Shown one piece after another: positions 1 through 64,000 of a DNA stretch of 64,000 nucleotides. Position 1 is the first letter of the stretch, and every line of letters begins with the position of its first letter. The stretch comes from Squalus acanthias. Taxonomy: Eukaryota. The DNA is taken from assembly GCA_030390025.1 (NCBI GenBank), contig CM059432.1:81098001-81162000 (forward strand), read 5' to 3'. The notes beneath the pieces are model-generated. The model was not told the DNA's origin. It did not search any database and was given only the letters and a program-made list of their open reading frames with translations. A program made the translations under genes and the position numbers.

Positions 1-19
1 CCCTCTCCCCACTGTCCAG

Positions 20-1053
20 GTGGAAGAGCCTGAGCCAGAAGACTCCTCAGAGGAAGCTGCAACCTCTGAGGGCGCAGCGTCAGCAGAATTCAGTGCACCC
101 AGCACCAGCGCAGATACTCACACCTTGGTGAGACCTTTGGGAGATAGAGTAGTGTTGTCACCTGGTGTATCACAGCTCACAAGTGAGCATCAGCAGATGG
201 TGGAGACAGGGACAGCAGTGGAGAGTCCTCGTCGGAGGCCGCAGTGCGCTCCCAGCTCGGCTCAGCTGCATGTCGACCCTGTGCCTCCGGGTCCATCCAG
301 AAGGAGGGCGGTGCTGGAACTCCAGGAACAGGTGCAGGAGTCTCTGGCAGGTTTTGTCTCCAGGGTCACTGCGAGTGTGAGAGGATGGAGGAGTCCATCG
401 CTAACATGAGCAGAGCCTTTGTGGAGGCATTGGCGCATGAACGCATCACCATGGAAAGGATGGCAACCTCTGTGGAAAGGATGGCTACAGTGGAGGAGAG
501 GATGGCTATGGCTATGGAGGAGCTAAGTCGCCAGAGTGTTGAAAACATGGTGATTGTTCAGAATAGACTGACATCTCTGGAGGAGCGATGGGCAGCTATT
601 GAGCAGAGAAACCAGAGCTTCATGGAAGTCCTCTGGAGTAGAACTGCCAGTGCAGATATGAGTCCTCATGGTCCCCTTGAAGTGTAGCAAGGTGCTGTTA
701 AGTCACTTGCTAGCTCTGAAGTGTGGCTGACCCATGAGAGGGATGTTGGTGGCAGACAACAAGGAAGTGGGGGCTCCTCTCCAAGCGCTCACACTCCCAT
801 GCCACTGCAGAGCCCTCGGTCAGAGCCCCACCAGAGTCCTCACCCAACTGAGATGGGTGTCTCATCCCCTGCACAGCCGCAGGAGCAGCAGACTGTTGCC
901 GAGCCCGCACAGGCTCGCAACCCCAGAGGACGCCTGCCATAGGTGTCGAGGCAGGAGCAGCATATAAATGAGCAAGGGGCCTCCACATCTGCTGAAGCCA
1001 CAGGGGAAGCACCACGTAGGAGCATGCGTAAGAGGAAGATAAAGCACAAGTAG
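20..1053 (+). pseudogene. Last exon of Harbinger accessory (Myb/SANT-type ORF2) gene, frameshifted
   Basis: Pyrimidine tract and AG acceptor at 18-19; acidic region then coiled-coil (MERMATSVERMAT); basic C-terminus RRSMRKRKIKHK* at 1053; AATAAA at 1120; convergent with the transposase. The Myb domain itself is outside the window. Confidence 0.7.
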
Positions 1054-1311
1054 TCACAAGGGTAGTCACTTGGATGTTCTGTTGTGTTTAATTGTTAAGT
1101 GCCATCCTTTAGTCTATGTAATAAAATGAAGTGACGGCAAACTGTTGAAGTTCTGGGCTGTGTCATTTCGCTAATGAAAGTTCCACATTGAGGGCTCAGG
1201 GCGACTTGGATTTGTCATCATGGTGGTCAGAGTGATAGGAAGCCACAGGTTCTTGTCCATTGTCTATGGTGTGGTAAGAAGATGTGAGCCAAATGTGTTT
1301 GATTGCGCAAC

Positions 1312-2523
1312 CTAAGCAAATCTGTCCAAGATGAGTGCATCCCTTGCATCCCGGGCAGCAATTTGCTCGCGTCCTGCTGCTACTGGTTGATGCGCCTCGC
1401 ACAAGGTCTTCGTTCTCGCTCTTCTCCTCATCCTCATCCTCATCTGAGGAGGCTATGCGCTGAGCCACTTGTCCCTCCGGCAGCTGCAAGCCACGATGCT
1501 GTGCGAGGTTGTGAAGTGCACAGCAGACCACGACGATTCTGGAGACCCTGGCTGCTGAGTACTGCAGGGCTCCACCTGATCTATCAAGGCATCTGAATCG
1601 CATCTTCAGCAAGACGATGGTTTGCTCGATAATGGATCTGGTCAAAATGTGGCTGGAGTTGTAGCGCTCCTCAGCTTCGTTGGATGGGCTCCTCAACGGC
1701 GTCATTAGCCACGTCTTCAGGGGATAGCCCTTGTCTCCAAGTAGCCATCTGCAAAGTTGGTTTGGCGGTCTGAAGAGCGGAGGCACACTAGACTGGCGCA
1801 GGATGAAGGAGTCATGGCAACTGCCAGGGCACTCGGCGCAAACATGCAAAATTTCCTTCTTGTGGTTACACACCAGCTGCATGTTGAGGGAGTGGAAGCC
1901 CTTGCGGTTGACAAAAAGAGCTGGATTGTGATGGGGTGCCAGTCTACGACGCCCTGCACCCTTGGAAAGCCTGCCATATTTGCAAATCCAACTGCATGCA
2001 TGGTTACACTTGCTTGATCCTTGGAGAAGTTTATGTAATTGTGCGCCTTGGCAAAGAGGGCATCAGTAACCTGCGTGATGCAAGTGTGTGCGGCCGACTG
2101 GGAGATGCCGCTGATGTCTGCTGTTGATCCCTGGAATGAGCCTGAAGTAAAATAGTTGAGTGCGGTGGTGACTTTTACGGCCACTGGTAAGGAGTGTCCA
2201 CCCGCTCCTCTGGGCTCCAGGTATTTGTGCAGCATTGCGCAGATGTCACCCACTACCTCTTGCGAAAGTCTGAGCCTCCTTTGGCACTGCTGCTCAGTCA
2301 TGTTGAGGTAGCTCATCCTCTGTCTGTAAACCCTGTTTTGGGGGTATCTCCTGCGGCGACGTGCTTCCATGCGCTGGCGCCTTCTGGCCTGTGCAGCTTC
2401 AGGTTGGTGCTCCTGTTGTTGCTCCTGCTGTTGGTGCTCCTGTTGTTCCGGGTTCTGCTGCTGCCGCGGCTGGTCTTCGTCCGAATCTGAGGTCCAGGAG
2501 GAAAGGAAATAAATGGTTCCCAT
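1312..2523 (-). pseudogene. Harbinger (HARBI1-like) DDE transposase, apparently intronless, at least 2 frameshifts
   Basis: ORFs 1717-2523 and 1196-1882 give [64 protein letters not shown]-terminus [12 protein letters not shown] at 1312. Confidence 0.92.
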
Positions 2524-3116
2524 GCTGCTAGTATATACCTCAGTTGAGGAAGCGCTCAGTTAGTGTGGGGAGAGGGTTTTCCCAGGAGGTCACAGTGGAG
2601 ATGGATCTCAGCTTCACCACTTCCAAAATCAGTAGACCTGCAAAAAGTTCTCCAAGACCTGAAAAAGCAAAGTTCTGCCACCTGCAACTGATCCTTGTTG
2701 AAAACTCCGTTTTTATGGTGGAGCTGCAGCTGTTAGGAAGCCAGCCACTTGTCAACCCGACAAGATTAGCTGGCGTGTTTCAGGAGAAACGTGCAGCACA
2801 CTGGAAATGTGGCAAAATTTGAAAGGCCTCTCAAAATGGGATTATAGAGGTCATTAAGTAGCAGTTAAGTGCCTTAAGGGCCTATCCCGCCGCTTGGAGG
2901 CGGGACCAAAATGGAGTCTGCAAGCCCGCCTTTGGGAAAGTTGCAGGTCGACGGCGGGATCGGAACCCACCGTCATTTTTACAAATTTCCCACCTGACCT
3001 GCCTTCAAACCCGCCTCCTTGGGGCTGGCAAAATCCAGCCCTTAATGTTCATCTCATGCTTCTCAAGCAGCTAAATTGGCGTGTAAATGGCGAAACTGGT
3101 GAATATTTTGTTCAAT

Positions 3117-3235
3117 AGCAAAATACTGCGGATGCTGGAAATCTGAAATAACAACAGAAAATGCTGGAAACACTCAGCAGGCTAGGCAGCATCCGTGGAG
3201 AGAGAGACAGAGTTAACGTTTCAGGTCGATGACCC
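3117..3235 (-). mobile_element. Penelope-like terminal repeat fragment with 3' half of a hammerhead
   Basis: Minus strand GGTCATCGACCTGAAACGTTAAC...GATGCTGCC...CTGCTGAG...TCCAGCATTTTCTG resembles 56868-56990 of the Penelope copy. Confidence 0.6.
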
Positions 3236-3653
3236 AATATTTTGTTAATCCGTTTGCTGATTGTGAAAGCTTAAATGGCTTAAGAAAGAGGCCCATTTTA
3301 TAAACTAAGGGGGCAATTTTTGCTGAATACTTTAGCTGGTAAAGAGCCTCCGAGGTGGCCAAGATGGGGTCTTACGCTGCAACGCCGGATTAGCCCACGT
3401 TTAGCGCAAGACTCCATCTTTGTAAAGGAGTTGAAGCCAGCCCCAGAAACGGCCGCCTGGATACTCGTTAAATAACTGATTATGACTTAAAATGCCTGCT
3501 AGCGCTCATAAAAGAGGCTGCATGGCATTTTGCTGGCTAGTGCTTCAACTTGAGGTTGAATCTATCTGATTTAGCACAGTGGTAGTGCCCCACAACAGGG
3601 GGTGTCCTCAGTGTGACGACCGTACTTCATCTCCACAAGGACTGTGTACTTGA

Positions 3654-3968
3654 GGTACGGTGGCATAGTGGACTAATAACCCAGAGGCCTGGACTAATAA
3701 TCTGGAGGCATGAGTTCAAATCCCATCACTGCAGCTGGGGAATTTAAATTCAGTTAATTAAATAAATCTGGAATAAAAAGATATATCAGTAATGGTGACT
3801 ATGAAACTACTGGATTGTTGTAAAAACCCATCTGGTTCACTAATGTCCTTTAGGGAAGAAAATCTGCCATCCTTACCTGGTCTGGCCTATATGTGACTCC
3901 TTTCTTTTTTCTTTCTTATATGTGACTCCAGACCCACAGCAATGTGGTTGACACTTAACTGCCCTCTG
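3654..3968 (+). mobile_element. tRNA-derived Pol III head plus Deu-domain body (SacSINE1/DeuSINE-like module) forming the 5' end of the following LINE
   Basis: A box TGGCATAGTGG 3661-3671, B box GTTCAAATC 3714-3722, then Deu-like core GGTCTGGCCTATATGTGACTCCAGACCCACAGCAATGTGGTTGAC. Confidence 0.8.
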
Positions 3969-6524
3969 GTACTCAGTTGTACCAATCCGCGACAGAAAAC
4001 AATAATAAGAATAAAACTGGATAGACAACCGACAGCGACCTCGGCTTCGGACACGGCAAAGGAACACCCAGCTCAATCGACCCTGCAAAGTCCACCTCAC
4101 TAACATCTGGGGACTTGTGCCAAAATTGGGAGAGCTGTCCCCCAGACTTGTCAAGCAACAGCCTGACATAGTCATACTCACAGAATCATACCTTTCAGCC
4201 AATGTCCCAGACTCCTCCATCAACACCGGCAGGACAGACCCACCAGAGGAGGTGGCACAGTGGTATACAGTCAGGAGGGAGTGGCCCTGGGATTTCTCAA
4301 CATTGATTCCAGACCCCATGAAGTCTTAAGGCTTCAGGTCAAGCACGGGCAAGGAAACCTCCTCCTGATTACAACCTACTGCCCTCCCTCAGCTGAAGAA
4401 TCAGTACTCCTCCATGTTGAACATCACTTGGAAGAAGCACTGAGAGTAGCAAGGGCACCGAATGTACTCTGGGTGGGGGACTTCAATGTCTATCACCAAG
4501 AGTGGCTCAGTAGCATCACTATTGGCCGAGTCCTGAAGGACATAACTGCCAGTCTGGGCCTGCAGCAGGTGGTGAGAGAACCTAACACGAAGGAAAAATC
4601 TACTTGACCTCATCCTCACCAACCTACCTGTCGCAGATGCATCTGTCCAAGACAGTATTGGTAGCAGTGACCACCGCACAGTCCTTGTGGAGGCGAAGTC
4701 CCGTCTTCACATTGAAGACGCCCTCCATCGTGTGTGGCACAACCACTGTGCTAAATGGGATAGATTCAGAACAGATCTAGCAGCTCAAAACTGGGCATCC
4801 ATGAGGCGCTGTGGGCCATCAGCAGCAGCAGAATTGTACTGCACCACAATCTGTAACCTCATGGCCCGGCATATCGCTCACTCTACCATTACTATCAAGC
4901 CAGTGGACCAACCAGTGTGGAAGAGCATGCCAGGAGCAGCACCAGGCGTACCTAAAAATGAGGTGCCAACCTGGGGATGATGCAACACAGGACTACATGC
5001 ATGCTAAATAGCAGAAGCAGCATGCTATAGACAGGGCTAAGCGATTCCACAACCAATGGATCAGATCAAAGCTCTACAGTCCTGACACATCCAGTCATGA
5101 ATGGTGGTGGACAATTAAACAACTAACGGGAGGAGGAGGCTCCAGGAATATCCCCATCCTCAGTGACGATGGAGCCCAGCATGCGAGTGCAAAAGACAAG
5201 GCTGAAGCATTTGTAATCATCTTCAACCAGAAGTGCTGAGTCAATGATCCATATTGGCCTCCTCCTGAGGTCCCCACCATCACAGAAGCCAGTCTTCAAC
5301 CAATTCAATTCTCTCCATGTGATATCAAGAAATGCTGAGTGCACTGGATGCAGCAAAGGCTATGGGCCCCAACAACATCTCGGCTATCGTGCTGAAGACT
5401 TGTGCTCCAGAACTAGCCGCGTGTCTAGCCAAGCTGTTCCAGTACAGCTACAACACTGGCATCTACCCGACAATGTGGAAAACTGCCCAGGTATGTCTTG
5501 TCAACGAGAAGCAGGACAAATCCAATTCGGCCAATTACCGCCCCATCAGTCGACTCTCAATCATCAGCAAAGTGATGGAAGGTGTCGTCGACAGTGCTAT
5601 CAAGTGTCACTTACTCACCAATAACCTGCTCATCGATGCTCAGTTTGGGTTCTGCCAGGACCACTCAGCTCCAGATCTCATTACAGCCTTGGTTCAAAAT
5701 TCCAGAGGTGAGGAATGAGTGACTGCTCTTGGCATCAAGGCAGCATTTGACTGAGTGTGGCATCAAGGAACCCTATTAAAATTGAAGTCAATGGGAATCG
5801 GGGAAAACTCGTCACTGGCTGAAGTCATACCTAGCACAAAGGAATTTGGCTGAGGTTGTTGGAGGCCAATCATCACAGGCCCAGGACATCACTGCAGGAG
5901 TTCCTCATGGCAATTTCCTAGGCCTTCCCTCCATCATAAGGTCAGAAGTGGGGATGTTGACTGATGATTGCACAGTGTTCAGTTCCATTCACAACTCCTC
6001 AAATAATGAAGCAGTCCATGCCCACATGCAGCAAGACCTCGACAACATTCAGGCTTGGGCTGCTAAGTGGCAAGTAACATTCGCGCCACACAAGTGCTAG
6101 GTAATTACTATCTCCAACAAGGGAGAGTCTAACCACCGCCCCTTGGCATTCAATGGTATTACCATTGCCGAATCCCCCACCATCAACATCCTGGGGGGTC
6201 ACCATTGACAGAAACTTAACTGGACCAGCCATATAAATACTGTGGCTGCAAGAGCAGGTCAGATGCTGGGTATTCTGCGGCGAGTGTCTCACCTCCTGAC
6301 TCCCCAAAGCCTTTCCACCATCTACAAAGCACAAGTCAGAATACTCTCCACTTACCTGGATGAGTGCAGCTCCAACAACACTCAAGAAGCTCGACACCAT
6401 CCAGGACAAAGCAGCCCGCTTGATTGGCACCCCATCCACCACCTTAAACATTCACTCCCTCCACCACCGGCGCATCGTGGCTGCAGTGTGTACCATCTAC
6501 AAGATGCACTGCAGCAACTCGCCA

Positions 6525-7474
6525 GTATTTATTAATGACTTAGATGATGGCATAGAAAGTCATATATCCAAATTTGCCAATGACACAAAGATAGGTGGCA
6601 TTGTAGTCAGTGTAAATGAAAGCATAAAATTACAAAGGGGTATCGACAGATAAAGTGAATGGGCAAAACTGTGGCAAATGGATTTCAATGTAGGCAAATG
6701 CGAGGTCATCCACTTTGGACCTGAAAAGGATAGAACAGGGTAGTTCCTAAATGGTGAAACGCTAAAAACAGTGGAGGTCCAAAGATCATTAAAATGTCAT
6801 GAACAGATACAGAAAGTAATTAAAAAGGCAAATAGAATGCTGGCCTTTATATCTAGAGGACTAGAATACAAGGGGGTAGAAGTTATGCTGCAGCTGTACA
6901 AAGCCCTGGTTAGACCACACCTGGAGTACTGTGAGCAGTTCTGGGCACCACACCTTAGGAAGGATATATTGGCCTTGGAGGGAGTGCAGCATAGATCTAC
7001 CAGAATGATACCCAGACTTCAAGGGTTAAGTTACAAGGATAGATTACACCAATTAGGCTTATATTCCCTAGAATTTAGAAGGTTAAGGGGTGATCTCATC
7101 GAAGTTTTCAAGATATTAAGGGGAACAAAAGGGTAGATAGAGAGAAACTATTTCCGCTGGTTGGGGATTCTAGGATTAGGGGGCATAGTCTACAAATAAA
7201 ACAAGCTAGACCTTTCAGGCGTGAAATTAGGAAACATTTCGACACACAAAGGGTGGTAGAAGTTTGGAACTCTCTTCCGCAAACGGCAATTGATGCTAGA
7301 TCAATTGTTAATTTTAAATCGGAGATTGATAGCTTTTTGTTAACTAAACTTATTAAGGGATATGGACCAAAGGCAGGTATATGGAGTTAGGTCGCAGATC
7401 AGCCATGATCTCATTGAATGGCAGAACAGGCTCGAGGGGCTGAATGGCCTACTCCTGTTCCTATGTTCCTATGT
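6525..7474 (+). mobile_element. 5'-truncated CR1 LINE nested in LINE copy 1
   Basis: INDLDDG..SKFANDTK, LVRPHLEYC, (ATGTTCCT)n tail; TSD TCGCCA at 6519-6524 and 7475-7480. Confidence 0.92.
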
Positions 7475-8099
7475 TCGCCAAGGCTTCTTCGATAGCACCT
7501 CCCAAACCTGCGACCTCTACCACCTAGAAGGACAAGGGCAACAGATGCATGGGAATAACATCACCTCCAAGTTTCCCTCCAAGTCACACACCATCCTGAC
7601 TTGGAAATATATCGCCATTCCTTGATCCTGGAACTTTGTCCCTGACAGCACTATGGGAGTAACTTCACCTTACGGATTGCAGCAGTTCAAGAAGGTGGCT
7701 CACCACCATCTTCTCAAGGGCAATTAGGGATGGGCAATAAATGCTGGCCTTGCCAGCGACGCCCACATCCCAGGAACGAATAAATAAAAAAGAACTAATG
7801 CGTTCTCATAACAGTGAGCAGCTGTTTGGGAGTAAACAGGACGTTGATGTCAATTTCAAGCTCTACTTTAAGGGATACTCACCATTCATGTTCATTGCTG
7901 TTGGAGCTGTGAAGAGGACCTCTGAAACACATCGGGAGACTTTCGGCGACACTTTGTCAAGACTTCGCTAACACTCGAGCAACAACTTTTATGGAAATTC
8001 TCTGAGGACTTCACCTAAAAAGAGTGAATGCTGTGCTACTCTACCTTATTGGACACCTGATAGGAGTCACCAGAAGAAAGGGAGCGCTTGGTCATGGGC

Positions 8100-8330
8100 A
8101 TCTTGGTAGGGTCCCCTTGGTCTGGACAATCAATGGGAGGAGGACATGAGGCCAGGCAGAGCAGCACCAGCTGCTGCATAAGAGAGGGACAGGAGGGCGA
8201 GGTGGACTCCTTCCCCCCTGCAGGTACAGGTCAGCCCTTCTTCTCTGGACCTCCTCCACCAAGACCTCCAGTACAGCATCTGAGAACCTGTGCGCCCTCC
8301 CTGAGCCATCCTGAAACCTGCTTCTGTGTG
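8100..8330 (-). pseudogene. Myb/SANT-like DNA-binding domain remnant of Harbinger ORF2
   Basis: RAHRFSDAVLEVLVEEVQRRRADLY, lying inside the 3309-8715 TIR element. Confidence 0.7.
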
Positions 8331-9039
8331 CCAGCCAGCACACTTCACACTTTCAATGGAAGTGGGTGGATGGAGCCTACATATACTCCTCATAAATTGC
8401 TTCTAATCTGCGCTTGAATGCAGGAATGACTTGTTTGCTCCCTATCAGCTGGTTGCTGTTAGGAAAGGGCGTTAGGTCAAACGCTAGCCACCAAAATGCC
8501 ATGCAGCCTCCTTAATGAGTGCTAGCAAGCAATTTAAGTGACAACCAGCCCCTTAGTGATCATCCGGGCTGCCGTTCCTAGCGCAAGATTCAACTCCTTT
8601 ACCAAGATGGCATCTTGTGCTAAATGTGGGCTAAACTAGCATTTTAGCTCAAGACCCCATCTTGGCCACCTTGGAGGCTCTTTAGTGCCTGAAGGAGCCG
8701 TTGAAAATCGCTCCCTATATGTCATATGGAATTGTTGACTACCCTGTTTATTTTATGAAAAGATACAACTTGCAAATGACAAAATTTGAAAGTGAGTTAT
8801 GTGGATCTTATTGAGTGGAATAATTGTATTAACTTGTGTGGTATTCTATCTAAATGTGTTGTAGTTTTATGTTATTTTATTAAAACGTTAAAATAAGCTA
8901 AGCTTTTAGTAATGGAATTGTGGTCAGATATGGTCGTCTCTGTTGTGCAATGCAGAGCCAGGATTGCTGTTAATTATGTCAATGGCGGTCTCCTTTGTTG
9001 GTGTGAGCACATGCATCAAGGAAGGATCTCCTCTTGACA

Positions 9040-9932
9040 TTGTACTCTCCTCCCTATTGCAAGTTGTCTTTCAAGAATTGTGGAGGTAGGTTAGTGTGAG
9101 CCCTGTTAAAGGGTTTTTAAGATGTATGAGGCAGCTTAGCATAGTGTATATGATGAGAGGAAGAAGCAGTAGGTGTGGGGAAGAGGGGGAAGTAGTTGTG
9201 AGAACAGCAAGTCGTGAGTGTGCAAGTGCATACAGAAGTAGATGCAGTGAAGTGTCCTGCTGTGATTGCAGAAGTGGCATGGGAAGCTGCGGAGGGATGT
9301 ATTGGTAGGGACTAAAATAGGGTGGTGCAGGACTGTACAGAGAGTAAGAGGGATGTGAAAAGGAGTCTAACCTTGGCAGTTCTGGTAAGGTCATTAAATT
9401 TCTTCCTGCACTGCTGCCAGGTCCTGGGAACAATGCTTCTGGCATTTACATGTTCTGTCACCTCTTCTCATTGCTGCTAGGAAAATTGCCTGCGCACGCA
9501 TCAACCATCACTGGGGAATACAACCTCTTTTCTGCTGCTCACTTGCTTTATGAGCACCTCCACCATGCCATCTGAAAACCTGAGATCCCTGGCTGCAGTC
9601 ATCAGCAGAATGTGAAAAATGAGTTCTAGTATCCAGCATATGAAAATTACACCTTTCCTTAAAGAGATGCAGGCTGCTTTTAAATGGAAACATCCCCACC
9701 AGATTTTCCACCTACCCAATCAGTGAGCTGACTATAGGGAGTGCGAATAACGCTGGAAATTCACCCTGAATATAATGAGGAACACACATGAAAATGAAAC
9801 ACACCTCCCATTGACTTCATCAGGTAGGCAGAGTGGACAGCTCGCGTACCCCCTGCCCGTGTACGCAAAAGATAAGAAACAATGCCATTATATCTACACT
9901 GCAGGCACATGTACAGTGCCCAGTTTTGCCCC
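9040..9932 (-). mobile_element. Old Harbinger remnant with Myb/SANT-like fragment
   Basis: RDLRFSDGMVEVLIKQVSSRKEVVFP (ORF 9501-9719) resembles the 8100-8330 remnant; terminus-like TTTTGCCCC at 9932. Confidence 0.55.
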
Positions 9933-11159
9933 ATAAGGCACTAATGAAATATTTATTGTTCTGAAATTGCAACTATGATTTAAAACACTCACTAGGTTTA
10001 CAGAGCGTTGCCTTAGGCCTACAGCTATTTTGTGTTGCAATAATATCATGCCAGAGTGTATTAAGCAGTTTCTTAAGTAAATTCTAATGTTGCTTCTAGC
10101 AATAGAAATGCATTTTAAAGAAGAAATTCATGACTAATCATAATACTGGAGGCTGCATTGTGTATACAATGTATGCAAGGCATTGGAAAATGTGAAATTA
10201 AACCTATATGTCAGGCTGATGAAATGTTTAAGATCAGGGAAAAGGAGCGGATGCCTGAATGTTAATCCGGGCCTGCATTTGTGCATTCTGAACTCCTCGA
10301 TTCTAGATTAAGAAAATTCCCAAACAGATTTTGAAATCTGAATAGGAGTATAAATTCATATTTTACTTTCAAAATGATAAATGGAACGTGATCAATTCAA
10401 AAACATTTAAATCTTCTGAATATATTAAAGAAAATACTTTATTTCATGCATAATGCTGCAGTAGTTATTGATAATTTTAATAAAATATATGTTATGTCAT
10501 TATTTTGGACAATTGGGTGGTGTGTGAGTAATGAATATTGATCCATTATATCTTCTGTTAATTGGGTGTCGATATTTATATGAATATCAACAGCAACAAA
10601 CTGAATACATTTAATGCTTTTAGTGACAGAATTAATTATCTCCCGATGGCTGCTGTGTTTTGTAGTAGTCTCACTTGGCCCTTATGCATGAATAACTTTG
10701 ACTGAGAGAGATGATAGAAAAATACATAGTAATTCTGCTGTGCATGCAAAAGGAAATATTTGTAAGATTCATAAATGAGCAATCCTGTAAAATATGTAAG
10801 AAATATTAGGGCATATTTTTCTGGGTTTAGTGTCTAAATAGTTTCTAAAATATGAGTATTATGCACAGGTAAATCGGGCACTAATCTTTTGCCATTTCTG
10901 CACCTAAATAGCACTGCGCCTGAATTTCCTGTATGGCTTTTAGGTGACTGATGAGCCCTCATCAGGCAATGTAAATTACATGCAAATGAATGTCAGGTGC
11001 CTTTGCGCATACATTTCCTGTAATAGCGCTGGGTGCAGTTCAGGGGCAGACTGCTTCCAGAAAAAAAAACTGCTGCTACTGTTTCCAGAGCTTCTGTTTA
11101 GGTTTTAAGAAACAGGCTGTTCTTTAGAGTTCTGTTTTGAGACCTCTTCTGTTCACTGC

Positions 11160-12030
11160 GATCATCAATGATTTGGATAATGGGCTAGAGGGAGTGATGT
11201 CCAAATTTTCAGGTGATACTCACATAGAAGCTATAGTAAGTAATTCTTAGGACCAAAAGAGGTTGCAAGGGGATATTGATAAGATGGTGGAATGGACAAA
11301 AAAGTGGCAGATAGAATTCAATGTCAGTAAATGTGAGGTGGTACATATTGGTTAAAAAATGTTATAATTATACTTAGGGGAAAGCTGGGTGACATAGAAG
11401 AGCAGAGAGATTTGGGGGTTCAGGTTTACAAGACATTAAAAGCAACATCTCATGTGGATAAGGCCATAAAAAAGCTAATGGAATACTGGGTTTTATGGTG
11501 AATCTATATAAAACCTCGGTAAGACCACAGTTGGAGTACTGTGTGCAGTTGTGGGCACCACACTATAGGAAGGATGTTGAAGCAATTGGGGCGGGGGGGG
11601 CGGGGTACAGTACAGATTCACTAGGATGCTGCCTGGTATGAGTAAATAAAAATATGAAGAAAAACTTGAAGAATTGGGTTCATTAGAAAAGATGAGATAA
11701 AGGGGTAATTCGATAAGAGTTGTTTAAAATTATGAAGGAATGCTACAGTAGAAAGAAAGAAACAGTTTCCCAGTAGTTGAGGGGACTAAAATATAAAATA
11801 TTAAATGTAAGAGATTTAGGACAGAGAGCAGGAGAAACTTTTCACAGAGAGTTGCGAGGCTGTGGAATGCACTGCCAGAGACCGTGTCAACATTTATGCA
11901 TAGATTAGATAGGTGGTTGAAGGAAAGAGGGACAAAGAGATATGGGGACTGAGCGGGCACATGAAAACAGGACTACATTCATGTGGAGGATAGGTACTGA
12001 CATGGATTGAACAGCCAGTTTCTATGTAAT
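11160..12030 (+). mobile_element. Highly decayed CR1 3' fragment
   Basis: ATCAATGATTTGGAT, AGACCACAGTTGGAGTACTGTGTGCAG, TGGAATGCACTGCC match the other CR1 copies. Confidence 0.8.
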
Positions 12031-13598
12031 TTACTTTTTAAGTTTATCCTTTCAAAGTTCTATCCATTATTTTGTGCAGAATTTCAGTTTAAATCCTGCA
12101 TAGTATTTTTTATGGACTTGCAAAAGTTGTATTAGTCTTACCATTCTGTAAACTTACTTGAATTTCACAGTGAGAATAAGGGAGAATGTTGTGTTCATTT
12201 GAGTGTTGTTTTGAGTCCAATCTACTTACATGTGCAGAATGGACAGTTACTCCTATGGTAGAAAGATCAGTTTAAGGTATGTTTCCCAATACACCATTCT
12301 TAAAGGCATCTTGAATTCCATTATCAAGGCTGGACATGTTAGGTTTGATTTATGTGTAATGATTATATTCAGTATTTAGAATCTCTTTTAAAATGATTGG
12401 ATAAAAAAGATTTTCAAATAACCCATTTCTATTTCACTGGCTCTACAAATCATAATGCCAAAGGGAAGATAATTCTGGATTGTGCAATAGTTCAGCACAA
12501 ATGAGAGAAGGTTGTGCAGGCAAGAGGATTTTCATGTTCTTTTGGCCTGTTTTCAAACACTAGAACACTTAAGTTGTAAGTTGCTGTTTAGTTTGAAATC
12601 TGAGCATATCTTGTAGTGTCCTTTGTGTTACATAAATGTAATGGATAATGGCTCTAGTTTTATGAGATCCACACAGGAATTTGAGAAAGAAATACTTTTT
12701 CTGATCTGCTGTAGTCCAGGAAACCCAAAAATAAAATCCTAAAAGGTGCTAAGGCAACCCAAATAGTAGGCAGATGATGTTGCAATGTCAGCAGTGAACC
12801 ATGGAAATTACTTTGTGCACGTGTCATGAAATTGCAAGTAGCTAATAAGGGATTTCTTAAAAAGGAGAAAACTTTTATGGTGTTGAATGCGGAGAAGGCA
12901 TTAAATGCATTAAACTCTCCAACATTGAAGCATTATAGCAATAGTGTGACCGAGGGGTAAATTTGAACTTCGGGGGTTTAAAACTGGCAGTTTTAGATCG
13001 GCTACCCATTATACATCCCACCCGACTTTCATTGTGACACAGGCTGTATGTGTGGTAAATGGTAAGTTTGTGCAGACTCGTGACTTTCAATTTATTATAA
13101 ATATATAACAGAAAGTATATACTTCATGGAATGGTTTCATTCGCTTTTTGATTTTTTTTTGTCAGCTGTGGCACTAAATGCAGATGCTGGTTGTGCATTG
13201 TTTCACTGGGGGAATTTTAACCCTAAGAATGGGTGGATTTAGGCCGGGTAGGTAGGTAAAATAAGTAATTTTTAGATCGTGACTGCAACCTGGCTCCAAC
13301 GCACCCACTTCCTGGTTTAACCGAGGCGCGTTGGATGCCTGCGAGTCCTTAATTAGTGCAGGTAGGCGGGTACTTATCGCAGAAATTAACATCCTTATAA
13401 ACCATTAATGAGGTCTTTTTGCTTTGAATTTTACTTACCTTTAAATTTAACATTTCGGCAGCTGAAGAGGGGGTACGAGAAGGACAGTATCCAGCGGGTA
13501 AATGCTTTTCCAGCACTGCATGTGGGCCAGGAGGAGCAGGAATGCTTCCCCGGTCTCTCAAGCAAACCTGGTTCCCACCCCACGATCGGTCTACCCCA

Positions 13599-14056
13599 CA
13601 TAGAATCACAGAATCATAGAATTTTACGGCGCAGAATGAGGCCATTTGGCCCATCGTGTCTGCCGGCCGAAAAAGAGCTATCCAGCCTAATCTCACTTTC
13701 CAGCTCTTGGTCCGTAGCCTTGTAGATTACGGCACTTCAAATGCATACCCAAGTACTTTTTAAATGTGATGAGGGTTTCTGCCTCTACCATCCTTTCAGG
13801 CAGTGAGTTCCAAACCCCCCACCATCCTCTGGGTGAAAAATTTCTCCTCAACTCACGTCTAATCCTTCTACCAATTACTTTAAATCTATGCCCCCAAGTT
13901 ATTGACTTCTCTGCTAAGGGAAATAGGTCCTTCCTATCCACGCTATCTAGGCCTCTCATAATTTTATACACCTCAATTAAATCTCCCTTCAGTCTCCTCT
14001 GTTCCAAAGAAAACAACCCCAGCCTATCCAATCTTTCCTCATAGCTAAAATTCTCA
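13599..14056 (-). mobile_element. CR1 3' fragment
   Basis: DRLGLFSLEQRRLKGDLIEVYKIM; (ATGATTCT)n tail at 13600-13620. Confidence 0.9.
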
Positions 14057-14104
14057 ATGATCTACCCCCCACTCCCTGCCACATTCCAACCACAATCTCC
14101 CAAC

Positions 14105-15225
14105 CCCGACCTTCCATCCACGATCTCCCCTCGACCTTCCATCCACGGTCTCTCATCCGACCTTCCATCCACGATCTCCCCCCGACCTTCCATCCACGGT
14201 CTCTCATCCGACCTTCCATCCACGATCTCCCCCCGACCTTCCATCCACGGTCTCTCATCCGACCTTCCATCAACGATCTCTCCCCGACCTTCCATCCACG
14301 GTCTCTCATCCGACCTTCCATCCATGATCTGCCCTCCCCGACCTTCCATCCACGATCTCCCCCCGACCTTCCATCCACGGTCTTTCATCCGACCTTCCAT
14401 CAACGATCTCCCCCCGACCTTCCATCCATGGTCTCTCATCCGACCTTCCATCCATGATCTGCCCTCCCCGACCTTCCATCCACGATCTCCCCCCGACCTT
14501 CCATCCACGGTCTTTCATCCGACCTTCCATCCACGATCTTCCCCCCTGACCTTCCATCCACGGTCTCTCATCCGACCTTCCATCCACGGTCTCTCATCCG
14601 ACCTTCCATCCACGGTCTCTCATCCGACCTTCCATCCACGGTCTCTCATCCGACCTTCCATCCACGATCTCCCCCGACCTTCCATCCACGGTCTCTCATC
14701 CGACCTTCCATCCACGGTCTCTCATCCGACCTTCCATCCACGATCTCCCCCCGACCTTCCATCCACGGTCTCTCATCCGACCTTCCATCCACGATCTCCC
14801 CCCCGACCTTCCATCCACGGTCTCTCCCCGACCTTCCATCCACGGTCTCTCATCCGACCTTCCATCCACGGTCTCCCCACCCCAGACCTTCCATCCACGA
14901 TCTCCCCCCTCCGACCTTCCATCCATGATCACCCCCCTGACCTTCCATCCACGATCTCCCCTCGACTTTCCATCCATGATCTCCCCCCCGACCTTCCATC
15001 CACGATCTCTCCTCGACCTTCCATCCACGATCTCCCCCGACCTTCCATCCACGATCACCCCCCCGACCTTCCATCCACGATCACCCCCCCTGACCTTCCA
15101 TCCACGATCTCCCCCCCCCCGACCTTCCATCCACGATCTCCCCCCCCCCCCGACCTTCCATCCACGATCTCCCCACCCCTGACCTTCCATCCACGATCTC
15201 CCCCTCGACCTTCCATCCATGACAC
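14105..15225. repeat. C-rich minisatellite with interspersed ~24-27-bp variants
   Basis: Core CGACCTTCCATCCACG followed by either ATCTCCCC(n) or GTCTCTCATC, roughly 45 units. Confidence 0.95.
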
Positions 15226-15499
15226 CCTCCTCTCTGCTCCCCGGCTGTTGCACACCAGCCCAGGCTAGCCTGCCCAACAGCTAGTCAGCCTCTCAATCTG
15301 GATGGCTGCCAGGTGGGATATGGAGAAAATTAAATTAAATTAGGTCCTGCCGTTTAATTTGGCAGGACTTCCGTTTTACCCGCATTTCCAGTTTTCCCGG
15401 CTGCTCCGACCCCGCTCCTACCCCATCATCCGTAAATACTGGGGCCATTGTATCCACACTGAAAGATTCAGGACTGTGATTGTCACCAAGAAATAATTT

Positions 15500-17018
15500 G
15501 TAGTTGATAACGATATTCAATCATGTAGTCATATTGTGACAACAACACTGCCCAACATTGCATTCTTGATGCGGCCATTGCAGGGAAGGCAGATTTGGGC
15601 CCCAATATTGCTCGGCGTGGTTTGTGATCGGTTATCAGGGTAAACTTTCTCCCAATCAGGAACTGTTGGAATTTCTTGATTCCAAATACTATGGTGAGTG
15701 TTTCCTTTTCAATTTGCGCATAGTTCTTTCACTCTTTGTGAGGGTTCACGATGCAAACGCGATTGGTTTCTCTTGGCCGTCATCCATTACATGGCTTATG
15801 ACAGCTCCCACACCGTAGCTGGAAGCATCACACGCTAACTTAAGCTCACGCTCTGTGTCGTAGTGCACAAGTAGAGCATCGCCAGAGAGACTTCTCTTAC
15901 AAGCGTCGTAAGCTTCCTGTTGTGCCTTCGTCCACTTTCACTGGACATCCTTCTTGAAGAGCTCGTGCAATGGTCGCTAACTCAGGTAAGAAACGTGCGT
16001 AGTACTGGACCATTCCAAGGAAAGATCTTAACTCAGACACGTTCTGTGGCTTTGGAGCATTGATGACAGCATCAACTTTTCCCTTCACTGGTTGCAAGCC
16101 ATTTGCATCAACTTTCAGACCGAGGTACACAACCTCAGGCTGCACAAAAGCACATTTGCTCCTTTTCAATTTGACGTTGTGGGCATTCAACCTTTGAAGC
16201 ACTATATCTAACACTTCTAGATTTTCAGCACATCGTCTTGATTGCATAAGCAATTTGGAACTCCTTGCAAAATCTTATCAATCGTAGCCTGGAAGATTTT
16301 GGGGGAGGACTTTACACCGTACGGCAGCTTGGTGTATGAGTACAGACCCTTGTGTGTATTGATGGTGAGATACTGCTGACTCTCTTTGTCAACATTCAGC
16401 TGAGCGTAAGCCTGTGACAGGTCAAGCTTGGAGAAAACCTTTGACCCAGAGAGTACTGCATACAAATCTTGCGATGTAGGTAACGGGTACTGCTCATCGT
16501 CAACTGCTTGGTTGATAGTCACTTTGTAGTCACCGCACAAGCGTACAGTTTTGTCTGCTTTGGGCACTATCACAATCGAGGTAGCCCATTCACTTTTGTC
16601 AGTTTTTACTAGCACTCCGTTCTCTCTGAGCTTCACTAGCTCTTCCTCCACCTGACTTTACAACGCATAGGGGACCGGCCTTGCCTTACAATAGACAGGC
16701 TTTGCGTTGGACTTGATGCGGATATGCGCGTTATACCCAGTGATGCCCTCATAACTGTCTGTGAACATGCTTTCGTACTTGTTCAGCAGTGTTGAGTTGC
16801 TTCTTTGAAGCAGCTAAACTGAAGATGTTTTTCCAGTCTAGTTTTAACTTTCTCAACCAGTCTTTGCCCATGAGAATTGGCCTGTTTTAGCTTGCTACAA
16901 TAATAGGCAGCTTTACTGACTGACCATTGTGTTGAACTGTACATTCCATTTGTCCACATGTCTCTAGGATTTCTCCAGAGTAGGTTTTTAACTCTACGGT
17001 ACTTTTTGTAAGTGGTAT
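15500..17018 (-). pseudogene. Gypsy pol remnant (protease end, RT, RNase H)
   Basis: VRLCGDYK, FSKLDLSQAY, LPYGVKSSP, NQDD, YLG, RSFLGMVQYY, CDASSYGVGAV, FTLITDHKP; multiple frameshifts. Confidence 0.9.
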
Positions 17019-18080
17019 TTAATTAAACTTACCCTCATATGTATCCTTACTCATGATAGAGCAGTCCACTGCTGTGTCAATACACATATCAATATATTGC
17101 TCGTTGATCAAAAGTTTTGTATGGAAGTCTTTCTCACGACTACTATCGTTGCCACTCGTGGCATAGATACTGTAGATGCTTAGTTCTTCAACATCAGGTG
17201 TGTTCACTTCAATATCGTGAACTCTTCCCTTTTGTTGTTGCTGCTTTGCATTGCCACTAGAATAGTTCTTACTTCCTGCTTTAGATCTAGCTCTGCAAGC
17301 TGTTGAAATATGGCCTGGCTTCTGGCAGTGAAAACACTTCGCATTTCTGTATTGGCAGGACTGTGGTGAGTGATTTCCATTGCAGCGACAACAATTCACT
17401 GAACTGCTCTCGCCGACATGCTTTTGACTCGGTCTCTTAGCTTTAGGTTTGGCGGTGGCTTTGTGACTGTAGACCTCAGCTGCACTAGTCACTTGCGTTG
17501 AACGGAGCTCCCTAGCATTCTTAGATGCCATCTCCATAGATAGGGCAATTTTGCATGCTATTTCAAACGTTAGGTTCAGAGTGTTCAGTAACTTGGACTG
17601 TCTGTGCTCATCCACCAGTCCACACACAAACTTGTCTCGCAATGCACAATCCAAAAATGTCCCTAAGTTGCAATGCAAAGACAGGTTCTTAAGAGCTGCA
17701 ATGTACTCACTGATGGTTTCACTTTGTTTTTGGTTTCTCGTATCAAACTTATAGCTCTCTGCTATTTCTAACGGCTTTGGGTCCAAATGGTCCTCGAGTT
17801 TCTCAACAATGTCTTCAACCGACGCATCCTTCACTTTCCCTGGCACGAGTAGGTTTGTCAGCATTCCATAGACATCTGGCCCGATCTCCGTCAGAAAAAT
17901 TACTTTTTTACGTTCACAAATTACTTTATTTTGAGCTTGAACATTCTCATCTGCACCTTCGGTCTCAATAATGTTATTGGCCCTAAAAAAAATCTCCATC
18001 TGCTCAATGTAAGAACTGAAAGGTTCGCGAGCTCGGTCATACATGCCGAGGCTTCCGATGAATCCCTTAGGCGCAGCCAT
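17019..18080 (-). CDS. Gypsy Gag with CCHC zinc knuckles and start of aspartic protease (premature stop)
   Basis: Open 353-aa ORF: LRDKFVCGL, CCRCNGNHSPQSC, CFHCQKPGHISTAC, MCIDTAVDCSIM. Confidence 0.85.
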   Translation of the reverse strand: MAAPKGFIGSLGMYDRAREPFSSYIEQMEIFFRANNIIETEGADENVQAQNKVICERKKVIFLTEIGPDVYGMLTNLLVPGKVKDASVEDIVEKLEDHLDPKPLEIAESYKFDTRNQKQSETISEYIAALKNLSLHCNLGTFLDCALRDKFVCGLVDEHRQSKLLNTLNLTFEIACKIALSMEMASKNARELRSTQVTSAAEVYSHKATAKPKAKRPSQKHVGESSSVNCCRCNGNHSPQSCQYRNAKCFHCQKPGHISTACRARSKAGSKNYSSGNAKQQQQKGRVHDIEVNTPDVEELSIYSIYATSGNDSSREKDFHTKLLINEQYIDMCIDTAVDCSIMSKDTYEGKFN

Positions 18081-18318
18081 GATTGTCCCGATCCCGTCGA
18101 ACAGTGACTCAGCACGCTACCTGTGTACATGTGAGAATCAACGCCACTGTTGCTGTGTATACATACACACGAAGGTGAAGCACAGATGATTCTGCATCAG
18201 CATTAACGGTAAAACATCGCAAAAATTCAGTTCAGGTGTCACAAATTCACCTTAAACTTGTCCACTCAAAGGTTGAACACTGTGTCCTTCCATGATCCCT
18301 AAAAATGTCTTTTTTGGG

Positions 18319-18336
18319 ATCCCATCTTCGTCGCCA
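18319..18336 (-). promoter_or_regulatory. Primer-binding site, complementary to the tRNA-Ser(GCU) 3' end
   Basis: Minus strand TGGCGACGAAGATGGGAT, 3 nt from the LTR; one mismatch to my recollection of vertebrate tRNA-Ser(GCU) ...ATCCCATCCTCGTCGCCA. Confidence 0.75.
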
Positions 18337-18339
18337 AAA

Positions 18340-18501
18340 TATAATATACTTAGGTAGAACAAATGAAGGACAGAGACACAATGAGTTGCTAGTCCATATG
18401 CTTGCTTTATTAGGCCAGAGCGAACTGAGCATGCTCATACCAAACCATGTGATAATACATTACACTTATGTAAAGGAGGGACAGTATAATCATACACTAC
18501 A
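18340..18501 (-). repeat. Short (~160 bp) 5' LTR
   Basis: Minus strand starts TGTAGTGTAT, contains AATAAA, ends ATATTATA (degenerate TG..CA) just before the PBS. Confidence 0.7.
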
Positions 18502-20292
18502 ATGAGTCAGTATCTTCAGCAGAGGAGGAATGTAAACCACGAAGGGATGGAATTGACCAAATATTGCAGATGTAATCTCTAAGTTAAATACTGAAATACA
18601 AAGTCAAAAGGTAATTAGCTTATCCAATGAGTCATTTTGATTTCCTGATGTATCTATTTTCAGTGGAGTACGATTTACCCACTATCTAGGTTATGTCTTT
18701 GTGATTGGATAAATCCAGATGAAACCTTTATGGGTGTGATAACCTTTGAATACTTCTAACTAAAGATATTACAGTTGCAGAGCACATATAATGGGTTAAC
18801 TTTCACAGATTGATTTGGTTTAGTGGCTAGATAGTGAGTGCTAATCTCATTGGCCTTTCTGAAGGCTTATCTTAAAACTGCACCTTAAAGCAGATGAATG
18901 CAATCTGTCAATACTTTTTCAGTAACCTCATCGCTGGTATTATATGCAGTATAATTTTTTCATACTTTTATACTAGTACTAGTACTTTATTTTCCTCTGA
19001 ATATGTCTTTGCTTGCTTTAGCTTTAGAGCAACTCCTCCTCACCAATTTGCCATATTGCTAACTCTGCACTGAGTACATGAATTTATTGGATGAATTCAA
19101 ATATGTGGCACAGGTTAAGGATACAATAAGAACTTTTTTTTGCAAAGGATTGCATGAGTGAATTTATAAGCATATTAGGAATAATGTTTCATATATAAAT
19201 GACTACTTCAAAAGGAAATTCTCTTTGATTATAGATTGCTTTTTCATGCTCAATGCACCCATGAGTATCCCACTCACCACTGGCAGCAGGGTTTTAAACC
19301 TAATAAAACAAATGAGTCGGAAATTAAATTGTCTGAATCTGCATCAACCTGCGTTCACTTTATCCCACCATGGGACCTCTGACTTTAACTCTGGACTTCC
19401 TCCTATTGTCTCCTATCTATTCCCTGTTACTACCAGGAAATATGTATTCTAATCACTGCTACATAACCAGTCCTATATAACTTGCGTTTTCCCTGTGTCT
19501 ATTCGCATGCGCATTTTGGCTGCCGCTCCGGACCCGAGCCGATCACTTCTATTTCCACATTTTTCTCCCCCTTTTTCTTTCTCTCCAGCCCACCTTGACT
19601 GCTCTCTCCTGTCATCATGCCTCCTTTCATTTCTCCTCTCTTCGATACTCTGCCCTCCCAAATCTCTACCACAACCCTTCATTACTCTTCGACCTTCCTA
19701 CTCTCCTGCCCCCATCTCAGGTTTGACTCCCTCTTAGATAAGCCTACAGCTTCCCTCTGTGCCTCTCTTGGCATCCTCCGAAGGGCCCATCGAGGCACTC
19801 GTCACTGCCTCCTCACGAGCAGCAACCCCAACTGTATCATCCTAATCTCTCACCGACCTTCTTGCCCAGTGCACCTGCTGGGGGCTAACCTTGCCACTCT
19901 CCTCCCCATCCAACTCACCCCTCGCAGTGCTGACCCTGTGGATTCGGCAGCGGATCAGCTATCACCGCCCCTCTCCGCATCTTCCTCCAGACTGCCCGTT
20001 CATTTGTGAACAATGCCCTTGCCATCTATGAGCTTATCGAGGCTGATTGCATCAACATCATGACCTTGACGGAAACCTGGCTGAGTGGTGATGACATCTT
20101 ACCCCTAACTGAAGCCTCACCACCTAGCTGTGCCATCCACCACTTGCCCCGCCAGACCATCGCGGTGGCGGTGTGGCCCTTATCAGCAAATCACACCTTG
20201 GTCTGTCCCCCTACTCCTCTGGCACTTTCTCCTCCTTTGAGCATCTCACCTTGCTCCACCCCTCTCACCTCTCATTTAAAAACCTCGTTCTT

Positions 20293-23200
20293 TCCTTTTA
20301 TATTCGTTCCTGGGATGTGGGCGTAGCTGGCAAGGCCAGCATTTATTGCCCATCCCTAATTGCCCTTGAGTTGGTGGTGGTGAGCCGCCTTCTTGAACCG
20401 CTGCAGTCCGTGTGGTGATGTTAGGGAGGGAGTTCCAGGATTTTGATCCAGCGATGATGAAGGAATGGCGATATAGTTCCAAGTCAGGATGGTGTGTAAC
20501 TTGGAGTGGAACTTGCAGGTGATGTTGTTCCCATGCTCCTGCTGCCCTTGTCCTTCTAGGTGGAAGAAGTCGCGGGTTTGGGAGGTGCTGCCGAAGAAGC
20601 CTTGGCAAGTTGCTGCAGTGCATCTTGTAGATGGTACACACTGCAGCCATGGTGCGCTGGTGGTGCAAGGAGTGAATGTTTAAGGTGGTGGATGGGGCAC
20701 CTATCAAGCGGGATGCTTTGTCCTGGATGGTGTCGAGCTTCTTGAGTGTTGTTGGAGCTTCACTCATCCAGGCAAGTGGAGAGTATTCCATCACACTGCT
20801 GACTTGTGCCTTGTAGATGGTGGAAAGGCTTTGGGGAGTCAGGAGGTGAGACGCTCACTGCAGAATAGCCAGCCTCTGACCTGCTCTTGTAGCCACAGTA
20901 TTTATGTGGCTGGTCCAATTAAATTTCTGGTCAATAGTGACCCCCAGGATGTTGATGATGGGGGATTCAGTGATGGTCATGCCGTTGAATGTCAAGTGGC
21001 GGTGATTAGACTCTCTCTTTTTGGAGATAGTCATTGCCTGGCACTTGTGTGGCACGAATGTTTCTTGCCACTTATCAGCCCGAGGCTGAATGTCGTTCAG
21101 GTCTTGCTGCATTCGGGCATTGACTGCTTCATTATCTGAGGAGTTGTGAATGGAACTGAACACTGTGCAATCATCAGTGAACCTCCCCATTTCTGACCTT
21201 ATAGAGTTATAGAGTTATACAGCACAGAAAGAGGCCCTTCGGCCCATCGTGTCCGCGCCGGCCATCAAGCCCTGTCTATTCTAATCCCATTTTCCAGCAC
21301 TTGGTCCGTAGCCTTGTATGCTATGGCGTTTCAAGTGCTCATCTAAATGCTTCTTGAATGTTGTGAGGGTTCCTGCCTCTACCACTCTTTCAGGCAGTGA
21401 GTTCCAGATTCTAACCACCCTCTGGGTGAAAAAGTTTTTCCTCAAATCCCCTCCAAACCTCCTGCCCCTTACCTTGAAACTATGCCCCCTTGTTATTGAC
21501 CCCTCTACTAAGGGGAAAAGTTCCTATCTATGCCCCTCATAATTTTGTACACCTTAATCAGGTCCCCCCTCAGCCTCTCTGCTCTAAGGAAACAACCCCA
21601 GCCTGTCCAGTCTCTCTTCATAGCTGAAGCGCTGCAGCCCAGGTAACATCCTGGTGAATCTCCTCTGCACCCTCTCCAATGCAATCACATCCTTCCTATA
21701 GTGTGGCGACCAGAACTGCACACAGTATTCCAGCTGTGGCCTAACTAGCGTTTTGTACAGCTCCATCATAACCTCCCTGCTCTTATATTCTATGCCTCGG
21801 CTAATGAAGGCAAGTATCCCATATGCCTTTTTAACCACCTTATCTACCTGTCCTGCTGCCTTCAGGGATCTATGTACATGCATGCCAAGGTCCCTCTGAT
21901 CCTCTGTCCTTCCTAGGGTCCTACCATTCATTGTGTATTCCCTTGCCTTGTTAGTCCTCCCAAAATGCATCACCTCACACTTTTCAGGGTTAAATTCCAT
22001 TTTCCACTGTTCTGCCCATCTGACCAACCCGTCTATATCGTTCTGTAGCCTGAGGCTTCCCTCCTCGCTATTTACCACTCCACCAATTTTCGTGTCATCT
22101 GCAAACTTACTGATCATACCCCCTACATTCATATCTAAATCATTAATGTACACTACAAACAGCAAAGGACCCAGCACCGATCCCTGCAGTACACCACTGG
22201 ACACAGGCTTCCAGTCACAAAAAGAACCTTCGACCATCACCCTCTGCCTCCTGCCACTAAGCCAATTTTGGATCCAATGTGCCAAATTGCCCTGGATCCC
22301 ATGGGCTCTTACCGTCTTGACCAGTCTCCCATGTCGGACTTTGTCAAAAGCCTTACTGAAGTCCATGTAGACTACATCAACTGCACTACCCTCATCCACA
22401 CACCTAGTCACCCCCTCGAAAAATGCAATCAAATTGGTTAGACATGATCTCCCCCTGACAAAGCCATGCTGACTATCCTTGAATAATCCTTGCCTCTCCA
22501 AGTGGAGATTAATTCTGTCCCTCAGAATTTTTTCCAATAATTTCCCTACCACTGATGTTAGGCTCACTGGCCTGTAATTCCCTGGTTTATCCCTACTACC
22601 CTTCTTGAATAATGGTACTACGTTAGCTGTTCTCCAGTCCTCTGGCACCTCCCCTGAGGTTCTGAAAATTTGTGTCAGAGCCCCTGCAATCTCCTCCCTT
22701 GCCTCACACAGCAGCCTGGGATACATCTCATCTGGGCCTGGGGATTTATCCACTTTTAAGCCCGCTAAAACCGCTAGTACCTCCTCCCTCTCAATACTAA
22801 TTTGTTGAAGTATATCACAATCCCCCTGCCTGATTTCTATGCCTACATCGTCCTTCTCCATAGTGAACACAGATGCAAAATATTCATTTAAAACCTCACC
22901 TACATCTTCTGGCTCTACACACAGATTGCCACTTTGGTCCCTAATGGGCCCTACTCTTTCCCTGGTTATCCTCTTGCCCTTAGTATACTTATAAAACACC
23001 TGATGGAGGGAAGGTCATTGATGAAGCAGCTGCAGATGGTTGGGCCTAGGACACTGCCCTGAGGAACTCCTGCAGCGATGTCCTGGGGCTGGGATGATTG
23101 GCCTCCAACAACCACAACCATCTTCCTTTGTGCTAGGTATGACTCCAGCCAGTGGAGAGTTTTCCCCCTGATTCCCATTGACTTCAATTTTACTGGAGCT

Positions 23201-25022
23201 CCTTGATGTCGCACTCGGTGAAATGCTGCCTTGATGTCAAGGGCAGTCACTCTCACCTCACCTCTGGAATTCAGCTCTTTCGTCCATGTTTGGACCAAGG
23301 TTGTAATGAGGTCTGGAGCCGAGTGGTTCTGGCGGCACCCAAACTGAGCATCAGTGAGCAGGTTATTGGTGAGTAAGTGCCGCTTGATAGCACTGTCAAC
23401 AACACCTTCCGTCACTTTTCTGATGATTGAGAGTAGACTGAGGGGGTGGTAATTGGCCGATTGGATTTGTCCTGCTTTTTGTGGACAGGACATACCTGGG
23501 CAGTTTTCCACATTGTCGGGTAGATGCCAGTGTTGTAGCTGTACTGGAACAGCTTGGCTAGAGGCGTGGCTTGTTCTGGAGCACAAGTCTTCAGCATGAC
23601 AGCCGGGATGTTGTCAGGGCCCAAAGCCTTTGCTGTATCCAGTGCGCTCAGCGTTTCTTGATATCACGTGGAGTGAATCGAATTGGCTGAAGACTGGCTT
23701 CTGTGATGGTGGGGACCTCAGGAGGAGGCCGATATGGATCATTCACTCAGCACTTCTGGTTGAAGATGATTGCAAGTGCTTCAGCCTTGTCTTTTGCACT
23801 CACGTGCTGGGCTCCGTCATCACTGAGGATGGGGATATTCCTGGAGCCACCTCCTCCTGTTAGTTGTTTACTTGTCCACCACCATTCATGACTGGATGTG
23901 TTAGGACTGCAGAGCTTTGATCTGATCCATTGGTTGTGGAATCACTTAGCTCTGTCTATAGCATGCTGCTTCAGCTGTTTAGCATGCATGTAGTCCTGTG
24001 TTGCAACTTCCCCAGGTTGGCACCTCTTTTTTTTTTTAAGTACGCCTGGTGCAGCTTCTGGCATGCTCTTCTGCTCTCCTCATTGAACTGGGGTTGGTCC
24101 CCTGGCTTGATGGTAATGGTAGAGTGAGGGATATGCCGGGCCATGAGTTTACAGATTGTGGTGGAATATAATTCTGCTGCTGCTGGTGGCCCACAGCACC
24201 TCATGGTGTGCAGTTTTGAGCTGCTAGATCTGTTCTGAATCTATCCCATTTAGCACGGTGGTAGTGCCACACAACACGATGGAGGGTGTCCTCAGTGTGA
24301 AGATGAGATTTCATCTCCACACGGACTGTATAGTGGTAACTGCTACCAATGCTGTCATGGACAGATGCATCTGCGACAGGTAGATTGGTGAGGACGAGGT
24401 CAGGTAGGTTTTTCTCTTGTGTTGGTTCTCTCACCACCTACCACAGCCCTAATCTGGCAGCTATGTCCTTCAGGACTCGGCCAGCTCAGTCAGTAGTGTT
24501 GCTACCGAGCCACTCTTAGTGATGGACATTGAAGTCCCCCACCCAGAGTACATTCTGTGCCCTTGCTACCATCAGTGCTTCTTCCAAGTGGTGTTCAACA
24601 TGGAGGAGTACTGATTCATCAGCTGAGAGAGGGCAGTAGGTGGTAATCAGAAGGAGGTTTCTTTGCCCATTCTTGACCTGAAGCCATGAGACTTCATGGG
24701 GTCTGGAGTCAATGTTGAGGACTCCCAGGGCCACTCCCTCCCGACTGTATATCACTGTGCCACCACCCCTGGTGGGTTTGTCCTGCCGGTGGGACAGGAA
24801 ATACGCAGGGATGGTGATGGAGGAATCTGGGACATTGGCTGAAAGGTATCATTCTATGAGTATGACTATGTCAGGCTGTTGCTTGACTAGTCTGTGGGAC
24901 AGCTCTCCCAATTTTGGCACAAGTCCCCTGATGTTAGTGAGGATGACTTTGCAGGGTCAACTGGGCTGGGTGTGCCTTTGTCATTTCTGAAGCCAGTGCC
25001 GAGGTCGATGCTGGGTGGTCAG
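20293..25022 (-). mobile_element. SINE-headed LINE family, copy 2 (5'-truncated just upstream of EN), nested in L2
   Basis: Colinear with 4015-7790 including the 3' tail and the ~90-bp linker upstream of [24 protein letters not shown]. Confidence 0.9.
21201..23000 (-). mobile_element. Relatively young CR1 (471-aa open RT fragment) nested in LINE copy 2
   Basis: KSPGPD, NYRPVSLTS, YMDFSKAFDKV, KFADDTK; (ATAACTCT)n tail at 21201-21218; interrupts ...CTGACCTT|TGATGGAGGG. Confidence 0.95.
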
Positions 25023-26843
25023 TACATGTTTTTAAAAAAAAATTCTCTTCCACCCACCCAAGTACCATAAAAATGTTCTCACCGTGATATCTTCATTGAT
25101 TTTCTCCCTCTGCACCGAACGACTTCTCATCCTCGGTGATTTCAACCTCCATCTGAATTCATCATGCTCTCTCTCCTCTGAGTTGACTGCCCTCCTGTAC
25201 TCCCTTAATCTCTCCCTCCCTGTAAACTCTCCAACCCATATACACGACCTCCCCCTTGACCTTACCATTTCACGTGGCCTCGCCACTCCCATCATGTCAA
25301 TCACATATAAGGCCATCTCTGATCACATTCTTGTATCGCTCTACACCCACATCCCCCTTTCCCCCCCACCCACCCCCCCCAACCCTACTTCCTTCTGTGT
25401 CCGCTCCTGGAAAAAATTCTCACCCAACTCACTTACAACTGCACTTACAAAATCCCAACTCTCTAGCCTTTGGCCCTCCATTCACCATGACATTTCTGCA
25501 GTTACCAATCTGCTCAACCACACCCTCACCACCACTTTTGGTGGCCTAGTCCCTATTAAAACCATTACACTCTCTCACCCTGGTTGTTCCCCCGGTACGG
25601 CCCTCATCTCCGCTACCTTAAGTCCAAGGGACGCAGGCTTGAACGATATGGTGGACAACTGGTTTAGTCATTCACCGCCAGATCTGGCTGGACCACATAA
25701 AGCATTATCTGGTCCTGCTCTCGTCTGCCAACACTGCTCACTATTCCAGGATCATTCTGGAATGCAAAGATACCCCCCGACTTCTTTTCTCTACTGCTAA
25801 CTGTCTTCTTAAACCCCTCTCCCCTGTCTCCTCCACCCTCACCTCCAATAACAAGTGCGAGGAGCTCATAGACTTCTTTGTCTCTAAGATTGAGACCATC
25901 CGATCAGCTGCCTCTGCCACTTCCCTTCATTCCCCGAGCCCACCGGGCCAAACTTTTTCTGAGGTTTCCCCCCTGCTCTAGCCCTGAACGCACACCTTCC
26001 TCCAGTTTCTCACCGATCTCCCCTCATGCACTCTCCGAGCTCATCTTGTCCATGAGACCCACTTCCTGCTCCACCGACCCCTTTCCCACTAAACTGCTGA
26101 CCACCCAACTTCCTTTTCTGACTCCCATGTTAGCTGATATTGTTAATGGTTCTCTCTCCTCAGGTACTCTTCCCCTCTCCCTCAAATCTGCCGTCATCAC
26201 CCCTCTCTTCAAAAATCAACCCTTAACCCCTCTGTCCTTACAAACTACTGCCCCCATCCCCATCTCCAAAGTCCTTGAATGGGTTGTCGCCTCCCAAATC
26301 CGTGCCCATTTTTCCCGGAACTCCATGTTTGAATCCCTGCAATCGGGTTTCTGCCTCTGCCACAGTACCGAAATGGCTTTTATCAAAGTCACAAATGTGA
26401 CTGTGACAAAGGAAAACTATCCCTCCTCTTAATCTCGGACTGTCAGCAGCCTTTGACACAGTTGACCACTTCATCCTCCTCCAAAGCCTCTCCACCGTCA
26501 TCCAGCTGGGTGCGACTGCACTTGCCTGGTTTCATTCTTATCTATCTAATCGTAGCCAGAGAATTGCCTGCAATGGCTTCTCTTCCCACTCCCGCATCGT
26601 TACCTCTGGTGTCCCCCAAGGATCTATCCTTGGCCCCCTCTCATCTACATGCTTCCCCTCAGTGACATTATCTGAAAACACAACGTCAGTTTTGACATGT
26701 ACGCTGACGACACCCAGCTCTATGTCACCACTACTTCTCTCGACCCCTCCACGGTCTCTAAATTGTTAGACTGCTTGTCCGACATCCAGTACTGGATGAG
26801 CAGAAATTTCCTCCAACTAAATATTGGGAAGACCAAAGCCATT

Positions 26844-27592
26844 GGGCTGGATTTTGAATGACCATGGAGTCGGGTTTGGAGGCGTGTGGGGGGTTAAAGT
26901 AGCAGATTCGGGGGTCCCGACTCCAACACGCCTCCACGCAATTTTGACAAAATGGGTCGCGGGGTTCCCAACTCCGTCCCGCCTCCAAGAGGCGCGAGAG
27001 ACCATTAACACAATTAACTATCCCTAAATTGGCTCTGTAATGCCATTTTGAAACATTTTAGCTAGTTTAACCCTTTTCTGACGTGAAGCACGCCTGATGT
27101 GAAACACGCCAGTGAAACCTGGCGGGAGCACAAGTGGATAGCTGACTATCAGCTGCAGGTCCACTATTACAACGGAGATGTGATGAAGGTAATAGTAGTA
27201 GTAGGTCTGAAAGTCGCCTCTGATGCTGCTGCATTGAATGTCTTCAGAAACTGCCTGGCCTTTGCTGTGAGAGGACCTGGATGCAAAAAAAATTCTCTCT
27301 CTCTCTGTCTCTCTCTCTCTTCATTTTGCATCCAGGTCCTCTCACACCAAAAGCCAGGCTGTCTCTGAGACCAGGCAGTCAGTCTCTGACCTGCAATGAT
27401 GACATCATCAGAGGCGACTTTCAGACTGAAACCACTAATTGGTTCATGGGTTCCCACATGCTGGAACTCAATTACCCAATTAAGTGAAAATTGCATCCTT
27501 CATCCACATTAATCTGGAGTCGGGGGGGTGGGGGGGCAACACGAAATGTGGGTAACACGACCCGAACCCGACCCCAAGACAAAATCCAGCCC
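26844..27592. mobile_element. Harbinger-type MITE
   Basis: TIR GGGCTGGATTTTG / CAAAATCCAGCCC, identical to the terminus at 3041; exact 3-bp TSD ATT splitting the L2 sequence. Confidence 0.92.
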
Positions 27593-29110
27593 ATTGTCTT
27601 TGGTCCCCACCATGAACTCTGTTCCCTAGCCACTGACTCCATCGCTCTCCCTAACATCTGTCTGAGGCTGAACCAGACTGTTTGCAACTTTGGTGTCATA
27701 TTTGATCCTGAAATGAGCTTCCGACCACATATCTGTGCCATAACTAAGATCGCCTATTTCCCCCTCCGTAACATCGCCCGTCTCCGCCCTTGCCTCAGCT
27801 CATCCGCTGCTGAAACCCTCATCCATGTCTTTGTTACCTCTAGACTTGACGATTACAATGCACTCCTGCCGGCCTTCCTAGTTGTACCGTCTGTAAACTT
27901 GAGGTCATCCAAAACTCTGCTTTCCGTCCTAACTCGCACCAAGTCCTGTTCACCCATTACCCCTGTGCTAGCTGACCTACATTGGCTTCCGGTTAAGCAA
28001 CGCCTCGATTTTAAAATTCTCATCCTTGTTTTCAAATCACTCCATGGCCTTGACCCTCCCTATCTCTGTAATCTCCTCCAGCCCCACAATACCCCGAGAT
28101 ATCTGCGCTCCTCTAATTCTCGCCTCTTGAGTATCCTAATTATAATTGCTCAACCATTGGTGGCCGTGCCTTCTGTTGCCTAGGCCCTGAGCTCTGGAAT
28201 TCCCTCCCTAAACCTCTCCGCCTCTCTTTCCTCCTTTAAGACTTAAACCTATCTCTCACCTGCCCTAATTTCTCCTTATGTGGCTCGGTGTCAAATTTTG
28301 TTTTATAACACTCCTGTGGAGCGCCTTGGGATGTTTTACTACGTTAAAGAAGCTATATTAATACAAGTTGTTGTTGTTGCATCAAGATGTATTGTGTCCC
28401 CAGTCTTCCCTAGCTAGTGCTGACAGAGCCTGGAGGACATTGTTTCAAAGCCAGCAAATTGCAGAATCTAGATCTCTATCAAAATGAAACAACAATTTGT
28501 TCTGCTGGATCTCTTTTTCTTGCTTTGTACGACTGGCTGTCATTGCAGCCTATGACTAAGCAGATTGTCCTGCTTTTGGGAACAGCTACTGTAAGCATTA
28601 ACCTGTGTAGCAAATATCAGTGTAGCACAGGGGTGTCAGACATCTTGCCCGCGAAACAGTTTCATCCAGCCCACAGTTGCGTCACCTGGAATGGGTCATG
28701 AATTTCCCGGGCACTGCTTCAAACAGCACAGAATCACTACACCTTTTAAATTTCACACCGCTGCAGCCATTCTCCCCCACCTCCACCAACCCCCCCACCC
28801 CCACTCCATGATGGATCCCCCTCATCTGTCGGCACAGAGAGCCAGCAGCCCAGCACTCCCTTAGGATTGATAGGAAACAGAACAGGCTGGTGGTGGGGAG
28901 AGTGAGAGACGGAGCAGGGGGATGTGCTGGGTTGTGCCGGAAGAGGGTGAACAGGGACTGGGGGGGTGGCTGGGATTTTGGGGGCTGGGACACAAAGGGT
29001 CGGATCTCCGTTGGCGGGGTGGGGGGTGGGGGGGGTGGAGTTTGGGTGGTCGGGAGACTGGGACTGGGGGTTTCAAGAGATTGGAGCTTGGGGCAGGGGA
29101 GGGTGACAGG

Positions 29111-29210
29111 GGACTGGGGGTCGGGGAGAGGGTGACTGGACTGGGGGTCGGGGAGAGGGTGACTGGACTGGGGGTCGGGGAGAGGGTGACTGGACTGGGG
29201 GTCGGGGAGA
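29111..29210. repeat. G-rich 27-bp tandem repeat (~3.5 copies) within a G-rich tract that may belong to a hAT-like remnant starting CAGGGGTGTC at 28628
   Basis: GGACTGGGGGTCGGGGAGAGGGTGACT repeated. Confidence 0.8.
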
Positions 29211-29529
29211 GAGCTTGGGAGAGAAATGAAGTAAATGGGTGTCACGGATGGGGGTTTTTGGGGGGAGGTTAGGGAATGTGGGTCAGGAGACTCAGGCAGG
29301 GGAGCGAGAAGGAAACTGGGGATTAGAGGTCGGGGAATTGGGGCTTGGGCGGGGGGGCAAGAAAGGACTGGGGGGTGGGGTGGGGTGGGGTTGGCGTGGG
29401 ACCAGCATTACCTGCAGAGCCGGGAGCAGCAGCAGACAACATGGTGAGTGGGAGCGGTGCCGAGAGAGGAACAGCCACTAAAGGGGTGAGTGTAACCTGG
29501 GGACTTTACTGTGGGTAAACAGTGAAAGA

Positions 29530-29735
29530 TTGTTACCTTGGAGTGCATGTCCACAGATCCCTGAAGGTAGCAGGACAGGTAGATAAGGTGGTTAAGAAGC
29601 CATACGGGATACTTTCCCTTATTAGCTGAGGCACAGAATATAAGAGCAGGGAGGTTATGCTTGAACTGTATAAAACACTAGTTAGGCCACAACGAGAGTA
29701 CTACGTATAGTTCTGGTCACCACATTACAGGAAAG
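29530..29735 (+). mobile_element. CR1 internal fragment
   Basis: GTAGATAAGGTGGTTAAGAAG...CTGTATAAAACACTAGTTAGGCCACA. Confidence 0.8.
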
Positions 29736-29736
29736 A

Positions 29737-29862
29737 TGGTTGCCAGCGAAACTGGCATGGAGGCGGGTTGGGGGCGGGATGGGTTCAGGACCCCCGAATC
29801 TGCTATTTTCCCACCCCACACGCCTCCAAACCCGCCTCCACAGGTCAATGAAAATTCTGCCC
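29737..29862. mobile_element. Terminal fragment of the 47063-47910 MITE family
   Basis: AAACTGGCATGGAGGCGGGTTGG...GGACCCCCGAATCTGC...GAAAATTCTGCCC matches 47793-47910. Confidence 0.8.
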
Positions 29863-30179
29863 GAAGTCTCTTCTAGCAAGAGGTGCACCAGGTGAATGGG
29901 TTTCAGCAGTATGAAGCCAGGATGTAGTGAGAATGGATGCACAGAACAAAAAATTACCCTCGTTGGGCACTAGACAGCTGATTCTACAAAATTGTATTTC
30001 CAGTGGGGTATCACGCCTATCAGAAAATCACATTAAGAAATCATTACCTTTAATGAATGGTAAGTAATGGAGAGCATACCTATGGTTTCCTCTTATTTAG
30101 TCCCTGCGAGTGAGGCTCTGTGCTAGGAGCATTCATTTGGAAAGTAGTTCATTAATTAAGAGAATGCTGCCAATATAGC

Positions 30180-31908
30180 AGTAAAAGGAGGAGGCAGTAG
30201 CGATATTGGATAGGATGAAAATGGATAAAGAGGACGTACTTAAAAGGTTGACAGTCCTCAAAGTAGAAAAGTCACTTGGTCTGGAAAGGCTGCATCCTTG
30301 GATACTGAGGGAAGTAAGGGTGGAAATTGCAGAGGCTCTAGCCACAATCTTCCAATCCTCCTTGGATGTGGGGGTGGTGCCAGACGATTGGAGTATTGCA
30401 AATGTTACACCCCTGTTTAAAAAGGGGAGAGGGATAAACCCGGCAACTACAAGCCAGTCAGCTGAACATCTGTGGTGGAGAAACTTTTCGAGACAATAAT
30501 CAGCAACAAAATTAATTGGCATCTGAAAAAGTATAGGCTAATAAATGAAAGTCAGCACGGATTTGTTAAAGGCAAATCATGTTTGACAAACTTGATTGAG
30601 TTATTTGATGATGTAACGAAGAGGGTTGTTGAGGGTAGTGCAGTTGATGCAGTGGTGTAAATGGACTTTCAAAAGGCATTTGACAAAGTACCACATAATA
30701 GACGTGTTAGCAAAATTAAAGGCCATGGGATTAAAGGGACAATGGCAGCATGGATACAAAATTGGCTGAGGGACAGAAAGCAGAGAGTAGTGGTGAATGG
30801 TTGTTTTTCAGACTGGAGGGAAGTATACAGTGGTGTTCCCCAAGGGTCAGTATTGGACCAACGTTCCCTCTGCCTGCTGGTCCCGTGCAATTTTGTTGCT
30901 CCGCAAAACTTTGAATAGGCCGCGCAGTCCGTTAAAGGGACCGTGCACCCAAATTTAAAATTAGGGGGAACATTGATTAGGACCACTGCTCTTTTTGATA
31001 TGTATTAATGACCCAGACTTGGGTATACAGGGCATAATTTCAAAGTTTTCAGATGGCATGAAACTCGGATATGTAGTAATAAGTGAGGAGGATGGTAACA
31101 GACTTCAGGAAGACATAGACAGACTGGTAAAATGGGCAGACATGTGGCAGATGAAATTTAACGCAGAGAAGTGTGAAGTGATACATTTTGGTAGGAAGAA
31201 TGAGGAGGGTCAATATGAACTAATGGTACAGTTTTAAAGGGGGTGCAGGAACAGAGAGACCTGGGGGTGTATGTACACAAATCTTTGAAGGTGGCAGGAC
31301 AAGTTGAGAAGGCTGTTAAAAAGCATATGGGATCCTTGGCTTTAGTAATAGAGGAATAGAGTATAAAAGCAAGGAAATTATGATAAACATTTATAAAACC
31401 TGGTTAGGCCTCAGCTGGAGTATTGTGTTCAATTCTGGACACCACACTTTAGAAAGGAGAACAAGGCCTTGGAGAGAGTGCAGAAGAGATTTATTTGAAT
31501 TGTACCAGGGATGAGGACTTTCATTACGTGGAGAAACTGGAGAAGCTGGGTTTGTTCTCCTCACAGCAGAGAAGGTTAAGAGGAGATTTGATAGGGGTGT
31601 TCAAAATCCTAAAGGGTTTTGATAAAGTAAATAAGGAGAAACTGTGTGCAGTGGCAGAAAGGTCCATAACCAGAGGTTACATGAGGAAACATTTTTTTGC
31701 GCAGCGAGTTTTTGAGATCTGGAATGTACTGCCTGAAAGGGTGGTGGAAGCAGATTTAAAAGTAACATTCAAAATGGAATTGGATATCTACTTGAAGGGG
31801 AAAAATTTACAGGGCTATGGGGAAAGAGCAGGGGAGTGGGATTAATTGAATAACCAAAGAGCCGGCACAATGGGCCAAATGGCCTCCTTCTTTGCTGTAA
31901 CATAATAT
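30180..31908 (+). mobile_element. CR1 LINE, decayed; tail continues at 32670-32682 beyond the inserted MITE
   Basis: QHGFVKGKSCLTNL, MDFQKAFDKVPH, KFSDGMK, WNVLPE. Confidence 0.9.
30859..30975. mobile_element. 117-bp hAT-type non-autonomous element
   Basis: TIR CAACGTTCCCTCT / AGGGGGAACATTG; 8-bp-type TSD ATT(A)GGAC interrupting the CR1 GSVLGP codons. Confidence 0.8.
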
Positions 31909-32669
31909 GGGGGAAAAATTCGGTTGATTTGCGCCTCCCGTTAACGCCCTAAGGGGGCGCTAACGGGGCGCAAAGCAATTAGCGCCTGTGCGCGGCGCCG
32001 CTAACGCCTCCCACGAAATTCAGCGGGAGGTTAGCGGCAGCGGTAACTGTTAGCACCCCACGGCGCTGCGCCGCCGGCGATGACGTCATCGCCGTGCGCA
32101 GTGCCCCGGCCGCGATCTTTGGTAGCGCCACCTGACTTACCGCTGGACGCTATGTCCGACAGGGTCAGGGGGGCCTACCTGTGGCCAGAACGGCGCAAAT
32201 TAAAGGGAAGGTGCTAGGCGGCCATTTTTGTTGCTAGCCGCCTGCCAGCACCTGCCCGCTTTGCCATCCCCGGCCTTCTGTGAAGCCCCCCCGTGGAGTG
32301 CCGGCTGCGCTTCATGAGCCCGGCACTTCTCTTAAGTGCCGGGCTCTTTTGCCGGCACTCCGATCTCTGGTGGCCCAGCTGGGCCCTGGGTCACATTACG
32401 CTAGGCCCCTCCCCTTTAATAAGGGGAGGAAGGCCTGCAGTACCGCGGTGCAACGTGCCGCAGCGCATGGCGCTGCGGCACATAGCGCCATGATATTCAT
32501 TCGCTGCACCCCAAGAGGGAGGCGGGGCGCTTCCAGTAGCGTCCCGCCTCCCTCTTGGGGCGCTACCGCTGAATTTCGGGCACGGGGGCGCTAACTTTTT
32601 CGGGGTGGTAAAGGTACCGCCCCGGCAAAGTTATCGCCCCAAAGAGGGCGTGACCCAATTTTGTCCCCC
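31909..32669. mobile_element. GC/CpG-rich Harbinger-type MITE
   Basis: Termini GGGGGAAAAATT / AATTTTGTCCCCC, TSD TAT; colinear with 34079-34808. Confidence 0.88.
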
Positions 32670-32886
32670 TATGATTCTATGAATTAGCAATCTGTGAGGC
32701 CATAGGATGGTTGGTTTGGGAAATGAAAATTAAATTCAACGCTCACTGATGTTTGTGAAATGGGCTTGGGTTATCTCAACCCATCGCTGAGTAGGATAGG
32801 CCCACCTCACAAAGTTGTTACTAAAAGTAGCAAACTCATTCAGCAGGAAATAATAATGGCGAATGTGCGAGATCAAGGAAAAGGAT

Positions 32887-33510
32887 ATTGCAGTTGATGT
32901 GTATATGGACTGTGCAGTTGATGTTATGTATATGGACTGTGCAGTTGATGTTATGTATATGGACTGTGCAGTTGATGTGTATATGGACTGTGCAGTTGAT
33001 GTTATGTATATGGACTGTGCAGTTGATGTGTATATGGACTGTGCAGTTGATGTGTATATGGACTGTGCAGTTGATGTTATGTATATGGACTGTGCAGTTG
33101 ATGTGTATATGGACTGTGCAGTTGATGTGTATATGGACTGTGCAGTTGATGTGTATATGGACTGTGCAGTTGATGTTATGTATATGGACTGTGCAGTTGA
33201 TGTGTATATGGACTGTGCAGTTGATGTGTATATGGACTGTGCAGTTGATGTGTATATGGACTGTGCAGTTGATGTTATGTATGTCGACTGTGCAGTTGAT
33301 GTGTATATGGACTGTGCAGTTGATGTGTATATGGACTGTGCAGTTGATGTGTATATGGACTGTGCAGTTGATGTGTATATGGACTGTGCAGTTGATGTTA
33401 TGTATGTCGACTGTGCAGTTGATGTGTATATGGACTGTGCAGTTGATGTGTATATGGACTGTGCAGTAGATGTGTATATGGACTGTGCAGTTGATGTTAT
33501 GTATATGGAC
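32887..33510 (+). repeat. Minisatellite of ~25 units (24 and 27 bp) derived from CR1 RT coding sequence
   Basis: TGTGCAGTTGATGT(TAT)GTATATGGAC, translating as CAVDV(M)YMD and running in frame into FQNVFDKVPH. Confidence 0.95.
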
Positions 33511-34078
33511 TTTCAAAATGTATTTGATAAAGTACCACATTCTAGGCTTGTTAGCAAAATTGAAGCCCATGGGATAAAACGGGCAGTAGCAGCATGGATA
33601 CAAAATTGGCTGAGGGATAGAAAACAGAGAGGTGTGGTGAATGGCTGTTTTTCGGACTGGAGGGAGGTATACAGAGGCGTTCCCCGGGTTCAGTACGAGG
33701 GCAACTGCTGTTTTTGATACACATTAATGACTTGGACTTGGGGGTACAGGGCACAATTTCAAAATTTGCAAATGACACGAAACTTGGAAGTGTAGTAAAT
33801 AGTGAGGAAGATAGTAATAGACTTCAAGAAGACATAGACAGGCTGGTGGAATGGGTGGACACATGGCAGATGAAATTCAACGCAGAGAAGTGAGAGGTGA
33901 TACATTTTGGTAGGAAGAATGAGGAGAGACCTTACACACTAAATGGTACAATTTAAAGGGGGTGCAAGAACAGAGAGACCTGGGGGTGCTTGTGAACAAA
34001 TCTTTGAAGGTGGCAGGACCGGTTAACAAAGCAGTTAATAAAGCATATGGGATCCTGGGCTTTATAAATAGAGGCATA

Positions 34079-34808
34079 GGGGGAAAAATTCAGCTGCTTG
34101 CGCCTCCCGTTAGCGCCTTAAGAGGGCGCTAATGGGGCGTAAAGCAGCTAACGCCCGGGCGCAGCGCCGCCCACGCCTCCCGAAAAATTTAGTGGGAGGT
34201 TAGCGGCGGCGGCAGCCGGTAGCGCCCTGTGGCGCTGCGCCGCCGGCGATGACGTCATCGCCGTGCGCAGCACCCCGCTCGTGCCCCGGCCGTGATCTTC
34301 AGTCGCGCCCCCTGATTTACCGCCAGACGCTATGTCCGACGGGTTCAGGGAGGCGTACGTGCGGCCGGGGCGGCGATATTTAAAGGGGAGGTGGCAGGCG
34401 GCCATTTTTGTTGCTGGCCGCCTGCCAGCACCTGCCCCCGTTGCTGTCCCCGGCCCCCGTGAAGCCCCCCCACCGTGAAGTGCCGGCTGCGCTCCAAGAG
34501 CCCGGCACTTCTCTTGAGTGCCGGGCTCTTTTGCCGGCACTCCCGATCCCTGGGGGCCCAGCTGGGCCCCGGTTCGCGCTGCGCAGGGTCCCTCCCCTTT
34601 AAGAAGGGGAGGAAGGCCTGCGTAGCGCCAGGATATTCACTCGCAGCGCCCCAAGAGGGATGCGGGGTGCTTCCAGTGGCGCCCCGCTTCCCTCTTGGGG
34701 CGCAACCACTGAAGTTCCGGCGCGGGGCCGCTAATTTTTTCGGGGCGCTAAAAGTCGCGCCCCGGCGAGGTTAGCGCCCCAAATGGGGCGCGACTCAATT
34801 TTTACCCC
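34079..34808. mobile_element. GC/CpG-rich Harbinger-type MITE
   Basis: Termini GGGGGAAAAATT / AATTTTTACCCC; exact TSD ATA in CR1 (AGAGGCATA|...|ATAGAGTAC). Confidence 0.92.
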
Positions 34809-35119
34809 ATAGAGTACAAAAGCCAGGAAGTTGAGCTAAACCTTTATAAAACACTAGTTCGGCCCCAGCTGGAGTATTGTGTCCAATTCTGGGCACCATA
34901 CTTTAGGATGGACGTGAAGGCTTTGGAGAGGGTACAGAAGAGATTTACGAGAATGGTTCCAGGGATGATTAGATTAATAGCAGTTGTATGTTTCTGGGTG
35001 TTTCGCAGTAGTTGTGCAATCTAATTGACAGTACTATCAATACTTTAACAATATAATTTTCAAAAATCAATTAAACAAATTTAAATTAATTTTAAAATTG
35101 TAATTTTCTTGTCTAATTT

Positions 35120-35426
35120 GAAATGTATTTGCTCCATCACAATGAATACAAAGGCTGACTGGAAAGAGTTACTGAACCCAGCAGGGAGGGAGATGAATAT
35201 ATAATCATTAACCCAGGATGTTTCCGTGATCTTGACATTTCATATGTGAATGCGAAATCAACTCTATCAAAGGTGCTAAATTAACTTGTGCATGTGAAAT
35301 AACTATCACTGAAATAGCCTGGGTTAATGACTGTACATGCTCAGATATTCAATTTCCTCCCTGCTGAGTTCAATGACTCCTCCCAGTCAGTCTTTGTTCA
35401 AGCATAGTGAATGCCAAACATATTTT
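35120..35426. repeat. Old foldback (palindromic) element
   Basis: Arms ACAAAGGCTGACTGG...CAGCAGGGAGG...TCATTAACCCAGG and CCTGGGTTAATGA...CCTCCCTGCTG...CCAGTCAGTCTTTGT. Confidence 0.8.
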
Positions 35427-35636
35427 AATTTTGATAGGAGAATGAAAAGGTTGTTAAAATGAATTATAACTTGTTTTTAGCTTCGTCAGGTTGGGTCATC
35501 CCCTTCAAGTCCAGCCCATATTGATAATATAAATGAATATGGTAAAATGGATTAAATGAGCGGGCGGAACTGTGGCAGATGGAGTTCAGTGTGGGGAAGT
35601 GAGTGGTCATCCACTTTGGACCTAAGAAAGATAGAT

Positions 35637-37126
35637 TGTGTCGAGCTTCTTGAGTGTTGTTGGAGCTGCACTCATCCAAGCAAGTGGAGATTATTCCATC
35701 ACACTCCTTACTTGTGCCTTGTAGATGGTGTAAAGACTTTGGGGAGTCAGCAGGTGAGATACTTACCGCAGAATACCCAGCCTCTGACCTGCTCTTGTAG
35801 CACAGTATTTATGTGGCTGGTCCAGTTAAGTTTCTGGTCAATGGTGACCCCCCAGGATGTTGATGGTGGGGGATTCGGTGATGGTAATGCCATTGAATGT
35901 CAAGGGGCAGTGGTTAGACTCTCGCTTGTTGGAGATAGTCATTGCCTGGCACTTGTGTGGTGCGAATGTTACTTGCCACTTATCAGCCCAAGCCTGAGTG
36001 TTGTCCGGGTCTTGCTGCATGCGGGCATGGACTGCTTCATTATCTGAGGAGTTGCAAATGGAACCGAATACTGTGCAATCATCAGCGAACATCCCCCCTT
36101 TTGACCTTGTGATGGAGGGAAGGTCATTGATGAAGCAGCTGAAGATGGTTGGACCTAGGATATAGCCCTGAAGAACTCCTGCAGCGATGTCCTGGGGCTG
36201 AGATGATTGGCCTCCAACAACCACAACCATGTTTATGGGGTATGGCAACATAGTGGTTATGTTACTGGACTAGTAATCCAGAGGCCTGGACTAATGATCC
36301 GGAGACATGAGTTCAAATCCTACCATGGCAGCTGGGGAATTTAAATTCAAATAATTAAATAAATCTGGAAGAAAAAGATAGTATCTGTGATTGTGGGGAC
36401 CTCAGGAGAAGGATGCGATTGATCATCCACTAGGCACTTCTGGCTGAAGATGGTTGCAAACGCTTCAGCCTTGTCTTTTGCACTCAAATGCTGGGATCCG
36501 CCATCATTGAGGATGGGGATGTTCATGGAGCCTACTCTTCCCGTTAGTATTTTAATTGTCCACCATTCACTACTGGATGTGGCAGGCCTGTAGAGCTTTG
36601 ATCTGATCCGTTGGTTGTGGGATCACTTAGCTCTGTCTATAGCATGCTGTTTCTGCTGTTTACCATGCATGTAATCCTGTGTTGCAGCTTCCCCAGGTTG
36701 GCACCTCATTTTTAGGTACGCCTGGTGCTGCTCCTGGCATGCTCTTCTACACTTCTCATTGAACCAGGGTTGGTCCCCTGGCTTGATGGTAATGGTATAG
36801 TGAGCAATATGCCGGGCCATGAGGTTACAGATTGTGGTGGAATACAATGCTGCTGCTGATGGCCCACAGCGCCTCATGGATGCCCAGTTTTGAGCTGCTA
36901 GATCTGTTCTGAATCTATCCCATTTAGCACGGTGGTAGTGCCACACAACACGATGGAGGGTGTCCTCAGTGTGAAGATGGGACTTCGTCTCCACAAGGAC
37001 TGTGTGGTGGTCACTCCTACCAATACTGTCATGGACAGATGCATCTGCGACAGGTAGATTGGTGAAGACGAGGTCAAGTAGGTTTTTCCCTCGTGTTGGT
37101 TCTCTCATCACCTGCTGCAGGCCCAG
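35637..37126 (-). mobile_element. SINE-headed LINE family, copy 3 (two pieces separated by an oppositely oriented tRNA head)
   Basis: GMFADDCTVF; HTEDTLHRVVWHYHRAKWDRF; colinear with copies 1 and 2. Confidence 0.88.
36238..36390 (+). mobile_element. tRNA-derived Pol III head fragment of the same family
   Basis: CATAGTGG..., B box GTTCAAATC 36311-36319, GCAGCTGGGGAATTTAAATTCA as at 3731. Confidence 0.85.
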
Positions 37127-37301
37127 TCAAAGTAACGTTGCACATGAATAAACATTTTCAAAAGAATACTATTAAATTGCACCAAAAATATGGATTGCTT
37201 TTTATTTTGCTCATATTGTAAAATTTGCAAATTATGTGATTCTTCAAGTGCTTTTGTATACTGTTTAATATCTTGCATACCTGTATACTGTCAGGGCTCA
37301 G

Positions 37302-37819
37302 TTGCAACAACAACAAGTTGTATTTATATAGCGCCTTTAATGTAGTAAAACATCCCAAGGCGCTGCACAGGAGTGTCATAAGACAAAAAATTTGACACTG
37401 AGCCACATAAGGAGAAATTAGGGCAGATGACCAAACGCTTGGTAAAGAGGTAGGTTTTAAGGAGCGTCTTAAAGGAAGAAAGAGAGGTAGAGAGGCGGAG
37501 AGGTTTAGGTGGGAATTCCAGTGCTTAGGGCCTAGGCAACAGAAGGCAAGGCCACCAATGGCTGAGCGATTATAATCAGGGATGCTCAAGAGGGCAGAAT
37601 TTGAGGAGTACAGATATCTCGGGGGGTTGTGGGGCTGGAGGAGATTGCAGATATAGGGAGGGGCAAGGCCATGGAGGGATTTGAAAACAAGGATGAGAAT
37701 TTTGAAATCGAGGCGTTGCTTAACTGAGAGCCAGTGTAGGTCAGCGAGCACAGGGGTGATGGGTGAACAGGACTTGGTGCGAGTTAGGACACAGGCAGCC
37801 GAGTTTTGGATGACCTCAC
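37302..37819 (-). mobile_element. L2 3' fragment
   Basis: TPVLADLHWLSVKQRLDFKIL; (CAA)n at 37305; reverse complement of 27900-28379. Confidence 0.9.
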
Positions 37820-39720
37820 TGCGGGCCAAGAATGGAGAGGTACTCATCAAGGGAAGATCTCCTTAACCGAGACTCTGTTTTCGACGTGAGTGTCCTCAAC
37901 TCCATCCCGCAGCATGCTACCCGCCACCATCTCAGCACAACCCCAGCCCGGCATGAGGTTGAAAAGGCCATCCGACAACTGAAGAACAGCAAGGCCTCAG
38001 GAGCAGATGGAATCCCTGCAGAGGCACTAAAGCATAGTGGAGAAGCACTACTGGCGCGAATTCATGAACTAATTTATTTTATCTGGAAGGAGGAGAGCAT
38101 GCCAGGGGATCTCAGAGATGCCATAATTGTGACCATCTTCAAGAAAGATGACAAGTCCGATTGCGGTAATTACAGAGGGGTTTCCCTGCTGTCTGCCACA
38201 GGGAAAGTCATCGCAAGAATCCTCCTCAATCGCCTTGTCCCAGGCCGAAGAGCTCCTCCCAGAGTCGCAATGCGGATTCCGCCCACTAATGGGCACAATG
38301 AACATGATCTTCACCGCGCGTCAATTACAAGAGAAATGCAGGGAACAGCACCAACCGCTGTACATGGCCGCCTTTGATCTCACAAAGGCCTTTGACACTG
38401 TCAACCGTGAGGGATTATGGAGTGTCCTCCTCAAATTCGGCTGCCCTCAAAAGTTTGTCACCATCCTCCGCCTGCTTCACGACGACATGCAAGCCGTGAT
38501 CCTGACCAACGGTTCCACCACAGACCCAATTTACGTACGGACCGGGGTCAGGCAAGGCTGTGTCATCGCACCAACGCTCTTCTCGATCTTCCTTGCTGCA
38601 ATGCTTCATCTCACCCTCAGTAAGCTGGAGTAAGCTAATTTACAGAACAAACGGGAAACTGTTCAACCTCTGTCTCCTCCAGTCCAGATCCAAGGTCGTC
38701 CCATCCTCTGTCATCGAATTACAGTAAGCAGATGACGCTTGCGTCTGCGCTCATTCGGAGGTCGAACTCCAAACCATCGTCAACACCTTCACTGAAGCGT
38801 ACGAGAGCATGGGCCTTACACCAAACATCTGTAAGACAAAGGTCCTCTACCAACCTGCCCCTGCCACACAGTATTGCCCCCCTATTATCAAAATCCACGA
38901 CAAGGCCTTGGACAATGTGGACCACTTTCCATACCTCGGGAGCCTACTGTCAACAAGGGCAGACGTCGATGACGAAGTCCAACACCGCCTTCAGTGTGCC
39001 AGTGCAGCCTTCGGTCGCCTGAGGAAGAGAGTGTTTGAAGTCCAGGACCTCAAACCCGGCACTAAGCTCATGGTCTACAGAGCAGCAGTGATACCCGCCC
39101 TGCTGTATGCCTCAGAGACATGGACCATGTACAGCAGGCACCTCAAAGCACTGGAGAGGTACCACCAACGCTGCCTCCGCAAGATCCTGCAAATCCATTG
39201 GCAGGATAGGCGCACCAACGTCAGTGTTCTCGCTCAGGCCAACATGCCCAGCACCGAAGCTTTGACCATGCTCGATCAGCTCCGATGGACGGGTCACATC
39301 GTTCGCATGCCCGATACAAGACTCCCAAAACAAGCGTTCTACTCGGAGCTCCGACATTGCAAGAGAGCCCCAGGTGGGCAGAGGAAACGCGTCAAGGACA
39401 CCCTCAAAGCCTCCTTGAAAAAGTGCAACATCCCCACTGACACCTGGGAATCCCTGGCCCAAGACCGCACAAAGTGGAGGAGAAGCATCCGGGAAGGCGC
39501 CGAACACCTCGAGTCTCTTCGCCGGGAGCAAGCAGAAGCCAAGCGCAAGGAGCGCACGTCAACCCAAGCACCTCACCCACCTGCCCCTTCAACCACCGTC
39601 TGCCCCACCTGTGACAGAGACTGTAGGTCCCGCATTGGACTCATCAGTCACCTGAGAACTCATTTTTAATGTGGAAGCAAGTCATACTCGGTTCCGAGGG
39701 ACTGCCTAAGAAGGAGAAGA
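37820..39720 (+). mobile_element. RTE-clade (BovB-like) LINE, 5'-truncated, with 22-bp TSD
   Basis: KASGADGIPAE, LPESQCGFR, FDLTKAFDTV, GVRQGCVIAPTLF, C-terminal CPTCDRDCRSRIGLISHLRTH; AAG-type tail; TSD GCCGAGTTTTGGATGACCTCAC at 37798-37819 and 39721-39742. Confidence 0.93.
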
Positions 39721-39834
39721 GCCGAGTTTTGGATGACCTCACGTTTCTGAAAAGGCCAACTTCTCCGTCTTTCCTCATAGTACAGAGGTCAGCTTCCTAG
39801 CTCTTCTGTGAATTGTCTCTGATATTTGAATGTC

Positions 39835-41440
39835 TCACTTGCCCGTAACTGAAGCCTCCTCACCTGGCTATACTTTCCACCACCTGGCCTGCTCAAACTG
39901 GTACGGTGGCAGCATGGCCCTTATCACTGAGTCACATCTTGGCCTTTCCCCTATTCCTCTGGCACCTTTTCTTCCTTACCTTTAAAATCTCATTGTGTAC
40001 CACACTCCAAATTCCACCCCACGTTTCTCAACATGATATCCTCCCTTCTTTTCTGTCCCGGCTTTGTACCAAGCAGCTCCTCGCCTCGGTGGTTTAATTC
40101 ACCACCTCAGCTTTTCTTTCCCCCTCTCCTCATCCTCCCTAAACCTGCCCCGCCATATAAATTTTTCTACCCACATTCATGGCCACCCCTTCAACCTCAC
40201 CATCTCCCGTTGCCTCAATCACTGACAAAGCCATCTCCAACTATTTTCCTCATACCCCTCACCACTCACATCCACACTTCCTTCTGCATCTGCTGTTGGA
40301 GAAACTCTCCCCCTATTCACTTACGTTCATGAACCCAGTATTACTTAGCTTTTCGCTCGCCATTTGCTACAATACATCTGCAGCTGTTGATTTGCTCAAC
40401 CACTCCCTTTTAGAAATACATACAAATACATTGAAGTTACATTACAGAAATAGGCCATTCGACCCAACAGGTGTGTGTCAATGGAGTAAATAGTTTAAAT
40501 CACAATTAGAATCTGTTCCCATATTCTTCCCATTTTTCTTCATCCACCTATCCAATTTAATCTTTAATCTTGATATAATTTCTGCCTCAACCGTTAACCC
40601 TGGAAGTGAATTCCATAGCCTCACAACGCTCTGCGTGTCGAGGTTTCTCCTGCCCTGTGTTCTAAATCTCGTACAATTAATCATATGTCTATAGCTCTTT
40701 GATCATGCCCCCTCAACTCTTGGAAACTGTCTGCTTCTATCTACCCTGTCCGCCACCTCCACCTCATCCCCAGAAAAAACTTCACAATTTCTTATCCGAG
40801 TCATTCCCCAGCTTCCTTCCTTCAAGTCTTAGGGGTACAAACTTGAGCATACCTGGCTTAGCCATCCATCACCAGAACTGACTCAAACACATTAAGCGCC
40901 ACTAGGCCTCGATCTCATCTGCAAAAACTGTCCACGACTCCAGTTTCATCCTGGCGGGCAATGATAACCTCAGACTTCTTCCAACCCTCAACTCTAACAA
41001 TATGTCCAAGGAACTCATGGATTTCTTTGTTACCAAAATAGAGGCCAGCTGACATTACTGTCCACCACCCCCCCGCCCCCCCACCCTTACCCCATTGCCC
41101 ATCAAGACAAAGCTCTCCCCAATTCTCCCTAATCTTTAGTCCTGAAACCCCATCTCTTTCTAGTAGCCCTCATCACTCACATCCACACTTCCTTCTGCAT
41201 CTGTTCTTGGAGAAACTCTCCATTCCCTGTTCAAGCTTATCTCATTAATGATATCTACCTCCTGCTCCCTTAACTCCATTACCACTAAATTCCTAACCAT
41301 CAACTTCATTTCCTTGCCCCTGTAAATGTTTCCCCCTCTTCAGGGAGTGTCCACCTCTTTTCATCATCAGCCCCCTCCTCCAAAAATCCACCGTTGACCC
41401 CTCTGTTCTTGCTAATGACTACCCCAAATCTAATCTTCCT
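39835..41440 (+). mobile_element. Very decayed L2 fragment (EN/linker region)
   Basis: Patchy similarity to 20100-20280 and 25050-26250 (ACTGAAGCCTC, GGCCCTTATCA, CTCATGGATTTCTTTGT). Confidence 0.65.
40425..40730 (-). mobile_element. Old CR1 3' fragment nested in the L2 remnant
   Basis: VVRLWNSLP...KIKLDRWM. Confidence 0.7.
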
Positions 41441-41708
41441 TTAATAATAATGATGCAATTCAACATTCTGAATAGTTGGTTACTCAGTTGTTCATGTACA
41501 AGGTTGCCTCTTCATCTGGCAGTGCATGTATGAGGATGCTTCATTTATTTACCATTATGAGTAAGTGCAATTTATATATTTGTTGGAAGCTGATAGACAG
41601 TTGCCATTTGCATTAATACCAGCATTGTGTAGGTAATTTTGCTCCAGTTGATTAAATTGAGCAACTATTTCAAATGTTCCATTGTAAGATAATGGAAGCA
41701 CATATTTT

Positions 41709-42351
41709 GGCCTCAATTTTGAATCCCGCTGCCTGGTGGTAGCCCGGTGGGGTAAGTTAAATGGAGATGGGGACTTACCCACTCCTTTCCTGTCCCGATC
41801 TGGCTGTCTGCAATTTTAAATTGCTGGAGGCTAGAACACCTGCCCGAAGCTGGCAGGGTCCTCTTTAAAAATGCAGGTCAGTCTCCATTGGGCCCCGATC
41901 TGCAATTTTAACCTGAGGCCTGAGCGGGGGAGCAGTGGTGGCTTCTCTGCCAAGCCAAACCTGCCAGTTACAGGAACCAGAGCCAGAAGAGGCCCAGTAA
42001 GATAAGTTATTTATTTAGTTTTAGTTTCTTTGTGGGCCAGGAGGAGCAGGAATGTTGCTCCAGGCCACACGAGGAAACCTTGGGCCACCCCTGCTCCAGG
42101 ATTCCTCCACCCCCCACGTATCGACTTACATTATTGCCGGGGAACGTTCCCGCTGGACCCCACCGAGTGCCTCCGACTGGCACGATTTTAACATCCAGGC
42201 AGTAGCTTCCTGCCAACGTCCCGGCCATTTTGGTCAGGAAGTCAGCGAGCAGTATGCCATTAAAATTGGCCAAGCCTGCTTGCTGCCTATCCTGGACTGG
42301 CATGCTGCTCACTTTGCTGCGTTCCCACCCAGGAGAATAAAAATCTAGGCC
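41709..42351. mobile_element. Harbinger-type MITE
   Basis: Termini GGCCTCAATTTT / AAAATCTAGGCC; TSD TTT. Confidence 0.75.
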
Positions 42352-42804
42352 TTTGTGATGGCACTGTAATATTGTCGATTTCCTGTGTATCCTATTGTGC
42401 AGCCTATTGTGTATGTCATTATATTGGTAAATGTTGCAGTTTGAAAATGCAATATCAATTGCATATATGAATGCAATCTGATTGCATGGGTAAAAGTGCA
42501 GTTGTCGACACTGGTGCGTAAAAATATGGATGACACGCTAGGGTGGGAAACAGACTCCCTTGTTTCTAAGATGCAGAAAAGTGTAAAATGGAGGACAATT
42601 ATCATGAATTTCAAAAATATTGATTCTCAAAATGAAGAAATCAAAAGTTCTTCAATACAAACTAAAAGCTTTAACTTACAGCTATTATATGTTAAAAATC
42701 TTAGTTGACTTAATTATACAATTCATTTATCAGAATAATATGAAAGATGAAAAATAGAAGGCTGAACAAGTAAAATGTGAGGACTGGATGTTGCATTGAA
42801 TTTG

Positions 42805-42912
42805 ATACACTGATGTTTCACTTTCGATACCTAGGTTTAAATCCAACTAAGACCAGTGGAAGTCTCTTCTCTCTGTTAGCTGTAAGGGTCCTGTGTGAAA
42901 TGAGATTTGGCC
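42805..42912 (+). mobile_element. Ancient tRNA-SINE fragment resembling LF-SINE
   Basis: TTTCAC...GGTTTAAATCCA (degenerate B box)...GCTGT...CCTGTGTGAAATGAG recalls the LF-SINE head/body; matched from memory only. Confidence 0.4.
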
Positions 42913-42999
42913 TTTATTGACTCAGTAAACGCTGTAGTGGTGTTATCAGCATTACTCTTCTCAGATTGGATATAATAGCCCTGTTGTATTGTTAATCAT

Positions 43000-43685
43000 G
43001 AGGCTAATTATCGCCTCCAACTGCAAAATCCACCTCTATCGCCTCTGGAGGTGATTTGAGAGCTAAATCAGGCACTACACACCTCTCTTAAGGCGCAAAC
43101 GTCAGGAAGCGAGGCGCTACTTCAGAACGCTACCGAACTCAGGCGATGCCAATTACCATGGAAGCCAGACAGACTGGCTCCATCCAGTTCTTAAAGGGGA
43201 GGGGCCATCTTGCTGGCCAGCCACACCCTGCTCATTGCAGCCTTAAATCTCGGCCTGGAGAGACCTCAAAAGCAAGTGTGTGGAAGCACTAATGGATAGG
43301 CCCAGGAAAAGAGCTCGGCACTTAGGAACCTCAAAAGTGGTGCTGAGGGCCAAAACTCCTTAAGACAGCATTAAAACCAAAAATGTTGCCGACAAGAAAA
43401 GGTAGGAAGCGCTCGCCTTTAAATAGTGCTCCCCCAGCCCCTTCCCAACTTGAAAACATTCCCCTCTACCTGTCGTTCCGAGCGGCAGGCGCTAAGGCAG
43501 GGGGCGCGACTCAATATCTGGTCCGGGGCGCTACTGGGGCGTTGCACGCTTGACTGATGTCACGATCTGCAGGCGCAGGAGATTGTGGTGGTAGTGTCTA
43601 GCGCCGCCGCAAAACGACTGGTCAATTTCGCGAGCGGCACTAAAATCGCCACGCTCGGGCGCTAAGTTCCTAGCTTTTTCCCCCC
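43000..43685. mobile_element. Decayed GC-rich MITE related to 55525-56257, opposite orientation
   Basis: AGCGCCGCCGCAAAAC and CCGGGGCGCTAC are reverse complements of 55630-55720 motifs; ends TTTTTCCCCCC. Confidence 0.55.
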
Positions 43686-43887
43686 AAGTGAGGTGCACTA
43701 AATAAAACTGGATTGTACTTCCCACTCACATCACTTTCGCTTCTACTGAAACTGACATGACTATTATGCATATTCAGGCATGTATGAACTGTGTCATTTG
43801 TTGTATGTGTACTCTTGCATGCACAGTGCTGCTCTGAGTTTCAGAGGGAGTCAGAGCTCCCAATTGTGCATGGCCATTGTATAAGCG

Positions 43888-45349
43888 AATGTAACTTCTT
43901 TATTCAAAAAGGGAGGGAGACAGAAAGCAGGAAACTACAGGCCAGTTAGCTTAACATCTGTCATAGGGAAGATGTTAGAACCTATTATTAAAGACGTTAT
44001 AGCAGGGCACTTAGAAAAGTTCAAAGTAATCAGGCAGAGTCAACATGGTTTTGTGCAAGGGAAATCATGTTTAACTAATTTATTGGAGTTCTTTGAGGAA
44101 GTAACATGTGCTGTGGATAAAGGGGAACCGGTGGATGTACTGTACTTAGATTTCCAGAAGGCATTTGATAAGGTGCCACATCAAAGGTTATTGCGGAAAA
44201 TAAAAGCTCATGGTGTAGGGGGTAACATATTGGCACAGATAGAAGATTGGCTAGCTAACAGGAAACAGAGTGTAGGCATAAATGAATCATTTTCTGATTG
44301 GCAAGATGTAACGAGTGGTGTGCCACAGGGATCAGTGCTGCAGCCTCAACTGTTTACAATTTATATAAATGACTTGGATGAAGGGACCGAAGGTATGGTT
44401 GCTAAATTTGCTAATGACACAAAGATAGGTAGGAAAGTAAATTGTGAAGAGGACATAAGGAGGCTACAAAGGGATATAGATAGGTTAAGTGAGTGGGCAA
44501 AGAACTGGCAAATGGTATATAATGTGGGAAAATGTGAAGTTGTGCATTTTGGCAGGAAGAATAAAAAAGAAGCATATTATCTAAATGGTGAGAGATTGCA
44601 GAGCTCTGAGATGCAGAGGGATCTGGGTGTGCTAGTGCATGAATCGCAAAAGGTTACTATATAGGTACAACAAGTAATTAGGAAAGCTAATAGAATGTTA
44701 TCGTTTATTGCGAGGGGAATTGAATACAAAAATAGGGAGGTTATGCTTCAGTTATACAGGGCATTGGTAAGACCACATCTGGAGTACTGTATACAGTATT
44801 GGTCTCCTTATTTAAGGAAGGATGTAAATGCATTGGAAGCAGTTCAGAGAAGGTTTACTAGACTAATACCTGGAATGGGCGGGTTGTCTTATGAGGAAAG
44901 GTTGAACAGGCTAGGCTTGTATCTGCTGGAGTTTAGAAGAGTAAAAGGTGACTTGATTGACTTGATTGAAACATATAAGATCCTGAGGGGTCTGGACAGT
45001 GTGGATGTGGAGAGGATGTTTCCTCTTGTGGGAGAATCTAGAACTAGGGGGTCAGTGTTTAAAAATAAGGGGTCGCCCATTTAAGACAGAGATGAGGAGA
45101 AATTTTTTCTCACAGAGGGTCGTGAGTCTTTGGAACTCTCTTCCTCAGAGGGCGGTGGAAGCAGAGTCTTTGAATATTTTTAAGGCAGAGGTAGATAGAT
45201 TCTTGGTAAGCAAGGGGGTGAAAAGTTATCGGGGGTAGGCGGGAATGTGGAGTAATCGGATCAGCCATGATCTTATTGAATGGCGGAGCAGGCTCAAAGG
45301 GCCGAGTGGCCTACTCCTGCTCCTAATTCGTATGTTCGTATGTTCGTAA
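43888..45349 (+). mobile_element. CR1 LINE, 5'-truncated
   Basis: 230-aa RT ORF, YLDFQKAFDKVPH, KFANDTK; (TATGTTCG)n tail. Confidence 0.95.
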
Positions 45350-46119
45350 GTACCAGCATTGTAACATCATGGCCATCATTCTAGACTGTTGTACTAGGAC
45401 CAGCTGTTGTACCACATGCAACCTTTCAACTTGGATGGTCTTTGTGGAGTCAATACACCCAAAGTACAGTGGAATATGGCAGCTTTACACTATCATCGTA
45501 TTACAAGTCTTTTGGATTGCCTGTTGGAGCAGAGTATATTGCGTGTTCTGTGGTTGTCCAGGCCATTTCTGATACCTGCTGGAATGCAAGAGAACACTAT
45601 GAAGGTGGCTAACCCAACATTCTACTCTGCCACAGGAAATGCAGTAGGGTGAGACGTCCAGCTATTGGCTGCTCAGGATGTTGGAGCCCATTCAAGTTGA
45701 AGGGACAGGATGATTTTAATATTCAGGGCAAACGTCCCACAACTGTAGAGGCACCAGCTCCAAAGAGATGCCAGAAAATCAGAGTGGCACCCTGCCAGAA
45801 ACCCTTATCAGGCCAAAGATTAATAATAAAAGTAATAGCCAGTGCTATATTTCCTGCCCTTCTTATTTTGAGCAGCGCCCTTGGTTGTGCAGGTGCCGCT
45901 GTTAGTCAGAGAGGACATTTATAGAGGCAGAGAGGGAGGTGAGAAGGCAAAGAGATCTAGGGAGGGAATTCACTGGCTGAAGATTAACTGAGTTCTGCAG
46001 CCATTTGCAGTAGCATTTCTTACTGGGGCCATCTCTTTGTCCATTGTTAAATTTGAGTCTACGTTTTTGTACAATGATCAAAAAAACCATCACTTAACAT
46101 TTCCATCTTTTTGTTTAAG

Positions 46120-46277
46120 GATCTACGGGCTTATAATTCATCCCTTGTCAGACCCAGAGTGGTTGGAGAGTGGGTTGGTCGTGAGGAAACTGATGCTGAT
46201 CCTTTGGCTGCAGAGATGCTGCAACCTCCAGTACCCAGAGTTAAAGATGAAAATGAGGAGGGCCACAGCCCAGGAAG
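46120..46277 (+). CDS. C8orf34: Internal coding exon of C8orf34 homolog (158 bp, phase 0 to phase 2)
   Basis: tttgtttaag|GAT...GGAAG|gtaaac; [52 protein letters not shown] matches recalled human [35 protein letters not shown]; not present in the ORF track. Confidence 0.88.
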
Positions 46278-47062
46278 GTAAACACCAGGGAATATGTTAG
46301 CAAGGCCGCCAGTGCATTCTTGTTTAATCTTTTAACTGCCAGTATTTTGTTGTTATAATGCCAATAAACATCATTAATGTAACAAGTTTCTATAGATAAT
46401 TTACTAAACATAGCGGAGGCAAATGCTTTAAAGTGCATTGAGCACCTTGTGGACTTCTTTAGCATAGTACCAAAATATCCATGTATACACTGCACACTAT
46501 GTCAAGGAGATGTGTTTACATTAATGACTATTTCATAGTTATATGTGATACTGAAGTTTATTTTATTCCATGGGCTGTATTGTTCAGCCTGTGATATAAC
46601 ACGCCATGAGATATGATTTTATGCTTTTAGACTGTATTGTCTCCTATGACGTCCCTTACTGTTATCAGACCTTCATCTGCAGTATGTATGCCTAAGTTTT
46701 ACTATTATCTTTTCCCACATTTTAAACTTTTATTTGTTTTTTTATCTATTTGGACCCATGGTGTAAACATGTTAGGAACATCTTAGATGCTTCATTACTT
46801 GTATATAATTTGGTTGTCATTGCCTAGTTAATAAGTAAAATATTCAATGTGTCACTGATGTCTCTTCTATTAAATTTATAGCTTAAAACACTATTTAGTC
46901 AGCCATGAGGTTTTGTGTTTTAAATATACTTGCATTTGTCCCCCCCTCCCCACCCCGGCAGTGAACATTTAAAGTGTAGGACGTGCTGAATAACCCCTCA
47001 CCCCGTCCAACGGGTTATAGAGTTCGGACTTGAGACTTATGAGAAATTACACCAGACACAAT

Positions 47063-47910
47063 GGGCTGGATTTTGAAACTGGGGTCGGGTTGGGGTCGGG
47101 AATCACACATTCTGGCTTGTGAACCCGCCTCCATCGAGATGTGGCCAACCCACTGTATTTTCCCTTGATTGACCTTGTTGAGCCCGCCCAGTGGGCTCAG
47201 CAGGCCAATTAAGGGCCACCTGGCAACAGGTGACGTCACAGACTGACATTTCATCTGTCAAGAGCTTTTGACAGATGAAATATCAGCGTTTGACAGCTCT
47301 GTGAAGCTGTCAAACACTCACAATATGATTTCTAACTTCAGTCCTTCCTCTCAGGCTGAGTTAGAAATCATTCCACCACAGAAAACAGAAGGCTGCAGTT
47401 TTTGACAGAACCACGGCTTTCCTGCTTTCTGTGCCGGTGAGATTTCTAACTCCCGAGAACTGAAGGGCTGACACCTGCAGGAGGAAGTTAAGGTAAGTAA
47501 AACTTTTTCCAACACTTAGCACTTACCTTACACACTTACCTCTGCACACATGCACCCATCACTCACCTGCCCACCGGACATATCGACCCCTCCAACCCCT
47601 GCAGACCCACGGCCCGACCCGATAACTTGGCGTGGTTGCCACCTGTCGGGAAGCCCACACTTTTCTTTTTAAAATAGGGATTATGCAAAAAACTGCCTGT
47701 TAACTACCTTTTAACAGGCAGTTAATTGTCACTAATCCCTTCCCGCCTCGGGGCGTCGGGTCTCAGCACAGGTCGGGTACCCGCCGCCAGAGAAACTGGC
47801 ATGGAGGCGGGTTGGAGGCGGGATGGGGTCGGGACCCCCGAATCTGCAACTTTAACCCCCCCCGCCGCCGCCTCCAAACCCGACTCCATGGGTCATTGAA
47901 AATCCAGTCC
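47063..47910. mobile_element. Harbinger-type MITE with internal hairpin cassette
   Basis: TIR GGGCTGGATTTT / AAAATCCAGTCC; TSD AAT; right end is the reverse complement of 26844-26990. Confidence 0.9.
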
Positions 47911-48478
47911 AATGATTCTGTCTTTAACCTTTTATTGTTCCTAAGACAGATTTAAAACCCCAACCACTATTCGAGCAGTTCACCAATAATGTTACAGGAA
48001 ATCATACATACAACCACCCGCAGATGATCAGTCCAGCATTGATTGTTGGCCACCTCCTTTCGACTGCAGCTTTTCGAGTTGAGACGATCAGCCAGGCCCC
48101 TCCTTCCAACTGCAACTCTTCGCCTTGAGACGATCAGCCAGGCCCCTCCTTCCGAATGCAGTGACGATATTTTTTGTCACTGGTTTTTATACAGTTTTCC
48201 TTGTTTTTACTGTCATTCAGAAATGTTCGATCTGAGTTGTTTGAGCTGTCAAACTTTCACACTCACACATCCTGTGTGGCTATCCATTAGTTGCCTTTAT
48301 CAAAGCCCAAAATTGTTCATTCACTCATAAAGTTTACAAAAGTGGCAGAAAACCACTTGGTTGCAGTTCATGTTTTACGTCGTATCCTGCATTTCAAAAT
48401 GTCAAAGGTTTGACTCCTCCCCTTTAGCCACCAAAAATCATTCTACAATCTTGTAACCTATTTTGTTGTAGACACGAT

Positions 48479-49355
48479 GGGGGCGATTTTGCTGGCGCTC
48501 AGGGGTCGGGTTTGGAGGCGGGACTGCTGGCAAAATCAAAAAGATTGGCAGCGGGTCCCGAACCCGCTTCCAACCCGCCTCCAATCAATCTTCTTGGGAG
48601 TTGGGTCCCCAATTTGCACATGGACCCGACTCCTAGCGGCAGGAAGAGGATTATAGCCACTTAACTGCTTGTTAACAGGTAGTTAACAGGCAGGTAAGAG
48701 GCTTTTTCCAATTTTGACACTTCTACTGCGGGCTCCCGACGTCGGGAAACCCCGCCAGGGTAAGTGTGGCGTGCTGTGGGTCTACTGTAATGTTTGTGTA
48801 TAGATGACAGCTGCAGAAGTGGTGTGAAGGATCCAATGGGACACTGGTGAGTTGCAGAGGTAAGAAAATGTTGGGAAAGTCATTTTTAACGTGTTTAGAA
48901 TTTTCTGTACGTGACAAGCTTTGAAGAGTTTGTGTAGTCCCACCTCATTGGGAGAACCTCTCTCACCAGTGACAGATCGCTTCTGTAACCTCACCTGCAG
49001 CTGCCATCTGTTTTAACCTAAGGAGAGAGTCACTGGAGAGTCTGGGTGCAAGGGCTCACCTTTGTACAGTGATTGTCAGTGTTTGCAGCACCTCAATGCT
49101 GTCAAACACTGAAAAATCATCTGTCAAAAAGAAATGGTGGTGGCCCCTTTAAGAAAATCAGCAGATGACGCGTCATCAACTGACGTCATCTGACACCGGC
49201 TTTCACTTAATTGGCCGGCAAGCCCACAGGGCGGGCTTAACAAGGCCAATTGACGCAAAATAGCGTCTCTGCGTCGGACATCGCTGGGGGCGGGATTAGA
49301 ACCCAAAAGGCAGCAGTCCCGCCCCCAACATGCCTCTTCAGGTAAGATCCCGGCC
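48479..49355. mobile_element. Harbinger-type MITE
   Basis: Termini GGGGGCGATTTT / AAGATCCCGGCC; TSD GAT; left ~100 bp similar to the reverse complement of 2930-3041. Confidence 0.8.
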
Positions 49356-49836
49356 GATGTCTGCAAATCTAAGGGGGTTTGTTTATCTCTATTGTCTATG
49401 ACTAACCCCTACAGTCACAACCATGTTTGCTGCCTTTTAGTAAAGCACATCAAATCACATTCCAGGTCCACTTATCAGTGAAAGACCGTCTGTTACAACT
49501 TTATTTCACTTTGAAAAAAACTTTTTGTCCTGGCAAAGCATTTCAATATAGACCAAAATTTAAAATTAAGGGTCTGTGTATGTCTACAAAAGCAATTTAT
49601 GAAACAGAAATACAATGCCTTTTTAGGTACATATTACAATTAGCATTTTTCAAGAATAAAGCTCATATAGATCTTATCAAGATCTGTTGCAGAAACTAAG
49701 ATGTCAGTAGCATTCTCCCATCACGTTAACAACTATTTTGCGTTACCTAATGAGGAAGTGTAACTATTATTTGTTTAACAGAGTATAGGATCTTATAATA
49801 GTCAAAGATACAGATAGTCCAATTTATACAAACATC

Positions 49837-49928
49837 AACCACCATCTTCTCAAGGGCAACTAGGGATGGGCAATAAATGCTGGCACTGCCAGCGACGCCC
49901 TGATCTCATAAACGAATAAAATAAAAAA
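49837..49928 (+). mobile_element. Isolated 3' tail of the SINE-headed LINE family
   Basis: ACCACCATCTTCTCAAGGGCAACTAGGGATGGGCAATAAATGCTGGC...GAATAAAATAAAAAA equals 7702-7790. Confidence 0.85.
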
Positions 49929-50046
49929 TTAATACTACTGCAAACTCTTGTTATGCTGCAATACCAGGATCTACATCTTGATGTGGCTGAGGAAGCCCTA
50001 ACCTGATTGCTCATGTTATTCTGGTAGAGATAACTTTCAGCCTCAA

Positions 50047-51470
50047 ACATAAGAAATAGGAGCAGGAGTAGGCCATTTTGGCCATTCGAGCCTGCTCCCC
50101 CATTCAATAAGATCATGGCTGATCTTCAACCTCATCTCCACTTTCCTGCACTATCCCCACATCCCTTGATTCCCTTAATATTCAAAAATCTATCGATCTC
50201 TGTCTTGAATATACTCAACGACTGAGCCTCCACAGCCCTCTGGGGTAGAGAATTCCAAAGATTCACCACCCTCTGAGTGAAGAAATTTCTCCTCATCTCA
50301 GTCCTAAATGGCCGACCCCTTATTCTGAGACTGTGACCCCTGGTTCTAGACTCCCCAGCCAGGGGAAACATCCTCCCTGCATCTACCCTGTCAAACCCTG
50401 TAAGAATTTTGTATGTTTCAATGAGATCACCTCTCATTCTTCTAAACTCTAGAGAATATAGGCCTAGTCTACTCAATCTCTCCTCATAGGACAATCCCCC
50501 ATCCCAGGAACCAGTCTGGTGAACCTTCGTTGCACTCCCTCTATGGCAAGTATACCCTTCCTTAGGTAAGGAGACAAAACAGTACACAAAACTCCAGGTG
50601 TGGTGTCACCAGGACCCTCTATAATTGCAGTAAGACGTCTTTACTCTTATACTCAAATCCTCTTGTAATAAAGGCCAACATACCATTTGCTTTCCTAATT
50701 GCTTGCTATACCTGCATATTAACTTTCAGTGATTCATGTACATGGACACCCAGGTCCCTCTGAACACCAACATTTCCCAATCTCTCACCATTTAAAAAAT
50801 ACTCTGCTTTTCTATTTTTCCTACCAAAGTGGATAACTTCACATTTCTCCACATTATATTCCATTTGCCATGTTCTTGCCCACTCACTTAGCCTGTCGAT
50901 ATCCCCTTGAAGCCTCTATGCATCCTCCTCACAACTTACATTCCCACCCAGCTTTGCATCATCAGCAAACTTGGATATATTACATTTGGTCCCCTCATCA
51001 AAATCATTGATATAGATTGTGAATAGCTGAGGCCCAAGCACTGATCCTTGCGGTACCCCACTAGTTACAGCCTGCCAACCCGAAAATGACCCGTTTATTC
51101 CTACTCTCTGTTTCTGTCCGTTAACCAATCCTCAATCCGTGCTAGTATATTACCTCCAATCCCATGAGCCCTACTTTTGTTTAATAACCTCTTGTGTGGC
51201 ACCTTATCGAATGCCTTCTGAAAATCCAAATACACCACATCCACTGGTTCCCCCTTATCTATTCTGCTCGTTACAACCTCAAAAAACTCTAACAGATTTG
51301 TCAACCACGATTTCCCTTTCATAATCTGTGTTGACTCTGCCCAATCCTATTATTATTTTCTATGTGCCCTGTTACCACGTTTGCAATAATAGATTCTAGC
51401 ATTTTCCCTACTACTGATGTCAGGCTAACTGGTCTGTAGTTCCCCGTTTTCTCTCTCCCTCCTTTCTTAA
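50047..51470 (-). mobile_element. CR1 LINE, 5'-truncated
   Basis: [42 protein letters not shown]; tail CCTATTTCTTATGT. Confidence 0.95.
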
Positions 51471-53166
51471 ACCTTTACAAGGTTCTCTCAAACTTGAAAG
51501 AGATGTTGCTATATCTGTAAACAGTTACAAGCAATACCATTTGATTTTGAAGGACATAGGAAGTCTTGAACTGAGTTGAGTCATAGTATAGAAATTTAAA
51601 CTAGATTGAATGTTATAATGTGCCTCCTGGCACTTCCAATATTTTCTGCTCAAACTGACGGGTGTATAATACATCTACCCAAATATAGGGGAGTATACGA
51701 TATTGAAAGGTAAATGACGGGAATACATCATACAACGTTTTTCCCATCATTTCTGTTGTAACAACATTGAGCCTATGAGCCACAGAGAAGGGGAGGAGTT
51801 AAATTTAAAATACCAGTTTCCTCAATGTGGTTGATTGTAGAGCAGCTTGAAGATTAAGGAAACTGCCATACTTGAACATGAGCACATTTTTCAGGTCCCG
51901 AATACCTGGGGGTGGCGTGTCTCAGTGTAAATGCCAAGGTGCACCCGCCCTGATCTCTGCTGCTGACCCTGCCAAAGTTTGCGGGGTCAGAGGGAGGCCC
52001 CATTATTTAAATGTCTTTGGTGGACAAAGAGTGCATCTTGAGTGCACCGGAGGCCTTAAAGTCTGGCCAAGACATTTCTGCCCCCCCCTCCCTCACACCC
52101 TCTGGAAAGAAAAGTGTAGGTACCACTTCACAAATTTGAAAATAAATCGTGGCCAGATCTTCTGGAGTCCAGGGCTCAATCCCAGCTTGGACTTCCCAGG
52201 TGGGCCATACATCCCTCCTTAATCATCTGGCACATCTGGGCTCGAGGCATACTAGTTTTGACCATACACCAGATCACAAAGAAAACCTGAGGCGCAGAAG
52301 CTCTGACTTTTGAAGTTCCCGGCCCCATCCCCCTTTACACTAATAACCTTGTAAGGGACAGGCGCAAGCTCTGCCCCCACAAGGCTATCCTGGAAACGAG
52401 GATGCAAGTCTCGGGCCAGGCCTATCTGGGTCCCAGTCTAATTGTGGCAGACTCCCACTGAAGTTACAACAGAAGTCTGCTAGATCGGCCATAGATTTTC
52501 TGGGCCTCAATTTAAAAGAAAATCTTCAGCCAAAACCATGGGCCAACTTGCTCTGTGCCAACACAACACAACAATTTCCCTCCCCCTGCCCCCACCTGAG
52601 GTACGTGCCCCAGCAGTGTTGTAAATGGCTCTGGCATCCACCAAAAATATTTAAGTGCCCTTAACGCTGGCAATTGGGCCAGAGTTAGGTGCACAATCAA
52701 GGGGTGGACAGAAGACAAGTCTTTCAGCATCTGTTGAGTATCTGCTGCCATTGTGGTCTCACAAGAATTTCTAAGCCTTGGCCTCACAATATGTCCCCAT
52801 TTATGATATTTTCTGCTAATTTGGGCTGACTGCAGCCATAACTAGCATGCTCCCACAACTAATTGTCACTCCTGAGTTTTCAGCACCCTCGTCAATCCAA
52901 TAACCAGTGCACCAATAGCAATTACCATAAGGCTCATATTTTGCTGAAAAGTTATTCAAGAATGAATGTTTATTTTGTTTTTAATTCAAATGCTGTCTCC
53001 ATGTTGACATTTTAAAAATTAACGCAGTTTTTCATGCTTTCATCGAAACAGTTAAGTCAAAAATTGTTCATTGTGATTATCACTTAACGGTTAATTTGGA
53101 CTGCATGTTGCGGGTATACAGCATTATCATTCCAAATTGACAAGTTATTCCAAAATGTTCTTGCAG

Positions 53167-53333
53167 CACAAAATTGGAGCAGAAGAGTAAAGGTTTAAGA
53201 CAACAGCAGCAGCAACACAAGAAGCTTTTAGCTGCAATGCTATCCCAGGATTCCTTTGACTCTGTGCACAGTAATGCACCATCTGCGGCAGAAGAAGACA
53301 TAGAGGATGAGGACGATGCCATGGAATTACTGG
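53167..53333 (+). CDS. C8orf34: Next internal coding exon of C8orf34 homolog (167 bp, phase 2 to phase 1)
   Basis: ttcttgcag|CACAAAA...CTGG|gtaaga; (S)[55 protein letters not shown] matches recalled human [28 protein letters not shown]...[14 protein letters not shown]; splices in frame to 46277. Confidence 0.9.
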
Positions 53334-53584
53334 GTAAGACACCTGGTACTATCATAACACTCGATATAGGACAACATTCACAAGTGTCAAATTACAAGTT
53401 TTATTCAAGGTATTCCACATAACCTTGTGTAGAAAAGTTAAGCTCTGTGATCCACAAGCACTACATTCTTACTGCTCTGTAAGAGGATATCTTTCATCTC
53501 AGCATGAGACCGTGCAGTATAACACAGCACTTCTTACTTATGGTCTTCTCTAAATCATCTGTGGTCTAAGATTATTATGAAGTT

Positions 53585-53688
53585 TATAAAAAATTTGAAC
53601 GTGCTGGAATTACATAGCAAGTCCCATCAGCATCTGGAAAGGGAAAATACAGGTTAATATTTTGGATGGAGGTGTTTCATCAGAACTC
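53585..53688 (-). mobile_element. Decayed Penelope-like terminal fragment
   Basis: Minus strand TTCTGATGAA...AATATTAACCTGT...CCAGATGCTG...TTCCAGCA, similar to 3117-3235. Confidence 0.45.
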
Positions 53689-53784
53689 TTGCAGGAAGGC
53701 AGGAGAGGCCCCTTTTAAAGCCTGAGCAAAGCAAAGCAGAAAGGAGAAAGCAGTTCAAATTGACAAGTAGAGCGATGCTAATTG

Positions 53785-53970
53785 CAGTATTGCCAACTCT
53801 TGTGATTCACATGCGAGTCTCACAATTAGCAGAATTTTTTTCAATGCCTGCGATTCATGTGAGAAATTTAAATGTAGCTTTCTGCATATTTAATTTCCCA
53901 CATGAATCACCGAGTTAAAAAATCTTTTACAAATCATAGGAATTCTATGATTCTGGGTTAATAGGCAGTC
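53785..53970. mobile_element. Small hAT-like or foldback remnant
   Basis: Starts CAGTATTGCCAACTC; internal hairpin GATTCATGTGAGAAATT / AATTTCCCACATGAATC. Confidence 0.45.
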
Positions 53971-55041
53971 AGCATTTAAAGGGTGACCCGTTTTATTTTG
54001 AGAAGAATCTCCAAATTGGGCATTTTGCTTTAGCTTTCCGTTGGTTATTGCACTGGGTGTTACTTTCAGTGATGATTTTTGTCTGTTTGCTTTTTGAGGT
54101 TTTTGGACAAGAGTTTTGGCTGGAAATATTTTTAGTTACTGCAATTATAATTTTAAAAGCTGCATACCCTCTCCTTTTTTTGTGTGTTATTTGGAGAATG
54201 AAGAAGACAATGAAAAAAAAGGGATATGAAACAGGCCATATTGTAACAGAGGCAGAGTGCCTACACTATCATTATTGAAGAAGATGTATTTATCGGCAGA
54301 GATGCACTAAATGTGAAAGTTGCAACAAAACTGCTTCTTAGGGAGCTAGTGACAGAGTCGTGGTATCGCCCAGAATCTGACCTCCTGAATTTTCATGCAA
54401 TTGGGAGGAGGCTGTATCTTCATTCCAAGCTACCACAGGGAGAATTAGCAATATCAGCTAATCTGTAGTCCATAGATGTATCCAGCAGGTGACATGCATT
54501 TTTGCAAGGGAAAAAACAATTTCATCATTTAACCCCATGGCACTATTTTACTCTCCATTTGTTCCAAATGTCCACAGGAAGTTGGGGGGCATGATCTTCA
54601 AACCTCCAGCTATCCAGGGGCTGGCCAATTAAACAGGCTACCAACCCCCTCCCCCCATCCTGGGCAATGGCCCCTTTGAAACTAGTTTTTGCAAAGCCTA
54701 AAAGGGCTTTTCAATCCTGAATGTGTGAATGTTTGCGATGTTTTTAAGAGCCTCCATTGTCTGAGGCCATCTTGACAGATGCCTCATCTGACTTCTGATC
54801 TGTATCCCTGGCATGTGACTGCCCTATGAACCTAACCTATTGAAAGAAAACTTTAAGTTGAAAGCAGATTTTAATCTAAATAACACCAAGCGTCTTGTTG
54901 TCTAGCTGCCTGCAGCCTTCCTTATCACTCCCGCTCCTCCGGTAAGTTGTGTTATTAACGTAGCACACTCAAGCTAGGCTGAATTAAATAACTAGATTTC
55001 ATCACAGAAATTAAACAAGTAGAACATCTCTACCTATAGTC

Positions 55042-55189
55042 AAATTTTCTGGGATTTGATTTCAGCAGTGGAGCCTCGCATATAGCAGGTAGCTTATCGA
55101 AAAATCGCAGGCAATGCACTTACATTTTTCTGATAAGCTACCTGATGTGTGTGAAACTCTGCTGGTGGCACAGGATCTCAGAGAACTTT
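55042..55189. repeat. ~150-bp imperfect palindrome
   Basis: Perfect core CAGGTAGCTTATC 55086-55098 / GATAAGCTACCTG 55132-55144 with pairing flanks. Confidence 0.75.
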
Positions 55190-55524
55190 TCCCATACAAA
55201 ACAGCATGATACCAGAAACTACTAGATCTTTTAAAACTAAGCTCGACTTCTCACTATAGTGATTGTTGTGAGAGTTTCATTATTAACACGCTCCAGCATT
55301 CGCTTTCAGTTTCATGTCGGACCATCCCTGTTCCCACTCTTTCATGGTTCTCTGTCTCCGCCTCTCTTTCTTTCTCAGATCAGAGGGTTAAGTGTTTCAT
55401 TAACTTTTGAACTGAATGGACTCCGCTGAATTCCAGGCAGACATAAAATAATGCACAAAGCACTTAAAGCCATTGCCAAATCGAATGATCCACAAGGGGG
55501 TGGTGTTTGCACCTCCCAAACAAA

Positions 55525-56257
55525 GGGGGCGAAATTGGATGCCTTTGCGCTTCCCGTTCGTGCCCTCGGGGGCCGCTAACGGGGCGCAAATGGCTTTGCA
55601 ATTGGGCGCGGCGCCGACATATGGCAGGAGTTTTGCGGCGGCGCTACAGCGTTGCGCCCCAATCTCCTTCGTCCAGAGATCGTGACATCATTGCCATGCG
55701 TATCACCCTAGTAGCGCCCCGGACCCGAAATTGACTTCCGCCCCCTGCAGCAGCACCGGGTGAAAACACCGACAGCTGCAGGAGGCGTGCTTCGGGCGGC
55801 TGGCCACTTCGGGGGCGATGATTAAAGGCAAGGTGGCCGAGGTAAGTAAAAAAAAAAGTACCTTTCTTGTTCCGCTTTTTTCCGTGTGTTCCTGCCCGCA
55901 ATCGATCAGCCCAGCACTCTGCTTGAGTGCCGGGCTGATCACATGGGATCGCGGCTGCATTGGTGGTCCAGGTAGGTAATTTTCCTATTGCAGAGCCTGC
56001 AGCGATGGCCCTTCCCTTTAAGGGTGGGAAGGAGCCTTTGAATGCGGCAGCGCTGCACGGCTACTGAAGTCTCCGCCCTGCCTGCTGCCGACTGCGCTCC
56101 AAGAAGGAAGTGGAGCGCTTGATTTAGTACTTCACTTCCTTCCTGGAGCGCAAAACCGATTTTTTTTTAAAGTTTGGAAACATTAGCTCCTGGTGCTAAT
56201 TTTCCAAACTTTTAAAATTTAGCGCCCCAAACGGGGATATCATGAATTTTCTCCCCC
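55525..56257. mobile_element. GC-rich Harbinger-type MITE related to the 31909 and 34079 family
   Basis: Termini GGGGGCGAAATT / AATTTTCTCCCCC; shared GCTAACGGGGCGCAAA and CTTGAGTGCCGGGCT. Confidence 0.78.
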
Positions 56258-56791
56258 ATGATCTTTCTGGCTTAATTGAAGCTGAAGAATAAAGCCACCA
56301 TCTGGAATCCAGATCCAATGGAACATGGTGGCCATTTTATATCTTCCCCAGCCTTGGCTTTACAGTTATTCAGGGAGAATGTATCAATTATATTTATAAA
56401 CAAAGCTAGTCCTGCTTCTATCTGCCTATATATGATGACAGTGACATGAAATTAATCATAGTAGTCTTTCAAAATACGCATAGCACATTCAGTACTATTA
56501 TCTCCAATAACAGTGTATCTAATGTTTTTTTTTTGTCAACTCCTAGTTCTTAAAACAATATTGGGGGAAATTTTAAGCTAACTCGCCCAACGGGAAACTG
56601 ATGGGATCCAATCGGCTGATCGTTTTACTTGCCTGATTTTACTTTCCATTGACTTCAAAATGTAAATCTTATGCAAATGAGGCAGCGATACAGTGATACA
56701 GATCTTTTTCCTATCTCCTGTCCCTCACACACATGGAACTGGCACTGATGGGTATTAGGGACATGGAAATCAGCCTGCTGTGCTTTAAACT

Positions 56792-57293
56792 GATAGCCAA
56801 GTTCCGCACCCATGAGGACGGCCTCAACCGGGATCTTGGGTTCATGTCACGCAACATGTAACCCCACCTGACGTAGAGTCATCCAGACTTGAGTCGTCAT
56901 TGGCTTGTTCTCTCTACACAGATGCGGCCGGACCTGCTGTGAGTTCCAGCAAAAAAAGTTTTTTGTTTTCCATACAGACCCCAACATCTGCCACATTGTC
57001 TTTGATGTAATGTTTTCCTGACTGACCTGTTTGGACACCATCCACACCTTTGATTGCCGTGATTATCTCTCTGCTGAGGTGTGATAAAGGGCAGTTGGAA
57101 AGATTAACTGTAATCATCTGGCAGTGTTCTCTGACTATATATGCTGTGCCTATATGCATCTCTTCACTTCACCTGATGAAGGAGCAGCGCTCCGAAAGCT
57201 TGTGATTTCAAATAAAGCTGTTGGACTATAACCTGGTGTTGTGCGACTTCTCACATTTGTCCACCCCAGTCCAACACCGGCATCTCCACATCA
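56792..57293 (+). mobile_element. 5'-truncated Penelope-like element (end of GIY-YIG ORF plus terminal repeat)
   Basis: KLIAKFRTHEDGLNRDLGFMSRNM* (56787-56861); hammerhead motifs; AATAAA; 11-bp TSD TGCTTTAAACT at 56781-56791 and 57294-57304. Confidence 0.82.
57168..57205 (+). ncRNA. Minimal type I hammerhead ribozyme
   Basis: TCAC-CTGATGA-A-GGAGC agc GCTCC-GAAA-GC-TT-GTGA: intact core, 5-bp stem II, 4-bp stem I, palindromic AAGCTT in place of stem III. Confidence 0.75.
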
Positions 57294-58579
57294 TGCTTTA
57301 AACTAGGAGGACATGAGTTTGTGCCCATAATGATCGTCAGTGTGATTCTTTAATCAGTCACCAAAGAAAGAAATATTCTGAAATTTAAAAAAAGGGATGG
57401 GGCAGGAATTCAGGTTTGTCAGTTATGCCAGAAACTTTTGTGCACTTCCTGGTAGCTGATTCAAGAGCAGTAATGATGCAAGTTTGAGAGTACGTCCTCT
57501 GTTTTCTCCCTTGCCCAGTAAACAGTATGCAACCTGGAGAGAAGACAGGGGGAAAATAATTTCAAAATATGGGCAAAATATTTTAAAGCAATTTTTAAAA
57601 AACCATGTTGGATTGAAATTGGTAACATGCTATGGTGTCGCTTTCTTTCACTCCTTCTTTCATATGGTACATTTGGGAAATAAGCATTTTGTTTTCAATA
57701 CAGTAGGTTTTTCTGTGCCCAGTAAAAATACTAGATTTATGCATCCATTGGTGCTCAGACTGACACTTTCATGTTCCTTTGATATAAATTTACAGCACTG
57801 AAACAGGCCGGTGTTTATGCTGCCCACGAGCCTCCTTCTACCCTACTTCATCTCGCTCGATCAGCATATCTTTTTTGCATATTATTGTTTAAAGAAGCCA
57901 TACACATTATTTATTATTTAAGTGAGGGTACAACAATGATGAATTTTGGTCACATTTCTAACAGTAAGAAAATGTATGGGGGTAATTTTAACCTAATCGC
58001 TCAACGGGGATCTGCCACAACCGGATCAGCCGCCCGTCCCGTGCCCCACCGATCCAACCCTGCATTGAAGTCAAAGGGAAATTAAATCAGGCAGGGTGCA
58101 AAACGGATGCCTGATCCAATCCCGTCAGCTTAGATTGCACTGAGCATTCTTACTTTTGGAAATAATATTAAAAATACACATAACAAACAACTTACAAAGT
58201 TATCACAACAATTTTTCAAAGCAAGGGGTGATTCTGTTGCAGAGGCAGCAGGATCACATGACACTACCGCACTGACCTGGCCCCCACCCAAGTTCATGAG
58301 TTCAGGCAGTTAATTGATTAGAATGTGCTCCCTGTACACATTGGCACAGATGCGAGGAACGCACTGATGGAGGGGATGGAATATCTCAATTCTCAATATG
58401 TCCTTCCTTCATGCAAAACTCTCTGCTGGGAGCACTAATTCTTAAAACCTGCTCCAATGAGCTGTCTTCTACACCACCCTAAGTCTGTACAACATTCTTA
58501 TGCAAATTCTTCTCCCGTACACATTTCAAGGCAAAGCTCCCTGGAAAATTGAATAGAATCTATATAACTTAATTAAAAA

Positions 58580-58797
58580 TCTTATATCTGCATGCACTGC
58601 CTGTCAACTTTTCACATTATAATTTCCTATTTCCATACTTACAATGGAAATTACATGCTATAATTACACTCTCTTGCCAGTGGTGGCACTGCAGGGTGTA
58701 ATTACAAAGTGCCACGTTTATATAGGCAGTTTTCATTATAGGTCTAGACATAGATATTTCTAATGGAAAAGGTCGATAGAAAGTGCAAGATGTAAAA
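58580..58797. repeat. Old AT-rich foldback element
   Basis: Outer arms GCACTGCCTGTCAACTTTTCACATTA / TAATGGAAAAGGTCGATAGAAAGTGC; inner TAATTACAC 58661 / GTGTAATTA 58696. Confidence 0.65.
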
Positions 58798-59900
58798 TCT
58801 TTAATATATTGTAGATTATAATATCAAATCAAATATTACATAAAAATAAGGACAGACACATGACCTTAAAACAGGGAGTTGAGTTTTTGGTTTTAACTAA
58901 GTGATGACAATTGTTGATGTCTATCCTATTTCTGTTCCTGATAAATAATAATATCTAGGACTGTAGTTCCTTGCAGCAATATAAAGATTGAACTCCCTTC
59001 TCCTGACACATCTCAAAAGGCTTTTTAAATGAATTGTTTTGAAGTAAGTCCCTTAACTCCTCGGTTATACTGTAGTAGAAATTCATACCCCTGTTATGAT
59101 GGGGGAGGAGGGGGTAAGCTCATTCTGCAAACATGGTAATGCTAGTAACTGCCATGGGATTCCCAAATCTTGTTTTAAATAGCAAAAGTGAGGGCCACTC
59201 ACTCAGTCCCCTCTGTGTGTAGACCTACACTAGTGTGAGTCAGTGCCTTCAGAGGAGGGGTCGAAGCAAAGAATATTGAAGGAAAGAAATAATTGCATCC
59301 AAGAAAAGAGATTATTTGGTCATGTTCTTTGTATGTATCAGCAAACTTTCCTTCCTTAAACAATACAGCAGTTTAGCCGCATTTGTAAAGCTATTTTAGC
59401 AAAGTTGCAAGCTAAGGTAGAAGCTGCTTATAAAACTCAGAGTTTCTCTCTTCCAGATGATTTACCAGATTGAAGTTTCTGAGAGCCTTCGTGTATGTTG
59501 AACATCGATACTTTATGCTCACAGTCACCTCTTTGGGATCCCAGTCAGTGTGTCAACATGACTCGGGCCCTTTTATCTATCCAGCTGCAAGTCCTCTCTT
59601 TCCTACTGCTTCCTGAGTTCCCACTCGCCCATGAGCTTCCCTACGCCTCCATAGTTCACTGTTAATGGGCTGGACTGGAGCCCCTATCTCATCAACATCA
59701 CTAATGTAGTGATTCCAGCTGCTGCATACTGTAGCCGGGAGTTCTCATGAAAAGAGGACTTCCTGCCCACAGTATACAGTGGCAGGTATCACTACCATTA
59801 GCCAGGCTGAGGAAAGTGGGGCACTGATTTTACCCATTAGCAATGGACTTAGGTGGAAGCAAGGAAGGGTGGGAATGGATGACAATAAGGAGTTGGAAAT

Positions 59901-60135
59901 GGATGGCAATGAAGGGACAATGGATAACATTAAATAGGGAGTTGATGGCAATGAAGGAGGAAATGGATAACATTAAATAGGGAGTTGATGGCAATGAAGG
60001 AACAATGGATAACATTAAATAGGGAGTTGATGGCAATGAAGGGACAATGGATAACATTAAATAGGGAGTTGATGGCAATGAAGGGACAATGGATAACATT
60101 AAATAGGGAGTTGATGGCAATGAAGGGACAATGGA
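59901..60135. repeat. 42-bp tandem repeat, ~5.5 copies
   Basis: GATGGCAATGAAGGGACAATGGATAACATTAAATAGGGAGTT. Confidence 0.93.
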
Positions 60136-62494
60136 TGGAACTAGAGGGGAAAAAGAATGGCACTGAATATGGGCAATGGATGGGAATGAAGAAAGTAGAT
60201 GGTAATGAAAGGAGAAATTAAGGGAAGAGGGAAGCAACACTTTCAGGTGGGGAAGGAAGGAGAATGCTAGATTAAAAGGGGAGTGGGTAGATAGTGTTGG
60301 TATTAATGGAAGGGGGAAAGAGTGGCAGCATAATCTCGGGGGTGGGGGGTGCGGTGGTAGTAATAGTGTTGACATGAACTGAAGGGTGGAAAGGAGCATC
60401 AGCACGAACTGGGGGGAGGTGGAAATGAGTGCCGTCTTGAACAGAGAGTAGGCAGGAAGAGTGCCAGCTTGAATTAGGAGGGCATGGAAGTTGAGTACCA
60501 GTCTGAAATGGGAGGGTGGAAGAGGAGAGGGAATGGGGAGTTGGATGAGGTACAGTGCCTCAGTGAACTGGGTTTGGAGAGGGTAGAACATCTCTTTGAA
60601 CTGGGCGTAGGTGAGACTTTGTGCGAGTATGACTCGATAACTTTAGGGTGCGCAATGGTTTAGTTGGTCTGTTGAAAATCTAAATGCATCTTTGTTTTTC
60701 TTTTTTTAGATTCGAAATCTATTCATTGTGAAATAAAAAACATGCTTATAATGAATCAGAATGCATTATTTTTAACATAAAAAAATCAAAATTTTCCAGC
60801 AAAATGTTTTGCAGACCCACCTAGAAATACATCACAAACTTGTGCCTTCAGCATTTGTTGTCCCACTTTAGGCTTTCATGTTCTTCTGCTGTTTTTTCAA
60901 TACAAGTAAAGGAATAATATGCCTATCTACAACTTAATGACAGAGCTTGTGTAACTACTTGTTTTTACACGTCTAGGCCTTAAAATCAGGGCCATTCTTG
61001 TGGTTATAAATACAAGTTGTTGTTGTTGTTATTATTTCAGCTTCTTTGAAGTTGTTGGTCATCTGTTAGTTTTCTAGCTTGGCATGTATGAACTTCTTTG
61101 ATCTCCTGTGTAGTGATGCGCGCATAGAACCATCCTGCAGCTGTTTCTTACACTGGTGAGGGGCAGAAATGTTTATTTTCTGGGGCCATGTCTTTTTTTT
61201 CTGGGGTACAGTTTTTCCTAATGAGCAGAAAAATCTAGACCTAATACCTCCAAAAACACACCATCAACTGTGTACTACTGCACACTCTGCCGGCGGTTAT
61301 GTGTATCAGTAGCAATGGCTGCAGATTATCTGTCAGGCCCCACTGAAATTAATGGCGCTGCTCTGGGGTGCAAGCTCCATAGGACAGCAGTCACTGCAGC
61401 AGGCATAGAGACAAGAAATTCCTCGGCAGAAATGATAGACTCAGTGGGCAAAAGCAAAGTTATTGTGATAAGGGCAATAGATATATTGTACTGCACTGAA
61501 GTAATTTTGTGGGGCGCCACTGACGGTGTTGAGCTTCGCTACTGACGAGCATAGATAGTAAAATGGGGGCATGGTGTTTCATCCTTATCTCAAACCATGC
61601 TCCTGGTCACAGCAGAGCCTCGCAAAATTACCCCATATATATTGTTCAGATAGAGATGGGTAAGGACCACTTTAAACAGAAAGTACTTCCCTAGGTTTTA
61701 GTTCCCGTTTTTAAAAACAACACCAATTCTGACAGTTGCTCCCAGCTATTCTACATACTAAGACAGCAGAATATAAGATGGTTTTCCAGACTTATCTCCA
61801 ATCCATTCTCTTTTCTTTTCTCATTTTTTAAATTCAGGCTTAATATAGACAAATTTAAGAATAACTGTGTTTCAGCTGATTTTTTAAAAATGCCAATGAC
61901 TGGATCTATTGCTATTTAGTTTCCCTTGAAGAATACATCCCCTGCAGCCATATATGAACACCATTCCAAGGTTGTCTGAAAATTTCAGCAAATCATATTC
62001 TAGTCCAAGGATATAATTTTTAAAAAATATTTGCAAAATGTGTTTCAAATAAAGATAAACAGTTTGGATTTGGGAACCAAGTACTCTGATCTGGCTGCTT
62101 TGATCTAAAAATAGTATTGCTTCCTATTTTGAAAGCCATAAGATAAGCTCAAAGCATGCAACTCAGAGGACTTGCTCCTTGTAAAGGGCACCTTGTATTA
62201 CAATTGTTTAGCTTTGCTGCAAAAAATAGAAGAAATCTACAGCAGAAAATTGCACGGTTATACTGGATAATAAGAGCTATAAGCAGCCTGCTTGTTTGAG
62301 TATGTAACCAAATTCTCCACAATAATTTTCAATACTTTTCTCAGATGCACACTTTAGTGCACCTCTCATAATTTTTGTCAGTGTTTGTTACTCCTCCTTC
62401 CCCCTTATTGGGATGCTTTGTTAAAGGTGGTATGTAAGTTGCTGTATTTAATAGAATTGAAATGTACCACAAAATGGAGATATAATTTCTTCAG

Positions 62495-64000
62495 GATATT
62501 AGCTCTGATGATGTGGAATCTGTATGGGTAGAGCTGAGAAATACCAAGGAGCAGAAAATGTTAGTGGGAGTTGTATATAGACCCCCCAAACAGTAATGCT
62601 GAGGTTGGGGATGGCATTAAACGGGAAATTAGAGACGCGTGCAATAAGGGCACAGCAGTTATCATGGGTGACTTTAATCTACATATAGATTGGGCTAACC
62701 AAATTAGTAACAATACTGCGGAGGAGGAATTCCTAGAGTGTATACGGGATGGTTTCCTGGACCAATATGTCGAGGAACCAACTAGAGATCAGGCCATCTT
62801 AGACTGGGTATTATGTAATGAGAAAGGATTAATTAGCAATCTTGTTGTGCGAGGCCCCTTGGGGAGGAGCGATCATAATATGATAGAATTCTTCATTAAG
62901 ATGGAGAGTGAAGTAGTTGACTCAGAGACTAGGGTCCTGAATTTAAATAAAGGAAACTATGATGGTATGAGGCGCGAGTTGACTAGGATGGATTGGGGAG
63001 CGTTACTTAAAGGGTTGACAGTGGATAGGCAATGGCAAACATTTAAAGATCGCATGGATGAACTACAGAATTTGTTCATCCCTGTTTGGCATAAAAATAA
63101 AACAAAAAAGGTGACTCAACCGTGGCTAACAAGGGAAATTAGGGATAGCATAAGATCCAAGGAGAGGATATATAAATTGGCCAGAAAAAGCAGCAAACCT
63201 GAGGATTGGGAGCAGTTTAGGATTCAGCAAAGGAGGACAAAGGGATTAATTAAGAGGGGGAAAATAGAGTGAGAGAGTAAGCTTTCAGGGAACATAAAAA
63301 CTGACTGTAAAAGCTTCTATAGATATGTGAAGAGAAAAAGATTGGTGAAGTCAAGCGTAGGTCCCTTGCAGTCAGAATCAGGGGAATTTATAATGGGGAA
63401 CAAAGAAATGGCTGACGAATTAAATACATACTTTGGTTCTGTCTTCACAAAGGAGGACACAAATAAACTCCCAGAGATGTCGGGGAACATAGGGTCTAAT
63501 GAGAGGGAGGCATTGAATGAAATCAGTATTTGTAGGGAAATGGTGTTCGGGAAATTGACGGGATTGAAGGCCGATAAATCCCCAGGGCCTGATAATCTAC
63601 ATCCTAGGGTACTTAAGGAAGTGGGCCTAGAAATAGTAGATGCATTGCTGGTCATCTTCCAAAATTCTATAGACTCTGGAACAGTTCCCATGGATTGGAG
63701 GGTAGCTAATGTAACCCCACTATTTAAAAAAGGTGGTGGAGAAAAAACGGGGAATTATACGAATTATAAGCCTGACATCGGTAGTGGGCAAAATGCTAGA
63801 GTCCATCATAAAAGATGTAATAGCAGAGCACTTGGAAAACAGTGACAGGATCGGACAAAGTCAACATGGATTTACAAAAGGGAAATCATGCCTGACTAAT
63901 CTACTGGAATTTTTTGAGGATATAACTGGTACAATAGATAAGGGAGAAACAGTGGATGTGGTGTATTTGGACTTTCAGAAGGCTTTCGATAAGGTCCCGC
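62495..64000 (+). mobile_element. CR1 LINE (EN, linker and start of RT), continues beyond window
   Basis: ESVWVEL, IMGDFN, LGRSDHNMI, KSPGPD, QHGFTKGKSCLTNL, YLDFQKAFDKV. Confidence 0.95.

Follow-up and report, generated by a model that had tools for sequence, protein, structure and literature searches.

The window, by which we mean the whole 64,000-nt stretch of Squalus acanthias DNA analysed here, holds decayed copies of an abundant mobile element, 3.3 kb long and protein-coding, with a tRNA-type promoter at its start (Table 1). The initial annotation had described three copies of a SINE-headed LINE; the head stands in line in copy 1 only, since copies 2 and 3 are 5′-truncated. We take the body of copy 1 to be Deu-type and the fragment inserted into its frame to be CR1-type; this body is missing a hairpin that other family members have ahead of the frame (deleted near 3969). 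A further, inverted fragment of the same frame lies immediately 5′ of the copy 1 head, at 3557–3648. Elsewhere in the window, two broken, overlapping frames at 1196–2559 (minus strand) resemble what we assume to be a Harbinger/PIF-type transposase, a Gag-like frame with a zinc knuckle at 17019–18116 (minus strand) presumably belongs to a Gypsy-type element, and tandem repeat arrays occupy 14059–15232, 32889–33511 (within a CR1 fragment) and 59859–60216.

Table 1 Features of the element copies and of neighbouring LINEs in the window (T4+, run of four or more T)
Feature	Position	Strand	Remarks
Copy 1, tRNA-derived head	3653..3724	+	From sequence; A box 3661-3671, B box 3712-3723
Copy 1, non-coding body	3725..3982	+	Common to the genome's short SINE-like derivatives
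Secondary insert in copy 1, T-rich, 16 nt	3901..3916		13-nt duplication 3888-3900 / 3917-3929; gives copy 1 its T6
Copy 1, decayed endonuclease-RT frame, 5′ part	3983..6524	+	Without T4+, TCTTT or TATTT
CR1-type fragment (label assumed) inserted in copy 1	6525..7475	+	Three T4+ runs
Copy 1, frame 3′ end, tail and A-rich end	7476..7791	+	Stop 7725-7727; AATAAA 7736-7741
Copy 2, 3′ part and tail	20297..21202	-	
CR1-type insert splitting copy 2	21203-23000		Eleven T4+ runs
Copy 2, 5′ part	23001..25020	-	Headless, 5′-truncated; no sense T4+
Copy 3, internal fragment	35634..37126	-	Both ends truncated; inverted head fragment 36263-36395 within
Young RTE family	37814-39730		Copies (L335-L354) ~98% identical to majority

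We searched the animal's own genome for further copies. From 3,249 first-look candidates, all 40 scored genome matches span the junction between body and open reading frame, and a family majority built from 39 non-window copies, to which copies are 94% identical, comprises ~3.3 kb: a leader of 328 nt with head and body, then a single 973-residue open frame, then the tail. Genomic copies carry the Pfam domains Exo_endo_phos (PF03372/PF14529) and RVT_1 (PF00078) and have the A-rich ends of a poly(A) tail; the single frame holds both AP endonuclease and RT, and there is no ORF1. Thirty more well-preserved copies (the best 30 of 49 matches) belong to the same star-like family at 94–96% identity. 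These 30 came from a distant-relative query meant to reveal a second, divergent headed subfamily that could serve as an independent sample; every one of the loci examined belonged to the same family. Because all copies form one star-like family, they represent one evolutionary sample, and the initial warning that shared ancestry makes the copies non-independent is borne out among the well-preserved ones.

Zenon elements, reported from sharks, rays, coelacanth and hagfish, lack ORF1 and end in a poly(A) tail (Stuart et al. 2026, PMC13343379), and their single endonuclease-RT frame, A-tail and length of ~3.3 kb agree with the element described here. The published shark and ray rows match our family majority over the first 400 nt compared by eye, with no sequence difference seen, and both its structure and this sequence match identify the element as the elasmobranch Zenon LINE (CR1 group). 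Over the same first 400 nt, again by eye, all seven elasmobranch Zenon rows (five species) in the supplement of that paper start with the head and contain no TTTT, and the three hagfish and coelacanth rows, with 5′ ends of possibly limited reliability, lack a head of this kind and contain TTTT. The terms 'tRNA', 'polymerase III' and 'start codon' have 0 occurrences in the main text of PMC13343379, which therefore describes neither the head nor the lack of an AUG nor the avoidance of T-runs. In contigs of four other organisms, too, the body is followed directly by linker or frame sequence. The nearest named proteins are lepidopteran and lancelet, and invertebrate, hagfish and coelacanth Zenon or CR1-group LINEs share the single frame at 33–41% protein identity. 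Four CR1-group relatives (L130, L210, L211 and L213) resemble the element in their poly(A) tail; the relatives of this group differ from it in that they mostly start with Met, carry T4 in every frame and have no upstream pair of A and B boxes. The hybrid of head and LINE is thus real because the junction recurs and the published consensuses carry the head; the T count, which the initial annotation had offered as support independent of the junction, does not prove it.

In the family majority, the A box lies at position 41 and the B box at 106, and both match the A- and B-box consensus. The 5′ boundary of the family is sharp: across 37 heads, column agreement is 0.30–0.46 at positions −20 to −9 and 0.59–0.95 from −8, that is, 8 nt before the A box, where a tRNA would begin. 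Both boxes are visible in the published rows, the ray-row B box being one letter short (PMC13343379). Searches for a recognizable tRNA gave a weak Rfam match in a single copy (L100; 15.4 bits, E 3.1, under the gathering score), and ARAGORN called no tRNA gene in the copy 1 head. Around full-length copies, we found no convincing target-site duplications. Assembled contigs from sequencing runs that are presumably RNA cover the element and reveal neither start nor strand nor polymerase.

The initial annotation reported that sense-strand TTTT is absent from all three copies in the window, and our scan agrees, with no T4+ in copy 1 (3,172 nt once inserts are removed), in copy 2 (2,926 nt) or in copy 3 (1,331 nt). 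The T6 of copy 1 (3905–3910) sits in the 16-nt insert, which was rightly called secondary given its flanking duplication and its absence from the family majority, and the one T5 on the LINE sense strand of copy 3 falls within its inverted head fragment. Positions 3930–6524 (2,595 nt, 20.9% T) contain no T4+, eight TTT runs and 11 runs of A4+, and the longest T4-free stretch on the plus strand of the window is 3911–7104. The probability of finding no T4 in 3930–6524 is 0.015 with base shuffling versus 0.16 with dinucleotide correction. The majority of the 39 copies is likewise free of sense T4, with seven TTT and 15 A4+; base shuffling predicts 4.1 T4 (P 0.015), and both synonymous-codon shuffling (P 0.105–0.109) and a dinucleotide model (P 0.152) predict ~1.9. 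The 30 best copies, which descend from a single ancestor and so do not count as independent samples, contain 12 T4+ in 91 kb (three at the tail) versus 415 A4+, and 22 of them have no internal T4+. After correction for composition, the absence of TTTT by itself is not significant (P 0.11–0.15), and the depletion that the initial annotation had proposed is retained in the broader set of T-runs and terminators (P 0.004–0.025).

This wider signal is better than that of TTTT alone, with motif sets (T3+, terminator set) picked after the T4 test and within one family. TTT is the most depleted trinucleotide of the majority (7 versus 25.9 expected), and the frame holds five T3+ runs versus 11.7 expected (P 0.004), a depletion confined to T, with none seen for runs of A, C or G. 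Over the whole element, T3+ under the dinucleotide model is not significant (7 versus 12.2, P 0.08). Minimal Pol III terminators are given as T4, TCT3 and TAT3 in PMC8466645; the element contains none of them versus 2.9 expected (P 0.025), the antisense strand 18. Its terminator-free stretch of 2,919 nt compares with a maximum of 1,309 nt in an RTE family of the same genome and 1,037 nt in 137 related LINE frames, and its ratio of observed to expected T3+ is the lowest of 138 such frames (0.30 versus 1.11 ± 0.21). All seven TTT of the majority stand outside the weak-terminator context, lacking T at −2 and +2. Low Phe content (1.8%) was considered as a protein-level sign and rejected, as GC-rich relatives equal it (1.5–2.3%).

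For comparison with related LINEs, we fetched 160 loci from metagenome and genome contigs and kept the 137 in which an open frame with RT reached 450 residues or more, dropping 23. None of the 137 frames, most of them AT-rich, has zero T4, and none has an A and B box pair upstream of the frame (87 with at least 300 nt upstream). Among T-poor relatives, frame T4 counts are 1 (L211), 2 (L136), 3 (L134) and 5 (L186); L211, the second-closest relative by score, has 20% T and a Met start on a contig with only 33 nt upstream. A T4 P value as low as that of the family (P ≤ 0.11) occurs in 18 of the 137 controls and P ≤ 0.025 on the same terminator set in five, and one control (L156) has a T3+ z score below that of the family under codon shuffling. 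Against five T-matched controls pooled, P is 0.074 for T4 = 0, 0.013 for the terminator set and 0.009 for T3+. In two CR1-group frames on contaminant contigs, T4 is strongly depleted, with one versus 8.5 expected in L274 (3001–5046) and four versus 11.6 in L252; both have many TCTTT/TATTT and lack their 5′ end, no head being seen in either, and their T4 depletion is unexplained and possibly due to chance.

Within the same genome, the frame majorities of CR1 and L2 contain 16 and 4 T4+, in line with the initial statement that neighbouring LINEs contain TTTT. For the RTE family that statement is weak: the TTTT at 38077 is missing from the family majority (20 copies; first 600 nt from three; 17% T), which has no T4 in its first 3,000 nt and its sole in-frame T4+ at the last codon (39663). 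The RTE leader has an ATG start and no A or B box, and the family contains three motifs of the terminator set. A headless LINE that is T4-free for 3.0 kb shows that such a strand occurs also without a head, making the RTE family a useful negative control. The comparison with head-less relatives that the initial annotation had asked for is thus only partly in its favour: none of the 137 reaches zero, and the T-poor ones come near (L211 with one T4, RTE with one at the last codon). Because a T-poor LINE of the same genome lacks T-runs almost as fully, their absence lends modest support only to Pol III transcription, favouring it roughly 7–14-fold for T4 and roughly a few tens-fold for the wider set, which was picked later; this falls short of independent proof.

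How an uncapped RNA would be translated, a question raised by the initial annotation, is a real one here: the family has no usable AUG ahead of the endonuclease. The first Met of the frame is residue 287, past the endonuclease start, as compared with a Met before the endonuclease in 39 of the 52 relatives whose endonuclease start is visible. The majority leader holds eight ATGs, none of which opens the frame in most copies; an in-frame leader ATG is followed by TAG in 36 of 59 copies and by TAA in 44 of 59, and is open in three. We consider an AUG start via read-through of ATG-GCC-TAG unlikely, given the second stop in 44 of 59 copies and variation of the ATG in one other organism. Where the frame opens, a hairpin with a 7-nt anticodon-like loop (L034:756–791) is followed 17 nt downstream by a complementary in-frame triplet. 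Among the matches listed, contigs of four other organisms show no difference in hairpin and triplet, the letters between and after them varying, and in the published rows the frame is kept, by eye, from the triplet onward (PMC13343379). The triplet is changed in four genome copies that have the change in common, and in the one copy analysed, folding of the body does not surpass that of shuffled sequence (z +1.57), with no IRES fold seen; hairpin and triplet are for these reasons only a lead to a possible translation element.

At the 3′ end, T3+ precedes the A-tail in 18 of 63 parsed and 13 of 76 unparsed tails, versus none at two internal TAAAAA sites (0 of 56 and 0 of 54). We rejected such T-runs as a trace of Pol III termination, as background A7+ runs of the genome are preceded by T3+ at the same rate (36 of 113), and by the same comparison found no terminator of the element's own between AATAAA and A-tail. 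T elongation after insertion is described in PMC8466645. Thirty loci from a head query (of 41 matches) comprise 13 that run into the frame, 12 that pass from body to tail, four that are one duplicated, rearranged copy and one that is inverted. The 12 SINE-sized loci (within L071–L099) have breakpoints from majority 331–380 to 3205–3250, and some retain the first letters of the frame. Since body and tail are joined at varied breakpoints, the genome's SINEs look like independent deletion products of the LINE. The rearranged head-plus-tail copy (L072, L077, L078 and L086) has identical flanks on three small contigs, which suggests a segmental or tandem duplication. We take the SINE2 relatives of the element to be the DeuSINE group. 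Like tRNA-derived SINEs (SINE2) and the T+ SINEs B2, Dip and Ves as described in PMC8466645, the element has 5′ A and B boxes, a non-coding body, a LINE-type tail and an AATAAA ~40 nt ahead of the A-tail. Unlike SINEs, it encodes its own 973-residue frame, and it is without a fixed 3′ terminator; it is SINE-like at its 5′ end but not a SINE.

We interpret the element as an autonomous Zenon LINE with an A-box/B-box head that is likely transcribed by Pol III over its full length, a reading argued mainly from the head and to which we give a probability of about 0.55. TFIIIC would bind the A and B boxes of the head, Pol III would read all 3.3 kb and, as for Alu, would stop at the first T-run past the A-tail. 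A master copy that gained an internal terminator would yield RNA without the 3′ recognition tail and leave no offspring. Full-length Pol III transcription would explain a T4-free sense strand with few weaker T-rich stops. The most speculative step is translation, in which the uncapped RNA may be read from a non-AUG start right behind the conserved hairpin at the body's end.

The strongest alternative, which we regard as rather doubtful and still a serious contender, is that composition and chance left a T-poor (20%), TT-poor strand with ~two T4 expected free of them, that the head was captured from, or homogenised with, a partner SINE, and that transcription is by Pol II. The P values for T4 are compatible with chance, as is the RTE majority, and the nulls are well calibrated, since the controls reach P ≤ 0.11 and P ≤ 0.025 at the frequencies given above; one family is moreover one sample. 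Against chance stand the rank of TTT among the depleted trinucleotides, a terminator-free stretch more than twice as long as any in the compared LINEs, and a both-box head that is kept in five shark and ray species with its 5′ end at tRNA +1. Pol II transcription in particular fits the leader badly, as its eight ATGs would burden cap scanning. Quite improbable is avoidance of U-runs for other reasons, namely U-rich downstream elements that under Pol II would activate three early AATAAA (majority 153, 164 and 389), slippage of ribosome or RT, or sensing of the RNA by the host: depletion of TTT, which is no Pol III terminator, would suit it, but same-genome CR1 and L2 and the 137 relatives do not, as a group, avoid such runs, A and C runs, which are slippage-prone too, are not depleted, and all seven TTT avoid the weak-terminator context.

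Beyond full-length Pol III transcription, we tentatively propose, at somewhat less than even odds, that shark and ray Zenon is an autonomous 3.3-kb coding element which took over a tRNA promoter for Pol III and lost its terminators, and whose cap-free, AUG-free translation begins at a structure closing the body, its SINEs being deletion products; the conserved SINE body would then be a translation element of the LINE.

LINEs are regarded as Pol II transcripts (or Pol I co-transcripts), and Pol III products as short and non-coding. R2 elements set a precedent for uncapped RNA translated from a non-AUG start, and differ from the element in being Pol I co-transcripts released by a ribozyme. The dicistrovirus IGR IRES is another such precedent (PMC3517527). 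Autonomous LINEs are assumed to be Pol II-transcribed in a passage of PMC5786205, where RTE-1_DAn and elements related to it are said to hold a tRNA-like sequence, like the element; compared by description, they differ from it in belonging to the RTE clade, and that passage does not give the position or function of the tRNA-like part. In the literature searched (mainly open literature, Repbase Reports being outside its scope), we found no account of Pol III transcription of Zenon or another coding LINE and no natural 3-kb coding Pol III transcript. A useful calibration is that 3 kb without TTTT shifts the likelihood ratio only ~tenfold when the LINE is T-poor; the case has to be built on the head, on cross-species data and on the wider terminator set. 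If the reading is true, neither the rule that LINEs belong to Pol II nor the rule that Pol III products are short and non-coding would survive a natural coding Pol III transcript of 3.3 kb, and Zenon would allow direct tests of cap-free, non-AUG translation and of the role of a conserved SINE body.

Follow-up and report, generated by a model that had tools for sequence, protein, structure and literature searches.

Can a coding LINE retrotransposon carry a tRNA-derived, SINE-type module as its own 5′ end, and which RNA polymerase would then make its RNA? LINEs are described as RNA polymerase II (Pol II) units and SINEs as RNA polymerase III (Pol III) units (PMC10886601, PMC5786205). The question is raised by a repeat at 3654–7791 (copy 1) of a 64,000 nt stretch of the Squalus acanthias genome, hereafter the window, in which SINE-like sequence runs into the endonuclease (EN) of a LINE.

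Organisation of the element

We read copy 1 as a decayed member of an abundant shark LINE of the CR1 group with a single ORF; its tRNA-like head is followed on the forward strand by a body, a linker, an EN/reverse transcriptase (RT) frame and a short tail. The head and an A/T-rich stretch behind it (3654–3790) were recognised from the sequence, by alignment with a head found in copy 3 and by a weak Rfam tRNA match. The conserved body (3791–3983, ~170 bp), which holds an ATG at 3942 and occurs in high copy number in contigs of four organisms, is interrupted by a T-rich insertion particular to copy 1 that includes a 13-nt duplication (3888–3929, net 29 nt) and that the contigs skip, and is followed by a linker of ~130 bp (3984–4098), which is multi-copy according to the contigs and a comparison with copy 2. 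The 5′ part of the ORF (4099–6524) encodes a decayed APE endonuclease and RT, as judged by Pfam and by tblastn relatives, and its end (7476–7727, stop codon TAG at 7725–7727) lies behind a nested CR1 LINE of vertebrate type, present as a 3′ fragment (6525–7475), which is flanked by a 5–6-nt duplication and stands outside the unit; by eye, the tail of this nested CR1 resembles those of CR1-1_CM and CR1-11_CM in Fig. S5 of PMC7245038. The short 3′ UTR (7728–7791) contains a predicted stem-loop, an AATAAA (7736–7741) and an A-rich end; the hairpin prediction was identical in 3/3 tails, with z-scores of −1.42 to −1.46, which are not significant. We rejected an ORF reaching the very 3′ end of the element, as this impression arose from a deletion in copy 2.

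Several observations of the initial annotation were confirmed. An A box (3661–3671) and a B box (3714–3722) are present, body and endonuclease are joined without a tail, poly(A) or duplication, and there is no room for ORF1, a CR1-group trait upstream of ORF2 that is absent from copy 1, as only ~440 nt separate the start of the element from EN and these are filled by head, body and linker. No target-site duplication was found around the head-to-tail unit of copy 1.

[quoted passage not shown]

The head of copy 1 starts at 3654, 7 nt 5′ of the A box, which is the place of tRNA position 1. The two heads in the window (2/2) share this start, and a 5′ end at tRNA position 1 in combination with internal A and B boxes, as read from these sequences, is a trait of Pol III type-2 units. 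Loose contig ends were seen at 3669 in run X1, and compared with the copy-3 head, copy 1 has lost 12 nt just 3′ of the A box. The Rfam tRNA model matched the head weakly (16.5 bits, E 1.4, cut-off 29), ARAGORN found no tRNA, and at gathering score Rfam gave 0 matches across the window; other weak Rfam matches (SNORA5, E 0.011, and lncRNA models) were taken as chance. The weak tRNA match counts against Pol III, and the AATAAA near the end of the element suits Pol II as well. The predicted folding of pieces of head and body did not exceed that of shuffled sequences (z −0.16 to 1.2), and no structure or ribozyme is claimed.

The body, which has lost ~15 nt at 3969 in copy 1, may resemble salmonid AvaIII-type SINEs. 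A Deu-like core had been proposed here, and this did not hold: two motifs of 17–18 nt from the published Deu alignment, searched with up to 3 mismatches, had no match in the body, one having 0 matches and the other two chance-level matches, both inside the ORF. For the Meta domain, one 18-nt motif gave a single 3-mismatch match at 9533, outside the element, a score reached by 10/100 shuffles. Both tests used short motifs only, the SacSINE1 sequence itself not being compared, and the DeuSINE/SacSINE1 label is unsupported, as the body lacks Deu motifs even though a head with A and B boxes is present.

The open reading frame and its possible start codon

Pfam and collinear tblastn matches showed that a single ORF holds an APE endonuclease and, behind it, RT, a CR1-group trait. 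The ORF of copy 1, with the EN motif TNI at 4099, carries many frameshifts and stops, yielded Exo_endo_phos_2 (E 8.8e-08) and RVT_1 (E 2e-4 and 1e-3, both below the curated cut-off), and is collinear with relatives of 941–983 aa. These long relatives sit on contigs of 3.6–4.1 kb (four clusters), and the lineage can therefore be without ORF1; ESM Atlas returned EN/RT families only for one of them, P0014. A quick RT tree (83 rows, no named Zenon reference, the careful search being unfinished) grouped the copy-1 RT with a moth protein and with invertebrate-type proteins (SH-aLRT 91), apart from the nested vertebrate CR1. The family may be a CR1-Zenon-like LINE (CR1 group, Jockey superfamily).

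The EN frame of copy 1 has no ATG and contains an in-frame TAA at 4012, as had been noted before, and this TAA says little about the ancestral frame because it lies 5′ of the indels that separate copies 1 and 2 (4017, 4032, 4042). Read in the EN frame, the 3′ part of the linker gives an Arg-rich leader. The frame of ATG 3942 stays open as far as 4101, and the +1, +1 and +6 differences to copy 2 would bring it into the EN frame, so this body ATG could be the start codon, provided that both 1-nt losses specific to copy 1 are genuine. At 4017 the +1 sits on the margin of the copy 2 similarity and is lost under 1/4 gap settings, and the path that uses it runs into TAG 4022 in copy 1. Protein searches for N-terminal extensions found none among the longer proteins that they covered, which is weak evidence, and the two shark gene models recovered both lack the EN start.

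Copies in the window and in contigs of other organisms

Copy 2 (20287–25032, reverse strand) is 91% identical to copy 1 and has its own nested CR1 at about 21203–23000. It had been reported to keep the same linker, which is true of the last ~85 nt (25032 corresponds to 4013), but it is 5′-truncated there and then adjoins another LINE. Positions 4013–4045 are common to copies 1 and 2 beyond chance (0/2,000 shuffles), and a search for head and body 5′ of copy 2 gave no significant match (shuffle P 0.054). Copy 3 (35634–37126, reverse strand) consists of two LINE pieces, equivalent to 4554–5286 and 5847–6401, and between them lies a forward-strand head at about 36237–36395 (alignment match 36263–36395). 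This neighbourhood had been cited in support of the hybrid and cannot serve as such, the head lying in the opposite orientation to the minus-strand LINE pieces and unjoined to EN; an antisense insertion with a deletion is a simpler explanation than twin-priming of a full hybrid RNA, which also fits the orientation. The window further contains a 91-nt 3′-end fragment of the same LINE family, detected by similarity (49838–49928, forward strand), and within it no short head-plus-tail form was found. The head–EN junction is present in one of the three long copies.

All four contig sets examined (organisms A, B, C and E), in a comparison of a stretch that excluded the tail, contained contigs with loose ends behind 3968 (267, 421, 711 and 388 per set). 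The 30-letter consensus of these loose ends restores the loss in copy 1 and then fits 3970–3983 at 12/14 letters. Other letters common to contigs in 3982–4063 were found at 3982, 3986 and 3991 (44–113 contigs per run) and at 4027 (32–44), and among the contigs listed, records 19 and 28 join the linker to EN (3996–4184/4194). The listing covered 32 out of 190,595 pieces and 24 out of 4,369 loose-end rows; in it, there was no body–linker bridge with 31 letters on each side and no contig spanning head to EN, and none of the 24 loose-end rows marks a different sequence 5′ of EN. Linker depth was 10–100 times or more below that of body and EN, which we do not read as a break because depth also collapses at an in-ORF deletion (550–3,108 at 4223 vs 188,000–1,054,000 at 4250). 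Scans of viral, metagenome and prokaryote genome contigs found nothing. The view that head, body, ORF and tail form one multi-copy unit draws on the outside contigs and the absence of T-runs, but copies 2 and 3 lend it no support.

Runs of T on the sense strand

No run of at least four T was found in copy 1 (3,143 nt), the insertion at 3888–3929 aside, which holds the element's only such run on the sense strand, nor in copies 2 and 3, compared with 40 in seven other LINE pieces of the window (8,403 nt in total), in which T-runs are at or above expectation. For copy 1, base shuffling predicts 5.25 runs (P 0.004), dinucleotide shuffling 2.66 (P 0.05) and two synonymous models 3.70 and 2.53 (P 0.018 and 0.067), and under the stricter models P was 0.13 for copy 2 and 0.19–0.33 for copy 3; the copies are not independent of one another and are about 91% alike. 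Runs of four A are not depleted (14 vs 14.3), and runs of three A and of three C are also somewhat fewer than expected. The Phe codons TTT/TTC are used 4/11, 3/14 and 1/10 times in the three copies, vs 11/10 and 5/5 in the nested CR1s. The lack of an internal T4+ run, whose significance here is borderline, is a trait of Pol III type-2 units.

Comparison with known retroelements

The following comparisons concern the available portions of the cited papers. CR1-Zenon-like LINEs share the APE endonuclease and RT in one ORF and the short tail with copy 1, and differ in that neither a tRNA head nor Pol III transcription is described for them there; they have been reported from whale shark (10.1101/443036), and Heliconius Zenon ORFs begin at 172 and 590 (PMC4016481). 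The DeuSINEs SacSINE1 and LmeSINE1 of cartilaginous fish likewise combine a tRNA head, a conserved body and a LINE-type tail, but are non-coding and <470 bp long; their partner is L2-2_CM, and homology with that LINE is described for the tail only (Luchetti 2017, PMC5499810). The Deu core motifs were not found in the shark LINE body. Bov-tA, SINE2-1_ACar and other bipartite derivatives have a tRNA head joined to a LINE 5′ part; there the head sits on an internally deleted non-coding derivative, whereas the shark head sits on a full coding CR1-group element, and such tRNA-headed derivatives were found only in the RTE and Vingi clades (PMC4494074, PMC5786205). RTE-1_DAn and relatives are LINEs containing tRNA-like sequence, but belong to the RTE clade, and the source calls such hits accidental and gives neither position nor function in the text available (PMC5786205). 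The TRIMp3 elements Cassandra, Helenus and Ajax are non-SINE retroelements with a small-RNA-derived Pol III promoter, but are LTR-type, non-coding and 311–1263 bp long (PMC10886601). A literature search that lacked most subscription papers, Repbase and Dfam found no description of a LINE layout with a tRNA head on a coding element.

Origin and transcription of the tRNA-headed LINE

We consider it slightly favoured, with a probability of roughly one half, that the element belongs to an ORF1-less CR1-group LINE family in which the SINE-type module is the family's own 5′ end and which is likely transcribed by Pol III. The simplest objection is that a SINE with a lost tail adjoins a truncated LINE at this locus by chance, to which the junction in only 1/3 long copies, the oppositely oriented head within copy 3 and the absence of a target-site duplication marking the unit would all be agreeable; yet hundreds of contigs from four organisms run from the body into linker letters, and the linker is multi-copy, joined to EN and shared with copy 2 at 4013–4045 (0/2,000 shuffles), making such an accident highly improbable. 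A template switch may instead have joined a SINE 5′ half to a 5′-truncated LINE, the chimera then spreading in trans and its autonomous parent having a conventional 5′ end of another kind. Heads are known as additions to retroelement 5′ ends (PMC4494074), bivalve CR1-Zenon consensuses average 5.2 kb (PMC10294476), linker depth is low relative to body and EN, and the copy-1 EN frame lacks a start codon. We nevertheless regard this origin as unlikely, as the loose-end rows listed contain no alternative 5′ sequence, the body offers a candidate in-frame ATG, the relatives appear ORF1-less, and the absence of T-runs over the entire coding strand speaks for selection over a long time instead of a late fusion.

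Somewhat less improbable, though still doubtful, is a real head-to-tail family with RNA made by Pol II, in which the head would be a captured relic or passive, the promoter would lie in the body, and the lack of T-runs would follow from composition and codon habit. Such a family would agree with the description of LINEs as Pol II-transcribed (PMC10886601, PMC5786205), with the AATAAA at 7736 and with the need of a coding RNA to reach ribosomes, and the T-run depletion falls to P 0.05–0.33 when dinucleotide content or the element's own codon use is kept. Against it stand the intact A and B boxes, the start of both heads at tRNA position 1, and the other LINEs of the window, whose T-runs are not reduced, together with the A4 runs at their expected number.

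If the module is indeed the LINE family's likely own 5′ end, most full-length copies would carry the head, and Pol III would probably start there and read through a coding strand free of T-run terminators. The resulting RNA of ~3.3 kb would be translated in a cap-independent manner, perhaps from the body ATG at 3942, and reverse transcribed from the 3′ stem-loop, and short SINEs with the same head would be internal-deletion derivatives. Transcripts of Pol III have no cap and are regarded as short (PMC10886601). More tentatively, the sequence may represent an autonomous coding LINE transcribed by Pol III from end to end, with terminators purged from its 3-kb frame and its start codon in the SINE body, the SINE being the LINE minus its middle.

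Implications for shark retrotransposons

If the Pol III reading is true, a coding retrotransposon of 3.3 kb driven by a tRNA promoter would represent a natural Pol III messenger, it would become possible to test directly whether a Pol III RNA is translated independently of a cap, and the Pol II/Pol III divide between LINEs and SINEs would fail. It would also allow the origin of a conserved SINE body to be traced, a matter left open in PMC5786205, and this in a LINE group for which none was found. Even under Pol II transcription, this would be a LINE layout for which we found no description, and the annotation of shark repeats would change.

Structure of the element

The element (3654–7791, + strand) starts with a tRNA-like head carrying an A box (3661–3671) and a B box (3714–3722), followed by a body ending at about 3983, a linker, and an endonuclease (EN) that begins with the residues TNI at 4099 and is joined in the same ORF to a reverse transcriptase (RT), with the ORF stopping at a TAG at 7725. 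The head matched the Rfam tRNA model weakly (16.5 bits, E 1.4), and ARAGORN did not find a tRNA in it. Two similar tandem units of ~20 nt, resembling a duplicated anticodon arm, were present in this head (3670–3710) and in that of copy 3 (36262–36310). EN and RT were both detected by Pfam, in frameshifted pieces which align in order with relatives of 941–983 aa. The tail of ~60 nt was predicted to form an identical hairpin in three of three tails of the family, at a stability not above that of shuffled sequences (z about −1.4). After removal of nested pieces and adding back the losses of copy 1, the unit sums to ~3.3 kb. A target-site duplication was looked for around the whole head-to-tail unit and not found. 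The nested fragment of a vertebrate-type CR1 (6525–7475) is flanked by a 5–6-nt duplication, and a second CR1 is nested in copy 2 (21584–23014, − strand), with an open RT frame of 476 codons (RVT_1, E 1.5e-34); each is oriented like its host element. Directly 5′ of the head, 92 nt of this LINE family lie in inverted orientation (3557–3648, equal to 4677–4768), 81–84% identical to all three copies, and the copy 3 head is likewise preceded by antisense LINE sequence.

Probable recurrence of the head-to-EN junction

Within the window, the junction was present in one of three long copies, as copy 2 (− strand) lacks the head and body and the head at copy 3 is inverted. The initial annotation had copy 2 keeping the same linker, but similarity starts only at 4013 and the junction with the body is absent; the linker score was reached by none of 2,000 shuffles, and no significant match to head or body was found upstream (P 0.054). 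At its 5′ truncation, copy 2 adjoins an EN piece of another LINE on the opposite strand (25036–25800, Pfam E 6e-4). Copy 3, described as sitting next to the same head, does have one, on the strand opposite to its LINE pieces (−). This head (36237–36395) runs from the first base of the element to an A-rich stretch and replaces ~560 nt of LINE, as would follow from insertion in antisense orientation accompanied by a deletion, or from twin priming.

Contigs from four of 24 listed runs were aligned to 3601–4500 at 80% likeness (26,124–67,219 contig records per run). Each run comes from a different coded organism, and one of the four may be the species of the window itself; the rows listed were 32 of the 190,595 pieces, 24 of the 4,369 loose ends and 40 of the 136 rows on letters. 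Among the contigs listed, head and body were joined (e.g. 3669–3886 and 3687–3898), as were linker and EN (3996–4184, 3996–4194), with none spanning head to EN and none bridging body and linker with 31 letters on either side. Loose letters extended beyond 3968, the site of a ~15-nt loss in copy 1, in 267, 421, 711 and 388 contigs of the four runs, and their 30-letter consensus (agreement 0.62–0.67) fills this loss and then equals 3970–3983 in 12 of 14 letters. Other letters at linker positions 3982, 3986 and 3991 were common to 44–113 contigs per run, and the 24 loose-end rows listed (of 4,369) contained no other sequence 5′ of EN. Depth in the linker was 10–100 times or more below that of its neighbours, and also collapsed at an in-ORF deletion at 4223. 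Link by link, the contigs thus support a head-to-EN unit, with body to linker the weakest link, and it is very likely (roughly 80–85%) that the head-to-tail architecture represents a real family.

The proposed Deu-like core of the body did not survive comparison: the Deu core of Fig. S4 in PMC7245038 is unlike the body by eye, and in motif tests neither two published Deu motifs nor the one Meta domain motif searched had a match in the body. As judged by these motifs, the family label "Deu" appears to be wrong.

Relatives and other features of the window

A quick, preliminary RT tree, built on 83 rows picked by length and coverage from 150 search hits, places the element beside a whale shark protein, in a group (SH-aLRT 91) that also includes a moth protein and excludes the nested CR1. 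The element may belong to the CR1-Zenon LINEs. Gene models 52–74% identical to the LINE were found in Heterodontus francisci and Rhincodon typus, which points to a shark as the probable host. Long relatives form four clusters on contigs of 3.6–4.1 kb, among them the intact proteins P0014, P0019, P0040 and P0094 (941–983 aa); these contigs have room for one ORF only, so the lack of ORF1 may predate the head. The first ~120 residues of P0001, a CWC25 gene model of H. francisci, belong to the ORF of this LINE, either by exonisation or as a gene-model artefact.

The element is flanked at a distance by a 243-nt inverted pair (3308–3550 and 8474–8716, 77% alike), possibly the ends of an older DNA transposon. 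A frameshifted DDE_Tnp_4 transposase (1196–2559, − strand, Pfam E 7.9e-32), which we take to be Harbinger-like, faces a coiled-coil-like ORF (187–687, + strand), and 8095–8352 (− strand), presumably a Myb-type partner, had no Pfam match. Self-comparison also displayed tandem repeat arrays at 14059–15232, 32889–33511 and 59859–60216.

Transcription

The literature consulted (PMC5499810, PMC7245038, PMC5786205, PMC4824008, PMC3747384, PMC11481361, PMC10294476, PMC4494074, PMC4016481, PMC10886601, PMC4758252, PMC10468316, 10.1101/443036) describes tRNA heads added to deleted LINE derivatives (PMC4494074, PMC5786205), Pol III TRIMs (PMC10886601), one RTE with a tRNA-like sequence (PMC5786205) and SINEs with LINE promoters. 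A coding LINE that carries a SINE head was not found in this literature; Repbase, Dfam, the 2006 DeuSINE paper, further supplements or subscription papers may contain one.

Both heads in the window begin 7 nt 5′ of the A box, where position 1 of a tRNA would fall. Runs of at least four T terminate Pol III transcription (PMC4758252, PMC4494074), and the sense strand had none in 3,143 nt of copy 1 (leaving out 3899–3930, with its copy-specific insertion, and the nested CR1), 2,935 nt of copy 2 and 1,339 nt of copy 3, compared with 40 in 8,403 nt of seven other LINE pieces. For copy 1, 5.25 runs were expected by base shuffle (P 0.004) and 2.66 by dinucleotide shuffle (P 0.05), or 3.70 and 2.53 for its in-frame segments (P 0.018 and 0.067); P values for copies 2 and 3 ranged from 0.014 to 0.33. 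Phenylalanine codons (TTT/TTC) numbered 4/11, 3/14 and 1/10 in the LINE, favouring TTC, and 11/10 and 5/5 in nested CR1s. Runs of four A were not depleted, with runs of three A and three C slightly so. Since the copies are ~91% alike, the absence of T runs counts as one borderline-to-good signal rather than three. Transcription of the element by Pol III would be a fair reading, about as likely as not.

Translation

Copy 1 lacks a start codon in the EN frame, with none of seven ATGs 5′ of EN in frame. The TAA at 4012 does lie in the EN frame of copy 1, but copies 1 and 2 differ by indels just 3′ of it, at 4017 (+1 nt), 4032 (+1 nt) and 4042 (+6 nt), so the TAA reveals little of the ancestral frame. 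In folding predictions of head and body pieces, no structure that might bring an uncapped RNA to ribosomes stood out from shuffles (z −0.16 to 1.2). An ATG within the body (3942) opens a frame that first meets a stop at 4101, and the net shift of the indels relative to copy 2 would bring this frame into that of EN. This is a lead: the +1 at 4017, at the edge of similarity, holds in three of four gap settings, and the path meets a TAG at 4022 in copy 1, where copy 2 differs. If this reading is true, part of the "SINE body" would be coding LINE sequence, which would favour the SINE being a deletion derivative.
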